Source of the DNA: a virus | Virus record (IMG/VR): IMGVR_UViG_3300045988_143931 | Coordinates: 97,064 to 161,063 of that record | Direction: 5' to 3' (one strand) | DNA length: 64,000 nucleotides | In this document: positions 1 through 64,000 of the stretch, one piece after another | How positions within the stretch are numbered: position 1 is the first letter of the stretch | How the letters are laid out: each line of letters starts with the position of its first letter | The notes under the pieces: model-generated | The model's database searches: none | What the model saw: the letters and a program-made list of their open reading frames with translations, nothing else | Told to the model about the DNA's origin: nothing | Program-made: the position numbers and the translations under genes

Positions 1-33
1 TTCTGAAGATGAATTTTGGGAGAATTTAGATTA
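1..33 (+). CDS. 3' end of an upstream gene (partial, runs off the window)
   Basis: Open frame ...SEDEFWENLD followed by TAA at 31-33. Nothing more can be said. Confidence 0.3.
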
Positions 34-51
34 AATATGGAGGTATAACTA

Positions 52-2919
52 TTGGATAATACAGGAATTTACATACCATCTATTGATGCAAAGGATATTT
101 ATTTATCAGCACATTACATTGAGGAAAATCCAGAAGGATATAATTTAAAACTCAAAGATGGACAGTATAATTTACGAAAATTTATTAATACACTTGATTA
201 CAGTTTGGATCTTATAGAATTAAAAGATATTTATTATAGGAAATTTAGAAAACATGATTTTTCATTTAGAATTAAAAAGCACGATTATTCTGTGAATGTA
301 ATTAATCTCACATTTAAGTATTCCGTTAAAGAATGGAATCAGATGAACAAAAACACTTTTGTAAGACTTGGATATGATTACAGAGAACTTACATTTGAAG
401 ATGGAATTGCTAAAAATAGCGAAGGTGAAATTGTTGGGATTAAGACGAATGAAAAAATTGAAGATCCGATTGATATACCAAAACCATTTGTTAAAAAGCA
501 GGTAAACATCTACGACAAAAAAGATAAATCTATTGTCAAAGAGATTCAAACTCAGTATCACAAAAAGGGTGAACCAAAGACTATAAAGACAAATGCAGAA
601 CTTAGAACTGAGTTGTATAAAGATGGATTTATATGTAATGGTATTAAATATTGTCGTATGAAACGTTCTACTGGTTCAGCAAGAGTTGGTAAATGTCTCT
701 TTATCAGAGAAGATTTATATGAATCAATTTTAAAGTTCAGTTCAGGTAGTCTTAAATACAATCAAGGCGATCCAATTGACTTAGCTGCATATGAGGGATA
801 TATTGCTCTTCCATCTAGTAGTATTATTGATACAATTTCAATTAAACCAGAAAATATTCTTTTAATTGATGACTATGATAGCATATTTAATGAGGATGTA
901 ATCGAGACTCACGATGAAGATGGATGGCTTAAAACCACTGAAAAGAATTGTAAAATCACAAATACAATTTGGGATGGTCAGTCTCTTATGGATATATCAT
1001 TATTTGGTGATTATTCAGAATATGGTATGCTTCTGCTTAGAAATCTAATGTTCAAGTCTTGTTGTTTTAACTGCAATATCCAACAATGGTTCAAAGATAA
1101 TAATATAACAGATGTATCTCAGCTCAATGGTAAAACAAGAGCTACACGCATTGAAGATGTAAAGCTAATTACCACACCTAACAGTATTAAATATTTGAAA
1201 TTTAGTACATGGGACGAATGGCTTGACCACTTATATTCTGATTTTGGTGTTGTAAAGCATGATAAGAAAACTCACTTCTTTGGTGGTCGTTTGGTACAGA
1301 CTCATTATCAATTACTCAATACTCTTCAGATGTCAAAAGATGAAGTAAGGGAATTTTTGCAGGAATCACTCGACTTTGCACAAATGCTTAGAGATAGACC
1401 AGAAGTTGTGCGCTATTACATTAAATATCCTGATATTGATGAAATGTCACCTATGGATAAACCTATGAGTAGTAAGAATGATGTAGTTTATAACTTAATG
1501 TGTGTGAATGATAATTTTACAAAAACAAAATACTATCAAGAATTTCTTATTGACTTACTTCGTTCATATTACAAAAATCTCAAAAATGGACATATTTATG
1601 TAAATGGTAATTACTCTACTCTTCTTGGCAATCCAATAGAAATGCTACAACAATCAATCGGTAAGTTTGAAGGAAAAAGTCAAATTGGAATTGGCAACAT
1701 ACATAGTACACGTTTTGAATATAACAAAACTCTTCTTGCTAGTCGTTCACCTCATGTTACAATTGGAAACATTTGGCTTCCATATAATACGGAGAATAAA
1801 TTGATAGATTGTTATCTTAATCTTACAAATGAGATTGTGTGTATTAATTCTATTGGAGAAAATGTATTGCAGAGACTATCGGGTGCTGATTTTGATAGTG
1901 ATACAGTAATGTTAACAGATAATGAAAAACTCATTCGTGCAGCTAAAAGAAATTATCATATATTCAAAACACCAACATCGTTTGTTAGTTCAACAAAAGT
2001 TAAAAGATATTATACACCTGAACAACAGGCAGATCTTGATATTAAAACATCTGTAAATAAAATCGGTGAAATTGTTAATCTATCACAAGAATTAAATTCT
2101 TTACTTTGGGATAAGATGTATCATGGTGCTACTTATGATGATATTAAGGAATTGTATTATGATATATGTCAGTTAGATGTTATGTCTGGAATTGAAATTG
2201 ATAAAGCAAAGAAAGAATTTATTATCAACAATGGTAAGGAGTTAGACAAGTTACGTGAAAAGTATGATGAGTTTGTGCGTGAATATGAAGAAAATGAAGA
2301 AGGCGAATTAGTAAGAGGCAAAAAGCGTATGCCACACTTCTTCTCTCATATCTCTAAACAAAAAGGATATTACAATCCCGACAAGAAACATTATTGTAAA
2401 TGTCACACTTCGATGGATTATTTGCAGACTATTATTAATGGATTTAAAATTAAGAATCCTTATAAAAAGGATTGGCTTCCATTTGTATCTATATTAGATA
2501 ACTCTTTATTTAGGACATCTAGTATAAATCAAAAACAGATAAATCGAATTTATAGTATTTTAAAGAAATACATAAATGAAAGGAAGAATATATTCGCCAT
2601 TGATTCCGACTCAAAAGAAGAACGAAATGATAAAGCAAATAAGCTTAAAGTTGATTTAATTGCAGATATTGAATCAGAAACAATTGGTTTTTCAACATTA
2701 TATCGTTTACTTTCTTCTCTTGAGGATAAAGAAAATTCTCAAATCAAAAATCTTTTATTAGAAGTTTTGTATCTTTGTGGTAATGATAGCTTTAATAAAG
2801 CTATTATCCAATCTAAAAATGAAATTCTCCAATTAGAAGGTAATGGATCTGATATTAAATTATTTAATATTGGGTTTAAAATTACAAAAAAACAAGTAAA
2901 TTCGGAAATTGACAGCTAA
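52..2919 (+). CDS. Putative YonO-like / cellular-RdRP-like two-barrel single-subunit RNA polymerase
   Basis: 955-aa ORF with a TTG start 8 nt after GGAGG (39-43). It contains LASRSPHVTIGNIW, then about 35 aa, then LQRLSGADFDSDTVMLTD. This matches by eye the R-S-P ... LSGxDxDGD arrangement around the metal-binding DxDxD loop of two-barrel RNAPs (beta-prime NADFDGD, QDE-1/RDR DbDGD, SPbeta YonO). Confidence 0.55.
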   Translation: MDNTGIYIPSIDAKDIYLSAHYIEENPEGYNLKLKDGQYNLRKFINTLDYSLDLIELKDIYYRKFRKHDFSFRIKKHDYSVNVINLTFKYSVKEWNQMNKNTFVRLGYDYRELTFEDGIAKNSEGEIVGIKTNEKIEDPIDIPKPFVKKQVNIYDKKDKSIVKEIQTQYHKKGEPKTIKTNAELRTELYKDGFICNGIKYCRMKRSTGSARVGKCLFIREDLYESILKFSSGSLKYNQGDPIDLAAYEGYIALPSSSIIDTISIKPENILLIDDYDSIFNEDVIETHDEDGWLKTTEKNCKITNTIWDGQSLMDISLFGDYSEYGMLLLRNLMFKSCCFNCNIQQWFKDNNITDVSQLNGKTRATRIEDVKLITTPNSIKYLKFSTWDEWLDHLYSDFGVVKHDKKTHFFGGRLVQTHYQLLNTLQMSKDEVREFLQESLDFAQMLRDRPEVVRYYIKYPDIDEMSPMDKPMSSKNDVVYNLMCVNDNFTKTKYYQEFLIDLLRSYYKNLKNGHIYVNGNYSTLLGNPIEMLQQSIGKFEGKSQIGIGNIHSTRFEYNKTLLASRSPHVTIGNIWLPYNTENKLIDCYLNLTNEIVCINSIGENVLQRLSGADFDSDTVMLTDNEKLIRAAKRNYHIFKTPTSFVSSTKVKRYYTPEQQADLDIKTSVNKIGEIVNLSQELNSLLWDKMYHGATYDDIKELYYDICQLDVMSGIEIDKAKKEFIINNGKELDKLREKYDEFVREYEENEEGELVRGKKRMPHFFSHISKQKGYYNPDKKHYCKCHTSMDYLQTIINGFKIKNPYKKDWLPFVSILDNSLFRTSSINQKQINRIYSILKKYINERKNIFAIDSDSKEERNDKANKLKVDLIADIESETIGFSTLYRLLSSLEDKENSQIKNLLLEVLYLCGNDSFNKAIIQSKNEILQLEGNGSDIKLFNIGFKITKKQVNSEIDS

Positions 2920-3051
2920 TTACAGTTCTCATATGAGAGCGAAATTAAAGTTACATAGGAGAGGGTAGTTTTCTACTTATTACTTTTATGATTACTGCCC
3001 TACTCTATTGTAAAATTCTATAAATGCGATTATAGCAAAGGAGGAATTACA

Positions 3052-3366
3052 ATACAACAAGGAAAAAAATATTATAATCAAAATGATATTGCAAATGAAA
3101 TTCGTAATAGGATTGATTGTTCATCAATAGATGTACTTCGTGTACTTAATTCGTTAGGTGATGTGGTAAAGGATAAATTTAGTGATAGTGATGAATATGT
3201 TGAATTAAAAATATTTCCTGGACTAAAAGTAACTTCAAGATATATACCACTTGAACAATCTAAATCTAATCTTAATTTAAAAAATAATTCTATTTTATCT
3301 ATTACTTCAGTGTTCACTGATGATTTTCGTAAAAAAGTTAGAGAATTACATAATAATTTAGAATGA
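3052..3366 (+). CDS. HU/IHF-like DNA-binding protein with a probable non-canonical ATA start
   Basis: The tracked ORF (3163..3366) starts mid-domain. Upstream in the same frame, NDIANEIRNRIDCSSIDVLRVLNSLGDVV looks like HU helices 1-2. The frame is open only from 2992 and has no ATG, GTG or TTG before 3163. AGGAGG (3039-3044) lies 7 nt before ATA at 3052. Confidence 0.5.
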   Translation: MQQGKKYYNQNDIANEIRNRIDCSSIDVLRVLNSLGDVVKDKFSDSDEYVELKIFPGLKVTSRYIPLEQSKSNLNLKNNSILSITSVFTDDFRKKVRELHNNLE

Positions 3367-3496
3367 AATCAGCTTTTCTTAATATCCTGCCCTATAGGGG
3401 CATTACATAATATTAAAAGTTTATCTCATAAGCTAACCTCTCTTTCTTATATCGGTGGTTACATTATTTTGATAATGGTGTAATCACTGATACTCT

Positions 3497-3568
3497 TCCC
3501 ATATAGTTCAATGGTAGAGCAACGGACTGTTAATCCGTAAGTTACAGGTTCGAATCCTGTTGTGGGAG
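3497..3568 (+). tRNA. tRNA-Asn (anticodon GTT)
   Basis: Cloverleaf by eye. Acceptor tcccata/tgtggga (one G-U), anticodon loop ctGTTaa, T arm acaggTTCGAATcctgt. Confidence 0.9.
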
Positions 3569-3574
3569 TTATCC

Positions 3575-4395
3575 TATTTTTATAGGACTGGTCGGTTTCG
3601 GATCAGAGAATATTAAATTCTAAAATAAGCATGGTGACATGTATAAAGTGGTTCTTATCGCATTATAAGGCTGCGACTGTAGTGATACAGTTTGACGGAA
3701 AACACATAGGATTTATACCTAACCTAAAATCAGAGGGCTACTGCTAATGATATGGTTCGGTAGGTGTCATGAAAAAGGCACTGTTAATTAACACAGAAAT
3801 GTGGGGATAATCCGTGTATGGTTGGTGGAAATACCGCAAGTATAACTGCTAGTCATATTTTGGTAATATCTCTTAAGTTGAAAAACAGGGATAGAATCAA
3901 AAAGCAAGGAGATCGCAATCCAAGCAGGATGGTGATGATTGGGCGGTACTCAAAAGGTACTGATGGTCAAATATACACCTCATCGTCCAAAATTTAATTA
4001 CATACTTTTAAATTGGTCAAATAATAGAAAAGATAGATTATTTAAAGAAAATAACAAGCAAAAGTGTGTATGACCGCAAAGAGAAAAACAACTTATTGTC
4101 CTGTAATATGGACACATATAACACTCGCAAGGTGTTATGTGAGAAAGTACAAGTATATGCAACTCTAATAGGCTGCAACCTATGAATCTCGCAAGGAAGA
4201 ATGTGTAAAAAGAAAATCTATAATGCTTTGTGGTAAGAGTTTGCCAGTTATGTCAAAACTGGTGTTGTTGCTACCTACTGTCTAATCGACAGTGTGATAA
4301 ATTGTGTCCAACCGCAATAGATGGTAGTGTATTGAGTCAATATCTCAGCTCATATTAAGTAAGAGTCTCATACTTCGGTATGGGATTTTTTATTT
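3575..4395 (+). ncRNA. Large (about 0.8 kb) structured non-coding RNA candidate between two tRNAs, GOLLD/ROOL-like by context, class unassigned
   Basis: No ORF of 60 aa or more on either strand. G/C is visibly higher than in flanking genes. The motif CGCAA occurs six times within 480 nt (3835, 3914, 4075, 4126, 4190, 4313). One caps an 11-bp hairpin (4115-4141). The region ends in a UUCG-loop terminator. tRNA-Asn and tRNA-Pro flank it. Confidence 0.5.
4366..4395 (+). terminator. Rho-independent terminator closing the large ncRNA
   Basis: 8-bp stem tctcatac/gtatggga with a TTCG loop, followed by TTTTTATTTT. Confidence 0.75.
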
Positions 4396-4470
4396 TGGGA
4401 ATTAGTTCAGTTTGGTTAGAACGCCTGATTTGGGTTCAGGAGGTCGTGGGTTCAAATCCTACATTTCCAA
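4396..4470 (+). tRNA. tRNA-Pro (anticodon TGG)
   Basis: Acceptor tgggaat/atttcca (one G-U), anticodon stem cctga/tcagg with loop ttTGGgt, T arm gtgggTTCAAATcctac. Confidence 0.85.
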
Positions 4471-4508
4471 CTACTATTCTACTTTGTAGGAAATAAATCA
4501 AGAAAGAA

Positions 4509-4655
4509 GTGAAAATTATTAAGTACATTTCAAAAAATGAAATTGAAAAATTATTATTCGAAGGTGTAATTAGAAACACAAGACGAGGATATGTAGATCG
4601 CAGAGGCGAACATATTGGATATTACAAGACTTGCTTAAGTAGGTTCTGCTTATGA
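4509..4655 (+). CDS. Small hypothetical protein (48 aa, GTG start)
   Basis: Below the track's length cut-off. Translation VKIIKYISKNEIEKLLFEGVIRNTRRGYVDRRGEHIGYYKTCLSRFCL. Its stop overlaps the next ATG (ATGA). The SD is weak. Confidence 0.3.
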   Translation: MKIIKYISKNEIEKLLFEGVIRNTRRGYVDRRGEHIGYYKTCLSRFCL

Positions 4656-4963
4656 AAAATCGAATTGAATATAAAGGTTTTTATATTGACAAGACTGAAA
4701 ATGGCTATCGTATCTGTAGACAAGAAGATACAGAAAAGCATACTCATCTCTCGAATCTTAATCCGTCATATAGACTTATAGACAATGTGTTATCAAATAA
4801 AATTCCTACTCGTTGTGGATGTTATTATTTAGAGTCACATATTCGTTTGAGTTATGATGAAGATTATATCAGAAAGATTCGTGAGTATATCAAAGTAAAA
4901 CAGAATAAAACGAAACAAATGTATTTTAATCCTGGCAGAAAGCGTTCTGGTGGGAATTTTTAA
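4652..4963 (+). CDS. Hypothetical protein
   Basis: 103-aa ORF in an operon context. No recognisable motif. Confidence 0.55.
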   Translation: MKNRIEYKGFYIDKTENGYRICRQEDTEKHTHLSNLNPSYRLIDNVLSNKIPTRCGCYYLESHIRLSYDEDYIRKIREYIKVKQNKTKQMYFNPGRKRSGGNF

Positions 4964-4966
4964 TTT

Positions 4967-5209
4967 ATGGAGGAAAAGGAAATGGCAGCTAGTAAATTAA
5001 AATTTACAAGAACAACTACAGATAAATTAACAGTAAAGGCAGGTACACTCTCAGAGGATTGTACTACTATTACATACACTGATGAGAATGATATGGAGCA
5101 GGAAGTAAAAGTAGCCGATCTGCTTACTTCATTTAAGAATCAGGTAATTGATTTTACTGTTGCATTAAAGACAGATGAGGAGCTGGATGTTCCGTCTGAT
5201 GAAGAGTAA
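4967..5209 (+). CDS. Hypothetical acidic protein
   Basis: 80-aa ORF. The ATG at 4982 has the better SD (GGAGGAAAAGGAA) and may be the true start. Confidence 0.55.
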   Translation: MEEKEMAASKLKFTRTTTDKLTVKAGTLSEDCTTITYTDENDMEQEVKVADLLTSFKNQVIDFTVALKTDEELDVPSDEE

Positions 5210-5214
5210 GGAGT

Positions 5215-6423
5215 GTGATTATCATAACTTCTTATAAAAGATTTGAAAATGAGACAGACGAAGAACTTATCTACAGAGTTTGTTCAGACAAAGATCTTAT
5301 TGGCTCGTGGCAAAATGTGGCTGATATATTAAATGAGTTGCTTGGTACAGAGTATACGGAATCAAAATTTCGCAAACAGTTTCAAGCTTTTAACAAAATG
5401 TTAAGTGCTAATAGAAGTAAATTTACCGATTCTGATGAACAGATTAAGGAGATTGAAGTTCAAAAGCGTGAGTTGGAAAAAGAACGCAAAAAGCTTCAAA
5501 GCGAAAAGATTGAATATAACAAATGGTTGCGTGAAGAAGCTAGGGATGAATTAATTGCAGAGAAAATTTGTGAAGCAATTACTTCTCTTGATAAATATTC
5601 TTCTCCTGTGCGCATATCTCCATCATCTAACAAAAAATCATGGATATTGGCAATTTCAGATTGTCATTATGGTTGTGAATATGAAATTAAAGATTTTTAT
5701 GGTGGTATTATAAACGCTTACTCTCCCGAAATCTTTGAGGAAAGAATGACTATTTTATTTAATAAAGTTGTAGATAAAATTGAGGATCTTGGCATAAAAG
5801 AGCTTTCTATCATTGAACTTGGAGATGGTATTGATGGTGTTCTTAGAATGTCTCAGTTAATGCGCCTTAGATATGGAGTTATTGAATCAAGTATTCGTTA
5901 TGCTGATTATTTAGCGAATTGGTTGAATGAATTGAGTAAATATGTCTCGATTAAGTTTCAAATGGTTTATGACTCAAACCATAATCAACTTAGACTTTTA
6001 GATGGAAAGAAAAATACCTTTCCAGATGAAAATGTAAGTAAAATTATGATGGCTCTTATTAAAGAGCGATTAAAAGATAATGAAAATATTGTTATCTTAG
6101 AAAATCCAACAGGTATGACATATTCAATAATGTCTACATACTGTGTTGTTGGATTTCATGGTGAAAAGAAAAATCTTAAAAATAATCTTTTAGAAATGTC
6201 TCGTACTTATGGAGTTCATATAGATTACACAATTTCTGGACATATTCATCATGATAGTATGGCTGAAATCGGATTGGATTCTGCTGTATTATCTGTCGGT
6301 TCAGTAATTGGTATAGATCCATATAGTATGACATTAAATGCAGCTTCCAATGCCTCATGTTCTATGTTTGAGTTTATACAAGGAGAAGGAAGAACTGCTG
6401 AATATGTTTTTAAATTGAATTAA
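5215..6423 (+). CDS. Calcineurin-like metallophosphoesterase (Mre11/SbcD-like)
   Basis: Motifs in order: ISDCHYG, ELGDGIDG, GFHGEKK, SGHIHHD. These are the phosphoesterase D-x-H, G-D, G-H and G-H-x-H blocks. GTG start after AAGGAG. Confidence 0.6.
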   Translation: MIIITSYKRFENETDEELIYRVCSDKDLIGSWQNVADILNELLGTEYTESKFRKQFQAFNKMLSANRSKFTDSDEQIKEIEVQKRELEKERKKLQSEKIEYNKWLREEARDELIAEKICEAITSLDKYSSPVRISPSSNKKSWILAISDCHYGCEYEIKDFYGGIINAYSPEIFEERMTILFNKVVDKIEDLGIKELSIIELGDGIDGVLRMSQLMRLRYGVIESSIRYADYLANWLNELSKYVSIKFQMVYDSNHNQLRLLDGKKNTFPDENVSKIMMALIKERLKDNENIVILENPTGMTYSIMSTYCVVGFHGEKKNLKNNLLEMSRTYGVHIDYTISGHIHHDSMAEIGLDSAVLSVGSVIGIDPYSMTLNAASNASCSMFEFIQGEGRTAEYVFKLN

Positions 6424-6650
6424 GTGTAGAAATACTAATTTCAAGACCAAGTACGAGTGACTTGGCTTTTATATTATGCATAAGTAACTATGAAAATTGG
6501 GCTAATTTTCTACTTTTAATTAGTCCGATTGTATAGAAATTGTGATGTTACTGTCACAATTGTAAGTTATGAGGGAGTGTACTCAAATGAGACGCTACCC
6601 TCTTTTATATTACAAAATAAAATTAAGGAAAATAAAGGAGAAAATTAAAA

Positions 6651-6935
6651 ATGGTAAAGAACGAATTAGTAAGTGCAATCGCAGAAAGAATTGAAGGAGC
6701 TAAAAAAGGTGATATTGCTCTTATACTTGATACATACGCAGAGGTTATTACAGATACATTAAAGGCTGATGCTACGGAATCTGTTCCTGTAGGTAAACTT
6801 GGTAAGTTTAAGGTTAAGGATGTACCTAAGAGAACAGGCAAGATTATGTTAGGTGACAGAAAAGGTGAGGAATATATAACTCCTGCCCATCAGGAAATCA
6901 CATTTAAGATGAATAAGTCAGCAAAGCAGCTTTAA
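6651..6935 (+). CDS. HU/IHF family DNA-binding protein
   Basis: 94 aa. MVKNELVSAIAE...VPVGKLGKFKVKDVPKRTGK...ITPAHQEITFK is the canonical HU pattern. SD is AAAGGAG. Confidence 0.85.
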   Translation: MVKNELVSAIAERIEGAKKGDIALILDTYAEVITDTLKADATESVPVGKLGKFKVKDVPKRTGKIMLGDRKGEEYITPAHQEITFKMNKSAKQL

Positions 6936-6947
6936 TTCTGAAGGGAC

Positions 6948-7607
6948 GTGATTACTATAGATACAATAATTATAAATGATATACATGAATTAGCTGATTG
7001 GGCTAATTCAATGTATCATAATGTAGTTTCTTATGATAATTTAAACAGTATAGCAATTGTTGCCAAGTATTATGAAGCAAAGACATTAATCGAAACTCTT
7101 ATTGCTGAAAGAGGTTTTGAAATTTCAAGTATTAAAGAACTCGGCGATTCTAATGTCAATGGATATACAGATGAATATATTATCACATTATTTGTTGGTG
7201 ACATTGGTTGTGAGCCTGCAAAAGATAATAATGGATATAAGGATATATGCGGAGAAGCCGTTTATGTTCTTGAGAATTGCAATTCTAAGATAATGTCGCA
7301 TGTTTATGGTGAGAATATATTTGAAGTGTATATTGATAATATCAAAGATACTGATGATGACTACGATGGCGATTGTGAGAATTGCGATTGTTGTGGTAAT
7401 GATACTTATTATTTTGATGTAAAATCTGGAACTTATGAGATTAATGGTAAAAAGGTATCTAAGAAAGAATTGTTAGATTATTTAGGTGAGAAAATTGATG
7501 AAATGTCTGAATGGAATAAGAGCTTTTCTTCTATAGTTTCTGAATATGAAGCAATTCATAATAGTATTAAAAGAATCTATAAACTTGATGATTTGTTAAG
7601 ATTTTAA
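6948..7607 (+). CDS. Hypothetical acidic protein with a Cys cluster
   Basis: 219-aa ORF with a GTG start. Contains a DGDCENCDCCGND cluster. Function unknown. Confidence 0.55.
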   Translation: MITIDTIIINDIHELADWANSMYHNVVSYDNLNSIAIVAKYYEAKTLIETLIAERGFEISSIKELGDSNVNGYTDEYIITLFVGDIGCEPAKDNNGYKDICGEAVYVLENCNSKIMSHVYGENIFEVYIDNIKDTDDDYDGDCENCDCCGNDTYYFDVKSGTYEINGKKVSKKELLDYLGEKIDEMSEWNKSFSSIVSEYEAIHNSIKRIYKLDDLLRF

Positions 7608-7644
7608 TTAGCAATATGTTGCTAGTTAATAATTAAATATATTT

Positions 7645-7679
7645 GGAGTGTGCAATTATTGGTTGCACACTCCTTTATT
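7645..7679 (+). terminator. Rho-independent terminator
   Basis: 11-bp stem ggagtgtgcaa/ttgcacactcc followed by a T-rich tail. Confidence 0.8.
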
Positions 7680-7681
7680 AT

Positions 7682-7764
7682 GGGTAGGTATGCAAGTGGT
7701 TAAAGTAGGCAGACTGTAAATCTGTTGGCGAAAGCCTTCGAAAGTCCGAATCTTTCCCTGCCCA
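7682..7764 (+). tRNA. tRNA-Tyr (anticodon GTA), long variable arm
   Basis: Acceptor gggtagg/cctgccc (one G-U), anticodon loop ctGTAaa, variable arm tggcgaaagcc, T arm gaaagTCCGAATctttc. Confidence 0.85.
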
Positions 7765-7837
7765 CTAAAATAATTAAAATAAATAAAATATTACAAGAAG
7801 TAGCTTAGTTTACCACTATCCTACTTCTTTTTTATAT

Positions 7838-8884
7838 GTGAAAGGAAGTGATTTAGTGGCACATGTAACAAGGGTAAAATATTTTACCAAGGATAAGGAG
7901 AAATTCATAAATCCTGATAACTTGAAGAAATATAAAAAATATCTCCAATCAAATATTATAAAAAATCAGGATGTTAAAGATACAACATATAAAAGATATG
8001 AGGGATTGTTTCGTCATTTTCTTATGTGGCTAGGTGAAAACTATGGTGATTTAGATTTATATTCAAATGAGTTTATGGAGAATGCCGTTGATATTATGGA
8101 GAATTATATTATGTTCTGCCAGGAAATACTTCTGAATCATAAAAAGATTATCAACATGAAAATCTCTGCTATTAGTTCATTCTATATTTGGTCTATGAAA
8201 CGTGGTTTTGTTAAATACCATCCTTTTGATGGGAAACTTGATAGAATGAAGAAAGCTAATGAGGAACATATTTTAAATTCGTATTTCCTTACAGAAGAAC
8301 AAGTTCAGACAATCCGTAGAGAATTATCTGAAAATGATAAGTATTCAATTCAAGATCAAATTTTATTTGAAGTAAGTTTTGACTCAGCAAATAGAATTGG
8401 TGCATTGTTAAGATTGCAGTTATCCAAACTTGATTTAGAGAACAATATGTTTGTAGATATAAGGGAAAAAGAAGGATACCGTACACAGGTAGTTTTCGGG
8501 GATGTTGCAAAAGAGCTTATTCAAGAGTGGCTTGAAATGCGAAAGAATGATTATGACCACTTGGAATGTGATTCATTGTTGATCACAAAATACAATGGAG
8601 AATATAAACCTATGGGTGACAGTGCAATCAGAGATAGAATGAAGAAATATGGCGAAATTATTGGAATTTCTGACTATAGACCTCATTGCCAGCGTAAGAC
8701 TAGGCTAAATCTTGTATATGAGGAAACTGGTGATTTAGCATTAGCAGCCGAGCTTGCCAATCATCGATCCACTGAAACAACTAGAGAATTTTACTGCCGC
8801 AAGCAGACCAAAGCAGAGGTTATGAATAAAATCAATGCTCTAAGAAGCAAAAATTCTAATGTTGCTGACGAAGAGAATAAATAA
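7838..8884 (+). CDS. Tyrosine recombinase (XerC/D / phage-integrase family), second copy with no adjacent att site
   Basis: C-terminal catalytic pattern SANRIGAL (R) ... YRPHCQRKTR (H-x-x-R) ... ANHRSTETTREFY (H, Y). The start is probably GTG at 7856, after AAAGGAAG. Confidence 0.75.
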   Translation: MKGSDLVAHVTRVKYFTKDKEKFINPDNLKKYKKYLQSNIIKNQDVKDTTYKRYEGLFRHFLMWLGENYGDLDLYSNEFMENAVDIMENYIMFCQEILLNHKKIINMKISAISSFYIWSMKRGFVKYHPFDGKLDRMKKANEEHILNSYFLTEEQVQTIRRELSENDKYSIQDQILFEVSFDSANRIGALLRLQLSKLDLENNMFVDIREKEGYRTQVVFGDVAKELIQEWLEMRKNDYDHLECDSLLITKYNGEYKPMGDSAIRDRMKKYGEIIGISDYRPHCQRKTRLNLVYEETGDLALAAELANHRSTETTREFYCRKQTKAEVMNKINALRSKNSNVADEENK

Positions 8885-8950
8885 TCCTTCCGAAACCACT
8901 CAGATATATGTTATCCGTGAAGATACTGAGGATGCCGATGAAGCTTTCGT

Positions 8951-9598
8951 CTAACACTTCTTTTTATTCCAACACTTCTTCACATAACAACCAAATTTAA
9001 TAATTTTAACCCCTAGAATATCTATCCCTTTAATTATAATCTTAATAAGAAAAATAACTAAGAATACCTCTCCACATACAAATGCATATTTGTAGACCAT
9101 ACCTTCATTATTAAATAAAGCTGCAATTATAAATGACATATAAATAATTAGTCCATCTACTCCACAGAAAAATATGAACTTATCGTCTTTAGATGAATAC
9201 ATAACACTCTGTATAAAATTAGGTTCAAGATATCCTAATCTTCTGCGTAGATATGAATTTCTATCATATATGTTATTTTTGAAATTATTGTAGTTATATT
9301 TATTATGATTGTCTTTTAATATTATATATGTTTTATGAGTGGATCTGTCAATATATTTGATATTATAATCATTCATATAAGTTGATATATGATTTATAAT
9401 ATCATTTATAGTATTTTCGTTATATTCCTTATTATTGCTTAAAATTTTATACAAGGGATAATAAATTTGATTATATGCAATTTTCATATTATCTAATGGA
9501 ATATTCTTATTATAATTATATTTGGTTACAATAAAGGTAAATATACCTGTTATAAGTGCAGGAAGAATTATTTTTAATATTTCTATAAATGATTTCAT
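8951..9598 (-). CDS. Hypothetical membrane protein (moron-like, very AT-rich)
   Basis: 215 aa. One N-terminal and several C-terminal hydrophobic segments. It is an isolated minus-strand gene among plus-strand genes. Confidence 0.5.
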   Translation of the reverse strand: MKSFIEILKIILPALITGIFTFIVTKYNYNKNIPLDNMKIAYNQIYYPLYKILSNNKEYNENTINDIINHISTYMNDYNIKYIDRSTHKTYIILKDNHNKYNYNNFKNNIYDRNSYLRRRLGYLEPNFIQSVMYSSKDDKFIFFCGVDGLIIYMSFIIAALFNNEGMVYKYAFVCGEVFLVIFLIKIIIKGIDILGVKIIKFGCYVKKCWNKKKC

Positions 9599-9622
9599 AA
9601 TTTTACCTCATTATATTTTTAC

Positions 9623-9651
9623 TTGCATCAGCTAATTATATGTGTTACAAT
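9623..9651 (+). promoter_or_regulatory. Sigma-70/SigA-type promoter of a small antisense RNA
   Basis: TTGCAT (9623-9628), 17-bp spacer, extended -10 TGtTACAAT (9643-9651). Confidence 0.6.
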
Positions 9652-9657
9652 ACAAAC

Positions 9658-9775
9658 CAAAAGAAACAAGCAATTATCCGTTAGACGGTTGAGCCAATAT
9701 AATCAACAATGGCTAAATAAATATAATATTCAACACATTAATGACCGTGCTTTGGCGAGTGGCGGTCATTTTTGT
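9658..9775 (+). ncRNA. Small RNA (about 118 nt), candidate type I antitoxin antisense to the 3' end of the small ORF 9738..9866
   Basis: It runs from the promoter at 9623-9651 to a GC-rich hairpin (9741-9747 pairs with 9763-9769) followed by TTTTT (9770-9774). No ORF or SD. It overlaps the convergent peptide gene by about 37 nt. Confidence 0.45.
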
Positions 9776-9866
9776 GTTTATCAAGAACTCTAACTAGGTA
9801 TGTAGAGCAAATTCCGCTTACTATACCAGTTACTAATGTAAAAATTAGTAAACCACAAAATGTCAC
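9738..9866 (-). CDS. Small hydrophobic peptide (42 aa), type I toxin-like
   Basis: Not in the track because it is under 60 aa. AGGAGG (9879..9874), 7-nt spacer, GTG at 9866. Translation (M)TFCGLLIFTLVTGIVSGICSTYLVRVLDKHKNDRHSPKHGH has one TM helix and a charged tail. The 5' UTR segment UAUCCUC can pair with GAGGAUA and cover the SD. Confidence 0.5.
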   Translation of the reverse strand: MTFCGLLIFTLVTGIVSGICSTYLVRVLDKHKNDRHSPKHGH

Positions 9867-10390
9867 GTATTATCCTCCTTTGTAAGTATTTCCTACATGA
9901 TGTCACGAGGATATTTATATAACAGAACATCACTGCTCTGACGTGACTCAAACACCTAACCATCTCTATCTAGCCAAACAAAGATGTTTGAATAACCGCT
10001 TGTCCTTTACATTATAAATCATATGACATTTTCTGTCAAAATATTCCAAAAAAAGAGAATAATATAACATATAAATCAATCAGAGAATATAAAAGTATCT
10101 TAAAAAGAATTTCTTTTGTATGGGTTGAGTCTAATTTGATCCTAGTTTTCTTAATTCTATCGACATCTAGGATAATCGGTTAATTTCAACCTTAGAAATG
10201 AGAAGATGTTCGTGCCTCTCTGCGTTAATGAGAATCCTTAATTGACGGATAAGAGTCATTAAATCTTATCAATTGATCTTTACTCCGAAGACCGAAAATA
10301 TATAGAGAATAATCAGTAAGCATGGATACCTTGTGTGTCTTAGGGTACTTAGTTTGTACCTGAATAATAAAGTGGGTGATACCCACATTA

Positions 10391-10463
10391 GATCTGTTCG
10401 TCTAGTGGTCTAGGACATCGCCCTTTCACGGCGGCAACAGGAGTCCGAATCTCCTACAGATCA
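10391..10463 (+). tRNA. tRNA-Glu (anticodon TTC)
   Basis: Acceptor gatctgt/acagatc, anticodon loop ctTTCac, T arm aggagTCCGAATctcct. Confidence 0.85.
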
Positions 10464-10701
10464 TTATGCGGTAAACCTGATGTGAAAACCTATTTTTTGG
10501 ATGCATACGAAACTTAGGCGTGTAAGCTCAACACTTACTACCGCCCTTATGTTTTTTATAACTTTTTAGTTATTATAACAACATATTCTATTTAAACTTT
10601 TTCTTAGATATTTTCGATCAGCATATGGAGAGATATATAAAAAAAGTTGTTCAAATCCTTTTTTATTATGATATACTGTATATCAAAAAAGGAGAAAAAT
10701 T

Positions 10702-11406
10702 ATGGAAAATTTACTCAAAAAGTTTAATATATTTGATTTATTTACTATGCTTATTCCAGGTGTGATTATTTTAACTTTATCCTGTATTTCATTATCATTC
10801 GAATATTATGACAGGTGGACAAATTGGGAAAAGGAAAAATATGTAATCTTTTTTGTAATTAGTTACTTGTTAGGTATAGTTTTTCAACAGCTTGGAAATA
10901 TAGTTGATCAAAAATGGATATATAGACATGTATATGGTGGAAGCCCTAGAGAAATTTTTCTTTTAAAAGATAAATATATGAAAATACTAAATAATGAATT
11001 GGCTTATAAGGACGCATTAAATATAAAAAAGTATTTAATTGATTATTTTGATATAGATACCAAAAATATTAGAAATATTGAACAACAAAAGCAATTAAAC
11101 GCAAGAATATTTTCATATTGTTTAAACATTGTAGAAATAAATGGGTTATCATTCAAGGCTGATAAAATGCTTGTTATTTCTGAAATGAGTAGATCATTGT
11201 CGTTAGGGTTTATATCTATAATTTTATTAAATCTGCTTATGATTCTATTTTTTCATTTTCATTATGTATTTTTTCTTATGGAAAATATTATATTATTATT
11301 TTTAGCTTATATATTTTTTGATAGAAAAAAACAATATGAAAAGTATAGATATATAATTATTTTACGAATGTTTTCAATATATATGAGAGATAAAGAAATT
11401 AAATAA
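10702..11406 (+). CDS. Hypothetical multi-pass membrane protein (moron-like)
   Basis: 234 aa, very AT-rich, with hydrophobic N- and C-terminal regions. SD is AAAGGAG. An extended -10 (TGATATACT) lies upstream. Confidence 0.55.
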   Translation: MENLLKKFNIFDLFTMLIPGVIILTLSCISLSFEYYDRWTNWEKEKYVIFFVISYLLGIVFQQLGNIVDQKWIYRHVYGGSPREIFLLKDKYMKILNNELAYKDALNIKKYLIDYFDIDTKNIRNIEQQKQLNARIFSYCLNIVEINGLSFKADKMLVISEMSRSLSLGFISIILLNLLMILFFHFHYVFFLMENIILLFLAYIFFDRKKQYEKYRYIIILRMFSIYMRDKEIK

Positions 11407-11415
11407 AATAGTAAA

Positions 11416-11445
11416 GAGTCATTTCCTTTGGAGGTGGCTCTTTTG
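11416..11445 (+). terminator. Rho-independent terminator
   Basis: 11-bp stem gagtcatttcc/ggaggtggctc (three G-U pairs) followed by TTTT. Confidence 0.65.
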
Positions 11446-11449
11446 TTAT

Positions 11450-11537
11450 GTAGTATTGGCAGAGTTGGTATTGCACCTGATTGCTAATCAGAGGTCATCG
11501 TTTATTCGGTGCATAGGTTCAAGTCCTATATACTACG
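11450..11537 (+). tRNA. tRNA-Ser (anticodon GCT), type II
   Basis: Acceptor gtagtat/atactac, anticodon loop ttGCTaa, long variable arm, T arm ataggTTCAAGTcctat. Confidence 0.8.
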
Positions 11538-11542
11538 CTCAT

Positions 11543-11626
11543 GCCGTGTGTCCGATTGGTCGAGGGTGCTGTCTTGAAAACAGTCTGGATGTAAAAGTCT
11601 TTAGGGTTCGAATCCCTAACACGGCG
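11543..11626 (+). tRNA. tRNA-Ser (anticodon TGA), type II
   Basis: Acceptor gccgtgt/acacggc, anticodon stem gctgt/acagt with loop ctTGAaa, long variable arm, T arm tagggTTCGAATcccta. Confidence 0.75.
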
Positions 11627-11674
11627 TTCTAAATAAATTGCACTTTCATTGGAAATTTAATATTGGAAATTATG

Positions 11675-11708
11675 AGAAGTTATTTCGTATGAGGTGGCTT
11701 CTTTTTTA
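11675..11708 (+). terminator. Hairpin plus T-tract, paralogous to the one at 11416
   Basis: 12-bp stem agaagttatttc/gaggtggcttct (G-U rich) followed by TTTTT. It shares GAGGTGGCT with the terminator at 11416. Confidence 0.6.
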
Positions 11709-11725
11709 TATTGAAATAAAAGGAG

Positions 11726-13051
11726 GTGGTCGTTAGTTTGGCTACGACAAAAGAGACACAGCCTACAAAATTAACGGCTGCACAATTAAAGAAGAAAATT
11801 GAAACACAGGAAGAGAAAATCAAGTCACTTAAAGAGGGTGCTTGGTGTTACATGTGTGATACTCATAAAGCTAAAGATAAATTTTATGTAAGTACAGATC
11901 CTATGAGTAAAAGTGGTCTTACTCCAATTTGTAAAGACTGTGCAAAAAAGATAGCCCTTAAAATTGGGAAGGACAAGGTTGAACATGAGCCTGATAAGAA
12001 CTCTGTAATCGAAACAATGAGGTATCTTAATAAGCCTTTTTTGTCAAAATTATGGGATGCTAGTATTCAAGAATCGGAAAATTTAGCTTTAGGCAAAGTT
12101 CGTTCTAATGGTTATTATTCATATATAAAGAATGTGGCTATGGGACAATATAACACCATGACATTTAAAGATTCGGATATTTTTGATAATCACGCAGTCG
12201 AGGACGAGACACCAAAGGAACAAACAACCGAGGAGGAACTTATTGAGTCTCACGCAGGATTGGATACATATGATAGTTTCTTAAAAAATAAGAATGATGT
12301 TATTCGATTACTCAGCTATGATCCTTTTGAAAAAGAGGATATAGCCGACCAACCATTTTTATATTCTCAGTTATTAGGTCTATTAGATTCTAGTGAAGAT
12401 GCAAATGAAGACATGATGCGTACCTCTTCCGCTATCTCTATTGTTCGTGGATTCTTACAACAATCTAAAATTGATGATACCATATCAAAATTAATGTGTG
12501 ATATTTCTAATATTGAACGCAATTCTGCAACAATTAAATCCCTACAAGAAAGTAAAGGAAAAATAACTTCGGTCATTACAAGTCTTGCTCAAGACAGTTG
12601 TATTTCATTAAAGCACAATAAAAATGCTAAAAAAGGTGAAAATACTTGGACTGGTAAAATCAAAAAAATTAAGAGTCTTAACCTACGAAGTGGTGAAGTC
12701 AATGGTTTTGACATTGATACTTGTAGAGGTATGCAACAAGTTCAGGAAATTAGCGATGCTTCTATTATGAAGCAATTGGCACTTGACGAATCTGAATGGT
12801 CAGATATGGTTTCTGAAATGCGTGTTGTAAATACTGGTCTTCGTAAAGAAAAGGATGCTTATCAAGAAATTAATAGAATCTTATTGAGAGAAAATCTTGA
12901 TTTGAGGGATACATTAAAAGAAAATAATTTACTAAACGAAGAACAGTTAAAAGATTTAAAAGATGTTTATTCTGTTTTTGCGGAATTTGACGAAGAGAAA
13001 GAATCTCCTGATGAAGAATCAAAGGAGGTTGTTGAAAATGAATCAGAATAA
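11726..13051 (+). CDS. Zn-finger protein in the small-terminase position (function uncertain)
   Basis: 441 aa, directly upstream of and overlapping terL. CYMCD...CKDC pair, acidic C-terminus. The start is GTG 11726 or TTG 11738, near AGGAGG. Confidence 0.35.
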   Translation: MVVSLATTKETQPTKLTAAQLKKKIETQEEKIKSLKEGAWCYMCDTHKAKDKFYVSTDPMSKSGLTPICKDCAKKIALKIGKDKVEHEPDKNSVIETMRYLNKPFLSKLWDASIQESENLALGKVRSNGYYSYIKNVAMGQYNTMTFKDSDIFDNHAVEDETPKEQTTEEELIESHAGLDTYDSFLKNKNDVIRLLSYDPFEKEDIADQPFLYSQLLGLLDSSEDANEDMMRTSSAISIVRGFLQQSKIDDTISKLMCDISNIERNSATIKSLQESKGKITSVITSLAQDSCISLKHNKNAKKGENTWTGKIKKIKSLNLRSGEVNGFDIDTCRGMQQVQEISDASIMKQLALDESEWSDMVSEMRVVNTGLRKEKDAYQEINRILLRENLDLRDTLKENNLLNEEQLKDLKDVYSVFAEFDEEKESPDEESKEVVENESE

Positions 13052-15092
13052 ACAAATGATTATGAATTACTATCAGAATGAAATTCTTGATTATGATAAG
13101 GATTTTTATAATCAATACGGAATATATGTAAAACCACATGGTTACTCTATTTCTTCTCGTAAAATTGAATCTTATATTCAAATCGCTGAAATCCAAAAAT
13201 ATCTGCAATGCAACCCAGTAAAAGCTATAGATCTCTTTTTCAATATAGAGCTTTTAGATGGGCAAGCACTTCTTGTACAAAGAAGTTGGGTTTGCCCAAA
13301 TGTACTTGCAGTATGTACTCGTGGATATGGTAAAAGTACAGTTATTGACCTTGAGATTATGTCTAAAGATATGTGTTTTTGTAATGTATGGACATATATT
13401 GCAAGCGGTACAGGTGGTCAGGCTGAACAAACTTTCACTACTTTGGAACGACTTGCCAATGATAACATTGATACATTTTACGGTTCAACTGGTTCTTTAT
13501 TTAAGAACGAGATTGAAATTAAAAATGCAGCAGGTGATGGATTTTCACACTCGTCCAATGGTTTTTCCTATTCATGTTATAACGGATCTATGACTAGGAC
13601 ATTGAACGGAAATATAGATGCAAAAAGAGGTATGCGAGGAACAGTAATTTTTGACGAAAGTGGTTTCTTGTCTGATGAAATGATGAATGTATATGGTGCA
13701 TTCGCTGTTGTAAATAAAAGTTTAAAAACTGGTAAAGATATTGATGGTAATTCAATTGATCCTATCCGTCAAAGATGCTTACCAAGAGATTTATCTTATC
13801 AAAAATATTATATTAGTTCTGCTTCGTCAACAGATACACAATTTTGGAGATTATATAGAGATTTTTCAAAACAGCAGATTATGGGAAATCCTGACTATTG
13901 TGTATTGCATATAGATTGTGAACAAGCATTTAAACCAACTCTTAGAGGAGAATTAGTCACTCCTCTTCTATCTCGTAATACGGTTGAATCCGAAATGAGA
14001 ACAAATCCAGAAAAAGCTAGGCGTGAGTATTATTGTATTTTTACTACAGATGCTGGTACTGACGCAATTATTCGTAGAGGTGTTATTACACGTAACGAAG
14101 AAACTAGAAAACCACTTCTATATAACGATACAGGTGATAAAAAATTCGTCATCACATATGATCCTGCTAGAAGTCGAGATAATTCAGTCATTCTTGTTGG
14201 AGAAATTTATGAATACGAACAGGTAGACGGAAGCATTGATACAAGAATGAGATTGGTAAACTGTATTAATCTTATTGATGTTGGTAAAAAAATCAAATCT
14301 CCTATGCAGACACCAGATCAGATTGAATATTTAAAAAAAGTAATTCTTGATTATAACGGTGGAGCTGACGCATATGGAAATATTGTTGGTGTATACATTG
14401 ATGCAGGTAGCGGTGGATCTGGTGTTAATATAGCTGATTATTTAATGCCAGATTGGACAGACTCTGCTGGCATTGTTCATAGAGGCTTAATAGATAAAGA
14501 ATACTCTGCCGATTATGTTAAGAAATTTCCAAATGCAGTAGACAAAGTACATCTTATGTCCCCTGCTGGTTACAAATCTGAAATGTATGAAGCAATGATA
14601 GAATTGATGAATCAGGATAAAATCAGTTTTACAGCACAATATGACCATAAAGGCTATCTCACTGTTTTTGATGTTGATGAGAAAAAATTGGCTAAAGAAA
14701 AAGAACGAATTTCTGCTGAACTCAGAAAACAAAAAGTTAATGAAAAGGAATTTGAAACTAAGCTCAATGAAGAATTAGAGAAAATTGAATCCGTTAATAC
14801 AAAAACTATAAAACTTGATTGGCAGGATGAAATTGCTCTTGCTAACATTGATGCTTTAAAAGAAGAACTTGTAAATATGGTTCGTAAGAAAAGAGATTCT
14901 GGAAAAGATTCATTTGAACTTACGCCTGAAAAAGCCAATAAGCTCCACGATGATCGTGCGTATACGGCGTGTATGGCTTCTTACGCCCTCATGTGTGAAC
15001 GTAGAAAAGCTATTACAAATAGAAAACGTCCAACCGAAGATGCCACAAGTTTCATAAATAAACTTACAATTCGTAAAGCAAAATACAATTAA
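13038..15092 (+). CDS. terL: Terminase large subunit
   Basis: ATG at 13038 after AAGGAGG (the tracked ORF starts earlier at 12963). Walker A-like CTRGYGKST, Walker B-like VIFDESGF. The C-terminal nuclease-like block has YIDAGSGGSG. Confidence 0.85.
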   Translation: MNQNKQMIMNYYQNEILDYDKDFYNQYGIYVKPHGYSISSRKIESYIQIAEIQKYLQCNPVKAIDLFFNIELLDGQALLVQRSWVCPNVLAVCTRGYGKSTVIDLEIMSKDMCFCNVWTYIASGTGGQAEQTFTTLERLANDNIDTFYGSTGSLFKNEIEIKNAAGDGFSHSSNGFSYSCYNGSMTRTLNGNIDAKRGMRGTVIFDESGFLSDEMMNVYGAFAVVNKSLKTGKDIDGNSIDPIRQRCLPRDLSYQKYYISSASSTDTQFWRLYRDFSKQQIMGNPDYCVLHIDCEQAFKPTLRGELVTPLLSRNTVESEMRTNPEKARREYYCIFTTDAGTDAIIRRGVITRNEETRKPLLYNDTGDKKFVITYDPARSRDNSVILVGEIYEYEQVDGSIDTRMRLVNCINLIDVGKKIKSPMQTPDQIEYLKKVILDYNGGADAYGNIVGVYIDAGSGGSGVNIADYLMPDWTDSAGIVHRGLIDKEYSADYVKKFPNAVDKVHLMSPAGYKSEMYEAMIELMNQDKISFTAQYDHKGYLTVFDVDEKKLAKEKERISAELRKQKVNEKEFETKLNEELEKIESVNTKTIKLDWQDEIALANIDALKEELVNMVRKKRDSGKDSFELTPEKANKLHDDRAYTACMASYALMCERRKAITNRKRPTEDATSFINKLTIRKAKYN

Positions 15093-15110
15093 GGAGGTGC
15101 ATTATCAAAT

Positions 15111-16688
15111 ATGCCAAGACCTAAGAAAGTAGATGCAAATTCTAATGCACCTGCTAAAATAAATAATTCACAGAAGAAAACCACTTCTTCTACTCCAAAA
15201 CAGCCAACCACAAATGAAATGCGTGAATGGTATGAGAAAAATAAAAGTAGACTTGAACATTATGAAGACGCAACAAGTGCAATTACAAGTCTTCGAGACA
15301 TTCAGAAATCATCCAGATATACGTCAATCAGTAACTACTCAAAGGAAGATGTAAAAACATACATAAAGAATATCTCTTCTAATGAAAAGAATCTACGAAG
15401 CTTATCTCGTTATCTTTATTATCGTTCAGAAATCTATTATCGTCTTTGTAAATATTATGCAAATCAGATTGATCTGACAATTCGTAATATAGTTCCCCCT
15501 TTTATAATCTCAGGTGAAAACGATATACAATCCACTTTACAAAAGTATCAAGAAACAGTTGATATAGTTGACACTCTAGGATTGAATTATGAATTTCGTA
15601 AAGCTGCGTCTATCACTTTAAGAGAAGATGTATTTTATGGATGTGCTTATTATACAGAAGGACAAGGAATGTTTGTTCTTCCATTAGATCCAGATTATAT
15701 GAAAATAGCAGGTATGTTTCCTGATGGTTCATTTGCAGGAGCTATGGATATGAGTTATTTCCGTAGTCATCAGGAACTTCTTGAATATTGGGGAGAGCCA
15801 TTCAATAGTATGTGGAACACATATCAGAGCACAAATGAAAAATATCAGCTAATTCCAGAAGAATATAATGTATGTATTAAATTTAGGTCTGAAGACTGGG
15901 AAACCATCGTTCCCGTGCTTACACCTATATTTTTATCATTGATTGATCTTATGGACGCTTCTGATTATCAAGCAGTTCAACAGGCAGCTAATATTTATAA
16001 ATTAGTGTGGCTTGAAATGAAGACAATGGGTAATGATGTAGATGATTGGGCTGTAAATCCAGATATAATGATTCAATATTTTAATCGTATGCTTGAAGAA
16101 GCTTTACCACCTTATATCTCTGCTGCTATTGTTCCTGGTGAATTACATGAAATTAGTTTCCCAGATGATGCTACTGGTGATGTAACAAAGGTTGAAAAAG
16201 CAACAAAAGAAATTCTTAATACGGCTGGTGGTGCTCAGATATTAAATTTAAACTCCGCTTCTAACTCTACTGCCTTTACATATGGCGTACTTGCAGATTC
16301 TACATTTTCTATTTCAACTCTTATTCCACAGATTCAAGCGATTGTAAATCGACTTTTATCTAGTTGGATATCTGAACCTTGTAAAGTTAAATTCTTTGAT
16401 GTTTCTATTTATCAGAAGGATGATTTTAAAAAATCAATCTTGGAATCATGCACTAATGGATTACCAAACAAAATTCTTTATAACACATTGAATGGTGTGT
16501 CTGAAAAAGATACGTTATCTATGAACTTTTTGGAAGAAGACTGTTTGCAACTTAGTTCAAAATTCAAACCACTATCTAGCACTTATACTCAGACAGGTAA
16601 TAATAAAGGCGGTGGTCAAGAGAAGGATGATTCGGAACTTACAGATGCTGGGCTTCGTACAAGAGACGAGAATTTAAATGATAAATAG
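15111..16688 (+). CDS. Portal protein
   Basis: 525 aa, immediately after terL. Size and position are typical. Acidic C-terminal tail. Confidence 0.7.
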   Translation: MPRPKKVDANSNAPAKINNSQKKTTSSTPKQPTTNEMREWYEKNKSRLEHYEDATSAITSLRDIQKSSRYTSISNYSKEDVKTYIKNISSNEKNLRSLSRYLYYRSEIYYRLCKYYANQIDLTIRNIVPPFIISGENDIQSTLQKYQETVDIVDTLGLNYEFRKAASITLREDVFYGCAYYTEGQGMFVLPLDPDYMKIAGMFPDGSFAGAMDMSYFRSHQELLEYWGEPFNSMWNTYQSTNEKYQLIPEEYNVCIKFRSEDWETIVPVLTPIFLSLIDLMDASDYQAVQQAANIYKLVWLEMKTMGNDVDDWAVNPDIMIQYFNRMLEEALPPYISAAIVPGELHEISFPDDATGDVTKVEKATKEILNTAGGAQILNLNSASNSTAFTYGVLADSTFSISTLIPQIQAIVNRLLSSWISEPCKVKFFDVSIYQKDDFKKSILESCTNGLPNKILYNTLNGVSEKDTLSMNFLEEDCLQLSSKFKPLSSTYTQTGNNKGGGQEKDDSELTDAGLRTRDENLNDK

Positions 16689-16699
16689 GAGTTGATGGA

Positions 16700-16879
16700 A
16701 TGAACCAAAAATTTATACAAACGCAAGATGCACCTACTGCTACTCTCCTATCTCAATTAGGATATCAACAGGTGCAAAATTCTAATGGTATTTATGTATT
16801 TTTGAATACTGATACCCTTCGGTTTTCAGAAAATATAGATATAAATAAATTAAAGTATACAAATATGCTTACATTTTAG
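16700..16879 (+). CDS. Small hypothetical protein (59 aa)
   Basis: Below the track cut-off. SD GGAG, then ATG at 16700. Translation begins MNQKFIQTQDAPTATLLSQLGYQQ. A terminator follows. Confidence 0.45.
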   Translation: MNQKFIQTQDAPTATLLSQLGYQQVQNSNGIYVFLNTDTLRFSENIDINKLKYTNMLTF

Positions 16880-16905
16880 TCGTCTTCCTTGGGCGACTTT
16901 TATTA
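16878..16905 (+). terminator. Rho-independent terminator
   Basis: Stem agtcgtc/ggcgact followed by TTTATTAT. Confidence 0.7.
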
Positions 16906-16933
16906 TGTCAGAAAGGAGGAAAAGACTAAGTAG

Positions 16934-18631
16934 ATGCCAAAGGTTATTAAAAAGAAAATTTTAACTGAAGATGATTTACTAAAATTCTGTCAAGAGCAGA
17001 AATTTGCAAAATTTAGTTCTAAAGATACTGGCTATCAGTTGGCTTTAAAAGTACCTACTACTTTTGAGATAGATGATACCGTAGATGAAAATCATCGTGG
17101 AATGATGCGTCTTAAATTCAGAATTTTTCATACAGGACTTAACAGAAATAAGAGTTATGTATCAAAAGATGCTGCTGAGAAAGCAATGAATACAATTGCT
17201 GACAGACCCGTGTTGGCTGCAATCCATCAGCTTGCAGACGGAACTTGGGATTTCGAAGGTCATGAGATGGAAATTGTTAAAGACGAAAAAGGTAATGAAG
17301 AACTTAGATATATTGAATCTCAAGTTGGCTCTTTCTCATCTGAACCTGCGTTTTGGGAACATGATGATAATTTAGATAAAGATTATGTATGTGCTTATGC
17401 TTATATAAGTGAAGAATATACAAAGGCTTGTGAGATTATTCGTGCCAAACAAGGTTCAAAAAATAGTTGCGAGCTTTTCATTGATGAACTCTCCTACAAC
17501 GCCAAGGAGAAGTATCTTGACTTAAACGATTTCTATGTAAATGCTTCTACTTTATTAGGAAGTCATGATGACGGCACAGAAATTCAGGAAGGTATGGAAG
17601 GTTCTCGTGCCGATATTGCGGATTTTAGTGTAAATAACAATTCAGTAAAATTTGACAAAGATGAAAAAATGATTGAACTCTTAGAAAATCTTAACAAGAC
17701 ACTTTCTAATTTCAATAAAGAACAGACTTCTGTTCAAACACAATCAAAGGAAGGAGGAGCAAATAATAAAATGACAAAATTTGAAGAGTTACTTGCCAAA
17801 TATGGTAAGACTGCTGAAGATGTAACATTCGACTATGCAGAAATGTCAGATGAGGAACTTGAAGCAAAATTCGCTGAGATGTTCGATAATGACAATTCAG
17901 ACGGAGACAATTCAGATAACGGAGAATCTGGTGAGCCTTCCAATGATGGAGAAGGTGATGGCGAAGAAGCTTCAGAACCAGAAGGCGATGAAGGTGGAAG
18001 TCAGACTTTTGAAAAGATTGTTCGTACATATGAAATTTCTCATGAAGATACAAGATATGCGCTCTATAATCTGTTAGCACCATATGAAGAGTCAGATAAT
18101 GATTATTACTACATCTCAAATGTATTTGATTCTTATTTTGTATATGAGGGTTGGTGTACTGATAAAATCTACCGCCAGAACTATACGAAAGATGGTGACA
18201 ATGTTGCATTTGATGGTGAACGTATTGAATTATTCCGTGAGCTTTTAACAGCAAGTGAGAAGGCTGAACTTGAATCCATGCGTTCAAATTACGCTGCCCT
18301 CAAAGAGTTTAAAGAGACAGCAGAAAAGAATGAACTTCATACACAGAAAGAAGCCATTATCAATGCTGATAACTATTCTGTTCTTACAAAGAAAGATTCA
18401 GAGGGAAATTATGTAAATGCTGATTTCGCTGAATTAGTAAAGACTATGGATAATTATTCCGTAGAAGATTTTGAAACAAAGGTAAAAGTTATGCATTCAG
18501 ATTATATGTCTGCACATGCAAACTTCTCTTCTACTGGCACAAAGAAAAACACAAATTCAGTTAAGATGTTTATGAATGTGAATAGCACAAAAAAGAAAAA
18601 TAGTCGCTATGGAAATTTAAAGTTTAATTAA
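16934..18631 (+). CDS. Putative prohead protease / scaffold fusion
   Basis: 565 aa between the portal and capsid genes. Globular N-terminal domain, a central highly acidic low-complexity stretch (DNSDGDNSDNGESGEPSNDGEGDGEE), and a helical C-terminus. Assigned mostly by position. Confidence 0.45.
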   Translation: MPKVIKKKILTEDDLLKFCQEQKFAKFSSKDTGYQLALKVPTTFEIDDTVDENHRGMMRLKFRIFHTGLNRNKSYVSKDAAEKAMNTIADRPVLAAIHQLADGTWDFEGHEMEIVKDEKGNEELRYIESQVGSFSSEPAFWEHDDNLDKDYVCAYAYISEEYTKACEIIRAKQGSKNSCELFIDELSYNAKEKYLDLNDFYVNASTLLGSHDDGTEIQEGMEGSRADIADFSVNNNSVKFDKDEKMIELLENLNKTLSNFNKEQTSVQTQSKEGGANNKMTKFEELLAKYGKTAEDVTFDYAEMSDEELEAKFAEMFDNDNSDGDNSDNGESGEPSNDGEGDGEEASEPEGDEGGSQTFEKIVRTYEISHEDTRYALYNLLAPYEESDNDYYYISNVFDSYFVYEGWCTDKIYRQNYTKDGDNVAFDGERIELFRELLTASEKAELESMRSNYAALKEFKETAEKNELHTQKEAIINADNYSVLTKKDSEGNYVNADFAELVKTMDNYSVEDFETKVKVMHSDYMSAHANFSSTGTKKNTNSVKMFMNVNSTKKKNSRYGNLKFN

Positions 18632-18659
18632 AAACTTAATACAACTAACAATCAACATG

Positions 18660-18687
18660 CTCGTTGCTTTTTTGCAACGAGTTTTTT
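18660..18687 (+). terminator. Rho-independent terminator or attenuator before the capsid genes
   Basis: 8-bp stem ctcgttgc/gcaacgag with a T6 loop and a T6 tail. Confidence 0.85.
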
Positions 18688-18717
18688 AATGAAAAAATTT
18701 TAAGGAGGAATTTTATT

Positions 18718-19194
18718 ATGGCAAATATGTCAATTAAGTATGAAATTGCCAAACATGCAACTGCTAATCCTTCTAATGTTTTAGCAGCAAATTATGGCGA
18801 GCATATGTTTTCTGTTGAACTTACAACAGATACCGATAATGGTAATTTAATCGCAATCGGAGATTGGAAGAGTCTCGATCTTTATAAAGAAGCTGCTGTA
18901 ACTACTTTTACAGGAAAAATCGTACAGCAGATGAGCAATGGCAATTATCTTGTACTCGTTACCGATCCTGGAGATGCAGTTTTAGTATATTCCGTTCCTG
19001 TTGGGGCTGAAGATTGGACTAATACATGGAAGAAAGAGTCAAACCTTTACAATCTGGCTGGCGACAGAGTTCGTTGCTATGGTTTACACAAATATGACAC
19101 TTTTGAACTTTCTACTGAAGGATTCGATGGAAAACCAGAGGTAGGAAAGGCAATCACAGGCGTAAGTGCTAAGAAACTTACCGTTGAAGTTTAA
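18718..19194 (+). CDS. Putative head decoration / auxiliary capsid protein
   Basis: ATG at 18718 after TAAGGAGG (the tracked start 18664 lies inside the terminator). 158 aa, directly upstream of the major capsid gene. Confidence 0.4.
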   Translation: MANMSIKYEIAKHATANPSNVLAANYGEHMFSVELTTDTDNGNLIAIGDWKSLDLYKEAAVTTFTGKIVQQMSNGNYLVLVTDPGDAVLVYSVPVGAEDWTNTWKKESNLYNLAGDRVRCYGLHKYDTFELSTEGFDGKPEVGKAITGVSAKKLTVEV

Positions 19195-19218
19195 TTATGG
19201 AAGGAGGTTTAAAATAAT

Positions 19219-20328
19219 ATGTTAGTATTTTCTGATAATTTAAAAAGAGTATTCTCTAAACCAGAGAATGATTTCGAAGGCTTTAGAAAGCTTTTCTATG
19301 ATTATACACATGGTATAACAGTATATGATGAGGACGGAAACGAAGTTCCTAAGAATGCTGTAAACGCAAAAATTAACAGTGTTTGTTTCGATATTTTAGG
19401 ATTAGATCCTACACAGAAATATTCAAAGAGAGATATTAAAAGAGCAATGAAGAGAAACGGTCTTGAACTTATGGAGGTTCTTGAGGATACTCTTGATATT
19501 AAGGTTACAACTGGTTTACAGGAAAATGAATTCTTTAATCAGTTTGTTGAGTCAAAGAATATTTCTCAGGGAGATAAAAATGAGTTCTGGACAGATAAGG
19601 ATGTAATTCTTACTGTTGCTAAAGTATCTGGGGATCATCATGACTTATCAATGCAGAAACTTGCAGAGGGTGAATCTTTCTCAGTAAAGACATCCAACTA
19701 CGCAATCAAGGTTGGTATGGATATTGATGTATATCTTACAGGTCGCAAAGATTGGTCTAAGTTTGTTGATGCTGTATCAATCGCTATGCAGGAAGAAGTT
19801 CAGAATGATATGCTTACAGAGGTAATGTCTGTAGGTGATAAAATTCCTGCACAGGAAGTATTCCATGTAACAAAGGAGATTACTGCTTCTAACAAGGAAT
19901 CTTTTGATCAGTTACTTGATGATGTTTCTGCTGCTAATGGTGGAGTTGATGTAACAGTATTCGGTTTAAAGACAGACCTTAAAAAGCTTAATGCATTTAC
20001 AGATGTTGATTGGGCTACAGATGCTCAGAAAGAGGATATGGCAAAACTTGGTAGACTTGGTACATACGAGACTACTACTCTTGTCGAAATCCCACAGAGA
20101 TTTGTTAAGAATGATGTTACAAAGAAACTCATCAAGCCTGGTACTCTTCTTATTGTTCCTAATGTTGACAATAAGTTCTGCAAGTTTGTAGATGTTGGAG
20201 AAACAGAAATTGTTGAGGTTACTGAAAAGGCTGATAGAGCTGACGACTTCATGACATACGAAGTACAGAGAGAAATGGGCATCGCATGTATCTTTGATAG
20301 ATACTTTGGTGTTTGGACTATTGCCTAA
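19219..20328 (+). CDS. Major capsid protein
   Basis: 369 aa with a strong SD (GGAAGGAGG), followed by a strong terminator. Position after the scaffold and decoration genes. Confidence 0.65.
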   Translation: MLVFSDNLKRVFSKPENDFEGFRKLFYDYTHGITVYDEDGNEVPKNAVNAKINSVCFDILGLDPTQKYSKRDIKRAMKRNGLELMEVLEDTLDIKVTTGLQENEFFNQFVESKNISQGDKNEFWTDKDVILTVAKVSGDHHDLSMQKLAEGESFSVKTSNYAIKVGMDIDVYLTGRKDWSKFVDAVSIAMQEEVQNDMLTEVMSVGDKIPAQEVFHVTKEITASNKESFDQLLDDVSAANGGVDVTVFGLKTDLKKLNAFTDVDWATDAQKEDMAKLGRLGTYETTTLVEIPQRFVKNDVTKKLIKPGTLLIVPNVDNKFCKFVDVGETEIVEVTEKADRADDFMTYEVQREMGIACIFDRYFGVWTIA

Positions 20329-20348
20329 ATAAAAAAAACAGAAGTTAT

Positions 20349-20380
20349 AAGAGGTTGGTATAATCCAGCCTCTTATTTTT
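20349..20380 (+). terminator. Rho-independent terminator after the capsid gene
   Basis: 10-bp stem aagaggttgg/ccagcctctt followed by ATTTTTAT. Confidence 0.85.
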
Positions 20381-20944
20381 ATGGAACGAAAGGATTATAA
20401 AATGGCTTATACAAAGAAAACAACAACTCCAAAGACGGAGAATAAAGAAGAAAAAGAATCTACAGTTAAAAAGGAAGTTAGAAAGTTTGATGCAACAGAT
20501 GCCATTGAATGTAAATCAATTGTTTCTGGATGTCTTGGTATGATTGGAATTAAATCAGGTGTGAATTATGAATGGGCTGGTCGTGGCGATGTTACAGAGG
20601 TGGAGTATCAGGATCTTGTAGCTGCTATTCGTTCAGGTAAGAGACATATTACAGAACCTTTCTTTATCATTCAGGACGAAGATTTTCTTGCAGAATTTCC
20701 GCAGGTTCAGAAAATTTATACAACTATGTATTCAGTTGGCGACTTAGAAGATTTGTTAATTAACCCAGATGCAGATACCATGATTGCGACAATTGAAACA
20801 CTTCCAGATGGTGCAAAAGAATCAATTAAAAATATTGCAGCAACTTTGATAGCAAACGGACGTGTTGATAGCGTAAAGAAAATAAAAGCACTTGATGCAT
20901 TTTATGGGACGAATTTTACACTGATGTCTGAATTATTTGAATAG
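20381..20944 (+). CDS. Hypothetical head-associated protein
   Basis: 187-aa ORF. The ATG at 20402 is an alternative start. Confidence 0.5.
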   Translation: MERKDYKMAYTKKTTTPKTENKEEKESTVKKEVRKFDATDAIECKSIVSGCLGMIGIKSGVNYEWAGRGDVTEVEYQDLVAAIRSGKRHITEPFFIIQDEDFLAEFPQVQKIYTTMYSVGDLEDLLINPDADTMIATIETLPDGAKESIKNIAATLIANGRVDSVKKIKALDAFYGTNFTLMSELFE

Positions 20945-20959
20945 TAAGGGAGGCTCACA

Positions 20960-21415
20960 ATGACGCTTCCATACGAAACAATTTTTTCACGAACAAGAGG
21001 ACGAATTTCAGATCCGAAAGAACTTTATCTTGACGAAAACGATTTGCTTGAAATATATACAGAAAGATTGCATAACGTAATCTCCAATCCAAGAGTGCGT
21101 AGACTATTCTCTTCTCTTACACTCGATGACGAAATTCAACAGTTGTATTTTACGCTGAATAATTCAGTAGACGAAACGGCTGATATGAATTTTGTTGTAG
21201 GAATTCTTGTACTTGGAATGACGATTGAGTGGTTACAACCACAGGTTGATTCTATTATGCACACATCAGTAATGATAGGTGGTAAAGAAGAAAAGAAGAT
21301 ACTTGATAATCATAAAAATATGATTGACCGTCTTGATTCCATGAAAACTGAATTGAACAAACGCATTCGTGATTACGGATATATGTACAATTCTTATATC
21401 AATACGGAGTCCTAA
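20960..21415 (+). CDS. Putative head-tail connector protein
   Basis: 151 aa with SD AAGGGAGG. Assigned by position in the neck module. Confidence 0.4.
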   Translation: MTLPYETIFSRTRGRISDPKELYLDENDLLEIYTERLHNVISNPRVRRLFSSLTLDDEIQQLYFTLNNSVDETADMNFVVGILVLGMTIEWLQPQVDSIMHTSVMIGGKEEKKILDNHKNMIDRLDSMKTELNKRIRDYGYMYNSYINTES

Positions 21416-21416
21416 T

Positions 21417-21782
21417 ATGCAATACATATATGGCAACTTTACAGACAAGCAAATCAATGAAGCAGTTCGTGCAATGCATGGCGACATTCACAAACTACTG
21501 CTCTATAAAGACAAAACAATTGAAGAGAAAATATTTGAAGATGATGAAGCATTTCTCGTTTTCTTTGAAAACGTTATGTTTAAATTAGGTGGTACAAAAA
21601 ATTTATTTAACGACAACGGACTTATGGTAACTCTTATGGCAACTTTACAAGGTGCTATGGATAATTTCAAGAGTGACCATTTTAGTTACAAAAAATTCCG
21701 TAGGGCAATCTTAGATTCTCACGGATATATTAAGCAGATGTTTGAGGGAGGTGTAAGCGATGCCGAGTCTACAAACAGCTAG
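21417..21782 (+). CDS. Hypothetical neck-module protein
   Basis: ATG at 21417 after GGAG. The tracked start 21369 overlaps the previous gene. Confidence 0.45.
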   Translation: MQYIYGNFTDKQINEAVRAMHGDIHKLLLYKDKTIEEKIFEDDEAFLVFFENVMFKLGGTKNLFNDNGLMVTLMATLQGAMDNFKSDHFSYKKFRRAILDSHGYIKQMFEGGVSDAESTNS

Positions 21783-23025
21783 GCGTGTCGCAAACGCCAA
21801 GAACAACGGTGCTAAAACTATTGGTCAGATTTATAAGGAACAGTCTGACGACATGATGAATTGGACTTGGGACAATGATAAGCAGAGTAAAAAATGCTAT
21901 ATCTATGATTGGAAACATGACGATTCGCCAGATATAAATGTTGGTATGACATATGAGAATACCACAAAGACACCGATTGATGCAAAGATACTTGTAAGTA
22001 AGTATGGTTCTATTGATAAGGACTCTCCTACTTTACAGTGTCAGTTTAGACCAAAACAGAAAGAATACTTTACAGAAGATGATGAGCTATTCTATATGGA
22101 AGAATACAGAAAGAAGTACCAATTAGTTGATATTTTTGTGGGGATGTTTTTGGATATTCCAGATAAAGATGGACTTTATCATAAACACTTAATCTGTATG
22201 AAAGATGTTGAACAGGACTTTCAGAAGTATTTCATTTTACCTTGCGATTATCTCTTGCAGTGGATTCAAACAAAAGCAGATAAAAGATATAAGAGAAGTA
22301 TGTGGTGCGTTTTAAAATCACAGTCTAGTTACAACTCAGGAATTTGGGTAGATAACGTGACTGCAAGCCAACAGAATCAGGAACTTCTGTTTATTCCAAC
22401 AAATGAAATATCTGATACCATCTATTATGTTTCTGAAGATAACAATAATAATCAACGACTCATTGTAGATATTCCAAATTACTCAATTGAAAATTGGACA
22501 CCTAATACATGGGTGGTCAGCAAGGTGGAACGAGTAAATGTTCGAGGAAGGACAAAACTTACTCTATATCAGAAACCATTCAACAACAATACTGATTACA
22601 TCGAAAAAGATGAAAATGGTATTATAACAGGTCTTTGGGCTAACTATTTTGGTGGCACTGCCCCAATAGATCCATCTACTCCAATTACTCCCCCATCTTC
22701 TATCACAGCAAGAATTTCAGCATCCACTTCAACAATCAAAGTTGGTGGCAGCTATAAAAATCTCACAGTAAATCTATTCAATGATTCCAATGAAGATATT
22801 ACAACTGAATATGCTGATGCAATCTTTACATGGACTTGCTCTATTGACGATGAAGATTGGACTGATAAAGTAACATGGCGAGCTGGTACACAGTATAACC
22901 AAAAGAAAGTAAAGTTTCATAATGACACTTTTACTATCGGCAAAATACTGTCTGTTAAGTGCGAGATTATTAAGGATAACTTACCGATTGAATCTGAGAT
23001 TTTGCCATTAGAATTAACTGAATAG
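21760..23025 (+). CDS. Structural protein with a C-terminal Ig-like domain
   Basis: 421 aa with SD GGAGGGAGG. The C-terminal ~100 aa (ITARISASTSTIKVGGSYKNLTVNLF...) look like a Big_2-type Ig fold. Confidence 0.4.
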   Translation: MPSLQTARRVANAKNNGAKTIGQIYKEQSDDMMNWTWDNDKQSKKCYIYDWKHDDSPDINVGMTYENTTKTPIDAKILVSKYGSIDKDSPTLQCQFRPKQKEYFTEDDELFYMEEYRKKYQLVDIFVGMFLDIPDKDGLYHKHLICMKDVEQDFQKYFILPCDYLLQWIQTKADKRYKRSMWCVLKSQSSYNSGIWVDNVTASQQNQELLFIPTNEISDTIYYVSEDNNNNQRLIVDIPNYSIENWTPNTWVVSKVERVNVRGRTKLTLYQKPFNNNTDYIEKDENGIITGLWANYFGGTAPIDPSTPITPPSSITARISASTSTIKVGGSYKNLTVNLFNDSNEDITTEYADAIFTWTCSIDDEDWTDKVTWRAGTQYNQKKVKFHNDTFTIGKILSVKCEIIKDNLPIESEILPLELTE

Positions 23026-23035
23026 GAGGTGTTTT

Positions 23036-23698
23036 ATGGCAGAAAAATTAGTTACAAAGAATGACCTGTTAAATAAACTTCGTGCATATAACAACACTCC
23101 TGACGATGAAAATATTTTATATAAAAAAAAAATAGAAAAGGCTTTGTTATCAAACCCTTGTTTACTTTATGCACTCAATGAAAAAACGTTAGAGTCTGAA
23201 CTTTTTGATGATGATGGCAATATCAATTGGGAATGGAATGAAGAAAAGAAGGAATACGAGCCTCTTGGAGAATGGGATAGATATTTTTCAGATACAGCAG
23301 GTGATGGAAATATACTTCCGTATTTATTTATTCCAGACACTCAGACAAAAGTACGAAATTATATTTGTTATCAAGTAAGTTTTCAAGACACAGTTAGATA
23401 TCAACCTGGATTAAAAGAAACGTTGGTTACTTTTACTATTTTTGTTCATGGCAATGATAGGATGGATAAATTAACAGGTATTCCAAGACACGATCTTATT
23501 GCTTCTATTATAAGAGAACGATTTGCATGGTCAAATGTATTTGGGATGCAAACGCACATTATATCAAATCGTGAATCTACTACGGATAACAATTACGTTG
23601 TACGTACTCTTGTGTTCCAACTTACAGATTTAAATAGTAAGGTTCAGACACCTTATGGTGGACAATCACAGATGATGAACTATCAGTTAAGGCGGTGA
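23036..23698 (+). CDS. Hypothetical neck/tail-completion protein
   Basis: 220 aa with SD AGGAGGTG. Confidence 0.45.
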   Translation: MAEKLVTKNDLLNKLRAYNNTPDDENILYKKKIEKALLSNPCLLYALNEKTLESELFDDDGNINWEWNEEKKEYEPLGEWDRYFSDTAGDGNILPYLFIPDTQTKVRNYICYQVSFQDTVRYQPGLKETLVTFTIFVHGNDRMDKLTGIPRHDLIASIIRERFAWSNVFGMQTHIISNRESTTDNNYVVRTLVFQLTDLNSKVQTPYGGQSQMMNYQLRR

Positions 23699-23702
23699 TA
23701 TT

Positions 23703-24539
23703 ATGGCACAGCAAGATACTGATATGTTAGACGGGCTTCAAGCTGCTGTCATAGCCGAAGCCCAAAAGAAAAAAGAGAATACACAAGAATATAAATTTGA
23801 TTCACTTAAAATGTATTTTAAAGAAGATTACTTTGTTAAGGGTATTCGCATTGTGCAACCGACTATAGGCAATATTCTCAATATCGGTGAGTCAAAATTT
23901 TATTCTGGTCTTTCGCCTTTTCTGTACAATTCTACTTCTATTCGTGTAATGTTATGGGATTTACCTCAACGAATAGATTGGTGTAAAGTAAAAGATATCG
24001 AAGTGTTTGGAATGTTAAAAAGCACAACAAATACTGATAATTCTGCAATTCAATTATTATTTCCAGATTATAGAATTGAACATATGCAGTTAATGCAGTT
24101 TCAAGAAAAAGATTCTGACAAACCTCAGTTATGCTTATATGATTCTGAAAATAATTTTATTTTAAAAGAATCTGAATATATGGAAATAGCAGAATATATT
24201 AGAACTCTGCTTAATATACACCCAAAAATAGAAAAAGCAAAAGGTAAAACAACAAAACAATGGATGATAGATGAAGATAGAATGAATATGGCACAGCAAG
24301 AAGTTAAAAATTCTTCTACTCTTTTACCTCTTATATCAGCGTGTATCAATCATCCTGGTTTTAAGTATAAATTACAGGAATTAAGAGATGTTGGGATTTA
24401 TGAATTTATGGATTCTGTTCAAAGATTGCAGATATATGAATCTACCCATGCACTTATGAGTGGAATGTATAGCGGTTTTTGTGATACATCTAAAATTTCA
24501 AAAGAACAATTTAATTTCATGCGTGAAATACATGAATAA
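23703..24539 (+). CDS. Hypothetical protein
   Basis: 278 aa, followed by a terminator. Confidence 0.45.
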   Translation: MAQQDTDMLDGLQAAVIAEAQKKKENTQEYKFDSLKMYFKEDYFVKGIRIVQPTIGNILNIGESKFYSGLSPFLYNSTSIRVMLWDLPQRIDWCKVKDIEVFGMLKSTTNTDNSAIQLLFPDYRIEHMQLMQFQEKDSDKPQLCLYDSENNFILKESEYMEIAEYIRTLLNIHPKIEKAKGKTTKQWMIDEDRMNMAQQEVKNSSTLLPLISACINHPGFKYKLQELRDVGIYEFMDSVQRLQIYESTHALMSGMYSGFCDTSKISKEQFNFMREIHE

Positions 24540-24547
24540 ACAAGATT

Positions 24548-24572
24548 AGAGCGATTTGTATCGCTCTTTTTT
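24548..24572 (+). terminator. Rho-independent terminator
   Basis: 7-bp stem agagcga/tcgctct followed by TTTTT. Confidence 0.85.
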
Positions 24573-24610
24573 AATACAAAAAAAATAAAATTTAAGGAGG
24601 AATTTAGATT

Positions 24611-25402
24611 ATGGCATTTAAGTTAGGTGACGTAATTATTGACCGTCTTCAGTTCGGTTATGGTGCTACAAAGACTAAAGCTCTTTATGCACTGACACAG
24701 TTGACAAATGCAACTATTGATATCACTGCTGATTCAACAGATATCAAAGATAAAGATGGTAACTTGATTTATAGAAAGTATTCAGGTAAGAGTGGTGAAG
24801 TTACTGCTACTAATGCATTCATGAACCTTTCTGTAATTGAAGCTATTTCTGCTCAAGATGCTGAGATTGCTTCTGATTCTAATACAATTGTTATGCCTAT
24901 TTTTAAGATTGTAAAAGCAGGTGAAACACTTGATATTACAGATGCTGTTGAGGATTCATTTATTGTAAATGCACTTTCAGCGAATGGTTCACTTGGAAAG
25001 GCTTATACAAAAGGTTCTGCTGTTTCTGCGACAGAATTCAAAGTAGACACAGAAACAGAACACAAACTTACACCACCATCAGATCCAGAGGAAACACAGT
25101 ATCTTATTAAGTTCAAGAAAAATGTTAAGAGTGGTGCTAAACTTACAATTTCTGGTGATAAATATCCAAAGGCACATGAGTTATACTTCAAGGCTCTTGC
25201 GGTTGATAAATGTGAAATTGGAAGCTATCGTGGTTGTATTATTCATATTTCATCATTCATGCCAAGTCCAGAAGTAAGTCTTGCACTTCAGGGTGGAGAT
25301 TCACAGACAATGGATTATAAGGGTGCAATCCTTACAAATGCATGTTCTACATCTCAGGATATGGTTGAAATCTACTTTGTAGACGAAGAAGAGGAAGTCT
25401 AA
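24611..25402 (+). CDS. Putative major tail (tube) protein
   Basis: 263 aa with a strong SD (TAAGGAGG). It sits between two terminators, so it is probably highly expressed. Position after the neck genes. Confidence 0.5.
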   Translation: MAFKLGDVIIDRLQFGYGATKTKALYALTQLTNATIDITADSTDIKDKDGNLIYRKYSGKSGEVTATNAFMNLSVIEAISAQDAEIASDSNTIVMPIFKIVKAGETLDITDAVEDSFIVNALSANGSLGKAYTKGSAVSATEFKVDTETEHKLTPPSDPEETQYLIKFKKNVKSGAKLTISGDKYPKAHELYFKALAVDKCEIGSYRGCIIHISSFMPSPEVSLALQGGDSQTMDYKGAILTNACSTSQDMVEIYFVDEEEEV

Positions 25403-25426
25403 TCTTTATACAACCAAAACATATTT

Positions 25427-25455
25427 AGAAGAGTGGTCTTCCACTCTTCTATTAT
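25427..25455 (+). terminator. Rho-independent terminator
   Basis: 10-bp stem agaagagtgg/ccactcttct with a TCTT loop. Confidence 0.7.
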
Positions 25456-25472
25456 ATTAAGGAGATGAATGA

Positions 25473-25850
25473 ATGAGCAAGAATGATTTAAGAATGTGCT
25501 GCGTTTGTCATGAGGAGTATTCATTTTGCCCAGTTTGTAATCCAGAAGACAGATTAAAACCCACATGGCATTTTGCTTATTGTAGTGAAAATTGCAAAGA
25601 CATTTACAATATTACTTCTTCATTTGAAGATGGACGCATGACAGATATTGAAGCAAAAGCAAAATTAGAAAAACTCGATTTAAGCAAAAAAGAATATTTG
25701 GGTGAAAGTTATCAAAATTCTATTGCTTCAATTATGAAGGCAAAAACACAAGTTATTAAGAAAGAAAATAAAAAGGCAGAAGTTAAATCTGTCAAAAAGG
25801 ATATTGTTACGAAAGTCGAAAACGAGGCTGAAAGTGATGTTGAACAGTGA
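25473..25850 (+). CDS. Zn-ribbon protein, function unknown
   Basis: 125 aa. CCVCH...CPVC...C..NC Cys pattern and a Lys-rich tail. Confidence 0.5.
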   Translation: MSKNDLRMCCVCHEEYSFCPVCNPEDRLKPTWHFAYCSENCKDIYNITSSFEDGRMTDIEAKAKLEKLDLSKKEYLGESYQNSIASIMKAKTQVIKKENKKAEVKSVKKDIVTKVENEAESDVEQ

Positions 25851-25863
25851 TTTTGAAAACTCT

Positions 25864-25911
25864 ATAGGGGAATATAACATTACTGTTTAATGCTATATTC
25901 CCCTATTTTTT
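25864..25911 (+). terminator. Rho-independent terminator
   Basis: 13-bp stem ataggggaatata/tatattcccctat followed by TTTTT. Confidence 0.85.
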
Positions 25912-25940
25912 ACGAATATTGTATGGAATGAAAGGATAAT

Positions 25941-26162
25941 ATGGTTAAAACAAATTTAAAACCGAGGGATTATTTACCACATGAGGCAGTTAGAATTGTT
26001 AATCCCAAACAGTCTCTTCTTTATATAAAGAATGGTGTGTATCCTATAGATATGTATGTAAGTATTGATGATAAAACAAATAATTCAATTCTTGCAATGG
26101 TATTTTTAAAAGAAGACACCGCTGATGTATATAAAAAGTGGTGCAATTATGAATTAGATTAG
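25941..26162 (+). CDS. Small hypothetical protein
   Basis: 73-aa ORF with SD AAAGGA. Confidence 0.45.
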   Translation: MVKTNLKPRDYLPHEAVRIVNPKQSLLYIKNGVYPIDMYVSIDDKTNNSILAMVFLKEDTADVYKKWCNYELD

Positions 26163-26173
26163 GTGGTGATTGA

Positions 26174-27280
26174 ATGTATTTAGATAATGCAGCGACAACT
26201 CCATTAAAATCGGAAGTTAAGGATTATATTATATCTCTTTTTGACACATACCAGAATCCATCGTCAATGTATCAATCTGGTGTTAATGTAAAACAAATAA
26301 TTACCACAGCACGAAATAATGTCGCCAAATTCATCAATGCAAATCCAGAAAATATTATTTTTACATCGGGCGGTTCAGCCAACAATACGCTTTTTATTAA
26401 AGGTTATACTCAGAGAAATGAATGTAGAGTGTTATACTCTCCTACTTCACATAAATCGGTGCTGAAGTGTGTAGAATCACTTAAATATAAGTGTTCACTT
26501 AAAGTTGATTATACAGGAAAAATTGATCTTCAAGATCTTAAAGAATGTTTATCTATAGATACAATGAAGAAGCTTGTAGTTATAGAACATGCTAACTCTG
26601 AGATTGGAACAATTCAAGATATAAAACAGATTATTGAAATGTGTCATTTTTATAACGCAATAGTCTATGTAGATTGTACAGGTTCTATTAGTCAAATCCC
26701 TGTAGATATAAGAACTTTAGATGTTGATGGTTTGGGGTTTTCCGCACATAAGCTTTCAGCTCTAAAGGGCGTAGGTATTTTATATAAGAAGAAACATATC
26801 GAACTTGAACCACTTATATATGGTTCACAAGAACAAGGGTTGTTTGGTGGTACTGAAAATGTAATAGGTATAGCCGCACTTGGTAAGGCAGTTGAGAATT
26901 ATGATTACTCTTCTATTACATCTAATAATCGTAATTATATCTATAATAACATTAAAAATAATATTCCAGATTCATATTTGGTTGGAGCTGATTTGAAGCA
27001 TAGATTACCACATAATCTATACATATGTTTTAAAGGAATACAAGCTGAATCATTGATGATATTACTTGATATGAATGGGTATCAAGTATCAACTGGAAGT
27101 GCTTGTACAAGTGGCGATTTAACACCATCTTCTACTCTATTGGCTATTAAAATGAATAATGGAGATATAAATAGTTGTATAAGAATTACATTAAGTGGTA
27201 AAGAAGAGATTACTGAACTGAATACGTTTTGTGAAGTATTGAAGAGGTGTATAGAAACATTAAGACAAATGAATAAATAA
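26174..27280 (+). CDS. Cysteine desulfurase (class V aminotransferase, NifS/IscS-like)
   Basis: 368 aa. MYLDNAATTP N-terminus, PLP-lysine motif FSAHKLSALKGVG, catalytic-Cys loop STGSACTSG. Confidence 0.8.
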   Translation: MYLDNAATTPLKSEVKDYIISLFDTYQNPSSMYQSGVNVKQIITTARNNVAKFINANPENIIFTSGGSANNTLFIKGYTQRNECRVLYSPTSHKSVLKCVESLKYKCSLKVDYTGKIDLQDLKECLSIDTMKKLVVIEHANSEIGTIQDIKQIIEMCHFYNAIVYVDCTGSISQIPVDIRTLDVDGLGFSAHKLSALKGVGILYKKKHIELEPLIYGSQEQGLFGGTENVIGIAALGKAVENYDYSSITSNNRNYIYNNIKNNIPDSYLVGADLKHRLPHNLYICFKGIQAESLMILLDMNGYQVSTGSACTSGDLTPSSTLLAIKMNNGDINSCIRITLSGKEEITELNTFCEVLKRCIETLRQMNK

Positions 27281-27300
27281 AAATAAGGAGGAAATAAATT

Positions 27301-27672
27301 ATGAAGGAAGTTTTTCAAAATATAAATTGGTTAGAACTTTTATCTGCAATCTGGACAATTGTTCTTGTTCCAATATTAACAAAAATATATTCTTATTTTA
27401 AAGATAAGAAACTTGATAAGTATGTAGATATTCTTTATAGCGAAGTAAAGAAGGCTGTTAAATCTGTATATGAAACAGAAGTTAAAGATATTAAGGGTAC
27501 TGCCGATTGGACACCCGAAAAACAGGCAGAAGTTAAGGCTGTTGCCAAGGAAAAGGCTATTCAAGCACTTAATACGATAGTATACAAGACACTTAAGGAA
27601 GCTAATACAGATTTTGATTCATATTTAGATAGTCTCATAGGTACGGCTTTATACGATGTAAAGCACGAATAA
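27301..27672 (+). CDS. Membrane-anchored protein (holin-position candidate)
   Basis: 123 aa. One N-terminal TM (LELLSAIWTIVLVPILTKI). SD AAGGAGG. Confidence 0.35.
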   Translation: MKEVFQNINWLELLSAIWTIVLVPILTKIYSYFKDKKLDKYVDILYSEVKKAVKSVYETEVKDIKGTADWTPEKQAEVKAVAKEKAIQALNTIVYKTLKEANTDFDSYLDSLIGTALYDVKHE

Positions 27673-27686
27673 AGGAGACTATATGA

Positions 27687-28160
27687 ATGGGAGCAATAGA
27701 AAGATTAGCTGATATAGATTATGTATTAGTAATACTTGGATTTTTTGCTGTGCTATTTGCGGCAAAGGAAATTATAGAAATATTTGGTTATTTTAAGAAG
27801 AAATGGCGTATTAAGACTGGGATTGAACAAGATAAAGAAACATTAGAAAGCAGAATAAAAACACTTGAAAAACATGATAATTGGCAGTATCAAGAAATTC
27901 AGAAAATATCTAAAGGTATTGATGATATTAAAGATAATCTTGTAAAAAGAGAACTAAAGGATAAAGAAGAAACAGTTGCTACTCTTAGAGGACAATTATA
28001 TGGACTTCATGAAAAATTTGTAACGAAGGGATTTATTGATAAATCTGGATTAAAAACATTTATTGAGCTTGGTAAAATATATGAAGCTGCTGGAGGCGAT
28101 GATATTTACCATGATAAGTTATATCCTGAAATTATGGCTTTGCCAATTAAAGAAGATTAA
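27687..28160 (+). CDS. Membrane-anchored coiled-coil protein (holin/lysis-accessory candidate)
   Basis: 157 aa. N-terminal TM (YVLVILGFFAVLFAA), then a helical region. Confidence 0.35.
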   Translation: MGAIERLADIDYVLVILGFFAVLFAAKEIIEIFGYFKKKWRIKTGIEQDKETLESRIKTLEKHDNWQYQEIQKISKGIDDIKDNLVKRELKDKEETVATLRGQLYGLHEKFVTKGFIDKSGLKTFIELGKIYEAAGGDDIYHDKLYPEIMALPIKED

Positions 28161-28247
28161 TTTTTATAATATCACATATTTGGTAAACTTTGCTTAACAT
28201 ATATTTATGTATAATACTCATATAAAATAAATTATTGGAAATACTTT

Positions 28248-28451
28248 ATGTATATGAAGAACAAAGTTGATGAATATCGTTGTAAACAAAATATGACATT
28301 ACAGCAATTATCAGAAAGAACAGGTATTTCAAGAACCACTCTTTCAAAAATTGTAAATAATCAAACAAATGATATTTTATTAAGTCATGCAATCACCTTA
28401 TCTCGTGTACTTAAAGTAAATCTATATGAATTATTCTGTATACAGAAATAA
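28248..28451 (+). CDS. XRE-family helix-turn-helix protein
   Basis: 67 aa. The HTH is MTLQQLSERTGISRTTLSKIVNNQ. An extended -10-like ATGTATAAT lies upstream. Confidence 0.7.
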   Translation: MYMKNKVDEYRCKQNMTLQQLSERTGISRTTLSKIVNNQTNDILLSHAITLSRVLKVNLYELFCIQK

Positions 28452-28464
28452 TGGAGGAATGTTT

Positions 28465-28635
28465 ATGACATATTTTAATTTAATTTGCGAAGAATTATGT
28501 ATAACTGGAGGAAAGGTTATATATATTGATACCAATGTTAGAACTCTTGAAGAAGTACATAAGATAGTAACTGATAATGCTGAAAAATATCCAAAAGGAA
28601 AATGGGAATTATACCCTATGCAAATAATAATTTAA
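28465..28635 (+). CDS. Small hypothetical protein (56 aa)
   Basis: ATG at 28465 after TGGAGGAA. It is in the frame of the tracked ORF 28426..28635. Confidence 0.45.
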   Translation: MTYFNLICEELCITGGKVIYIDTNVRTLEEVHKIVTDNAEKYPKGKWELYPMQIII

Positions 28636-28664
28636 TAACAAACAATTAAATAGAAACATTTAAT

Positions 28665-28700
28665 AAGAACGAGCTAAATTTTGACTCGTTCTTTTATTTT
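28665..28700 (+). terminator. Rho-independent terminator
   Basis: 9-bp stem aagaacgag/ctcgttctt followed by TTATTTT. It overlaps the tracked start 28681, which supports ATG 28723 as the real lysin start. Confidence 0.8.
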
Positions 28701-28722
28701 GTCTAAAAATAAAGGAGGAACT

Positions 28723-30066
28723 ATGGCTTATAGAATTATAGATGTATCAGATAATAATGGACAGCTTGATTGGGATACAATTAAGTCAAGTATTAATGGT
28801 GCAATTATCAGAATTGGGTTTGGTTCAGATTATGAAAATCAGGATGATTCACAGGCTATTAGAAATATGCAGGAATGTGAAAGACTTGGCATCCCTTATG
28901 GTGTGTACATATATTCTTATTGTCTTAATATAGAAGAAACAAGAAGTGAAGCAGCTCATATATTAAGAATAATTCAGGGATTTAATCCTGTTCTTGGTGT
29001 ATGGTTCGACATGGAAGACGCTGATGGGTATAAAAGAAATCATGGTCTTGTTCCCGAACAAAATGGTGAACTTCTCACAGATTTTTGTGTAGATTTCATG
29101 CAGATTGTTAAGGATGCAGGATACAAAACGGGTGTTTACGCAAATTATAGTTATTTTACCAATGTATTAAACGATGGTAAATTAATGTCTTTTGAAGGAT
29201 TTAACAGATGGCTTGCACATTGGGGAATAGATGAACCTTCGATGGATTGTCTGTTGTGGCAATATACATCAGATGGTTATATTGAGGGAATTTCATACTA
29301 TACAGAAACACCTGTATATGATGATAATGGTGTTCCAACAGGTGAGACGACAACAGAACTTCATCATAGATTTGATATGAATTATTATTATGGAGAATTA
29401 CCTAATGTTGAACCAGTTATTCCATCTGAACCAACTGAAGATAACTCGGAATCAGATGATATTGAAACAAAATATCATGTAGGAGATTATGTGTCATATC
29501 ATACAATTTATGCGTCTTCTACTTCCGAAAATGGATTAACACCTTCAATTACAGAAGGCACAATTACTAATATCATTGCATCTGCAAGAAATCCATATCT
29601 TATTAACGATGGTACAGGATGGATTAATGATAATTGTATTGTTGAAAATAATGATAAAAATACTTCTGAACCAGAATCTCCTGATATAAAAGAATCTACA
29701 GGTCTTGCTCATTCTATTGGCGAATATGTCACATATTCAGCACTCTTTGCTTCTTCAGCTTCCGAAGAACCACTTAATCCACTTTATACAGATGGAACTA
29801 TTACAGCTATCGCTGAAGGTGCGAGAAATCCATATCTTATTGAAAATGGTAGGGGTTGGGTAAATGACTCTGTTATTAATGGTAGTTCTACGCCAGAAGA
29901 CAATTATGAAGAACCATCTTATGATACATATGAAGTTGAAAGCGGAGATTGTCTTTCAGCCATTGGTGATAAGCTTGGTGTAGATTGGTATTCTATTGCA
30001 GAAGCTAATGGTATCGGAGAACCATATACTATTTATCCAGGTCAATCTCTTATTATACCTAGATAG
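28723..30066 (+). CDS. Endolysin: GH25 muramidase, two SH3-like repeats and a C-terminal LysM
   Basis: ATG after AAAGGAGG. GH25-like IDVSDNNGQLDWDTIK...GAIIRIGFG...YGVYIYSY. Two internal repeats (YHVGDYVSYHTIYASS... and HSIGEYVTYSALFASS...). LysM is YEVESGDCLSAIGDKLGVDWYSIAEANGI...IYPGQSLIIP. Confidence 0.85.
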   Translation: MAYRIIDVSDNNGQLDWDTIKSSINGAIIRIGFGSDYENQDDSQAIRNMQECERLGIPYGVYIYSYCLNIEETRSEAAHILRIIQGFNPVLGVWFDMEDADGYKRNHGLVPEQNGELLTDFCVDFMQIVKDAGYKTGVYANYSYFTNVLNDGKLMSFEGFNRWLAHWGIDEPSMDCLLWQYTSDGYIEGISYYTETPVYDDNGVPTGETTTELHHRFDMNYYYGELPNVEPVIPSEPTEDNSESDDIETKYHVGDYVSYHTIYASSTSENGLTPSITEGTITNIIASARNPYLINDGTGWINDNCIVENNDKNTSEPESPDIKESTGLAHSIGEYVTYSALFASSASEEPLNPLYTDGTITAIAEGARNPYLIENGRGWVNDSVINGSSTPEDNYEEPSYDTYEVESGDCLSAIGDKLGVDWYSIAEANGIGEPYTIYPGQSLIIPR

Positions 30067-30083
30067 TATACTAATAATAAAGA

Positions 30084-30126
30084 AAGTGTGGTTTCATAGT
30101 AATTTTTGAAGCCACACTTATTTTTC
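30084..30126 (+). terminator. Rho-independent terminator after the endolysin
   Basis: Stem aagtgtgg/ccacactt followed by ATTTTTC. Confidence 0.75.
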
Positions 30127-30151
30127 AAAAAATTATAAATACACATTCAAA

Positions 30152-30226
30152 ATGTCTTTACTACTATCTAGCCATGTAGTAAGGGCATTTTATTTATATG
30201 GAGAGTGTGTGGCTAGACCACTCTCC
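30152..30226 (+). promoter_or_regulatory. Tandem-hairpin leader with complementary loops (possible attenuator or antiterminator)
   Basis: Hairpin 1: 30152-30164 pairs with 30176-30188 (13 bp, two G-U), followed by TTTATTTAT. Hairpin 2: ggagagtg/cactctcc, 30200-30207 with 30219-30226. Loop 1 CTAGCCA (30168-30174) is complementary to loop 2 TGGCTAG (30210-30216). Confidence 0.4.
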
Positions 30227-30692
30227 TGCCCCCTTAATTAAGAAAGGAATGAAAGATATAGAAATTATTGATTTGATTTTAAACCAAGATGTATTGGAGA
30301 AATATAATAAATATTATTTCAAACAACATCCTAAAGCAAGGAAAATTCCTATTGAAAGACCAATGCACCCCTCGATCAACACATGGATGATATTACCAAG
30401 AATACAGATGAATCAACTTAAACAAAAATGGAAAGATTTTATTGTTTTTTGGATAAAGGACTTAGGTTTACAAGATAAACACTTAGAGTCTTTTGAGATG
30501 ATATTTACCACTTATATGCCGACAAAAAGGCGTGTGGATTGTGATAACACAGTTCCTAAATTTATCCTAGATGGATTTAGTGAATCAGGTTTTATTATTG
30601 ATGACGATGGGAAGCATTTACATTCTCTTACATTAAAAACAGGATATGATAAGGATAATCCAAGAACGGAAATAAAAATTATAGTGAAATAA
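30198..30692 (+). CDS. rusA: RusA-like Holliday-junction resolvase
   Basis: C-terminal RRVDCDNTVPKFILDGFSESGFIIDDDGKHL matches the RusA D-x-D-N...K...D...DD pattern. The start is uncertain: ATG 30198 lies inside hairpin 2, and ATG 30249 has a poor SD. Confidence 0.65.
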   Translation: MESVWLDHSPAPLIKKGMKDIEIIDLILNQDVLEKYNKYYFKQHPKARKIPIERPMHPSINTWMILPRIQMNQLKQKWKDFIVFWIKDLGLQDKHLESFEMIFTTYMPTKRRVDCDNTVPKFILDGFSESGFIIDDDGKHLHSLTLKTGYDKDNPRTEIKIIVK

Positions 30693-30708
30693 AGGAGAAT
30701 ATTAAGAT

Positions 30709-31104
30709 ATGAACAAAACATTAAAGGTATATCAGATAATTAATGTCAATGCAAGAATTAAAAATGTAATTGAAGGTGACTCAGCAATTAATGCTGCATT
30801 TAAGTTTAAACTACTCAGATTATATTCAGAAATTCAGGGAGTTGTAAAGGATTTTGAAATGACCAAAGACTCTCTTGTTAATAAGTATGGTAAAGATGTT
30901 GTTGACGAAAAGGGGGAAGTTGTTCCAAATCAGAAGAGAATTAGTCCTGAAGATGAAAATTGGAAAGAATTTATTAAGGAAATTAATGCAGTAAGTGATT
31001 CTGATGTAGATGTTAATTTCACACCTATCAGTGCGGAAAAATTGTTTAGTATGGGGTTAGATACTGATGCTTGTGCTGATTTAATACCTATTGTAGAAGA
31101 ATAA
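30709..31104 (+). CDS. Hypothetical protein in the tail-assembly-chaperone position
   Basis: 131 aa, acidic. It lies upstream of the tape-measure gene. No slippery site was found. Confidence 0.35.
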   Translation: MNKTLKVYQIINVNARIKNVIEGDSAINAAFKFKLLRLYSEIQGVVKDFEMTKDSLVNKYGKDVVDEKGEVVPNQKRISPEDENWKEFIKEINAVSDSDVDVNFTPISAEKLFSMGLDTDACADLIPIVEE

Positions 31105-31129
31105 AATTATAAAGGAGATAAAAGGAATT

Positions 31130-31774
31130 ATGAATAAGATAACAGTTAAAGAATTTGTTGAGGGATATAATAAGTGTGTAGATTCATTAAAGAATAGATA
31201 TATACAGGAAAAGTTAAGCATTATATCTTACTTACCTGTAAATATTAAAGATGCTATTGCAATAATCATTACAGATAGAACTATGTTTGAACAGGAAAAA
31301 TATACTGACGAAAATGGTGAAATAAAATTTCGTAAGACTGATAATGTACATGTTAATTCATTTGTTCAGTATATGTTATTTGTTAGAGAAGTTATTGAAA
31401 AGTATACAAATCTTGTTTGGAGTAATGACGGTAATTATACAGCGGATTATGATTTATTAAAATCTTCTGGACTTCTTGATAAATTAATGATTGGAGAAAT
31501 TGTGAATGGAAAAGAAATTCCACCACTTATTCCAGCAAGTGAAATATCTGAAATAAGAACTCTTATTGATATGCATAAATCTGATATTATGCAAAATGTA
31601 TATGAACCACACGCATATATTAGTCGTCAGGTTGAAAGGTTTGGGACACTTGCAAATATAACCATAGAACCACTTATAAAGCTTATTGAACAGAAGATAC
31701 AGGGAATTCCACAGGAAGATATTACTAAGGTCGTTGAGCTTGTAAGAACTGGTGATTTTAAGGAAGTAGAATAA
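31130..31774 (+). CDS. Hypothetical protein (chaperone-position)
   Basis: 214 aa with its own SD (AAAGGAG). Confidence 0.35.
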   Translation: MNKITVKEFVEGYNKCVDSLKNRYIQEKLSIISYLPVNIKDAIAIIITDRTMFEQEKYTDENGEIKFRKTDNVHVNSFVQYMLFVREVIEKYTNLVWSNDGNYTADYDLLKSSGLLDKLMIGEIVNGKEIPPLIPASEISEIRTLIDMHKSDIMQNVYEPHAYISRQVERFGTLANITIEPLIKLIEQKIQGIPQEDITKVVELVRTGDFKEVE

Positions 31775-31813
31775 AAAAGCAGTACTATATTTTACATATA
31801 ATACTGCTTAAAT

Positions 31814-31858
31814 GTCCTTAATTGAGTGAAGATATATGTCGGAAATTCAATTAAGGAC
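31814..31858. repeat. Perfect 12-bp inverted repeat with a 21-nt spacer
   Basis: gtccttaattga (31814-31825) and tcaattaaggac (31847-31858). Confidence 0.9.
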
Positions 31859-31915
31859 TGACAATTATTTTCACTTGTTAAATATATCATTACAATTAAA
31901 TATTGTCAATATTTT

Positions 31916-31984
31916 AGGCTCTATGCGTGTCACAGCGTATAGAGCTTTTCTTATGGAGAGTGGTAATACTGCTCTCCTATTTTA
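31916..31984 (+). promoter_or_regulatory. Second tandem-hairpin leader, immediately upstream of the tape-measure operon
   Basis: Hairpin 31916-31927 with 31936-31947 (12 bp), then TTCTT. Next comes TATGGAGAG and the hairpin ggagag/ctctcc (31955-31960 with 31972-31977), then TATTTTA. The architecture and TATGGAGAGTG box match those at 30152-30226. Confidence 0.4.
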
Positions 31985-32031
31985 GTGTAAAAATAGTGAA
32001 ATTATAGTGAATATTTTGGAGGTGATGATAG

Positions 32032-32508
32032 ATGGGTTCATTTAGACTAGATCAGAATTTTATAAATAAGATAGAAAAACAATGTCAAGAAAAAGCAAAA
32101 AATTTAGCACATGAGGCTTCTGAAAAATTAACAAATCATTATATTACATTGCTTGATTGGTATTATGCCGATTATCAACCAAAACTGAATAAATACGATG
32201 AACCATATTATATTCGTACCTTCAATTTATATAAATCAGCTCACAAATATTATAAAAATGGAACTGATAGATTTTATGGTGGTGTTCGTATTGATGGTTC
32301 TACTATGAAAGATTATTCAGGAATTAGAAATGCTTCAATATCTGGACAGGATTTATTGAGTACATATATCTATAATCCATCTGGTACATGGCATGGTGGT
32401 GATTGGTATGGTGGTTATGGAGTTACGGCGAGTTTTAACATTTATAACGAAATGCAAAAATATAAAAATAAATTAATAAAAGACATGCAGAATAGATGCA
32501 AAATCTAA
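32032..32508 (+). CDS. Hypothetical protein
   Basis: 158 aa with SD GGAGGTG. Gly/Tyr/Trp-rich C-terminus. Confidence 0.5.
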   Translation: MGSFRLDQNFINKIEKQCQEKAKNLAHEASEKLTNHYITLLDWYYADYQPKLNKYDEPYYIRTFNLYKSAHKYYKNGTDRFYGGVRIDGSTMKDYSGIRNASISGQDLLSTYIYNPSGTWHGGDWYGGYGVTASFNIYNEMQKYKNKLIKDMQNRCKI

Positions 32509-32522
32509 TAAGGAGGAATAAA

Positions 32523-35500
32523 ATGGCAAAAGATGGTATAGTAAGTATTGCTATTGATTATAAAAACGAGCTTAATCAAATGATTCGTGATTATGAATCT
32601 GCTTTAACTAAGATGGCTTCAAATGATAAGTTATCAAAAGGAATGAAAGCACAATTTGATAATACAATTGCTGAGTTAAAGCGTTTTAAGGCAGATATGG
32701 AAAAATCTTTTTCTGATTTAAGTATCGGAAAAGTGGATAAAAACAGTTTTAAAGCTTTTAAACAAACTGTTAATAAGAATTTTGAATCTGTTCGTGCAGA
32801 AATTGATAGATTAGATTTAGCTGTTTCAACTATAAATTCACAGATAAAAATACTTGGAAATGGTGTTGATATAAGTAAGATAAGTAGTCAATTTAAAGAT
32901 TTTCAAGATTATGTACAGAATACAAATAATGCTATTGATACAATGATTAAAAAACTTGATGGTCAAGGCATTTCATTAATATCATTTGATGATAGCGCAA
33001 TAAATCAAGCAAAGTCTCAGATAAAAGAAATTAATAAATTACTTAAAAGTACAGATGAGTTCAGCGATGCAAAAGGCTCAAAATATGAATTATTTGATAC
33101 AGAACAAGCTCAAGCAGAACTAGATGTTCTTGCCAAAGATTTAAAAAATACTCTTGAATTAATTGAAAAATCTGAATCGGAACTTTCAAATTTTGATAAA
33201 AATAGCATCGGTTTTGAAAAAACTATTAACCAAATCAATATATTGAAATTAAAAGCTGCCGATTTACACGATTCTATTCAACAGTTAATAGATATTCCCG
33301 ATAAAACAGGAGAATATACATTTGGTGATTCAATACTTATTTCTGATGACAATGTTGATAAAAAAGTATCTGAATATGAAAAAATTGTAAAAGGAACTTT
33401 AGATGAAATTCGTGAATCTGCCATCAAAACTCGTGAAGAGTTAGATAAAATCGTAACACCTACCTCTTCCAAAACAGCTTCTGCAAAAATATCAGATAAA
33501 CTCAACCCAAATTCAGCAGAATTAGTAACTGGTGTAACAATTGAAACCACTTCATCTGAATTATGGAAAAAGTTATCTCCTATTATTGAAGATTTACAAA
33601 ATATCCTTAATAAAAATCCCGTTGTTGCTCCTGTAAAACTTGTAGTAGCACCAAATGCAGTATCTTCTGAAAAAAATGGTGAAGTTGGCACTATTAGCAA
33701 ATCTTATTCGAAGAAGTATCAAAGAGAATTAGCAAAAACTGGTGAAGATGCAGTTATTGATTTAGAGGGTGTTTATAAGAAAACATTTACTTCTATAATG
33801 GATGAAGCCGTTTCTTATTCTAAGGAAACAATTTCTAAAATTCAAAATATCTTTGAATCTTCTCCTATTAAATTACATTTTGATTTTAATGAAGAAGAAT
33901 TTAAGAAAATATCAGATGCACTTCTCTCTTCTGATTCTGATAAAAAGATTGACATTACAGATCAGATTGCAGAATCAAAAAAGGAGGTTAATGAACTTGC
34001 TGAAAAACTTGCCGAAGTTAATGAATTATTAAATTCAGCAGATTCAAAGGATTTTAGTTTTAAAGGGTTTGATAAATTCGCAGAAGAAATTTCAAAAAGC
34101 CTTGGTCAATTAGTCGAATTACAGTCAATGTTAAAGACATTACAGAATATAGAATCTACTCTCGCTAGAGCATCAGGTGTAAGTAGTGTCACTGATATTG
34201 AAACACAGTGGCAGAATGTATCTAAGTTAATTGAGAATTCTATTAAGTTAGATGGTACTTTTAGAAAAAATGCAAATGTAGATAAACTTGCTTCAGAATA
34301 TAACAAGTATCTCAATATGGGTGGTACTAATGAGTTATCATTTATTGGAAAGGTTGGGAAACTTGAAAATAGCAAGAATATTATGGAAGCTATTTTTTCA
34401 AAAGCTAAAGAGCTAAATTCTCAAAAAGTAGATACATCTTCTGTAGATAAAGCAGATGATGAATTGAAATCAGTATCTTCTACTCTCGATGACGTTATCT
34501 CTCGTCTTGACCATATGATAAATTTGACAAGAGATATTGGTAATACATTTTATAAAATGTTCAAAGACACTTCTGTTAGTGATATAGATAAACAGTGGTC
34601 TTCTATCGAATCTAAGTTCAAATCTATTGCTGATGAATCTGGCAAAATAAATCTCTCTAAACAGAAAAAAGATATTCAAGAATTAGTTGAAATGTACCAA
34701 AAGTATGCAAATACTGGTGGTATGAAAACTCCTTTTGATTTAACAGATAATGCAGAAACCATTAAAAAAATAAATAAAGTCTATGAACAGATGAATTCAA
34801 AAAAAAATAGAACTTCTGTTACGAATGAGTCAAAGAATTTCATTAAAGTAGAGGATTCTGTTAATAGTCTCACTTCTGCTATTAATACAAAGACTGAAGC
34901 TATTAAAACAGAAGCTAATACAATGGAATTAGCTGCAAGAGCTGAAGTCAAATCTATTCAGAAGATTATTGATGCATTAAATCCATTAATTGAGAGAATA
35001 GAAAGTATTCCTGAATTAAAGATACCAAAAGAAGATACTATTCTTCCACATAAGGAATCGAATATTTCATCTGGAAAGAAAGACGCATTTCCCTCTAATG
35101 AAGAAGTAAAACAGAAAGAAAAGTTAGCTGAAGCAACTAGAAAACTTCGTCAAGAAGAAAAACAGTCAAGTCAAGATTCTGTTAATTCTGCGTTAAAAGA
35201 TCAAGTTTCTGCATGGAAACAGATTCAATCTATTCGTGAAAAAATAGCAAAGGTTGATAATCCAGATGTTATTAACCAACTTCAAGAAACTAAAAGATAT
35301 TACCAGCAACAGTATTTAGATGCAACTAAAATTCTAAAATCTAATCAAGATTTATACGATGCACAAGGACAGTTAAATAGGCTTAAACAAATTGAGTTAG
35401 AAACAACTGCAAAAATTAGTCAATATCAAAGTAAAAATACTGAAAGTGTTTCAAAGTATAATCAATCTCTTAAAGATAATGCAACTCAAAAATTATCTAA

Positions 35501-37133
35501 TTATAATAACACTTCTAAATATACTCCTGAATTTATTGAACGAGTTAATTCAAAAATCTCTGAAATTGGACAACTTGATATTACGAAACCAGAAGATGTT
35601 GCTAGATTAAAAACAATTGACAGTGAAGTTCAGAAAATTGTCGATGATTCAAAGTTATTAGAGAATAAACTTGTTAAACAAGATTCTAAGATTGCTGACA
35701 TTATATCACAGATGAAGATTTTTAGGTCACAAAATACTAATATGTCTTCATCACAAAAACAAGCATTAGATGATGTAATTAATTATGCCGAAAAACTTGC
35801 AAATACTGGTAAGGTAACTGCCCAACAAATAGAAAAGATAAAAATATCATTTTCTGGATTAAAAGCTGTAGTTGCATCAAGTGGTAATATGGGTAAAAAC
35901 TTCTTTAGTCAAATCGGTAATCGTCTTACTGATATGAACAGCAAATTTGTTGCTCAGTTTTTGAGTTGGCAAGATTGGATAAGATATATTCAGCAAGGCG
36001 TAAATACTATTCGTGAACTTGATACAGCGATGACTGAAGTTAAAAAAGTATCGGATGCAACAGAAACACAATATTCATCATTTAGAGACACTATTTCTTC
36101 TACTGCAAAAGAGATTGCAACAACAAATAAAGAATTGCTTAATTCTAGTGCAGATTTCTTAAGATTAGGATATAGTCTTGATCAAGCAAGCGATCTTGCT
36201 AAAAACGCCACATTATTTGTTAATGTCGGTGATGGTGTTGATATTACAGAAGCTACCGAAGACATGATTACAGCTATGAAAGCTTTTGATATCCAAGCTG
36301 AAGATAGCATTAAAATTGTTGATGATTATAACCAGATTGGCAACCAGTTTGCGCTCTCTGCTTCTGATATTGGTGAAGCAATGAAACGTTCTGCATCTGC
36401 TCTTGAAACAGGTAATAATAGTTTTGAACAAAGTATCGGTCTTATTACTGCTATGAATGAAATTGTTCAAAATAGTGAAAACACAGGTAACTCTCTTAAG
36501 GTTTTAAGCCTGCGTTTAAGAGGTGCAAAGGCAGAATTAGAGGATATGCAGGAAGACACAGATGGTCTTTGTGATTCAACCTCTAAGCTTCGTGAACAAA
36601 TTAAATCTTTGACTGGTGTTGATATTATGTTAGATGACAATACATTTAAATCAACAACAGACATTATTAAAGAATTAGGTGCTGTTTGGGATAAATTATC
36701 CGATTCTTCACAAGCTGCAACTCTTGAACTTATAGCTGGAAAATCAAGGGCGAATAATGTAGCGGCGTTACTTAAAAACTATCAAAGAATTGATGAAGTT
36801 ATGGAAAGCCTTGGTGATGCCGAGGGTTCAGCAATGCGTGAAAATGAAGCTATAGTTGATTCAATCGATGGACGAATTAAGAAACTATCTGCTTCTATGG
36901 AAGATTTTTGGCAAAAAGCAATAAATACAGATTTTGTAAAAAATATTGTATCATCACTTGATACCATATTAAATCTATTAACAAAAATCATTGATCAGTT
37001 CGGTTTACTTCCAACTATTATTGGTGTTGGTGGTGCTGGTACAGGTATCTTTAAGTTTATTAAGAATTTTGATTGGGTTTTAAAACCTTACACAAAAAAC
37101 TCTCTCCAACAGTTTTTAGTTGGTCAATCATAG
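32523..37133 (+). CDS. Tail tape-measure protein, N-terminal half (candidate exon 1 would end at 37070)
   Basis: ATG at 32523 after TAAGGAGG. About 1100 aa of coiled coil. Then a TP901-type tape-measure core by eye (ATLFVNVGDGVDITEATEDMITAMKAFD...SASDIGEAMKRSASALETGNNSFEQSIGLITAMNEIVQNSENTGNSLKVLSLRLRG). It ends with one hydrophobic segment (LLPTIIGVGGAGTGIF) and a stop at 37131-37133. Confidence 0.85.
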   Translation: MAKDGIVSIAIDYKNELNQMIRDYESALTKMASNDKLSKGMKAQFDNTIAELKRFKADMEKSFSDLSIGKVDKNSFKAFKQTVNKNFESVRAEIDRLDLAVSTINSQIKILGNGVDISKISSQFKDFQDYVQNTNNAIDTMIKKLDGQGISLISFDDSAINQAKSQIKEINKLLKSTDEFSDAKGSKYELFDTEQAQAELDVLAKDLKNTLELIEKSESELSNFDKNSIGFEKTINQINILKLKAADLHDSIQQLIDIPDKTGEYTFGDSILISDDNVDKKVSEYEKIVKGTLDEIRESAIKTREELDKIVTPTSSKTASAKISDKLNPNSAELVTGVTIETTSSELWKKLSPIIEDLQNILNKNPVVAPVKLVVAPNAVSSEKNGEVGTISKSYSKKYQRELAKTGEDAVIDLEGVYKKTFTSIMDEAVSYSKETISKIQNIFESSPIKLHFDFNEEEFKKISDALLSSDSDKKIDITDQIAESKKEVNELAEKLAEVNELLNSADSKDFSFKGFDKFAEEISKSLGQLVELQSMLKTLQNIESTLARASGVSSVTDIETQWQNVSKLIENSIKLDGTFRKNANVDKLASEYNKYLNMGGTNELSFIGKVGKLENSKNIMEAIFSKAKELNSQKVDTSSVDKADDELKSVSSTLDDVISRLDHMINLTRDIGNTFYKMFKDTSVSDIDKQWSSIESKFKSIADESGKINLSKQKKDIQELVEMYQKYANTGGMKTPFDLTDNAETIKKINKVYEQMNSKKNRTSVTNESKNFIKVEDSVNSLTSAINTKTEAIKTEANTMELAARAEVKSIQKIIDALNPLIERIESIPELKIPKEDTILPHKESNISSGKKDAFPSNEEVKQKEKLAEATRKLRQEEKQSSQDSVNSALKDQVSAWKQIQSIREKIAKVDNPDVINQLQETKRYYQQQYLDATKILKSNQDLYDAQGQLNRLKQIELETTAKISQYQSKNTESVSKYNQSLKDNATQKLSNYNNTSKYTPEFIERVNSKISEIGQLDITKPEDVARLKTIDSEVQKIVDDSKLLENKLVKQDSKIADIISQMKIFRSQNTNMSSSQKQALDDVINYAEKLANTGKVTAQQIEKIKISFSGLKAVVASSGNMGKNFFSQIGNRLTDMNSKFVAQFLSWQDWIRYIQQGVNTIRELDTAMTEVKKVSDATETQYSSFRDTISSTAKEIATTNKELLNSSADFLRLGYSLDQASDLAKNATLFVNVGDGVDITEATEDMITAMKAFDIQAEDSIKIVDDYNQIGNQFALSASDIGEAMKRSASALETGNNSFEQSIGLITAMNEIVQNSENTGNSLKVLSLRLRGAKAELEDMQEDTDGLCDSTSKLREQIKSLTGVDIMLDDNTFKSTTDIIKELGAVWDKLSDSSQAATLELIAGKSRANNVAALLKNYQRIDEVMESLGDAEGSAMRENEAIVDSIDGRIKKLSASMEDFWQKAINTDFVKNIVSSLDTILNLLTKIIDQFGLLPTIIGVGGAGTGIFKFIKNFDWVLKPYTKNSLQQFLVGQS
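37102..37122. repeat. Left copy of the 21-nt inverted repeat flanking the insert
   Basis: ctctccaacagtttttagttg is the reverse complement of 42594-42614. The core is 12 perfect positions. Both mismatches in the 9-nt extension are G-U compatible on the plus-strand RNA. Confidence 0.9.
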
Positions 37134-37700
37134 ATAAGAGAATAACATAATGGCGTTGTAATCAAGTCTATGGATACATGGGATTCTTAATAAAAAACTC
37201 TGCAAACACTTTAGCGGAGTATAAACTTTACATGGAGGAATAAATGCTTGAATGCTTGGTAGCTTAACAAACTACCCACGGATCACATAACAAACCATAA
37301 TCCATATAGTTATATTGGATGAGGTTGCGAAAGTAGAAAAAATTGTATATGTGGATATATGAGAATATCAAGGAGACTTGATAGGTGTCTAAGTATCATT
37401 AACAACGGGCAACGAGCAGGACGGTACTCTACATTTTATAATGTTGACCATATATAGAAATGAAAGGTCATATATAGAGAATAACTATATAAGAGAGCAA
37501 TCCCCAACGACATACCCATCCTCTAAGTGAGTCATCGCCTTAAGTATGACATTCGCTTATAATGCATAGTGTACATTGCGATTTCGGAATTCAGTAATGT
37601 ACTTGAGTGTGTGTTTCACTCAACTAGGAAATTCCAAAAATAACTTATAAATAAAATAAATTTTACGGAGGTTTTATTATAGTAAAATATGAAGAAAGAA
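37134..37700 (+). ncRNA. ORF-free structured RNA domain at the 5' end of the insert (possible ribozyme core, class unassigned)
   Basis: No credible ORF on either strand, and richer in G/C than its flanks. Hairpins: 37197-37203/37214-37220; 37366-37372/37377-37383 with a GAGA loop; a GAAA loop at 37329-37332; 37471-37477/37485-37491; 37531-37535/37546-37550; 37603-37609/37617-37623. The helices 37571-37577/37596-37602 and 37586-37591/37630-37635 are compatible with a pseudoknot. Confidence 0.4.
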
Positions 37701-37789
37701 ATTGGTAATTTAATATAAAAAAATAATAAAATAGAGAGTAGGAAAATCTACTCTCTTATGTAAAAATGATAATAATATTCCCACCAGAT

Positions 37790-37876
37790 TCAATAATTAA
37801 AAACATAATTTAATGACAATAAACAACGCTATAAGCGCAATAACAAAAGACGTGCTCATTCTAATATGGCAATTCA
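37790..37876 (-). CDS. Small hydrophobic peptide (28 aa), toxin-like
   Basis: Below the track cut-off. AAGGAGG (37892..37886), 9-nt spacer, ATG at 37876. Translation MNCHIRMSTSFVIALIALFIVIKLCFNY. A minus-strand terminator lies at about 37727-37752. Confidence 0.4.
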
Positions 37877-38231
37877 TAATGTCGTTCCTCCTTTTATTAG
37901 TTTCTTCTGCTTTGTATACAACAGAAACACTGAAGGGGTTTATTGCCCAAGCAATACCTGCTCGGCGACCGACTATATTTTTAATTATATATTATCTGGC
38001 TCCCTTACGCTTACCTTTTGGATAAGTATGCCTCCCAGATATTTTTATTATATCATTATATCATATTTTTACAATTCAGAACATAGGTTTTGAGGAAAAT
38101 GTATAGTATTAAAGAGTCTTTTTATGCATATTGACATGATCATAAGATTAGTGATTAATAATAAAATAGGACTGTCGTGAAACAGCCCCTACTATTGAAG
38201 TAAAGGAGAATAAATATATAAATGAAGAACA

Positions 38232-38417
38232 TTAATGATGAAGATTGATATTGATATCCTTAGAAGTCATTTCTGCTAAACTTCCAGTTTTGGAATCACT
38301 GTAGTCTTTGCAGATTTTAGCGATGTAACATTTGCCAACGATTGAAGCTATGTGGCATATTACATAACATATTCCAAGAATTACTGAACCGATTATCTCG
38401 GCATATAATATATTCAA
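38232..38417 (-). CDS. Small membrane protein (61 aa)
   Basis: TTG start 10 nt after GGGAGGTG. The hydrophobic N-terminal half is ILYAEIIGSVILGICYVICHIASIVG. Confidence 0.5.
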   Translation of the reverse strand: MNILYAEIIGSVILGICYVICHIASIVGKCYIAKICKDYSDSKTGSLAEMTSKDININLHH

Positions 38418-38628
38418 TATGTATTTTCACCTCCCTTCTTAGTAAGAATATAAATAAGTAGGGAATATTCTTTTAGCCCAGAATGGGCAGATATTTATTC
38501 CGACTGCCATAAAAATAGACATTGGGACAACCTTCGGTTATAGAGTGTTATGGCACACATCTATGTTGTTTCTCCAATGTCTATATTTTACCATTGTATT
38601 TAATTCAATACAATCCAGAACAATAGTT

Positions 38629-38805
38629 CTAATTTTGTAATTGTGAGTTAATATACTCTTCTCTTTCGGATTCCGTCATTGAGAAGAATTTTTCAAATTC
38701 TATATCAAGATTTTTGCATTCAATGTTGCATGTTCTGCATATACATTTAATATAATGCGTGTATGTGATTCTATGACAATTAGGACAGTAATGAATTTTT
38801 AACAT
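38629..38805 (-). CDS. Zn-ribbon protein (58 aa)
   Basis: ATG at 38805 after AGAGG (the tracked ORF extends to 38880). CPNC...CRTC Cys pairs. Confidence 0.5.
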   Translation of the reverse strand: MLKIHYCPNCHRITYTHYIKCICRTCNIECKNLDIEFEKFFSMTESEREEYINSQLQN

Positions 38806-38901
38806 ATGTAACCTCTGTTTCTCATTGATATAATTGCAAAAATATTTTATATGTGATATGTTATATGAAAATATTAACATATATGGGAGGTATAATAAAG
38901 T

Positions 38902-39876
38902 ATGGATTATACATCTAAAACTCGCTCTTTACAATCACTTGTAAAGGATATGAATAAGGGGACAATTAATCTTTCTCATAAATTACAGCGACCAGAGGGA
39001 CAATGGAATCGTAAGCAAAAATCAGATTTGATTGATTCACTACTTCGCCATTATCCAATTAATCCAACATATGCAATTGTAGAAGAAGACGGAACTCTAT
39101 CGGTTATTGACGGTGTTCAGCGTTTATCTACTATAAGAGATTATATTGAGAATATATTTGCTTTATCAAAGGATATGAATGGTATTATTATTAACGGTGA
39201 AGAAAAGAATTTATCAGGTTTAAAATTTGACAAACTTGATGAAGATGTTAAATCTGAAATTCTTAATGCTGAATTGCAGATTTATAGAATGACCGATTGT
39301 ACAGAAACAGATATCCGTGAACTTTTCCGAAGACAGAATGCAGGGAAACCTCTGTCAAATAAGCTTTTGCGTGTGGTGCATGAATCAGATGAATTTAGTG
39401 AAGTGGTCTACTCTCTCGCCAATCATCCATTCATGGATAAACTTATGTCACCTACACAAAGAAAGAATGGTACAGATAGAGATATAATTATCCAGGCAAT
39501 GATGCTTATTTCTTCTAATCAGGAACAGGAATTTACATCTTTTAGAACAAAAGATATTGATACTTATGTAACTGATTATGCGGATCAGTATCTTGGTAGA
39601 GCTGATACATTAAAAGAGGCTATGGATAGATTCGATGAATCATTTGATGAAATTAAAATTCCTGTTACCTCTATCCCACAAATATTATATTCAGGTTATC
39701 GTATTATTAAAGATAAGAAGTCGTTTACAAAACTTGTTGATAAGGTTGCCGACTTCTGTATTAATTATGATTCTAATAGTGAGTATAAGCAATTTGTTCA
39801 GAATGGAACAGGCTCTAAAGAAAATGTTCGAGGAAGATTTGAATATTGGCGAGCAATTGTTAAGACATTACAGTAA
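38902..39876 (+). CDS. DUF262 (ParB/GmrSD N-terminal-like) domain protein
   Basis: 324 aa with SD GGGAGG. Motifs in order: HKLQRPEGQWN, VIDGVQRLSTI (the DGQQR-type motif), FRRQNAGKPLS. No DUF1524/HNH-type C-terminal nuclease domain was seen. Confidence 0.7.
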   Translation: MDYTSKTRSLQSLVKDMNKGTINLSHKLQRPEGQWNRKQKSDLIDSLLRHYPINPTYAIVEEDGTLSVIDGVQRLSTIRDYIENIFALSKDMNGIIINGEEKNLSGLKFDKLDEDVKSEILNAELQIYRMTDCTETDIRELFRRQNAGKPLSNKLLRVVHESDEFSEVVYSLANHPFMDKLMSPTQRKNGTDRDIIIQAMMLISSNQEQEFTSFRTKDIDTYVTDYADQYLGRADTLKEAMDRFDESFDEIKIPVTSIPQILYSGYRIIKDKKSFTKLVDKVADFCINYDSNSEYKQFVQNGTGSKENVRGRFEYWRAIVKTLQ

Positions 39877-39884
39877 TGTTTCAG

Positions 39885-39915
39885 AGAGTAGTCATTAATT
39901 GGCTACTCTTTTATT
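39885..39915 (+). terminator. Rho-independent terminator
   Basis: 9-bp stem agagtagtc/ggctactct followed by TTTATT. Confidence 0.8.
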
Positions 39916-40015
39916 AAAATAAACAAATGTTCTGATGGAAATATTTGTAAATATATTTTATAATCATAATAGAAATAAACTTAAGAAGTTTATTATTATG
40001 TTATTGGAGAAAAAT

Positions 40016-40327
40016 ATGAGGAACAAATTTTTCATTGACAAAAAATTAGTGAAGAAAATTGAAAAAGACTTAAAGAAGCGATGTTCTATCGAAGAAGATT
40101 TAAATAAAGATTTAGAACTTTTTAATGAAGAAATAGATGATAAAACTGTTCTTTCTATATTTAAATATATTGAAGATTATGGGAATAAGAAGCAAAAAGG
40201 TTATTTAGTAGAAATACAAAGTAGATATGAGAATTCTACATTACTCATTGATGATACTTTAAAACTTGCTGATTGGTATGATAAAATGTGTAATTTCTAT
40301 AATAATATCGATGGAATGGATTTATAA
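40016..40327 (+). CDS. Hypothetical protein
   Basis: ATG at 40016 after TTGGAGAAAAAT (tracked from 39935). 103 aa. No motif recognised. Confidence 0.45.
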   Translation: MRNKFFIDKKLVKKIEKDLKKRCSIEEDLNKDLELFNEEIDDKTVLSIFKYIEDYGNKKQKGYLVEIQSRYENSTLLIDDTLKLADWYDKMCNFYNNIDGMDL

Positions 40328-40332
40328 GAAAA

Positions 40333-40548
40333 ATGAATAAATATATAGTGTTAAGTAAAAAGAAAAATCTTAGTCAATTATATTGTATTATTAAAGATTT
40401 AAAGTTGAAGAATACATTGAAAAATAAAAGAACTTCGATATGGGAAAATAATGATTTGGAAATTAGTATTGACAAATACATAATTAGAATAACAATTTAT
40501 TCAAATGAAGATGTTCAATATTATACTAATTATATTTTACAAAGGTGA
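40333..40548 (+). CDS. Hypothetical protein
   Basis: 71-aa ORF with a weak SD. Confidence 0.35.
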   Translation: MNKYIVLSKKKNLSQLYCIIKDLKLKNTLKNKRTSIWENNDLEISIDKYIIRITIYSNEDVQYYTNYILQR

Positions 40549-40552
40549 TAAT

Positions 40553-41029
40553 ATGGAAAAAAAAGAAAGATTAAAGATGATTAATTTTTTAAGCGACATT
40601 TTAAGTAAATCAAATATATCAGATTTTAAACATATTGAGTTAGAAAATGATAAAGATGTTAATTTTTTAATTAGTCCAAAAATTAAATACAAAAACAAAG
40701 AGGAAAATATACAACTACAATTAATGATTTATTGTTCTGACAATGAAAGCTTAAGTATATATTGTCCGTTATTGTATAAATTGTTAGATAAAGATAGCTT
40801 GGTATACACTCTATCATCAATTAATGAAGTTAATAGCAAAGTTGCTATTGGTAAAATTTATATGAATAAAGATAATAATTCTGTGATAAGTTATATTTAT
40901 AGAGCTTTATTTAATAATATTTATGAAGAATTAACACCTCAATTAATTAATGACTATATAGATGCATTTCTATTAACTTCTATTGAGTTTTATTCGAAAA
41001 TGAAAGAGGTTGTTGATGAAGACAAATAA
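40553..41029 (+). CDS. Hypothetical protein (possibly a YbjN-like fold, weak)
   Basis: ATG at 40553 after AAAGGTG (tracked from 40505). 158 aa. Confidence 0.4.
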   Translation: MEKKERLKMINFLSDILSKSNISDFKHIELENDKDVNFLISPKIKYKNKEENIQLQLMIYCSDNESLSIYCPLLYKLLDKDSLVYTLSSINEVNSKVAIGKIYMNKDNNSVISYIYRALFNNIYEELTPQLINDYIDAFLLTSIEFYSKMKEVVDEDK

Positions 41030-41432
41030 TAATGGTCATTTTATTTTATTGTTAGGAGTTTTTATTTTTGCGGCTTTTATTCGCACAATATTGAATTCTA
41101 GTAAAAATATAGTTAGTATAATTGCAAGTATTAACATTGTATCGTTATGGTTTGTGATATATTTAATTCTTGAAAATGCTCAAAACAAGTTTTATATTAG
41201 GCTTAAAAATAATACTGTTTTAGGAAGGCAAACAAAAATAAAAAAGAATAATTATTTCAAAAAAGTTATAAAATGGATAGAAATTGTTATATTTATTTTA
41301 GGCATTTCTTATGTAATATTTTTTGCGAATAGTATTATAAACGATATTATTGGATCTTTCTCATTATTTTTATCTATTGAAGAAGAATATATTTATAATT
41401 TAGTTCAAGATATTTTTTATAAAAAGAAATAA
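41016..41432 (+). CDS. Multi-pass membrane protein
   Basis: ATG at 41016 after AAGAGG. Three or four hydrophobic segments. Confidence 0.5.
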   Translation: MKTNNNGHFILLLGVFIFAAFIRTILNSSKNIVSIIASINIVSLWFVIYLILENAQNKFYIRLKNNTVLGRQTKIKKNNYFKKVIKWIEIVIFILGISYVIFFANSIINDIIGSFSLFLSIEEEYIYNLVQDIFYKKK

Positions 41433-41433
41433 T

Positions 41434-41465
41434 AAAAAGAGCAGGACTAATCTCCTGCTCTTTTA
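41434..41465. terminator. Bidirectional terminator between convergent cargo genes
   Basis: 9-bp stem agagcagga/tcctgctct, with an A-tract on one side and a T-tract on the other. Confidence 0.8.
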
Positions 41466-41491
41466 TATTACTCTTCTTTTCTTCTATCCTA

Positions 41492-41611
41492 TCAGTCTTT
41501 ATCTTCAGATCCGCTACATTCGTCACTGTGTTCACAGAATTCACAATAACATTCATCTGTATAATCACCTGTTTGCCAACATAGTTCTGTTGGAGACATA
41601 TCATTGTTCAT
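41492..41611 (-). CDS. Small acidic Cys-rich peptide (39 aa)
   Basis: Below the track cut-off. GAGGAG, 10-nt spacer, ATG at 41611. Translation MNNDMSPTELCWQTGDYTDECYCEFCEHSDECSGSEDKD. Confidence 0.4.
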   Translation of the reverse strand: MNNDMSPTELCWQTGDYTDECYCEFCEHSDECSGSEDKD

Positions 41612-41693
41612 AAACTCACCACTCCTCTGCTTAAAAATATCTTAATTATACACTTGTTATTTTATCAAATTATTATATGTGAGGTGAATCAAT

Positions 41694-41822
41694 ATGAAAT
41701 TATCTATAAAGATTAAAATAAATGAAATACGAGAACTGAAACCAATTGTTGAGTATATAAAGAACTTGGAGAATAATTCTCCCGAACTCAATACAGAGAT
41801 AGAAATTGAGCTGGGAGAATAA
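41694..41822 (+). CDS. Small hypothetical protein (42 aa)
   Basis: GAGGTG SD, then ATG at 41694. Translation MKLSIKIKINEIRELKPIVEYIKNLENNSPELNTEIEIELGE. Confidence 0.35.
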   Translation: MKLSIKIKINEIRELKPIVEYIKNLENNSPELNTEIEIELGE

Positions 41823-41825
41823 TTA

Positions 41826-42053
41826 TTAGTTTTCTTTTATAACTTCAATAATTGAAATTTCTGACTTAGAGATGGTAAATGCATTAGTGTCAGAATATAA
41901 ATGTAAATCATATCCAACTGAATAATGATGATTAAATATTTCTTCATTTTCAAGATTGTATTCTAATACGCCTTTATGACCATAATAGACCTTATTGATA
42001 TGGTTGTATTCTTGCACTTTACCATCTTTGTTTTTAATTTTAAATGTATACAT
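41826..42053 (-). CDS. Hypothetical protein
   Basis: 75 aa with SD GAGGAGG. Confidence 0.5.
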   Translation of the reverse strand: MYTFKIKNKDGKVQEYNHINKVYYGHKGVLEYNLENEEIFNHHYSVGYDLHLYSDTNAFTISKSEISIIEVIKEN

Positions 42054-42131
42054 AGTATCCTCCTCTGTAATTTGATATTACTATCATACTACATTAAGGA
42101 ATATTTTACCATTCGGAACATTAGTTCTTAC

Positions 42132-42542
42132 TTAAAAATCACTCTTACAATTATTACAGTGCCATTGTTTTTTTACCTTTTGTGAGAATATACCGAACAT
42201 CGCTACTGATGTTGCTTTTGATACTCCTGATATTTTCTTACAATTTGTTGAATTACAATATGGACAATGAACTTTATTTAACCAATCTTGTGCTTGGGCG
42301 TTAGCTTGGGCGATTTGCTGTGGGGTAAGGTCGGGAATCGCAGGATTGTTTTCTTTAGTTCCATATTGTTTACTTAATTCACACCATAGTTGTTGAGCAT
42401 CGTCATCTGAACAATTTGTTAATTCTTGAATAAACTTTATTCCTTTTAATGTTTGATTTTGAGCAATTATCACCAACATTTTTGTTGCTTCCGTGCTTTC
42501 AATTTGATTATCAAAATAATATTTTGCTTCTTCGTAATTCAT
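42132..42542 (-). CDS. Hypothetical protein with a C-terminal Zn ribbon
   Basis: ATG at 42542 after AAGGGGGG (tracked to 42596). CPYC...CNNC. Confidence 0.55.
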   Translation of the reverse strand: MNYEEAKYYFDNQIESTEATKMLVIIAQNQTLKGIKFIQELTNCSDDDAQQLWCELSKQYGTKENNPAIPDLTPQQIAQANAQAQDWLNKVHCPYCNSTNCKKISGVSKATSVAMFGIFSQKVKKQWHCNNCKSDF

Positions 42543-42567
42543 AATAACCCCCCTTTTTTTTGTTTTT

Positions 42568-42596
42568 ATTATATCAGACAACTCATAAATACGCAA
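42568..42596 (-). promoter_or_regulatory. Promoter of gene 42132..42542, abutting the right inverted repeat
   Basis: On the minus strand: TTGCGT (42596..42591), 17-bp spacer, extended -10 TGaTATAAT (42576..42568). Confidence 0.5.
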
Positions 42597-42614
42597 TTAA
42601 AGACTGTTGGAGAG
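42594..42614. repeat. Right copy of the 21-nt inverted repeat
   Basis: caattaaagactgttggagag. See 37102-37122. Confidence 0.9.
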
Positions 42615-45600
42615 TCTGTTAGCGTTATATCAAAACTTGAAGAAGCTTTAAAAGAAATAGACAATATTGGTACTGTTGGTATGCCTAGAATGGCACAGGT
42701 AAACAGATTGTTAAAAGAAACTTTTGCTGACTGTTCCATTGAAGCTGCAAAAATGGCGATTTCGCAAAGTACATTAAATAAAGAGCAAATAGAATTGATT
42801 TTATCCTCAAAAGGTCTTACAGGTAATATTCTTGAAACCACTACGGCTGAACTTGCCAACGCAACTGCTACTAATGCCGTAGCTGTTGCTGAAGGTACTG
42901 CTACTACTGCCACTGTTGGATTTGGTACGGCTATTAAAGGATTGGGAGCATCGTTAAAATCGCTCGTTGCCGCTCATCCTGTATTACTTGCTATAACGGC
43001 TGCTATAGGTGCAATTTATGCTACCGTAAAAATCGTTGACGCTTGTACGACAAGTTTTGATGAATTAAAAGATAAAATATCCAACTTAAAACAAGATGTT
43101 TCTGATTCTGAATCAACTTTAAAAGATTATAAAACTCAGCTTGATGAAATAAATCAGAAAATAACTGAAATTAACAATCAAGATTCTTTAAGTTTTACAG
43201 ACGAACAAGAGTTAGAAAATCTCAAAAATCAGAAAACTGAGCTGGAAAATATGTATAATATTGAAAAAGCTCGTCATGATTTAAAGCAAAAAGAATTAGA
43301 AGATACTGCTAATAAATATTTTAATAAGAAAATAACACCTTCCTTATCTAAAGAATATAAGGATTATTCGGTTGTAGACGAAGATGGATTTGAAAAAAAA
43401 CTTACAAAGCTTGATATAATGAATCTAGCCAAAGAAAGAATGCTATTAAATCAATCTAGGTTAGATACATTAAATGAAGAATATAATAATAAATCAAACC
43501 CTTCCAATAAAGAAACTAAAGAGTATGAGAAAAAGAAGGCACAACTTGAAAAAACTCGTAATGATGCAAAAAAAACTGCATTGGACATCCAAGAGGAAGC
43601 AAAAGAACAAGTTGAAGGCTTAGATTCAACTTCTGACACCTATAAAAAAGTTACAGAAGCTTCGCAGGAATTATCTGATGCGTTGGCAAGACTGAATAAT
43701 GACTGGGATAGTCTATCTGATAAAGGTAAACGAGAGGATTTATCTTCTAAAATATCAAAAGAAGCTAAAAACTTAAGTTCGGATGATATGAAAAATATTG
43801 ACAATTATCTTTCAACCTTATCTGATGATGATTTAAACATTCTTGCTAATGTGACTTTCGATGAGAATACTACAGTTGAAAGTCTTAAAGAAGTTATTAA
43901 AGCCGCTCAAGAAGAAGCTAACAAAAGTTCGGTAGATTTACCTGTCAAAACATTTGATCCAACTTCTCTTCTTGAGGAATCAGATGATAAGACTAAGACA
44001 GCAACTTTAGCAGACCTTCAGTCAGAAGCAGATTTGTTATCTTCTATTCAGAAAGAAATGTCTGAAACAGGTCGTATCGGTGTCGATTCAATGCAGAAAA
44101 TTATCAAGCAGTATCCAGAAGCAAAAGACGCTTTAGGTCAGTATATGCTTGGTATTATTTCGCAGGAAGAGTTATTTGACCAGTTACAGGGCGTGTATGA
44201 GAATGATAAAAATGCCTATATTTACTCACTTGTTGAGAAGTCTAAGTATGATGGTACATTCTATTCTAACCTTGTAAACACAAATAATGATTTCTTTGCA
44301 GGCTTATCTGAAGCGTATGGCGAAGATTTCAGTAACTATAAAAATCTCGCACAAGCTAAACAGAAGATTGATGACCAGCTTGTTAAATATCTTTCTGGTA
44401 TGTGGGGTAAATTCTATCAGACTACTATAGATACAACAACAGGGTTAATGTCTTTAACTTCAAAAGCTACTTCTATGGATGATGATATGGATTTAGGTTT
44501 ATATTTGTATGATAATGGTGCAGATGAAGAGACAAATGCCATTGCTGAAATGCAGAAAATGGTTGATGATTATAATGCTTTACAGAATATATCATTTGAT
44601 TCTGCTTTTAATGGTATTGATTTATCATGGCAAGGTTTTTCAGGTGACGATTCATCATCTTCCAACGATTCATCCTCTTCACAAACAGAACAAGATGTGG
44701 ACTGGATTGAACGCTTAATCAATAAGATTTCTACAGCATATTCACGTCTAAAGAATGTTGTATCAGATACAACAACTACATGGCTCAATCGTAATAACGC
44801 ATTATCAGATTCTATGAGTACACTTGCAGATGAGATAAATGCACAGTCAGATGCTTACGAATACTATATGAATGCATTTAATTCTTATGGTCTTGATGAC
44901 TATTATAAGAATCAGATTGCAGATGGTTCTATAAGCATTGATGTTATTTATGATGATGACTTGAAGAATGCTATATCTGATTGTCAGGATTTCTATGATA
45001 AAGCACAGGATGCTAAAACTGCTGTTCAGGAACTTAATATTGAATTAAAAGGGCTTGCTAAGAGTAGGTTTGATAATGTAGCTTCTGAATTTGAAAAGAA
45101 GATTTCATATTTCAAAGATTATTCAGACCAGCTTCAGAAGGAAATGGATATTATCACCACTAAGGGTTGGTTCTCTTCTACTTCCATTAACGAAGGTATG
45201 AAAAAGGTTGAACAGGATAATCTTGACAGACTTAAACAGGAAAGAAATGCTTTAATGAATGCCTTAAATTCCGCTGTTGGTTCTGGTAAAATAGAGAAAT
45301 ACAGCGAAGATTGGTATGACATGCAGAGTTCTATTGACTCTGTTACATCTTCTATTCTTGATGCTGAGAAGGCTCTTATTGAGTATGATAACGCTATCAG
45401 GCAGATTAAGTGGGATGCATTTGATAGAACAAGAGATGATATAGAGAATCTTATTAGTGAAACTGAATTTCTTGTTGAATTATTAAAAGATAAAGGTATT
45501 ACTGACGACAATGGCAATACTACTGCTGAAGGTAAAGCTGCACAGGCGTTACTTGTTCAGAAGTATCAATTATATCTAAATCAGGCTCAAAAATATAAAG

Positions 45601-47147
45601 ATGAAATTCTTAAAATTGATGAGGAACTTGTTAACAATCCTTATGATAAGGAATTATTGGATAGAAAACAAGACCTTATTGATAAACAGCAAGAAGCTAT
45701 CAAATCAAGTATTTCTGAAAAAGATGCTATTAAGGATCTGGTCAACGATGGATATAATGATTTATTGAATGCTTTACAAAAAGTTATTGACAAACAAAAA
45801 GAGAGTCTATCTGCCGAGAAGTCACTGCATGATTATCAACGAACAGTTGCTGAACAAACTGCTACTATTGCTCAGTTACAGAAACGATTATTGGCTTTAC
45901 AGGGCGATAATTCTGAAAGTGGTCAATCTCAAAAACAGTCTATAAGTTCAGAGCTTAAAGATGCACAAGACCAGTTAGAAGAAACAGAGTATGAACAGTA
46001 CATTGAAGATCAGACTAAGATGCTCGATGACTTAGCAAGTCAAGCTGAAGAATGGATAAATACTCGTTTAGATAACCTCGATGGTCTTATTCAGCAGATT
46101 ATTGATGATAGTAATACTCATAGCGGAGAAATTAAAGATACTATCACTAATACTGCTAATGAATTTGGTATAAATCTTAGCGATGGTATGAAGAGTATTT
46201 GGGAGACAAATACAAATAATATTAATAATAATATTACTTCTGTATTTAATGATTTCGGAACAAAATTTGATAATACAATGACAACACTTAATAATGTTGT
46301 TAGTGGTATTGAGAGCAAAGTTCAGGAAATGCTTAGTCTTGCTAATGAAGAAGCTGCACAAAGACAAGCTGAGTTAGAAGAACAGAGAAGACAACAAGAA
46401 GCTGCTGAATCTAACTCATCCTCATCAGATGATTACAGTGAACCTGATTATGATTGGGATGATATTGGCGGTGGAGATAGTGATTCTTCTAGTGGTGGAG
46501 ATGGCGTTGATTGGATATACTCTCCTGACTATTTCCCAAAAGATCAATTGAATGTAAATACTAGTATAGTAGACAGGTTGAAAAGTCTTGATTATGATTC
46601 TTCCTTTGGTGCTAGAGCTATGTATTTTGAACAAATGGGACTCGGTAATGACTACACGGGTAGTTATGATGATAATGTCGCAATGCTCGAATGGATGAAA
46701 TCAAGAGGTATCGGAGGATATCGTAAAGGTACTAAATCAGCAACAAAAGGGCTTCATATTTATGGTGAAGATAATCCAGGCTCAGAGGTACTTGTTACTA
46801 AATATGGAGTACTTCGTCAGTTTGATTCAGGTGATACAGTATTTAACAAAGACCAAGTTGAAAAACTTTGGAATCTTTCTAAGGGTATCACTACACCAAA
46901 CATGTATATGGATAACTTAGGTGCTAAGTTGCCTGATATTACCCCAGTTTCAACAAACAAATCAGTTGATATTGGTGGCATTAATGTTAATGTTGATAAG
47001 ATTGTCACAGACAATCCAGAAGACTTTACACGACAGCTTACTAACGAACTGGCAGGAAACTCAAAGATACAGAAAATCCTTGGAGAGATTAATTCTAATC
47101 AGCTCTTAGGTCGAAATTCATTATCCACTCGTAGATATATGAAATAA
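42603..47147 (+). CDS. Tail tape-measure protein, C-terminal half (candidate exon 2), with no start codon or SD of its own
   Basis: Begins TVGESVSVISKLEE. Gly/Ala-rich hydrophobic segments (AVAVAEGTATTATVGFGTAIKGLG, AAHPVLLAITAAIGAIYATV). More than 1000 aa of coiled coil and a globular C-terminus. The first in-frame ATG (42681) has no SD. The tracked 5' extension (42453-42602) is antisense to gene 42132..42542. Confidence 0.75.
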   Translation, partial: TVGESVSVISKLEEALKEIDNIGTVGMPRMAQVNRLLKETFADCSIEAAKMAISQSTLNKEQIELILSSKGLTGNILETTTAELANATATNAVAVAEGTATTATVGFGTAIKGLGASLKSLVAAHPVLLAITAAIGAIYATVKIVDACTTSFDELKDKISNLKQDVSDSESTLKDYKTQLDEINQKITEINNQDSLSFTDEQELENLKNQKTELENMYNIEKARHDLKQKELEDTANKYFNKKITPSLSKEYKDYSVVDEDGFEKKLTKLDIMNLAKERMLLNQSRLDTLNEEYNNKSNPSNKETKEYEKKKAQLEKTRNDAKKTALDIQEEAKEQVEGLDSTSDTYKKVTEASQELSDALARLNNDWDSLSDKGKREDLSSKISKEAKNLSSDDMKNIDNYLSTLSDDDLNILANVTFDENTTVESLKEVIKAAQEEANKSSVDLPVKTFDPTSLLEESDDKTKTATLADLQSEADLLSSIQKEMSETGRIGVDSMQKIIKQYPEAKDALGQYMLGIISQEELFDQLQGVYENDKNAYIYSLVEKSKYDGTFYSNLVNTNNDFFAGLSEAYGEDFSNYKNLAQAKQKIDDQLVKYLSGMWGKFYQTTIDTTTGLMSLTSKATSMDDDMDLGLYLYDNGADEETNAIAEMQKMVDDYNALQNISFDSAFNGIDLSWQGFSGDDSSSSNDSSSSQTEQDVDWIERLINKISTAYSRLKNVVSDTTTTWLNRNNALSDSMSTLADEINAQSDAYEYYMNAFNSYGLDDYYKNQIADGSISIDVIYDDDLKNAISDCQDFYDKAQDAKTAVQELNIELKGLAKSRFDNVASEFEKKISYFKDYSDQLQKEMDIITTKGWFSSTSINEGMKKVEQDNLDRLKQERNALMNALNSAVGSGKIEKYSEDWYDMQSSIDSVTSSILDAEKALIEYDNAIRQIKWDAFDRTRDDIENLISETEFLVELLKDKGITDDNGNTTAEGKAAQALLVQKYQLYLNQAQKYKDEILKIDEELVNNPYDKELLDRKQDLIDKQQEAIKSSISEKDAIKDLVNDGYNDLLNALQKVIDKQKESLSAEKSLHDYQRTVAEQTATIAQLQKRLLALQGDNSESGQSQKQSISSELKDAQDQLEETEYEQYIEDQTKMLDDLASQAEEWINTRLDNLDGLIQQIIDDSNTHSGEIKDTITNTANEFGINLSDGMKSIWETNTNNINNNITSVFNDFGTKFDNTMTTLNNVVSGIESKVQEMLSLANEEAAQRQAELEEQRRQQEAAESNSSSSDDYSEPDYDWDDIGGGDSDSSSGGDGVDWIYSPDYFPKDQLNVNTSIVDRLKSLDYDSSFGARAMYFEQMGLGNDYTGSYDDNVAMLEWMKSRGIGGYRKGTKSATKGLHIYGEDNPGSEVLVTKYGVLRQFDSGDTVFNKDQVEKLWNLSKGITTPNMYMDNLGAKLPDITPVSTNKSVDIGGINVNVDKIVTDNPEDFTRQLTNELAGNSKIQKILGEINSNQLLGRNSLSTRRYMK

Positions 47148-47154
47148 TATTATG

Positions 47155-47189
47155 GACGCATTGGTGTCATAGCCAGTGCGTCTATTTTA
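47155..47189 (+). terminator. Rho-independent terminator after the tape-measure gene
   Basis: 10-bp stem gacgcattgg/ccagtgcgtc followed by TATTTTA. Confidence 0.8.
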
Positions 47190-47203
47190 ATTGGAGGAAT
47201 ATA

Positions 47204-47575
47204 ATGTCAAATAAATTGATTAAAAATAAAAACTCTACAAGTAAAGAACTTGAATATTATAAAAATCACTGTGCCTTACTTGAGAAGGAACTAGAAGAAG
47301 AAAGAAAAAAAAGAACACAACTTGAAATCACTCTTTCATGTGGTTCTGAACCCAGTAATCATGCGGTTTCCGAGCTTAAAAATTTAATAAAATCATATAA
47401 AATTGCAAAAAAGACAGAAGAAAAGCTTTGTAATGAGCTATTGGCTAAAAATAAGAAAATGGATGAAAATTTGGCTGAATTTGATAAAATAAAGCCTTTA
47501 TATATAAAGAAATGTGAAAGAGAATATGATGATATTCTCAAAGAATACACAAAAATGATTAAAATTATTGGTTAA
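47204..47575 (+). CDS. Coiled-coil hypothetical protein
   Basis: 123 aa with SD TGGAGG. Confidence 0.5.
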   Translation: MSNKLIKNKNSTSKELEYYKNHCALLEKELEEERKKRTQLEITLSCGSEPSNHAVSELKNLIKSYKIAKKTEEKLCNELLAKNKKMDENLAEFDKIKPLYIKKCEREYDDILKEYTKMIKIIG

Positions 47576-47603
47576 AAATAATATTCAGAAAGGATGGTGA
47601 ACA

Positions 47604-48977
47604 ATGAAGATACAAAAAGTTCAAGTAACGGGTGCAAAAGGTAGTACCGTTGATTGTGGCTATTTCTCTAATGCTTTATATGATACATACTTACAACTCA
47701 CCACTACTGCTGAAATAGGTAAACAATATAATATACATGGATATATTAAGTCAAATAGATCAGGAACAATCAGATGTCAAGATATGACTGCAAATGTTAC
47801 TACTTCTTGGCAAGAAATTAAAATGATTATAATTCCAACAAGTAATATTTTGGAATTATATTTTTACCCTGGTGAATTTTATTTATATAATTGGAAAATG
47901 GAAGCAGGGACTATATCTTCTGCATGGACTCCTTCCCCACTTGATGTTAAATATGATTTGATTGAAATAGGAACAATTGTAACTCAATTATCTAATAGTA
48001 TATCAAGTAAAGTATGGCAGAATGATATTAATACTGCTACAGGTGTTTTGAATACTAAGATTACAGAAGTTAAACAGAATGCTGATAAAGTCTCATGGTT
48101 AGTTAAGTCAGGATCTTCTGAATCCGATATGGTTCTTACTGATACTACATATACATTAATTTCAAAAAATATTAATCTTAAAGGTAATGCTATTTTTACA
48201 AGTTTTCTTAATGAAGATCAAACTGCGATTAACGGTGGAAAAATTGCAACTAATAGTATTACTGCTTCACAATTATCTACTGATTCTATCAAATCAAGAA
48301 ATTATATTGAAAATACTTCAGGTTCATTTCTAAATCTTGCCGATGGCAGTTTTGACAGTAAATATTTAAAATGGGATTCAACAGGTGTTATTACTGCAAC
48401 AAATGTGAATATAACAAATGGAAAAATTCAAACTTCTGGTACAGCCAAAGGTAATGACGGAATAATATATTTAATGCAAAATATTATTTCAGGAGGTCAA
48501 ATCGTCATAAAAAATTTGACCGATAATAATTCTAAACTAACTATTCAAGGGCATGGAATGTGGTTATGTAATTCATTAGGAAATAATATATTACAAGTAG
48601 GTAGAAGCAAAGAAAACGGTGGTTATATAGAATTATGTAGTGGTAAAGATAATAACGAAGCAGTTATTCAAATGGGAACTAATAGACAAACAACTGACGA
48701 TGGAACTATTGATTATAAAGGATATATTAATATTCCTAATTGTGTATATTTAGGAAGAAATAACTCATTTGATACTCCTAGTTGGTTTAATAATACAGTA
48801 TATGTTAATGATAATTCCAATTTACAAATATGGCATAATAGCAGAAAAAAATATGGAAATCCAGTTACATATATGAATAATCCTATTTCTATTGATTGGG
48901 ATGGAAGTGTATTGAGGATTTATGTAGATAATGTAAATGTAGCTTCGTGGATAACAGCCGAGCAGAGATGGGAGTAA
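47604..48977 (+). CDS. Putative tail fibre / minor structural protein
   Basis: 457 aa with SD AAAGGATGGTG. Ser/Thr/Asn/Gly-rich beta-type sequence, typical of fibres. Confidence 0.45.
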   Translation: MKIQKVQVTGAKGSTVDCGYFSNALYDTYLQLTTTAEIGKQYNIHGYIKSNRSGTIRCQDMTANVTTSWQEIKMIIIPTSNILELYFYPGEFYLYNWKMEAGTISSAWTPSPLDVKYDLIEIGTIVTQLSNSISSKVWQNDINTATGVLNTKITEVKQNADKVSWLVKSGSSESDMVLTDTTYTLISKNINLKGNAIFTSFLNEDQTAINGGKIATNSITASQLSTDSIKSRNYIENTSGSFLNLADGSFDSKYLKWDSTGVITATNVNITNGKIQTSGTAKGNDGIIYLMQNIISGGQIVIKNLTDNNSKLTIQGHGMWLCNSLGNNILQVGRSKENGGYIELCSGKDNNEAVIQMGTNRQTTDDGTIDYKGYINIPNCVYLGRNNSFDTPSWFNNTVYVNDNSNLQIWHNSRKKYGNPVTYMNNPISIDWDGSVLRIYVDNVNVASWITAEQRWE

Positions 48978-48996
48978 AAAATAGAAAGGAGAACTT

Positions 48997-49911
48997 ATGT
49001 ATATAAAATACAATAACAATAATAGAATTTTAATTAAAATAGATAGTTATAAAATTATCAATCCATATATTTTTAGAATATACGGAGATATATCTACTTT
49101 AAAAAATCAAACTGGTTTTTCTATATATTATGAAGGTGATAATGTTCCTACCCAAAAATGTTCTGAATATAAATATATATATGATATAGGCGAAAATTAT
49201 ATAGATTACACAAATCAAAATATTATTTACTATATTTATTATATAACAAATAAGGATAACTATGTCACAGGAACAGAAATAACTGAAAAAAAAGATGACA
49301 ACAGAGTATTATGTATTTCAGGTTCAGGTAAGAAATATGAATATTATAATGATACTAATGTTTATGTAGATGACAATGGTTGTTATAATTTTAAAATCAT
49401 ATCCGATAAAATAGAAAATGTATCTAAAGAAGAAAAGGAAATGATTTTAAAGCAGAAAGAAATTGATAAATTAATTCAAGCTAAAAATGTTAAAATATCT
49501 GAATTAACAGAAACTTGTCAAAATATAATTCTTAACGGCGTTTATTATAATGGAAAACATTATGCATACAATTATTCTGATCAGAATAATATTTCAAACC
49601 TCGTACAGATGGCTAAAACAACAGGTATGGATGTACCTTATCATGCGGATGGAGAACTTTGTCACCTATACTCTCCTGCTGATATTTATGCTATTTATAT
49701 TACAGAGGAAATGAATGTAACTCAAAATACAACATATCTTAATCAGCTTAAGGCTTATGTTAATACACTTAAAGATATTGATAGTGTCAATAATATTGCA
49801 TATGGTCAGGAACTTACGGGTGAATATCTCAAGAATCTTAATAATATTATGGAACATTCGCAGAAAATTATAGAGGTGTTAAATGCAAAAACGTTTAAGA
49901 TTACTCAGTAA
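48997..49911 (+). CDS. Hypothetical structural protein
   Basis: 304 aa with SD AAAGGAG. Confidence 0.45.
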   Translation: MYIKYNNNNRILIKIDSYKIINPYIFRIYGDISTLKNQTGFSIYYEGDNVPTQKCSEYKYIYDIGENYIDYTNQNIIYYIYYITNKDNYVTGTEITEKKDDNRVLCISGSGKKYEYYNDTNVYVDDNGCYNFKIISDKIENVSKEEKEMILKQKEIDKLIQAKNVKISELTETCQNIILNGVYYNGKHYAYNYSDQNNISNLVQMAKTTGMDVPYHADGELCHLYSPADIYAIYITEEMNVTQNTTYLNQLKAYVNTLKDIDSVNNIAYGQELTGEYLKNLNNIMEHSQKIIEVLNAKTFKITQ

Positions 49912-50311
49912 GCATCTATTTTTGTTTTTAGTTGGTGCAAGTCTTTATATTTTTATTGAGGTAATATATAGAGGATTTTCTCATTGGACTATGGGTGTTT
50001 TAGGTGGAATATCATTTATATCTATTGGACTTATTAATGAAATATTGAGTTGGGACACACCAATATGGATTCAATGTCTAATTGGAGGATGTTTAATAAC
50101 ATTCTATGAATTTATCACAGGTGTAATATTGAATCTTTGGTTACATTTGGGCATATGGGATTATTCTCATATGCCTTTTAATATATTAGGTCAAATATGT
50201 TTACCATTTACATTAATTTGGTGTGTATTATCATTAGTGGGAATTATATTAGACGATTATTTAAGATATTGGTTTTTTAATGAAGAAAAACCAAGATATA
50301 AATTATATTAA
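49883..50311 (+). CDS. Four-TM membrane protein
   Basis: 142 aa. Hydrophobic segments LFLFLVGASLYIFIEVI, VLGGISFISIGLI, IQCLIGGCLITFYEFITGVIL and ICLPFTLIWCVLSLVGIIL. Confidence 0.5.
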   Translation: MQKRLRLLSKHLFLFLVGASLYIFIEVIYRGFSHWTMGVLGGISFISIGLINEILSWDTPIWIQCLIGGCLITFYEFITGVILNLWLHLGIWDYSHMPFNILGQICLPFTLIWCVLSLVGIILDDYLRYWFFNEEKPRYKLY

Positions 50312-50319
50312 TCAACAAT

Positions 50320-50592
50320 TTGAATAGTAATGGCATGTTGAGAATAATGTTTTTAAGTCATTATGTTGATTTTTCAAAAACAAATTTCGCAACATTAGTA
50401 TCAGACTGGGATAATAAATTCGGTGATATTTACATGATTATATTTGGTAATAATAATTATACTAAAACCGATTTAATTAACGCCGCAGGAACATGCTTTT
50501 TCATTAAGACATGGCTTACAAACAATGTACCAGTCATTACATTTTCAACTGATTCTAGTGAAGTAAAAATTGCCAAAGTCAATAATTTATGA
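50320..50592 (+). CDS. Hypothetical protein (doubtful, no SD)
   Basis: 90-aa ORF with a TTG start or ATG at 50335. No SD for either. Confidence 0.3.
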   Translation: MNSNGMLRIMFLSHYVDFSKTNFATLVSDWDNKFGDIYMIIFGNNNYTKTDLINAAGTCFFIKTWLTNNVPVITFSTDSSEVKIAKVNNL

Positions 50593-50810
50593 TAATAGAA
50601 ATTTTAAATTTTTATCAAATTGTTGGTAAATAAAACTGCCACCACTATTCTACTTTGTACCATTCCACTAAATTTAATAATCGCAGAATTTTTTCGATAG
50701 TACTAAAAACATCTTCATATATTTGAATACCAATATTGTTGCTTAGTTCACTTACTCACCTATCAAATTCGAATAAAAAAATAATAAAAAAGAAAGGAGG
50801 AATTTTAAAA

Positions 50811-51617
50811 ATGTCTTTAATTGATTTTACATATGCTGATCAAAAATTATCGAACTTTGGTTATATGCCATGTAGTTTCGATTCACCTGATTTATCATCT
50901 ATTTCATTCGGAAGTAATGCTACATTTACAACCATAAGACTTAATTCTTCTTCAAAAAATAAATTACTTTCAACAAAATATGAAGATGTATATACGACAT
51001 CTGAGCCAATCCAAATATGTAAGAAATGTCCTTCTGATAATATATATATTACTCATGAAGAATTTCGATTATTAGAACGATGGCTTAATAGAGGAAAATA
51101 TTTAAAACTTACCCCTAAATATGAATATGAAAATGAAGAGTTATATTTTTATGGATATTTCAATGTACAAGCATTAATATATGGAGGTCGAATTGTAGGT
51201 GCTGAATTGACATTTACAGCTAATTCTCCTTTTGCTTATAAATATGTAACTCAATCTTTTGATTTGACGAACAACAAATTAACATTTTCTTTAAATAGTA
51301 TTTCTGATGATTTTAAACCAATTTATCCTAATATAAATATAACTTTAAAACAAGCTAGTGATTTATCTTTAATGAATATGATTGATAATTCCGTCACTTC
51401 GATCAAAAATTGTTCAGAAAACGAAACAATATCTATCAATGGTGAAAATAAAATCATCACTTCTTCACTCTCTCATACATCTCTTCCTAATGATTTTAAT
51501 TATGAATTTCCAAAAATATACACATCTTATGAAATCGCTACTAATAATTTCTCGGTTTCAGCCCCATGTACAGTAACAATTAGTTACGAACTGCCAAGAA
51601 AGGTAGGTGTATATTAA
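50811..51617 (+). CDS. Putative distal tail protein (Dit-like)
   Basis: ATG at 50811 after AAAGGAGG (tracked from 50736). 268 aa, directly upstream of the large tail-tip protein. Confidence 0.5.
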   Translation: MSLIDFTYADQKLSNFGYMPCSFDSPDLSSISFGSNATFTTIRLNSSSKNKLLSTKYEDVYTTSEPIQICKKCPSDNIYITHEEFRLLERWLNRGKYLKLTPKYEYENEELYFYGYFNVQALIYGGRIVGAELTFTANSPFAYKYVTQSFDLTNNKLTFSLNSISDDFKPIYPNINITLKQASDLSLMNMIDNSVTSIKNCSENETISINGENKIITSSLSHTSLPNDFNYEFPKIYTSYEIATNNFSVSAPCTVTISYELPRKVGVY

Positions 51618-54600
51618 TGCAAATTAAAATTCTATCATCTTGCGGTAATACATTGTTATTTGGACAGACTGCTACTTTAGCAGTTCAATTATATGATGAT
51701 AATGATAATATTATAAATGATACTTCTACTTATCATTATGTATGGAAAAAATATCATGAAGGTCGAGAGGTTAAATGGGACGCATTTGGACAAACAATAA
51801 CAATTATATCAGATGAATGTGGTAATGTGGTATATAAAGTTTTTGTTATGGATGAAAATAGTCTTACAAATTTTTCAGGAAATTTGATTACGGACAATGA
51901 AGATAATATATATACAGCATATTTTTCTTTTGATTCTATTTTGACCGAAATATACAACGGTTCTTCTGATATACCACCATATTCTAAAGATTTAACAATA
52001 ATCTTAGCTTCAAGGAATTTAAAGCTACTTGGACAAATAGTTAATATAGATTCTGATAGTATATCTTACAAGAATTCTCTTAATGCAGCAAATGAATTGT
52101 CTTTTACTGTACATAAGAATCTTGACAATATAATTGAACCTTTATGGGATAAGATAACCGATCTAAAATTAGCTTATGTTAAAGAGCTAAATCAATATTA
52201 TCAAATATCTGTTACTATTAATGATACATCTGATGATATAACAAAGGTAATATCTGCTACTTCTTTATGCGAAGCGGAATTGAGTCAGAAATATATTCAT
52301 AATACGGAAATCAATACAGAGAATGATATTACTAGAGATGATTATACAATTACAAAATTTTATAGCCTTACTGATAAAAAAGCTTCTTTGTTAGATAGAA
52401 TATTGTCGTTTGCTCCAAATTATAAGATTGGACATGTTGATGATACTCTTGTCGATCTACAAAGAAGTTTTTCTATTGATGGAACAAGTATATATGATTT
52501 CTTAATTGGTGATTGCTCTGAGCAATTTGGATGTTTATTTCAATTCGATTCTACCTCAAGAACAATTAATGTATATGATTTATATACAAATTGTTTAAAT
52601 CCTGAATGCGGATACCGTGGAGAATTTAATGATACTTGCCCCGAATGTGGAAATACTAATCTTTCATATTTTGGCGAAGATACTTTTATTTATATTGATA
52701 AGGACAACTTAACAGATTCTATTGAATTTACAACAGATATTAATTCTGTAAAGAACTGTTTTAAAGTTGTGGGTGGAGACGATGATATCAACGCTGCTAT
52801 TCATAATGTCAATCCTAATGGTTCAGATATTATATATAGAATAACGGACGAACAAAAAGATGATATGTCTTCTGAACTTGTAGAGAAATTATCTGATTAT
52901 GATGAATTATGTGACTTTTATAAAAGTACTTATAAATCAATCAATATTGATATCTATAATGCTATGGATAAAATATTGTATTATACTTCATCTATGATGC
53001 CGACAGTTGAGCATGAAGAAGTTACGGCATCTACCGAAGCAGCAAAACTTACCTCTGCTAAATTAAGTCCACTAGGATTACAAAAAGTAACTACTTCTAC
53101 TTCTGTTGCCACAGTGAACACGGCACTGAAGATGTTAGCAAGGGTGTTTGTTAAATCAGGATATGTCAAGGTTGAAGTTGATACAGATAACACAAATACA
53201 TTTACCTATGTTGGTATAGATGAACAGCATAATCATTATGGTACTTGGTATGGTCGATTTAAAGTTACCAATTATAGCAACGAAAAAGATATTGTATACA
53301 CTAATTATATGGAAATTAAGGTATACGACTTATATGAAGAATATCTTGATCAAAAAATTAAGAAAAACATCGTAAGTAATGATAAAGATGGTGAAGGTAA
53401 TCTATTCAATGTATTATCTATTGAAGACTTATCACAATTTAAGAATGCATTAACTTATTACTGTTTGAATAGACTTACATCATTTTATTCTGCTATTGAA
53501 GGATGTATGAACATACTTATTGAAGCTGATCAAGCAAAACAAGGTGCAGATTTATATGAGAAGTTCTATTTAAAGTATTATAACATGCTTCAGGCATGTC
53601 AGGACGAAATTGATACTCGTAATGCAACAATAACCGAATGGAATGGTAAGTATGATTCATATGTTAATCAGCGAAACATAATTCAAGATAAACTTAATTT
53701 TGAAAAGTATCTTGGTAAGGAATTATATAATGAATTTATATCATATATTAGAGAAGATACTTATACTAATGATAATTATATATCCGATGGATTGACCAAT
53801 GAAGAACTGTTAAATAAAGCCGAGGAATTGTTGAATACGGCTAAATTAGAATTATTCAAGTCAAGTGAAAGACAACACAGTATATCTTCGACTTTGTATA
53901 ATTTGTTGCAGATGAAAGAATTTTCTGAAATTATTGATAAGTTCCAATTAGGTAATTGGATAAGAGTCAAAGTCGATAATAATATATATAGATTAAGACT
54001 TGTATCTTATGAAGTAAATAATAGTGGTATAGAAAATATTAATGTTGAATTTTCTGATGTTACACAAACTTTAAATGGTCAAAATGATACAAAAAGTATC
54101 ATCAGTAAAGCTCAACAGATGGCTACTAATTATAGTTATGTAAGTACTCAAGCAAAGAAAGGTGAACAAGCACAGAATTCTATTGCTTCTCTTCTTACTA
54201 ATGGTTTTAATACGGCTATAACCGCAATAAAAAATGCTGATACAGAAGATATTATTATTAATAAAAATGGTATATCTGCTAGAGCATTAAATGATATAGA
54301 GTCTGCGTATGAACCTAAACAACTTAAGATTATTCATAATATGATTGTATTCACCGAAGATAACTGGCTTACAGCTTCTACAGCGATTGGTGAGATAAAA
54401 TATACATTAGACGGACAAGAGTTTTCATCTTATGGAATAATTGCTAAGAGTATGATATCTGGAATAATAATTGCAGGACACATATATTCAGCTAATTATT
54501 CTTCTACAAATAAGACAGGGACTCATATTGATCTTGACTCAGGTTCATTTTCTTTAGCTGGTGATAAGATTATTTATTCAGCAGGAGGAAATAAACTTAC

Positions 54601-55504
54601 ACTTAAAGATGTGCTTGTTGAGTATACGACTGAAGATGATAAGGGTGAAAAAACACAAATTGTTACAGGTCTTGATACTGTTGCGATTAAGGTAGATACA
54701 ATTAATTCAAAATATATCAGTACAGATAATTTTTCTGCTAAGTTTGCAGAGATAGACATTGTAAAAATTAATGAGTTGTATGCAAATTCTGCTTTTATTA
54801 CTTCTCTTAATTCTTATACATCTAATTCTATTAATTCTACAGTTAATACCGAGTTTGTTAAAACTCTTATTGCTGGTCATGCTACTCTTAATGATTTATT
54901 TACAAGTAATTTTACAATAGGTTCTGATGATTGTGGTTATGTTCTTATGAACGGTTCTACAATGCAATTTAAAGACAAAAACGGTAATGTATATGTTCAG
55001 ATAGGCACAGACAAATCTGGTGGACATTCTATTATTATTAATGATAGTAATGGAACTGCTATTATGAATGGTTCAGGTATTACTGCTAATGCTATTGCAG
55101 ATGGTTTAATTGTGGACAAAATGGTTAAGAAGAAAGATACAACTTATAATGGTATCTCAGGTGATAAGCTTAATATAGATTCTGTTGTAACAAGTATTAA
55201 TGAGGGTAATAAAACCATTAAATCTTCTCTCATTTATTTTGATGAAGATAAACAAACGCTTGATACCAAATTGGGTAAAATGGTGGAAACAGACACTACG
55301 ATAAGTAACAGTCTTAATACAATTAAAAATTCAGTCGATGAGAACACCTCTGCAATTACACAAGTTACTATGTCTGCGAATGGTAATAATATATTAAGAA
55401 ATTCTGATACATTGATATTTGATGATTATATAATTGGTTCAAAACTTATTGATGCAAGCAATAATATTCTTGTTGATAGAAACGGTTATATATTAGTCGG
55501 TTAA
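51617..55504 (+). CDS. Large tail-tip / tail-associated structural protein (Tal-like)
   Basis: 1295 aa. Start overlaps the previous stop (TAATG). Central CxxC...CxxC Zn-ribbon-like insert (CLNPECGYRGEFNDTCPECG), a coiled coil and a beta-rich C-terminus. Confidence 0.55.
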   Translation: MQIKILSSCGNTLLFGQTATLAVQLYDDNDNIINDTSTYHYVWKKYHEGREVKWDAFGQTITIISDECGNVVYKVFVMDENSLTNFSGNLITDNEDNIYTAYFSFDSILTEIYNGSSDIPPYSKDLTIILASRNLKLLGQIVNIDSDSISYKNSLNAANELSFTVHKNLDNIIEPLWDKITDLKLAYVKELNQYYQISVTINDTSDDITKVISATSLCEAELSQKYIHNTEINTENDITRDDYTITKFYSLTDKKASLLDRILSFAPNYKIGHVDDTLVDLQRSFSIDGTSIYDFLIGDCSEQFGCLFQFDSTSRTINVYDLYTNCLNPECGYRGEFNDTCPECGNTNLSYFGEDTFIYIDKDNLTDSIEFTTDINSVKNCFKVVGGDDDINAAIHNVNPNGSDIIYRITDEQKDDMSSELVEKLSDYDELCDFYKSTYKSINIDIYNAMDKILYYTSSMMPTVEHEEVTASTEAAKLTSAKLSPLGLQKVTTSTSVATVNTALKMLARVFVKSGYVKVEVDTDNTNTFTYVGIDEQHNHYGTWYGRFKVTNYSNEKDIVYTNYMEIKVYDLYEEYLDQKIKKNIVSNDKDGEGNLFNVLSIEDLSQFKNALTYYCLNRLTSFYSAIEGCMNILIEADQAKQGADLYEKFYLKYYNMLQACQDEIDTRNATITEWNGKYDSYVNQRNIIQDKLNFEKYLGKELYNEFISYIREDTYTNDNYISDGLTNEELLNKAEELLNTAKLELFKSSERQHSISSTLYNLLQMKEFSEIIDKFQLGNWIRVKVDNNIYRLRLVSYEVNNSGIENINVEFSDVTQTLNGQNDTKSIISKAQQMATNYSYVSTQAKKGEQAQNSIASLLTNGFNTAITAIKNADTEDIIINKNGISARALNDIESAYEPKQLKIIHNMIVFTEDNWLTASTAIGEIKYTLDGQEFSSYGIIAKSMISGIIIAGHIYSANYSSTNKTGTHIDLDSGSFSLAGDKIIYSAGGNKLTLKDVLVEYTTEDDKGEKTQIVTGLDTVAIKVDTINSKYISTDNFSAKFAEIDIVKINELYANSAFITSLNSYTSNSINSTVNTEFVKTLIAGHATLNDLFTSNFTIGSDDCGYVLMNGSTMQFKDKNGNVYVQIGTDKSGGHSIIINDSNGTAIMNGSGITANAIADGLIVDKMVKKKDTTYNGISGDKLNIDSVVTSINEGNKTIKSSLIYFDEDKQTLDTKLGKMVETDTTISNSLNTIKNSVDENTSAITQVTMSANGNNILRNSDTLIFDDYIIGSKLIDASNNILVDRNGYILVG

Positions 55505-55507
55505 TTA

Positions 55508-55538
55508 AGGGCTGAGAAATCAGCTCTTTTATTTTTTT
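55508..55538 (+). terminator. Rho-independent terminator
   Basis: 8-bp stem with a GAAA loop (agggctga GAAA tcagctct), then a T-rich tail. Confidence 0.85.
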
Positions 55539-55561
55539 AAAGAAAGGAAATAAAAAAAAAT

Positions 55562-56413
55562 ATGGCAAATAAAAAAATAACAGATGCTACTCAGATAAGC
55601 ACTATGTCTGGTAGTGATAAATTATTCGTTAATTCAGGTGATGATTTAAAGCAAATCACACTAGATCAAGCTGTCGCAGCATCAACACCAGTTCAACAAC
55701 TAAACAACAATATAGAATTTTCCACTTTGGTAAAAAAAGCAAAAAATTTAGAACCAAACACAGACTTAAATACCATAACTACATCTGGAATATATTATCT
55801 TCTAAACGCAGAAACATGGGGCAATGCTCCAAATACCAAAGTAACAAATAGTTATCTTATAGTGATTGCGGTTAACACAAAAAGATGTACACAGATACTT
55901 CTTCCCGGAAATGACACTGCAATTTACATTCGTTCTACTTATACTGATAACACACTTTGGACTAATTGGAAATCTAATAATACAGACATAGAAATAAAAA
56001 ACTGTTTTTGCAAAAATATTGCAAGTGTAGATGGTACTCTTGAAGGTTATGGCTATAATTATTGTTATTATAATAAATCTACTAAAATAGGAATATTACA
56101 CTTTGCGTCTCGAATTGAAACACCAGATTCTACATTAAATAATTTTTCTGGCTATTATGATGTGACAACAGTTCTTGAAAATATGGGTATTACTAGCTTT
56201 AATAAAATATTGGAAAGCAATTATACTCCATACGATTCCACAGGTGTAGTTCGAGCAAAGTTGATAGGCTATGGAACAACATTATTATATAGCTCTGCAA
56301 GTCAACATTATGCTTTTGCTCGATATTATACAAAAGATGGAGAGAAAGGCGCATGGGCAACAAGCGAATTCCAAAAGGGTGATTATATTACAGGTTCGCT
56401 TATATTTAGTTAA
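55562..56413 (+). CDS. Putative receptor-binding / tail fibre protein
   Basis: 283 aa. It is the last late gene before attP. Assigned by position only. Confidence 0.35.
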   Translation: MANKKITDATQISTMSGSDKLFVNSGDDLKQITLDQAVAASTPVQQLNNNIEFSTLVKKAKNLEPNTDLNTITTSGIYYLLNAETWGNAPNTKVTNSYLIVIAVNTKRCTQILLPGNDTAIYIRSTYTDNTLWTNWKSNNTDIEIKNCFCKNIASVDGTLEGYGYNYCYYNKSTKIGILHFASRIETPDSTLNNFSGYYDVTTVLENMGITSFNKILESNYTPYDSTGVVRAKLIGYGTTLLYSSASQHYAFARYYTKDGEKGAWATSEFQKGDYITGSLIFS

Positions 56414-56496
56414 CTTTCAGAGACTGCTTTAGTAATTACACCATCGTATTTAATATTATTACTGTTTAATTGTAATATTTATATTTCTTTTCAATA

Positions 56497-56528
56497 GGAG
56501 AATCTTTAATTGCATTCTCCAATTTTTT
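56497..56528 (+). terminator. Rho-independent terminator ending the late operon
   Basis: 7-bp stem ggagaat/attctcc followed by AATTTTTT. Confidence 0.75.
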
Positions 56529-56718
56529 ACAAAAAACTTCACATGAAATACCGATTTCTTAATACAGCTATATACAAGGGGTAAATCGCTTGTATTTGAC
56601 CAAATTAAGGCTTTTATATAATTATATGATAAATTGACGGTGTATTTTATATTTAAGTCAATTTGAGCCATATATAAGCGATTTTATATAGGCGTATAGA
56701 CATAAACAAAAAATTTTT

Positions 56719-56766
56719 TAGGGAACATTCCTGGTTATATTAATCAGAAGTGTTCCCTATTTTTTA
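56719..56766 (+). terminator. Rho-independent terminator with no upstream ORF (end of a possible small RNA)
   Basis: 9-bp stem tagggaaca/tgttcccta followed by TTTTTT. Confidence 0.7.
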
Positions 56767-56816
56767 CGATTTTAATATGGTATAATTATTTCAGTTGATA
56801 TTTGTGGAGGTATATT

Positions 56817-57047
56817 ATGAAAGAGGGAATTGAAGCTTATATTATTGAGAGTAATTTGAAGGTTAGAAAGGTAACTGTCGCTCATGTTACTGGTAATCTT
56901 GCTACTGTACGATTTGAAGAAGGCGGTGGAATCAGAGTGCCTATTAATAGACTATATGGATCTGAAGAGGAAGCCACAAAGGAATTAAGATATAAAACCG
57001 AAATAAAAAAACCGCCTCATAATTATTTAAATGGACAATTATTATAA
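56817..57047 (+). CDS. Hypothetical protein
   Basis: ATG at 56817 after GTGGAGG. An extended -10 (TGGTATAAT) lies upstream. 76 aa. Confidence 0.5.
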   Translation: MKEGIEAYIIESNLKVRKVTVAHVTGNLATVRFEEGGGIRVPINRLYGSEEEATKELRYKTEIKKPPHNYLNGQLL

Positions 57048-57056
57048 AAAAATTTA

Positions 57057-57090
57057 AAGGAGATGTATTTTATTATACACCTCCTTTTTC
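57057..57090 (+). terminator. Rho-independent terminator
   Basis: Stem aaggagatgtat/atacacctcctt (one bulge) followed by TTTTC. Confidence 0.7.
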
Positions 57091-57226
57091 TTAAAATGTA
57101 GAATGTAGACAAATTTGGAGTAAATCTACATTCTGTTTAATTCAATATATAAGATTCGAACTTATATTTTAAACACCGACTGTTTATTGACTTAGATAAA
57201 AATATAATTATACTACCCTTATTTTT

Positions 57227-57452
57227 GACGACACTTTTGACGACACTTTTTTCGTACTATGACGACCTAAAACGGTCTAAAATGATACTTTTTGAAAATC
57301 CTCAATCTTCTAAGTCCGCATAAACACTGGATTTCTGTGGTGTTGTAGTAATGGACTAGAGGGGAGTCGAACCTTTCGTCAAACTCTTGTATCCCTTGAT
57401 TTTACTGACTTCCCAATGTATTATTTTGTTTTGACGACACTTTGACGACACT
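57227..57452. other. attP region: arm-type repeats flanking a core that mimics a tRNA 3' end
   Basis: Four perfect direct copies of GACGACACT (57227, 57239, 57433, 57444) plus a partial copy (57261). On the minus strand, the core at 57352-57373 reads GGTTCGACTCCCCTCTAGTCCA (T loop, T stem 3' strand and acceptor 3' strand). Upstream bases do not complete a T stem, so this is a fragment and not a gene. Confidence 0.7.
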
Positions 57453-57454
57453 AT

Positions 57455-58651
57455 TTAGCAAACTTTTACCATATTCATTGCTATTGCTTCTTGCTCTTTA
57501 ATTACATGAATATACTTATTATATGTGATGGTTATATTAGCATGTCCTAATAGCTTACTTACAACTTCAATTCCTACACCATTTCTTAATAATGTTGAAC
57601 CAAATGTGTGTCTTAAAGTGTGTAATGTTATATGTTCGTCCGATTTAATATTTCGTGTTAATCTATCAAGACTACGTTGAAGATTCCTTGCACATTGTCT
57701 TGTGTTATTTTTACAACAACAAAAATAATCACTATTTATGTTGTTTCTTTTGTCGTATTGTTTTAGTTCTTGAATATAATACAAAGTATTTTCGTTAAGT
57801 TTTAGATATCTTTCACCTGCAACAGTTTTTGTGGAATTTTTTAAAGCTAAACTCTGTTTTTTACATTGCGAATCTAATGCAACTTTTGTCTGTATTGTTT
57901 TATTAATTTTAACTATATTATTTTTAAAATTAAAATCATCCCATGTTAATGCAAGTACCTCGCCTGTTCTCAACCCTAGATTCAACATAATAATTAAAAC
58001 TAAGAAGTCTCTTCCTTTATATTCATCTATCGTTTTGTATTTGGATACAGCTTCTTTTTTAAATTGTTCTAACTGGTTATCTGTTAGAGAAAACTGTTCT
58101 TTAGTTTTAATAACAAGATAACTTTCTGTCGGTAGTTTAATGTCACTACATGGATTGTTAAATATAATTTTTTCTTTAATTGCTGTTTCGAAACATGGGT
58201 TTAATAATTGTATGATTTTTTTTAATCCAGACAAAGCCAATGGTTTTTTTCCTGATTTTAATGGAGGATTGGCAAATTCCTTAATAAAAACATCTATGTC
58301 TTGTGATGTAATATCACAGATATATTTATTGCCGATATAAGGTTTAATTTGATGTTGATAAACACTGTATAACCTAGTGTAACTAGAGCCTTCAATTGTT
58401 CCAAATTTATAATTACTTAGCCAATATTCTACATAATCATTCAGCTTGATTTTTTTTGTTTCTTTAAACCCATTATTAATTTTTTGAAGATAGGATTTAA
58501 CCTTATTTTTTACTTCTACTTTTGTATTACCATAAAAGCTTTTTCTAATACCATTGATTGTAATTTTAGCCTCAAACCTATCATCTTTTCGTTGCATTAT
58601 ATTCATATTATTAATAGTTGCCGATATATTGATACTATTTATAATTATCAC
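57455..58651 (-). CDS. int: Phage integrase (tyrosine recombinase)
   Basis: LRTGEVLALTWDD (R), HTLRHTFGSTLL (H-x-x-R), LLGHANITITYNKYIHV (H, Y). The true start is probably internal (MQRKDDRF at 58597). It is adjacent to attP and xis. Confidence 0.9.
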   Translation of the reverse strand: MIIINSINISATINNMNIMQRKDDRFEAKITINGIRKSFYGNTKVEVKNKVKSYLQKINNGFKETKKIKLNDYVEYWLSNYKFGTIEGSSYTRLYSVYQHQIKPYIGNKYICDITSQDIDVFIKEFANPPLKSGKKPLALSGLKKIIQLLNPCFETAIKEKIIFNNPCSDIKLPTESYLVIKTKEQFSLTDNQLEQFKKEAVSKYKTIDEYKGRDFLVLIIMLNLGLRTGEVLALTWDDFNFKNNIVKINKTIQTKVALDSQCKKQSLALKNSTKTVAGERYLKLNENTLYYIQELKQYDKRNNINSDYFCCCKNNTRQCARNLQRSLDRLTRNIKSDEHITLHTLRHTFGSTLLRNGVGIEVVSKLLGHANITITYNKYIHVIKEQEAIAMNMVKVC

Positions 58652-58727
58652 ACCTTTCTTTTACATCAATATAAGGGCAGTACAATTATGAGTTAATCAT
58701 AATATGTCTGCCCTATTTTTTCAATGA

Positions 58728-58913
58728 TTAATAATATATTTCTTCATTGATATGTTCCTTGATCCATTCTTCTAATATAGAAAATGTTGTTATATAATCA
58801 TTGCCAATTTTCATTAATGGTAATTCTCCTGATTTTATTAGTTGTTTTATCTTAGTTTTTCCAAAAGGAAGAATGTCATATAAATCTTTTTGGCTTAAAA
58901 CCTTATTTTCCAT
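58728..58913 (-). CDS. xis: Excisionase-family HTH DNA-binding protein
   Basis: 61 aa. LSQKDLYDILPFGKTKIKQLIKSGELPLMKIG is an excisionase/MerR-type HTH. It sits next to int. Confidence 0.7.
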   Translation of the reverse strand: MENKVLSQKDLYDILPFGKTKIKQLIKSGELPLMKIGNDYITTFSILEEWIKEHINEEIYY

Positions 58914-58915
58914 AT

Positions 58916-59365
58916 TTATGCCTTTCCTGAACTACCAAAGCCACCATTTCCTCTAACTGTATCACTGAGATTTTCTTTCACATTAAATCCAAACTGTTCT
59001 ACTGGCTGAATAATAATCTGTGCAATTCTATCACCTTCAGATACCGTTCTTACTTCATTACTCTGATTATATAGTGCAACCATAATATTACCTCGATAGT
59101 CTGAATCAATCACTCCGACCTTATTGGCAGGAGCTAAACCCTGTTTACAAGCTAATCCGCTTCTGGCATAAATAAGACCGACATATCCTTCTGGAATCTC
59201 CATAGCAATCCCAGTATCAACAAAAGCTGTTTCGCCAGGAAGAATCTCTACCTTATTTTCTTCATTATGTATTACCGCATATAAATCTGCGCCTGCTGCA
59301 AATTCACTACCATATGTAGGGATTTTTGCATTCTCATCTGTTTTCTTAATATTAATTATTTTCAT
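58916..59365 (-). CDS. dut: dUTP diphosphatase
   Basis: 149 aa. AAGADLYA, GLIYARSGLA, GVIDSDYRG, GDRIAQIII and RGNGGFGSSG are the five dUTPase motifs. Confidence 0.9.
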   Translation of the reverse strand: MKIINIKKTDENAKIPTYGSEFAAGADLYAVIHNEENKVEILPGETAFVDTGIAMEIPEGYVGLIYARSGLACKQGLAPANKVGVIDSDYRGNIMVALYNQSNEVRTVSEGDRIAQIIIQPVEQFGFNVKENLSDTVRGNGGFGSSGKA

Positions 59366-59681
59366 ACGCTTTTAAAATTCCTTTCTTTATAAGTTTTATA
59401 ATCTCTGTGTTAATATTCTCTGTTATTATCCTATTCACTTTACTATTTGTTTCATTATAGTATGGATAATATGTAGAGCCTTCTGATTGAATATCATAAG
59501 TAAAAATATTTTCTTCCATATTTATATAAAAATACGCATATATGGTTGTTTTATCGTTCCATTTATATACTGGAACATATAATCTATAATCACCATTTTC
59601 CTTATATCTAAATCCGTAATCAAGCAACTTATTTTTGGTTACAGATTTATTCACTTTAATTCTTCTTACTTCACCCATCAT
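59352..59681 (-). CDS. Hypothetical protein
   Basis: 109 aa with SD AAGGAG. Overlaps its neighbours. Confidence 0.5.
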   Translation of the reverse strand: MMGEVRRIKVNKSVTKNKLLDYGFRYKENGDYRLYVPVYKWNDKTTIYAYFYINMEENIFTYDIQSEGSTYYPYYNETNSKVNRIITENINTEIIKLIKKGILKAYENN

Positions 59682-60313
59682 TACATCTCCTTAATTTCAT
59701 TTTCAAGATATTTGAGATATTCGTCCCATTTGCCAATCATGTAGATATATTCCTTACCCTTGACACATTTAAGTCTCATATCTGCTTTAATATTCTCCCA
59801 CGGAGTCTTTTTTGTAACTAAAGTTTGTAAGTAAGAATGTGTCATTCTACTTAGGGTTAAAAGCTCCTCAGGAGGAATTTTAGACACGATTTCTTTGTAC
59901 TGTGTCAATTTATCATCTGGTATTTTAAAATTAGATTTTGGGAGATTTTTGGATGAAAAAGGACTTATTTGAGAGCCTGATGTTCTTGGTTTTAGTAAAG
60001 GAATAACCTTGTCTGAATTGACATATTTGAACTTAAATAGAATTTCAGAATCCGTTTCTTCAATGTCAAATATAAGAGACGGATCAGATTGCTGAATTAT
60101 TTTAATAATATTATGTCCTCTTATTAAAGAAGGAATATATGTTTGTAAAGTATTATGTCCATAATAGAATACCTTGTTGCCATATTGACAAGATATATAA
60201 CAATCAATATCTTCTAATGTGCCATTGAGCTTACGATTAAAATCGTTTGTATCTTTATTTACAGGACACAAGATTCTATATTTTCCTTTAAACCTATCAT
60301 ATAAATATCCTAT
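59681..60313 (-). CDS. Hypothetical protein with a probable ATA start
   Basis: Tracked from TTG at 60271, which has no well-spaced SD. GAGAGGTG (60328..60321) lies 7 nt before an in-frame ATA (60313). The frame opens only at 60319, after TGA. Confidence 0.45.
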   Translation of the reverse strand: MGYLYDRFKGKYRILCPVNKDTNDFNRKLNGTLEDIDCYISCQYGNKVFYYGHNTLQTYIPSLIRGHNIIKIIQQSDPSLIFDIEETDSEILFKFKYVNSDKVIPLLKPRTSGSQISPFSSKNLPKSNFKIPDDKLTQYKEIVSKIPPEELLTLSRMTHSYLQTLVTKKTPWENIKADMRLKCVKGKEYIYMIGKWDEYLKYLENEIKEM

Positions 60314-60331
60314 AGTTGTTCACCTCTCTTA

Positions 60332-60607
60332 TTAATACTCTTCATATTCTTGTTCATCACTTATTTTAGGTGCATTTTTCTCAGCTTCTAAGACAGTATC
60401 TAAACACTCTTGTCTTGTCTTAAATATTGTCTTATCTAGCTTATTGTAAGAAAATAGATAAGCATGTTTATCACGCTTATCTGTTCCAACGAAGTAATCA
60501 TCTCTAACTGTCCTTACATATAGGTCACATACTTCATATATTCCTACTGGCTTAAGCATCCGAGCATAATAGACCATTTTACCTTTTTGAATATCTGTTT
60601 TGTTCAT
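60332..60607 (-). CDS. Hypothetical protein
   Basis: 91-aa ORF in the operon. Confidence 0.5.
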   Translation of the reverse strand: MNKTDIQKGKMVYYARMLKPVGIYEVCDLYVRTVRDDYFVGTDKRDKHAYLFSYNKLDKTIFKTRQECLDTVLEAEKNAPKISDEQEYEEY

Positions 60608-60954
60608 TATTTTTCCTTACCACCATTTTTTACAAATTCTAATGCATTATAAATACCTACCGCATATCCTTTAACACGATCAAACTGCAAAGGATTTTCT
60701 TTAACAGTTCTTTCCTCTACATCTTCAGCAAGCTTTAACTCTTTTTTTAATCTTTCAATAACCCTTTTATGGCTTTCGAGTGACTGTATTGCTGATTCAA
60801 TAGCTTCAATATGTTCACCTGTAGTTCCCTGCATATAACATAAATCGCAGTTGTCACACTTCTTATTATTACAATCTTCATGAACACCCTTAACCTGTCT
60901 TTTCTGGCATTTAAGATATGCTTTTAATTTTTCTAACGCTTCTTTATCATTCAT
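60607..60954 (-). CDS. Hypothetical Cys-rich protein
   Basis: 115 aa. CxxxxxxxxxxxC..KC.NC..C cluster and a coiled-coil C-terminus. Confidence 0.5.
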   Translation of the reverse strand: MNDKEALEKLKAYLKCQKRQVKGVHEDCNNKKCDNCDLCYMQGTTGEHIEAIESAIQSLESHKRVIERLKKELKLAEDVEERTVKENPLQFDRVKGYAVGIYNALEFVKNGGKEK

Positions 60955-60979
60955 AATTATTCTTTAATTACTCCTTAAA

Positions 60980-61531
60980 TTAATCACAATATAAAACCAT
61001 TTTATTCTGAGCGAGAGACTGTTTTACATCAATCACTCGTTGGTTTTTTGAACCTCTGAATTTTAATGATAGGTCTTTCTGCTCATCTATATATTCTCCA
61101 TCAACAAGTACATCTACATTGGAAATTATCTCCCATCGTGTAAGCCACTCATCTGCATTTGCTGCAAATGGAGTATATTTATATTCATTATATTTGGAAT
61201 TTAAAAGATCAAAATTATATCCTGTATACAACCAGATAGTTTTCTCAGGAAAGGAATTACGGATTAGTTTGATTAGAGATAAGATTTCATCTAGATTCTG
61301 TTCAGCTAAACACTCACCACCAAGGAAAGATATTCGCTTAATATATGGTCTATTAATAAGTTTTATGAATTTGTCTTTTGCTTTTTCTGTCCATTCCTTA
61401 CCGCCATTAAAGTCCCATGTATCAGAATTAAAACAACCAAAACAGTGAAATGGGCAACCTTGAACGAAGAGGGAGACTCCTACTCCCTCTCCATTAGAAA
61501 TATCAAGGTTACGCATACTTGAATATCTCAT
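60980..61531 (-). CDS. nrdG: Anaerobic ribonucleotide reductase activating protein (radical SAM)
   Basis: ATG at 61531 after GAGGAGG (tracked to 61630). The N-terminal GCPFHCFGCFN is the CxxxCxxC cluster. It lies directly downstream of nrdD. Confidence 0.85.
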   Translation of the reverse strand: MRYSSMRNLDISNGEGVGVSLFVQGCPFHCFGCFNSDTWDFNGGKEWTEKAKDKFIKLINRPYIKRISFLGGECLAEQNLDEILSLIKLIRNSFPEKTIWLYTGYNFDLLNSKYNEYKYTPFAANADEWLTRWEIISNVDVLVDGEYIDEQKDLSLKFRGSKNQRVIDVKQSLAQNKMVLYCD

Positions 61532-61532
61532 A

Positions 61533-63728
61533 TTATTCCTCCTCAATGTCGTCAAGATGTGGTACTCTATCATGAATATCACCAAGTCTACCTTGATTCC
61601 ATCCATTACGTGCCGTACCTTTGTATCCACAAGTTCTACGAGTAATATCCATAGTTCTTACATCTCTATTACCACAATTAGGACACTCCCAAATCAACTT
61701 ACCACCTTCATCAATAAGTTTGATTTCTTTACTCCATCCACATTTCTGACAATAATCACTCTTAGTATTTAATTCAGCATACATATTATTGTTATAAATG
61801 AATTTCATTACTTCAAGTATAGCAGGGATATTATTCTCCATATTTGGACACTCAATATATGAAATACTTCCACCTGGACTTAATCTTTGGAATTTAGCTT
61901 CAATACGAAGCTTTGCAAATGCATCAATATGTATAAATACTGGGATATGATAAGAATTTGTGATGTATGTACGATCTGTAACTCCTTCAATAACACCAAA
62001 TCTTTCTTTAAGCTTTTTGGCAAACTTTTCTGTGGTTGCCTCTAATGGAGTGCCATATAAGCTGTAGTCAATATTTTCATCCTTTTTCCATTGAGAGCAT
62101 TTATCATTCAATGCTTGCATTACTTCAAGACCGAATTTTTCTCCAACACCCTCATCACAATGATAATGTCCAGTCATATACTTAACGCATTCAGCAAGTC
62201 CTGCATAACCAAGGGATAAAGTTGAATAACCACCAAAAAGTAGTTTATCAATGGGTTCACCCTTTTTAAGTCTTGCAAATGCTCCGTGTTGCCAAAGAAT
62301 AGGAGCAACATCTGACTTTGTTCCACGTAATCTCTGATGTCTAATCTTTAACGCTTTATGACATAACTCTGTACGTTCATCAAATATACGCCAAAATTCA
62401 TTGAAATCTCCACCTGATGATAATGCAATATCTGGTAATGATACAGTTACAACACCAGAATTGAAACGTCCATAGAATTTTGGTTTACCATTTTCATCAT
62501 GCCATACTGTTAAAGCACTTCTACATCCCATTACAGGATAACAGTTACCATCTTTCATCTCTTTCATAATTTTTTCTGAGATATAATCAGGAGTTAATCT
62601 TTTCATAGAACATTTAGCTGCCATCTCAGTAAGATACCAATACTTATCTTCTTCATGAATATTGTCCTCCTGAAGAACATAAATAACTTTTGGAAATGCA
62701 GGTGTAATATAGACACCTTCTTCATTCTTTACACCAAGATAACTTTGGCGAAGTTCCTCTTCAATTAACATGGCTAAATCATCTTTTTCTCTCTGATTAT
62801 GCGCTTCATTGAGATACATAAATAATGTAATAAATGGAGCTTGCCCGTTAGTTGTCATGAGCGTTGTGATTTGATACTGAATTGTCTGAATACCTTTTTC
62901 AATCTCTTTTTTCAAGCGTTCTTCCGCAATTTTATTTATTACGTTCTCTAATTCTTTTCCTTCTAAAAAAGTATTAGCAATGTCACATAACTCATGTTCT
63001 ACTTCTTTTTTAATTTTCTGTCTTGAAATATCTACGAATGGAGCAAGATGTGCTAAAGATATACTCTGTCCACCATACTGACTTGAAGCGACCTGTGCAA
63101 TAATTTGTGTTGCAACTGTACATGCTGTAGAAAAACTATGTGGTTTTTCAATCAATGTTTCGCTAATTACTGTACCGTTTTGTAACATATCCTCAAGATT
63201 AATAAGACAGCAGTTGTTCATATACTGAATAAGATAATCAAGATCGTGTACATGAATCAATCCATCATCATGAGCTTGTACTATCTCAGGTGGTAGGATA
63301 TACCTTCTTGATGCATCCTTACTTACAATTCCTGCTAAATAATCTCTCTGCGTTGTATTAAGTCTTGGGTTTTTATTAGAGTTTTCGTTATTCCAATAGT
63401 CACTTTCTCCACTCAACAATTCTGTGATTTCTGTATCAATTGTATTCTCATTTTCTCTCTGAAATTCACGAATACTTCTATATCCTTCATATGCTTTTGC
63501 AGTAAGTCTCTGTTTCTTTGTAATCAATTTATCATAAACCATTGATTCAATATCAGAAATACTTACTTCGTCTTTACCTTTACACTCTTCTTCAATCTCA
63601 TTTGCAATGTCTTTCGCAATCTTTGGTTTTACAATACCCGAACCATTTTTCATAGCTTTAAGAATTGCGGATGATATTTTTGATTTATCAAAATCAACCT
63701 TTCGACCATCTCTTTTAATTACTTTCAA
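61533..63728 (-). CDS. nrdD: Anaerobic ribonucleoside-triphosphate reductase (class III)
   Basis: 731 aa. TTG start 8 nt after GAGGAGG. N-terminal ATP-cone-like VIKRDGRKVDFDKSKI. C-terminal Zn site CQKCGW...CPNCG. Glycyl-radical motif RRTCGYKG. Confidence 0.9.
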   Translation of the reverse strand: MKVIKRDGRKVDFDKSKISSAILKAMKNGSGIVKPKIAKDIANEIEEECKGKDEVSISDIESMVYDKLITKKQRLTAKAYEGYRSIREFQRENENTIDTEITELLSGESDYWNNENSNKNPRLNTTQRDYLAGIVSKDASRRYILPPEIVQAHDDGLIHVHDLDYLIQYMNNCCLINLEDMLQNGTVISETLIEKPHSFSTACTVATQIIAQVASSQYGGQSISLAHLAPFVDISRQKIKKEVEHELCDIANTFLEGKELENVINKIAEERLKKEIEKGIQTIQYQITTLMTTNGQAPFITLFMYLNEAHNQREKDDLAMLIEEELRQSYLGVKNEEGVYITPAFPKVIYVLQEDNIHEEDKYWYLTEMAAKCSMKRLTPDYISEKIMKEMKDGNCYPVMGCRSALTVWHDENGKPKFYGRFNSGVVTVSLPDIALSSGGDFNEFWRIFDERTELCHKALKIRHQRLRGTKSDVAPILWQHGAFARLKKGEPIDKLLFGGYSTLSLGYAGLAECVKYMTGHYHCDEGVGEKFGLEVMQALNDKCSQWKKDENIDYSLYGTPLEATTEKFAKKLKERFGVIEGVTDRTYITNSYHIPVFIHIDAFAKLRIEAKFQRLSPGGSISYIECPNMENNIPAILEVMKFIYNNNMYAELNTKSDYCQKCGWSKEIKLIDEGGKLIWECPNCGNRDVRTMDITRRTCGYKGTARNGWNQGRLGDIHDRVPHLDDIEEE

Positions 63729-63731
63729 TAT

Positions 63732-63860
63732 TTATTCCTCCTCAAATCCAATAACATTACCATCATTAATAACGACTCTTGTATTCTTGCATTCAAACAA
63801 TTCAATGCAATCACCAGTAGTAATACTATCCATGTTAATTTCTGTAGTCTCTCTTAACAT
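63732..63860 (-). CDS. Small hypothetical protein (42 aa) upstream of nrdD
   Basis: Below the track cut-off. GGAGGATTAAAT, then ATG at 63860. Translation MLRETTEINMDSITTGDCIELFECKNTRVVINDGNVIGFEEE. Confidence 0.4.
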   Translation of the reverse strand: MLRETTEINMDSITTGDCIELFECKNTRVVINDGNVIGFEEE

Positions 63861-63862
63861 AT

Positions 63863-64000
63863 TTAATCCTCCAATTCTGCTTTATATATCTGATGAATCA
63901 TATTCCAATCCCAACAATGCTTGCCATTCCATTCCTTATTCCAAGGATAAATTTCACCAAAGCAAATCTTTGTCTCTGCGTTAGAAGTCTTAAGATTATG
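63863..64000 (-). CDS. 3' end of a gene that starts beyond the window (partial)
   Basis: Open minus-strand frame ...KICFGEIYPWNKEWNGKHCWDWNMIHQIYKAELED, ending with TAA at 63865..63863. Confidence 0.4.
   Translation of the reverse strand, partial: HNLKTSNAETKICFGEIYPWNKEWNGKHCWDWNMIHQIYKAELED

Follow-up and report, generated by a model that had tools for sequence, protein, structure and literature searches.

A GOLLD-family RNA below the Rfam cut-off in the tRNA array of a gut-phage lineage

Introduction

Few natural RNAs have been shown to form cages free of protein; GOLLD is one of them. Published GOLLD RNAs are homo-oligomeric cages, the subunits of which consist of a conserved 3' domain and a variable 5' domain with a disordered internal linker, and they are found in phage tRNA arrays (PMC12286853, PMC12990946). 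Solved examples include a 14-mer of env-38 (PDB 9MEE) and a 12-mer of Streptococcus agalactiae (PDB 9L0R); the 3' domain of the latter alone assembles into a 10-mer (PMC12286853, PMC12990946). Subunits are held together by GNRA/A-minor contacts and by a self-complementary GC in loop L21a, and the copy number varies with the peripheral helices (PMC12286853, PMC12990946). Encapsulation, tRNA storage and ribosome binding have been put forward as roles (PMC12286853, PMC12990946). According to a thesis as cited by PMC12286853, GOLLD expression rises in lytic growth of a Lactobacillus brevis prophage.

Here we describe a region of a 64,000-nucleotide stretch of viral DNA (hereafter the window; positions 97,064 to 161,063 of IMG/VR record IMGVR_UViG_3300045988_143931), which an earlier note, made from the sequence alone, had assigned to the GOLLD/ROOL class of large RNAs as a member or an analogue.

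Results

An ORF-free region between two tRNA genes

The region spans positions 3575-4395 and is set among the following genes.

3496-3569, + strand: tRNA-Asn (GTT), detected by ARAGORN and by Rfam (tRNA, 72.4 bits); it ends 18 nt before the first GOLLD helix
4396-4471, + strand: tRNA-Pro (TGG), detected by ARAGORN and Rfam, directly 3' of the terminator
7838-8884: integrase, phage gene encoded in the window
12963-15092: terminase, phage gene encoded in the window
15111-16688: portal protein, phage gene encoded in the window

The bracketing by tRNA-Asn(gtt) and tRNA-Pro(tgg) had been recognised in the earlier note, as had the lack of any ORF of at least 60 aa on either strand over about 820 nt; both observations hold, the longest ORF being 59 aa (3818-3997, + strand). 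The region is also richer in G+C than its neighbours, as claimed (0.35-0.37, vs 0.25-0.27 over 1 kb on the upstream side and 0.30-0.33 downstream). On the + strand it folds far better than shuffled sequence (MFE z-score -5.3). The terminase, portal protein and integrase genes place it in a phage, beside tRNA genes, as is typical of GOLLD.

Two other parts of the window drew attention. About 790 nt at 9600-10390 have no ORF of at least 60 aa, end at a tRNA-Glu (10391), fold with a z-score of -4.9 on the + strand and match no Rfam family at E <= 0.1; they may represent a further structured RNA, or no more than promoters and small genes. The segment at 11542-11627 is tRNA-Ser(tga) according to ARAGORN, and its best Rfam model is tRNA-Sec (37.2 bits, cut-off 47); a tRNA-Ser with a long arm is the probable identity.

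The 3' half matches the GOLLD model over its full length

Positions 3400-4600 were scanned by E-value against all 4227 Rfam families. The GOLLD model (RF02032) matches 3927-4351 on the + strand with 100.3 bits and an E-value of 7e-27 (cmscan), and the alignment covers model positions 1-416 of 416. The 3' half of the RNA is homologous to the Rfam GOLLD model across the entire model, and the match is significant at the threshold used by Kretsch et al. (E <= 1e-5; PMC12286853). The score lies under the curated gathering cut-off of RF02032, which is 150 bits, and GOLLD is consequently absent from a default (gathering-mode) Rfam scan of the window, which lists tRNAs only.

The earlier note had proposed a scan with the GOLLD, ROOL, HEARO, OLE and raiA models. 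GOLLD alone matched; ROOL, OLE, HEARO and raiA gave no match on 3400-4600 even at E <= 10. The class assignment thus stands for GOLLD, whereas identity with ROOL (RF03087) is rejected.

The GOLLD signature, comprising the UCAAAAG loop, AGCAAAAGU, a CGCAA loop, GUG-GAUAA and AUCUCAGC, is present, and the motifs UCAAAAG, AGCAAAAGU, CUCGCAAGG, GUGUGAUAA and AUCUCAGC all fall within the cmscan alignment. Among 28 relatives, UCAAAAG, AGCAAAAGU, CUCGCAAGG and the CGCAA loop are fully or almost fully invariant, and GUGUGAUAA and AUCUCAGC are conserved at some positions only. The helix order of the model is retained in the cmscan alignment with one exception: the three-way junction lacks its outer helix (model positions 215-219 with 280-284; window 4144-4148 with 4217-4221), the strands of which are mismatched. 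The inner junction helix fits better one register over from the Rfam alignment.

Two structured domains joined by a variable linker

The core of the RNA is 765 nt long, or 826 nt when counted from tRNA to terminator. Its elements are as follows.

3571-3587, + strand: hairpin UCCUAU/AUAGGA in the short spacer that separates the tRNA from the RNA core, kept in relatives with compensatory changes (alignment columns 27-40)
3588-3926, + strand: GOLLD 5' domain (339 nt, 17 helices)
3588-3606, + strand: 5'-terminal hairpin of the 5' domain with a GGUUUCG loop, followed by AUAA
3629-3642, + strand: GUGA (GNRA) hairpin of the 5' domain, after AUAA and before AUAAAG
3704-3713 with 3809-3817, + strand: helix closing the multi-branch core of the 5' domain
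3819-3855, + strand: C(GCAA)G hairpin of the 5' domain
3877-3886, + strand: hairpin of the 5' domain with an invariant GAAA loop
3908-3921, + strand: GAUNGCAA loop of the 5' domain
3927-3988, + strand: opening hairpin of the conserved 3' region, probably P14 (Rfam model positions 1-63); its helices 18-19 are 99% paired, with 10 covarying pairs
3950-3956, + strand: UCAAAAG loop, residues invariant in 28 sequences
3998-4071, + strand: linker region, with an AU-rich variable part at ~4010-4059 (~50 nt)
3998-4009 with 4060-4071, + strand: predicted helix closing the linker (UACAUACUUUU with AAAAGUGUGUA; helix 20, 90.7% paired, little covariation)
4057-4065, + strand: GOLLD signature AGCAAAAGU, on the 3' strand of the linker-closing helix
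4073-4352, + strand: GOLLD 3' core (Rfam model positions 148-416); helices 21-31 are 93-100% paired, with 2-6 covarying pairs each
4073-4081 with 4226-4234, + strand: long-range helix of the 3' core
4097-4114, + strand: hairpin of the 3' core
4115-4141, + strand: CGCAA hairpin of the 3' core
4156-4207, + strand: three-way junction of the 3' core with two hairpins, one with a CUGCAA loop and one with a C(GCAA)G loop at 4187-4197
4243-4263, + strand: hairpin of the 3' core
4270-4328, + strand: branched helix of the 3' core
4333-4352, + strand: terminal hairpin of the 3' core with AUCUCAGC

The 5' and 3' structured halves are joined by a hypervariable, AU-rich linker, the length and sequence of which differ in every lineage (alignment columns 548-676). 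As in GOLLD, this linker aligns to an unstructured part of the Rfam model; its variable stretch (~4010-4059) is the counterpart of the linker that is disordered inside solved cages. In its total size, and in having a large structured 5' domain that is conserved less well than the 3' domain, the RNA agrees with GOLLD RNAs of ~700-850 nt.

Covariation supports both domains

The earlier note had also suggested an alignment of homologues and an assessment of covariation. Alignment A2 comprises 28 non-redundant full-length copies, all from gut-phage contigs and all scoring below the cut-off (85-104 bits), and pairs were counted on the RNAalifold structure after removal of long-range pairs joining invariant columns. 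The whole RNA features 213 pairs in 32 helices, which are 96.3% paired (n=28), and 129 compensatory pairs, vs 30-39 in controls with a slide of 1-3 columns; the observed values were not reached in any of 500 shuffles. For the 5' domain alone (3588-3926, 21 sequences), 98 pairs are 96.2% paired and 68 are compensatory, vs 15-21 in slid controls. Helices 18-31 of the 3' domain are 93-100% paired with 2-6 compensatory pairs each, with the exception of helix 20 (90.7%), and covariation extends to the 3' domain helices of the GOLLD model other than the unformed outer junction helix. Invariant G-U pairs are numerous (for instance, columns 313-332, 490-541 and 865-886), which establishes the + strand as the RNA strand.

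Four long-range pairings drawn by RNAalifold were dropped, since all involve invariant columns and hence have no support from covariation. These are 3623-3628 with the T-run of the terminator, GACGG 3694-3698 with 4265-4269, AAAC 3700-3703 with GUUU 4239-4242, and ACUU 4091-4094 with AAGU 4151-4154. Kissing-loop covariation is published for GOLLD; in this clade, inspection by eye of the hairpin loop 4102-4109 against the beginning of the linker revealed none.

Half of the CGCAA motifs are GNRA tetraloops

The pentamer CGCAA occurs on the + strand at 3835, 3914, 4075, 4126, 4190 and 4313. The earlier note had counted these six copies in about 480 nt and judged that well under one would be expected. 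Arithmetic from the window-wide counts yields an expectation of ~0.2 per 483 nt of one strand and a Poisson probability of ~1e-7 for six, so the cluster is very unlikely to be due to chance. Window-wide, the pentamer is not enriched (53 matches on both strands vs a shuffle mean of 44.8).

The copies at 3835, 4126 and 4190 form C(GCAA)G hairpins with a GNRA tetraloop, the GCAA core of which is invariant in 28/28 sequences; in the same alignment the leading C at 4190 is nearly invariant only. The copy at 3914 is part of the conserved 8-nt loop GAUNGCAA, in which most relatives have A instead of C. Those at 4075 and 4313 are helix strands, variable among relatives, and are chance occurrences. An additional GCAA lies within the CUGCAA loop of the junction hairpin (4173-4178), where G4175 and C4176 are invariant.

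Smaller features described from the letters were likewise recovered. The 9-nt sequence CTCGCAAGG is repeated exactly at 4124-4132 and 4188-4196. The 11-bp hairpin said to be capped by CGCAA pairs 4115-4124 with 4132-4141, its eleventh pair being U4125-G4131 or C4126-G4131, and the second CGCAA described as capping ATAC/GTAT lies between arms at 3831-3834 and 3840-3843.

tRNA, RNA, terminator and tRNA in one array

Two further elements flank the RNA core.

3450-3492, + strand: perfect 19-bp hairpin immediately upstream of tRNA-Asn (MFE -22.2 kcal/mol, z -7.2)
4366-4395, + strand: intrinsic terminator with an 8-bp stem and UUCG loop, followed by UUUUUUAUUUU, directly before tRNA-Pro (terminator scan)

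The 8-bp UUCG-loop terminator had been noticed before at the end of the region, and is borne out by a stem at 4366-4385 and a T-run to 4395, after which tRNA-Pro begins. Its stem (helix 32) covaries in relatives at 5/8 pairs. The arrangement recurs in the clade: counting near-duplicates, in 34/44 loci the RNA is preceded, at a distance of 6-19 nt, by a tRNA on the same strand (Asn or Met), and in 37/44 another tRNA on that strand (Pro, Lys, Thr, Ile, Asn or Phe) begins 34-43 nt past the 3' core, directly after the terminator.

tRNA-Asn is probably co-transcribed with GOLLD. From the gene arrangement, the two would be made as one co-transcript, the GOLLD 5' end would be released by 3' processing of the tRNA, and the 3' end would be set by the terminator. 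Matches in a scan for sigma-70 promoters were no commoner than in shuffled DNA, and tRNA-Asn had none upstream of it. In contigs L003, L027 and L057 the first tRNA is preceded by hairpins that share the flanks of that at 3450-3492 (TCGGTGG...CACTGATA) and have other stems. The hairpin at 3450-3492 may signal where the tRNA/GOLLD transcription unit begins, or may serve in processing or regulation of the tRNA array, and it may lie outside the RNA itself.

tRNA genes occur inside the GOLLD linker of L108 (2206-2276) and L112 (10969-11041), as reported for mycobacterial GOLLDs, and the tRNA-rich regions of phage contigs with divergent GOLLDs also contain tmRNA genes (L140 3113-3417, L164 3945-4302 and L112 8016-8390).

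Relatives form a graded series

A blastn search of 3575-4395 against 50,697 GenBank phage records gave no match. In MT835469, the sole related GenBank phage record, the upstream gene is matched and the RNA is not. Through the 955-aa protein encoded upstream, 76 viral contigs were gathered, 14 of which carry a homologue of the RNA with 78-95% identity. Further members were obtained by a scan of viral contigs with the pattern AGCAAAAGT...CGCAAGG.

Against RF02032, the present lineage scores 85-104 bits (L078, L181, L110, L100, L104, L084 and L124) and more distant members score 70-77 bits (L140, L164 and L112). The same pattern scan yielded GOLLDs that pass the cut-off, at 203-256 bits (L080, L098, L165, L108, L184 and L185). 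The graded scores (70-104, 203 and 227-256 bits) thus describe a continuum across lineages, of which this lineage occupies a part below the cut-off.

A covariance model, R1, was built from the first 107 of the 326 positions of the 5' domain. R1 matches L184 (33.1 bits) and L185 (29.9 bits); both matches lie right behind a tRNA, ~300-400 nt upstream of 3' domains that pass the cut-off (229.8 and 226.6 bits, respectively). It also matches L140, L183, L099 and L112, which are distant lineages. Canonical and distant GOLLDs thus have the beginning of the 5' domain in common, as a trait of the family. R1 found no match at E <= 1 in the Lactobacillales-type GOLLDs L080, L098, L165 and L108. By eye, Lactobacillales-type GOLLDs share AUAA, a GNRA hairpin and an AAAG element, a resemblance that we do not count as a test.

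A clade-specific pattern is present in three metagenome-assembled genomes labelled Ruminococcus, Lachnospira and Kineothrix. Binning is weak evidence of host; the hosts are probably gut Clostridia (genomes of Lachnospiraceae or Ruminococcus).

GOLLD is an accessory cassette

The RNA is missing from very close relatives of this phage and is hence an accessory cassette. In L002, L003 and L004, the 955-aa protein is 100% identical to that of the window, yet the RNA is not there: the site is occupied by one different tRNA in L002 and L004, and by 380 nt of other sequence and a tRNA in L003. L009, L011, L013 and L016 feature an ORF and AT-rich DNA. The junction AATCAGCTTTTCTT, which follows a small gene ending at 3366 (window 3366-3495; same site in L002-L016), is a cassette hotspot.

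Two contigs carry altered forms. In L057 (9440-9500, aligned to window 3496-3790), a shared 9-mer, ACTGTTAAT, joins the 5' half of tRNA-Asn to the GOLLD 5' domain near window position 3783; ~215 nt of the RNA are lost in this deletion variant. In L027 (IMGVR_UViG_3300044856_000241, 9529-11137), the same site holds the first ~43 nt of the GOLLD 5' end and the rest of GOLLD is missing. The remnant consists of two hairpins, and over 39 nt it shows 90% identity with the beginning of the L078 GOLLD. It runs directly into a HEARO/IsrB omega-RNA (9571-9786; RF02033, 88.6 bits, cut-off 83), which is followed by two ORFs. At that junction intact GOLLDs read ...ACGU|AUAAAG, with AUAAAG almost invariant. 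Given the remnant that abuts the omega-RNA and the intact form of the junction, an IS200/605-type element seems to have landed in, or replaced, the GOLLD gene, and its guide would be a GOLLD hairpin; this is a single locus.

Discussion

We assign a probability of about 0.85 to the reading that a GOLLD-family RNA of ~770-826 nt, belonging to a phage of gut Clostridia, is encoded on the + strand at ~3570/3588-4395. The assignment is specific to GOLLD because of the full-length match to RF02032, the covariation, the 5' module shared with other GOLLDs, the phage setting and the exclusion of other families. The locus is a genuine and conserved GOLLD, and it represents a lineage of gut phages left out by the Rfam cut-off; for this window alone, it is the identification of a known kind of RNA and not a discovery.

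It is very unlikely that the RNA belongs to a separate large phage family that merely resembles GOLLD, by convergence or through a shared sub-module. Such an origin would fit the score under the Rfam cut-off, the missing model helix and the failure of blastn and nhmmer to link the RNA to Lactobacillales-type GOLLDs, but not the end-to-end model coverage at E 7e-27 with equal helix order and signature loops, nor the stepwise rise of scores from 70-104 through 203 to 227-256 bits across lineages, nor a 5'-terminal module in common with GOLLDs that pass the cut-off. No better are the odds that a decaying, non-functional GOLLD remnant is being carried in the tRNA array. Although the low score, the truncated variant in L057 and the dispensability of a cassette absent from near-identical phages are all what decay would leave, the 28 diverged copies keep 96% of pair cells together with 129 compensatory pairs and invariant loops, which points to purifying selection on structure, not to decay.

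The chances are slimmer still that the region is a long structured spacer or leader serving only tRNA processing or operon regulation, or that it codes for small proteins. tRNAs do abut both ends and ORFs of 38-59 aa are present; however, the size, the two-domain architecture and the Rfam homology favour a stand-alone RNA, which moreover has its own terminator upstream of tRNA-Pro, and among relatives indels are not multiples of three and substitutions track base-pairing rather than codons. Least probable of all is ROOL, the other nanocage-forming phage RNA: its genomic setting is of the same kind, but the scan of 3400-4600 with all 4227 Rfam families gave no match to it at E <= 10.

By analogy with the solved structures, the GOLLD of the window most likely self-assembles into a multimeric, protein-free RNA cage. 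The transcript would fold into a 5' 'cap' and a 3' 'ring' domain, and assembly without protein would give a closed dihedral homo-oligomer of ~10-14 copies, in which GNRA/A-minor contacts and kissing loops may hold the subunits together and the linker may point into the cavity. The copy number of such a cage is not predictable here, since solved GOLLDs differ (10, 12 or 14). As for function, we would guess, from the tRNA linkage alone, that the cage acts on the translation or tRNA machinery in lytic growth, sequestering or protecting tRNAs or ribosome-associated factors.

A more tentative proposal, which we consider doubtful as a whole, is that the gut-Clostridia clade is a distinct GOLLD subfamily with an altered three-way junction and its own 5' cap architecture. 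Given these two differences, the copy number or the interfaces of its cage might differ from those of the solved 10-, 12- and 14-mers. As part of the same proposal, the order tRNA-GOLLD-terminator-tRNA, which is nearly obligatory, would reflect functional coupling (co-transcription, processing-dependent release, tRNA storage or protection) and not mere co-location.

Since a whole human-gut phage lineage scores under the Rfam cut-off, current annotation undercounts GOLLD, and the lineage is useful for extending the family model. Its dozens of diverged sequences, which covary richly in the 5' as well as the 3' domain, can be compared with the solved structures in terms of universal inter-subunit contacts. 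The existence of near-identical phages with and without the cassette makes their fitness comparable, a possible route to function.

Among the systems to which the locus may be compared, ROOL (RF03087) is likewise a large RNA of phages or prophages, located near tRNAs and forming a cage of RNA alone, although its sequence and fold are unrelated and it has no match at 3400-4600. Mycobacterium GOLLDs (Morgado et al. 2020, as cited in PMC12990946) are also found in a tRNA array on a mobile element; by that account theirs can hold tRNA in the linker, whereas the ~50-nt linker of the window has none. The RNA of the window differs from the canonical GOLLDs fetched in its score (100 vs 203-256 bits), and from the GOLLD model in that its three-way junction lacks the outer helix and in that the hairpin at 4276-4294 has a UAAUC loop where the model has a GAAA-like one. 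Its hosts are probably gut Clostridia, and not Lactobacillales, lake bacteria or mycobacteria as in known GOLLDs. Homo-oligomeric cages of 10-14 copies have been published for the env-38 and S. agalactiae GOLLDs only. With the env-38 and S. agalactiae GOLLDs it has in common the order of the 3' helices, the signature loops, a variable linker, a less conserved 5' domain and a size of ~0.8 kb. The likeness to env-38 extends to the phage tRNA array, as env-38 also follows a tRNA (tRNA-Met), and, judging from position, the 5' GAAA hairpin (3877-3886) and the junction loop with an invariant GC may correspond to L11a and L21a.

Follow-up and report, generated by a model that had tools for sequence, protein, structure and literature searches.

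How a phage could make one tape-measure protein (TMP) from a gene interrupted by 5.5 kb of other sequence is the question raised by this locus, which lies in a 64,000-nt window (the whole stretch of viral DNA analysed; all positions refer to it). The earlier note had proposed that the TMP gene is split by an insert, and profile matches bear this out. The upstream ORF (32496 or 32523..37133) matches PF10145 and positions 152-953 of the phrog_4211 profile, and the frame from 42603 on matches positions 961-1521 of phrog_4211. The halves are therefore colinear with uninterrupted TMPs. On the question whether relatives carry an uninterrupted TMP with this exact junction, uninterrupted TMPs of 2161-2314 aa exist, but an allele lacking the insert and having exactly these flanks was looked for and not found. 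The alignment with P0051 crosses FIKNF|QLKTVGES without a gap.

We consider it probable that 37071-42593 is an IStron-like, group-I-type intron in a phage tape-measure gene. For a full TMP of 3042 residues, the insert would almost certainly have to be spliced from the RNA, joining 1525 N-terminal codons (exon 1, + strand, 32496..37070, alternative ATG 32523, ending ...GIFKFIKNF) to 1517 C-terminal codons (exon 2, + strand, 42594..47147, beginning QLKTVGES...). Removal of 37071..42602, as first suggested, does keep the frame, and so does removal of 37071..42593. The halves share one frame in this copy, but not as a general feature. Insert length modulo 3 is 0, 1 or 2 in relatives, so the shared frame is a coincidence of this copy and would be irrelevant to removal of the insert.

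The comparison drew on about 60 related metagenomic loci. It also bears on whether the gene is simply broken, a mobile element having interrupted the TMP gene of a prophage in decay so that the halves no longer form a functional protein. A near-identical locus on a 2.65-Mb bacterial contig indicates that the phage can be a prophage, as this explanation supposes. However, more than 60 contigs of 80-196 kb show the split arrangement, both TMP halves have remained intact across 30-99% divergence (pN/pS 0.1-0.35), and the structural operon is otherwise intact. Decay is thus very improbable.

The 5' boundary of the insert is indicated by the end of protein conservation. FIKNF closes the conserved exon 1 protein; past it, relatives diverge or change frame. 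The upstream ORF continues through a 'tail' (37071..37133, + strand) to its TAG at 37131-37133, and this tail is not conserved as protein. Its frame is altered among relatives by A-run indels, and one lineage stops after 1 codon. Within it, adjoining the 5' splice site, lies hairpin a (37075..37088, + strand), which is kept in relatives with entirely different arms (GGGUU/AACCU, GCUC/GAGC, AAUCUU/AAGAUU). Because of the frame shifts and stops, and because hairpin a covaries there, the tail is best read as intron and not coding sequence.

The last 15 nt of exon 1 (37056..37070, UUUAUUAAGAAUUUU) form the 5' strand of a P1-type helix, H1, with the internal guide sequence at 37180..37194 (both + strand), in which U37070 pairs with G37180. 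The helix, noticed earlier in the single sequence, is confirmed: RNAalifold recovers it, and its duplex energy of -12.0 kcal/mol is equalled by 1/500 dinucleotide shuffles (-4.9 +/- 1.4). Comparison of relatives shows covariation in P1, pair 37067-37183 changing from U-A to C-G in two loci (L218 and L253) and pair 37068-37182 from U-G to U-A or C-G. Across three unrelated exon contexts, the H1 arm is also the only part of exon 1 found with the element every time. The candidate 5' splice site falls directly 3' of U37070. Counted against the intron reading is the length of P1, 15 bp here and usually 4-6 bp in group I introns.

The 3' splice site had been placed after G42602, with a second helix, H2, spanning that base. 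G42602 is not conserved (A, T or G in relatives), whereas G42593 is invariant in 18/18 distinct junctions, the two bases before it varying (AC, AU, AA, AG, UA). Protein conservation starts at 42594, the same point as H2, which joins a P10-type guide (37102..37122) to the first 21 nt of exon 2 (42594..42614, CAAUUAAAGACUGUUGGAGAG; both + strand). Since conservation and H2 begin right after the invariant G, the best boundaries are 37071-42593 (5523 nt). The earlier site was 9 nt off: exon 2 would begin at CAA (Q), with G42593 as candidate omega-G and the splice site at 42593|42594, and H2 pairs with exon 2 alone, from its first nucleotide.

H2 itself stands as described. The inverted repeat spans 21 nt and matches at 19/21 positions, the other two being G-U on the plus strand, and the duplex energy of -31.2 kcal/mol is reached by 0/500 shuffles (-10.1 +/- 1.9). 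The guide can alternatively fold as a local hairpin (37106-10/37119-23). The left arm of H2 is invariant and the right arm drifts at third codon positions. Support from covariation, proposed as a test of both helices, was found for H1 but not for H2: no compensatory change in P10 occurs among the relatives compared, and in three of them (L035, L054, L255) P10 is shortened to 8+8 bp. The lack of compensatory change counts against the intron reading, as does a P10 of 21 bp where group I introns usually have 4-6 bp.

The 21-bp inverted repeat flanking the cargo might instead serve removal or rearrangement of DNA before late expression, by site-specific excision or by inversion. We regard this as highly improbable. 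No recombinase or transposase was found in the window's cargo, all assembled viral contigs retain the insert, and the repeat arms evolve differently, one invariant and one drifting with the codons. Worked through on the sequence, inverted repeats would moreover yield inversion, not excision, and the halves would stay unfused.

Exon 2 has no evident start of its own. As the earlier note had stated, no start codon with an SD precedes ATG 42681 in the second half. A TAG lies directly 5' of exon 2 in at least five distinct loci, and several loci have no canonical start until codon 63-118. Across codons 9-60, ahead of any start codon, pN/pS is 0.10-0.35. This pattern is that of purifying selection and, at the level of sequence comparison, shows exon 2 to be translated although it has no start codon. 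Because of the upstream TAG, the late first start and the low pN/pS, exon 2 would need joining to exon 1.

The same observations bear on a reading with two separate TMP polypeptides, in which an accessory-gene island lies between two genes, the 5' RNA has another role (e.g., IS end, regulatory RNA or recombination linker) and the C-half starts in some unconventional way, such as H2-coupled reinitiation or an ATG or near-cognate ANG at 42591-42593. The codon preceding CAA is indeed ATG in some loci (ACG, AAG or AGG in others), and gene callers annotate MQLKTVGES... proteins (P0001, P0042). Read from the sequence, the upstream stop follows 9 nt after H2, so translation of ORF 1 would unwind the helix. 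Yet this reading is quite unlikely: the C-half lacks an SD, that codon is TAG in the loci noted above, selection acts on codons ahead of the first canonical start, and the position of the upstream stop shifts between loci. It also leaves unexplained the P1 covariation and the exact match between conserved flank and H1 arm.

The RNA at the 5' end of the insert also favours an intron. The stretch following the upstream stop is ORF-free over 37134-37800 (the earlier note gave about 550 nt), and 37040-37670 is structured (z = -3.15). Identity among relatives is 79-99% over 37071-37651 and 94-99% over 37053-37651, in loci whose flanking TMP halves are about 31-40% identical (N-halves, protein level). 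Comparative folding, one of the checks proposed earlier, gave 165 pairs with 98.3% of cells paired (RNAalifold and pair counts) and a group-I-like helix order. Twenty-nine pairs are changed on both sides, versus 5.3 +/- 2.0 in shuffles (0/500) and 4-6 in slid controls. On this comparative evidence the 5' RNA is shown to be a mobile, covarying structure.

The predicted ribozyme-like core (37197..37570; all elements on the + strand) comprises P2 (37197-37220), P3 (37228-39 with 37519-30), a P4-like helix (37245-57 with 37407-18) with P-like AAAUGCUUGAAUG and Q-like AACGAGCAGG motifs, a P6-like helix (37419-30 with 37492-37503), an R-like element (37504-17, CCAACGACAUACCC), P8 (37531-50) and an S-like element (37561-72, AAUGCAUAGUGU). 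It is followed by an 80-nt P9/P9.1-like module of two hairpins (37572..37651) with invariant loop GUGUG, which recurs with about 95% identity in a ribozyme of another type located at this site in the TMP. The order, P1-P2-P3-P4/5-P6-[R]-P3'-P8-[S]-P9, is that of group I introns, with P/Q/R/S-like motifs along it. Invariant blocks at 37492-37524 and 37556-37570 coincide with the expected places of R and S, and two invariant single strands with those of J6/7-P7 and J8/7-P7'. The R-like element may be compared with CUAACGACUAUCCC of the T4 td intron, whose R and S sequences were confirmed for this purpose.

Two results for this RNA count against the intron reading. No canonical P7 with a guanosine-binding G-C pair could be assigned (the best candidate, 4 bp long and bulged, is invariant), and the Rfam 15 scan, also among the proposed checks, gave no group I or II match to the 690-nt stretch even at E <= 10. 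Little weight attaches to the latter, since the scan likewise misses a neighbouring intron type whose R/S elements are clear.

We infer catalysis by group I chemistry, acting in cis rather than in trans. The late transcript would run through the insert and the first ~500-580 nt would fold as a ribozyme. Exon 1 would pair with its internal guide as P1, placing U37070-G37180 where cleavage occurs, and exon 2 would form the unusually long P10. Hairpin c (37129..37172, + strand; comparative fold, geometry from coordinates) lies between the two guides, so the splice-site ends of P1 and P10 would meet at a three-way junction. After 5' cleavage, the 3'-OH of exon 1 would attack the bond 3' of G42593, ligating ...FIKNF to QLKTVGES.... 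Sequence between the ribozyme and G42593 would be dispensable for splicing.

The cargo (37652..42592) has its own promoters and terminators. Counted against the intron reading are its bidirectional terminator (41435-41464) and convergently arranged transcription units, both of which would impede transcription of an unbroken 5.5-kb precursor. Together with the antisense units and cargo promoters, they would be accommodated if the same ribozyme spliced in trans, exon 1 and ribozyme forming one transcript and exon 2 lying on another, initiated within the cargo. The 21-nt guide would capture exon 2, and the second RNA would need just a terminal G and P10. The 3' end requires no conserved intron structure besides G42593, and P10 is unusually long and strong; engineered trans-splicing ribozymes likewise use a long, strong P10-type helix. 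Trans splicing is nevertheless unlikely. No plus-strand promoter was identified just 5' of 42594, the natural group I introns known from bacteria splice in cis, as do known IStrons, and terminators are often read through in phage late transcription.

The intron reading also has parallels in known elements. Known IStrons carry an IA2 ribozyme 5' and an IS 3' (PMC4227781; bioRxiv 10.1101/2023.11.20.567912), and spliced introns, one with an antisense ORF, have been described in phage tail and capsid genes (PMC3706429). This insert shares the IStron layout of 5' ribozyme and 3' genes and is much larger. The earlier proposal of a cargo element excised at the RNA level is strongly supported by the comparison in its group-I-like character and layout (mobile, covarying 5' RNA; covariation in H1; translated exon 2 lacking a start codon; TnpB-bearing relatives), with the 3' boundary moved.

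About 9-10 cargo genes are plausible, fewer than the 12 or so first counted. They include an 83-aa zinc-ribbon protein (38629..38880, - strand) and a 324-aa DUF262/GmrSD_N protein (38902..39876, + strand; Pfam E = 1.8e-15) that is NsnA-like, the PADLOC NsnA model covering nearly its whole length (E = 2.2e-37). Four ORFs of 130, 71, 174 and 140 aa, with no function assigned, follow (39935..41432, + strand) ahead of the terminator. Beyond it are a 75-aa gene common to several relatives (cluster C3, 41826..42053, - strand) and C0 (42132..42545, - strand), a 137-aa protein with a C-terminal zinc ribbon. C0 has 455 homologues, none named, and occupies the insert 3' end in 16/17 distinct inserts. 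A sigma-70-like promoter for C0, read from the sequence, overlaps the candidate 3' splice site.

Contents of this mosaic island differ between loci, its size ranging from 1.6 to 5.2 kb and whole inserts from 2230 to 5838 nt. The mode of mobility we infer is recombination. The cargo would have become a swappable island of accessory and defence-type genes, which have promoters of their own, several of them on the opposite strand. The conserved ribozyme (left) and C0 plus the exon 2 flank (right) would serve as homology arms, by which the element would spread between TMP alleles that have diverged and cargo could be exchanged. Cargo of relatives includes MazF-like toxin/HTH, TIR and antirepressor genes. 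In three relatives (L264, L062, L215) TnpB is encoded 38 nt 3' of the ribozyme module, which ties the element family to IStrons.

The genes of the window (~31% G+C) form one long plus-strand structural operon, and the tape-measure protein (TMP) gene within it is split by an insert, as the earlier note had proposed. The upstream ORF (32496..37133, plus strand, 1545 aa) carries a PhageMin_Tail domain (PF10145, aa 1199-1415) and aligns to positions 152-953 of the phrog_4211 profile (length 2625 positions); the frame opening at 42603 aligns to positions 961-1521. Because these ranges are adjacent, the halves are consecutive parts of one kind of protein. The PF10145 core, the phrog_4211 similarity over both halves and the position after the tail chaperone genes identify it as a TP901-type TMP. 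Distant relatives have uninterrupted TMP ORFs of 2161-2314 aa. P0051, a distant TMP without interruption, aligns without a gap over the FIKNF|QLKTVGES junction. A search of viral contigs for an intron-less allele, using a gapped pattern that joins both exon flanks, returned 109 matches, all unrelated.

Comparison of related loci sharpened the boundaries of the insert. Three unrelated exon-1 contexts (…GIFK-FIKNF, …GVTK-FIKNF and …LTA-FIKNF) have common exon sequence that starts exactly at TTTATTAAGAATTTT, the 15-nt 5' arm of a helix, H1 (37056-37070 with 37180-37194). The 20-codon tail after FIKNF is unconserved as protein: indels in A-runs shift its frame, and one lineage stops after a single codon. 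A hairpin within this tail is kept with wholly different sequences (GGGUU/AACCU, GCUC/GAGC, AAUCUU/AAGAUU). At the other end, the sequence upstream varies with the last cargo gene, and G42593 is invariant in 18 distinct junctions. It is followed in all loci by [C/G]AA[C/T]TNAA… TTGGAGAG, and the codon that it ends is ACG, AAG, AGG, ATG or TAG. Position 42594 is the common start of protein conservation (Q/E-L-K-T-V-G-E-S), of the open reading frame and of a second helix, H2. The earlier note had ended the intron at G42602, a base that is A, T or G in relatives. Given this variability, the invariance of G42593 and the start of conservation at 42594, the better boundaries are 37071..42593 (5523 nt, 3 x 1841). 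Removal of this segment gives the junction ...FIKNF|QLKTVGES... and a product of 3042 aa. The spliced RNA would read TTTATTAAGAATTTT|CAATTAAAGACTGTTGGAGAG at the junction, and the corresponding peptide is predicted to be ...FKFIKNFQLKTVGE.

The second half has no start of its own. TAG lies directly 5' of exon 2 in at least five distinct loci, and the first in-frame ATG, GTG or TTG of exon 2 occurs at codon 63 (L007, L039), 65 (L015), 97 (L070, L072) or 118 (L008), in every case without a Shine-Dalgarno sequence. Exon-2 codons 9-60 have pN/pS of 0.10-0.35 in close pairs, indicating purifying selection. Thus, independent initiation of exon 2 is not credible as a general mechanism. In these phages of gut Clostridia, annotation breaks the TMP gene into two to five separate ORFs, with the consequence that tail length and gene counts are mis-inferred. 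That the halves are indeed two polypeptides, the second made by unconventional initiation, is improbable in view of the upstream TAG, the late starts and the selection acting before them. A dead TMP gene, in which the split would simply be a lesion, is scarcely plausible. The length of the insert modulo 3 is 0, 1 or 2 among relatives, so the shared frame of the halves in the window is accidental, and no frame-dependent translational mechanism can be general. Ribosomal bypassing was rejected. An intein or split intein was also rejected, as there are stops in all frames, genes on both strands and varying insert length modulo 3.

About 60 loci with the same arrangement were identified in IMG/VR and metagenome contigs, with inserts of 2230-5838 nt between the N- and C-halves of the TMP. 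The first ~600 nt of each insert, equivalent to window positions 37053-37651, have 94-99% identity, also in loci whose flanking N-half proteins share only 31-40%; for the most distant copies of this ribozyme-like RNA, the figure is 79-84%. The conservation of the RNA beside diverged TMP halves indicates a horizontally moving element. Inversion or excision of DNA was rejected as the mechanism, and we consider it very improbable that a DNA-level rearrangement accounts for the split. Searches of INPHARED by megablast, distant blastn and tblastn with the region, the ribozyme and the putative terminase recovered nothing related except distant TMPs. A core 18-mer gave only chance matches in GTDB genomes, and no host could be read from them. 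In INPHARED record OP172753.1 (Enterocloster phage CB457P1, 25508-27717), the TMP match falls in two pieces over three hypothetical proteins; judging from this pattern, the TMP of this cultured phage may be interrupted as well.

The RNA features noted earlier at the insert ends were found to be real. H1 has a pairing energy of -12.0 kcal/mol, compared to -4.9 ± 1.4 for dinucleotide shuffles of the target (1/500 as good). H2, formed by 37102-37122 and 42594-42614, is an inverted repeat that matches at 19/21 positions, with both mismatches G-U on the plus strand, and pairs at -31.2 vs. -10.1 ± 1.9 for shuffles (0/500 as good). The ORF-free stretch after the upstream stop folds better than shuffles (z = -3.15). 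Aligned, 17 distinct copies give evidence for a structure of 165 pairs, with 98.3% of cells paired. Changes on both sides occur at 29 pairs, compared to 5.3 ± 2.0 in column shuffles (0/500) and 4-6 when the structure is slid by 1-3 columns.

The proposed 5' splice site is marked by a U-G pair, U37070-G37180, at the end of the 15-bp H1, which corresponds to P1 and is 97.3% paired across the 17 sequences. H1 covaries: at 37067-37183, most copies have U-A, and L218 and L253 have C-G; at 37068-37182, U-G, U-A and C-G occur. The elaborate P1 loop holds hairpin a, the exon-2 guide (37102-37122) and hairpin c. H2, the counterpart of P10, is a 21-bp pairing that begins at exon-2 nucleotide 1; it is real by the shuffle comparison but does not covary. 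The helix ends U37070-G37180 and C42594-G37122 flank hairpin c, so that P1 and P10 present both splice sites at one three-way junction. In two copies of the ribozyme, L218 (OJME01000007.1) and L252 (ERZ1673693 NODE-44), the exon-1 ends differ, and so do the distal halves of the exon-2 guide (CTCGCCAAAG... and CGCTTATATG...). Covariation of P10 would place their exon-2 starts near CCAACTAAAAACTTTGGCGAG (L218) and CCAACTAAAAACATATAAGCG (L252); the sequence predicted for L218 was not found in viral contigs. Within the cargo, the segment G|TTCTGTTGGAGAC (41584-41597) has 10 nt in common with the guide-pairing sequence of exon 2. Many relatives conserve it, some 0.6-2 kb before the real junction, and it might act as a decoy or alternative 3' splice site; if used, it would add a 44-codon tail to the TMP N-half.

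The helix order of the RNA (all on the plus strand) is that of a group I intron. P1 is followed by P2 (37197-37220). Next comes a long-range P3 (37228-39 with 37519-30), within which lie two domains, one P4/P5-like (37245-57 with 37407-18) and one P6-like (37419-30 with 37492-37503). Between the P6-like domain and P3' lies an invariant single strand, CCAACGACAUACCC, at the position of the R element (J6/7-P7). P8 (37531-50) occurs in three covarying versions, and is followed by the invariant strand CUUAUAAUGCAUAGU at the position of the S element (J8/7-P7') and by two hairpins (37571-37602 and 37603-23). The R- and S-like strands resemble those of T4 td (CUAACGACUAUCCC, and GAUAUAGUC followed at once by the P9 hairpin); the td sequence used for comparison agrees with T4 records at 100% identity. 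The P4 candidate lies between a P-like (AAAUGCUUGAAUG) and a Q-like (AACGAGCAGG) motif. Apart from td, these motif calls follow the P/Q/R/S consensus of the classical literature; a literature search with the consensus strings recovered primer uses only.

P3, P4, P6, P8 and P9 are supported by pair changes or are invariant. A group I core fits in helix order and P/Q/R/S-like motifs, but no guanosine-binding G-C pair can be assigned at the canonical P7 position, where a td-like register puts G37509 opposite G37571. The best P7, which is invariant, consists of 4 bp and a bulge; all candidates from duplex searches were of 4 bp. An S-like AAGUAUGAC at 37543-50 was rejected as P7 partner, as three covarying versions place it in the local P8 hairpin. 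The 37603-37623 hairpin has an invariant GUGUG loop on a stem that covaries among the window and its relatives. The loop is complementary to CAUAC of the invariant R-like strand (37511-15), and could form a tertiary pairing or an alternative P7.

Rfam scans of the whole window (gathering threshold) and, at E <= 1 and E <= 10, of the 6-kb region and the ribozyme of 690 nt yielded tRNAs and noise only, with no match to Intron_gpI. This negative result is uninformative here because an intron type with clear R and S elements (that of L025) is also missed. A group II intron was rejected: the insert starts with GAUUGG rather than GUGYG, has no conserved 3' structure beyond the terminal G, and has neither a reverse transcriptase nor an Rfam match. 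The U-G wobble that ends P1, the terminal G and the exon-2 pairing are all group I features. The most economical reading, which we consider probable from the sequence comparisons, is a group-I-type, IStron-like intron spliced from the late transcript. The proposal of an intron with 5' ribozyme and 3' cargo is strongly supported by the mobile, covarying RNA, the start-less exon 2 and TnpB-bearing relatives; its 3' splice site was misplaced by 9 nt. It is unlikely, though conceivable, that the RNA is instead a distinct ribozyme derivative or new sub-class, lacking the canonical guanosine-binding pair and using long guides to ligate exons across, or in trans over, kilobases of separately transcribed cargo, as a general phage platform that hides defence and accessory genes in an essential late gene.

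The insertion site in the TMP is a general hot spot for introns. At the same site, L025, L026, L027, L032 and L033 carry a different ribozyme type (e.g., L025 5086-5601) with clear group I R and S elements (UCAACGACUGG and AAGUACAGUCUGG), which has in common with the window ribozyme only an 80-nt two-hairpin module (37572-37651, ~95% identity). Ribozyme types different from that of the window are found at the site at …KNVG| and …GKGKS|. A second intron-like insert of ~2.2 kb is present inside the TMP N-half of L012 (3626-5776), L017, L018 and L039. In L012, ~550 nt of ORF-free structured RNA with R (UCAACGAUCA) and S (AAGACAUGAUCU) elements precede a 523-aa ORF with many zinc-finger repeats and weak CapR and DUF4379 matches. 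A third site of insertion, within the C-half, is suggested by protein P0006 (VKIVDA|LATYL...). Also identified, in the cargo of L025 (7894-7994) and L033 (6688-6788), were two tandem copies of the "6A RNA" (RF02925; 51-56 bits, above the gathering score).

The window cargo, a 4.9-kb mosaic, comprises about 9-10 accessory genes, arranged as three transcription units that use both strands. On the minus strand, two or three small genes have their terminators at 37733-56 and 38168-89. The first gene of a plus-strand unit (38902-41432) encodes a DUF262 protein that is matched over its full length by the PADLOC NsnA model (E = 2e-37), and the unit ends at a bidirectional terminator (41435-64). Given such separate units, the TMP halves might also be transcribed separately and joined by trans-splicing, which we regard as quite unlikely. 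The minus-strand unit at the 3' end of the insert ends with C0 (42132-42545), encoding a 137-aa zinc-ribbon protein. [quoted passage not shown] Pfam, PADLOC and NCBIfam scans of the window cargo recognised no endonuclease (including homing types), reverse transcriptase, recombinase or transposase.

The cargo is a mosaic across 17 distinct inserts, with C0 present in 16 of them. Other modules in relatives include PemK/MazF-like toxins beside an HTH gene, as well as a Bro-N/ANT antirepressor. L264 (GCA_041326975.1, JBGLCA010000002.1 808088-822435) has a near-identical TMP and ribozyme with different cargo: a 369-aa IS605 OrfB/Cas12f-like TnpB, encoded on the TMP strand from 38 nt after the ribozyme module. 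This is followed by 110 nt of omega-RNA-like tail and, further on, by an HTH gene and a protein of 407 aa with a TIR domain. L062 and L215 carry the same TnpB. From these comparisons, the segment after the ribozyme appears to be an exchangeable accessory-gene island. At 2.65 Mb, the L264 contig indicates that the phage can be carried in a bacterial chromosome.

IStrons (CdISt1 of Clostridioides difficile, BcISt1, and the CboIStrons of C. botulinum) combine a 5' group I IA2 ribozyme with a 3' IS of the IS200/IS605 or IS607 type (PMC4227781; bioRxiv 10.1101/2023.11.20.567912). As in IStrons, the window ribozyme is wholly 5', a long non-ribozyme segment precedes the distant 3' splice site, the last base of the 5' exon is a U in T-rich surroundings (AATTT/AACTT/AATCT + T, as in group A IStrons), the intron ends in G, and the hosts are Clostridia and their phages. 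The relatives with TnpB directly after the ribozyme (L264, L062, L215) show the IStron layout (PMC4227781), which indicates that the element family is IStron-related; the window copy itself is not an IStron by definition. Neither tnpA nor tnpB was found in the window by Pfam, PADLOC and NCBIfam scans or tblastn with TnpB. Unlike IStrons, with an IS of ~1.5 kb, the window has a 4.9-kb accessory-gene mosaic, no conserved stem surrounds it, and the elements end in ..ACG, AAG, TAG, AGG or ATG, not TCAG or CGG. No hairpins of the LE/RE type were identified. The 15-bp P1 and 21-bp P10 are far longer than the usual 4-6 bp of group I introns (PMC4227781).

Phage homing introns (T4 td/nrdB/nrdD, SPO1, Twort, staphylococcal and lactococcal phages, and the capsid and tail introns of Cluster J mycobacteriophages) likewise interrupt an essential conserved gene, with U at -1 and G at the intron end. 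Opposite-strand ORFs are possible (LittleE), and PMC3706429 describes introns within structural genes of phages, tail genes among them; one of these introns has an antisense ORF. There too, a single site is contested by several intron lineages. The window cargo differs in being 10-20 times larger and multi-gene, and the exon-guide helices are much longer. Variable cargo with its own promoters and terminators between conserved flanks is also typical of phage moron, defence and toxin-antitoxin hot spots. Unlike those, the site here is inside a coding sequence, and expression of the host gene would depend on removal of RNA.

Introns in phage structural genes and IStrons are thus already known; new are the size of the cargo and its multi-gene, bidirectional and defence-like character, the very long exon-guide helices, the lack of a recognisable mobility enzyme in most copies, and an RNA that no current model recognises. 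If splicing occurs, no other group-I-type intron described in a bacterial virus would be as large or as rich in genes. The intron would then carry defence, toxin-antitoxin, TIR and TnpB genes and provide a hot spot for their recombination, at a cost masked by self-removal of the RNA from an essential structural gene. The element links IStrons (ribozyme plus IS) with phage accessory-gene islands and suggests a route in which the IS part was replaced or joined by other cargo. Natural long-guide exon recognition is also of interest for engineered cis- and trans-splicing ribozymes.

Most large structural proteins of the phage have no Pfam match. Among the structural genes is one for a class-V aminotransferase (26174-27280, E = 2e-57), and also encoded are a GH25+LysM endolysin (28681-30066), the anaerobic ribonucleotide reductase NrdD (61533-63728, minus strand) and four tRNAs (3497-11537). 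A homologue of C0 was identified in a Lachnospira pectinoschiza MAG, and the host is likely an anaerobic Gram-positive gut bacterium.
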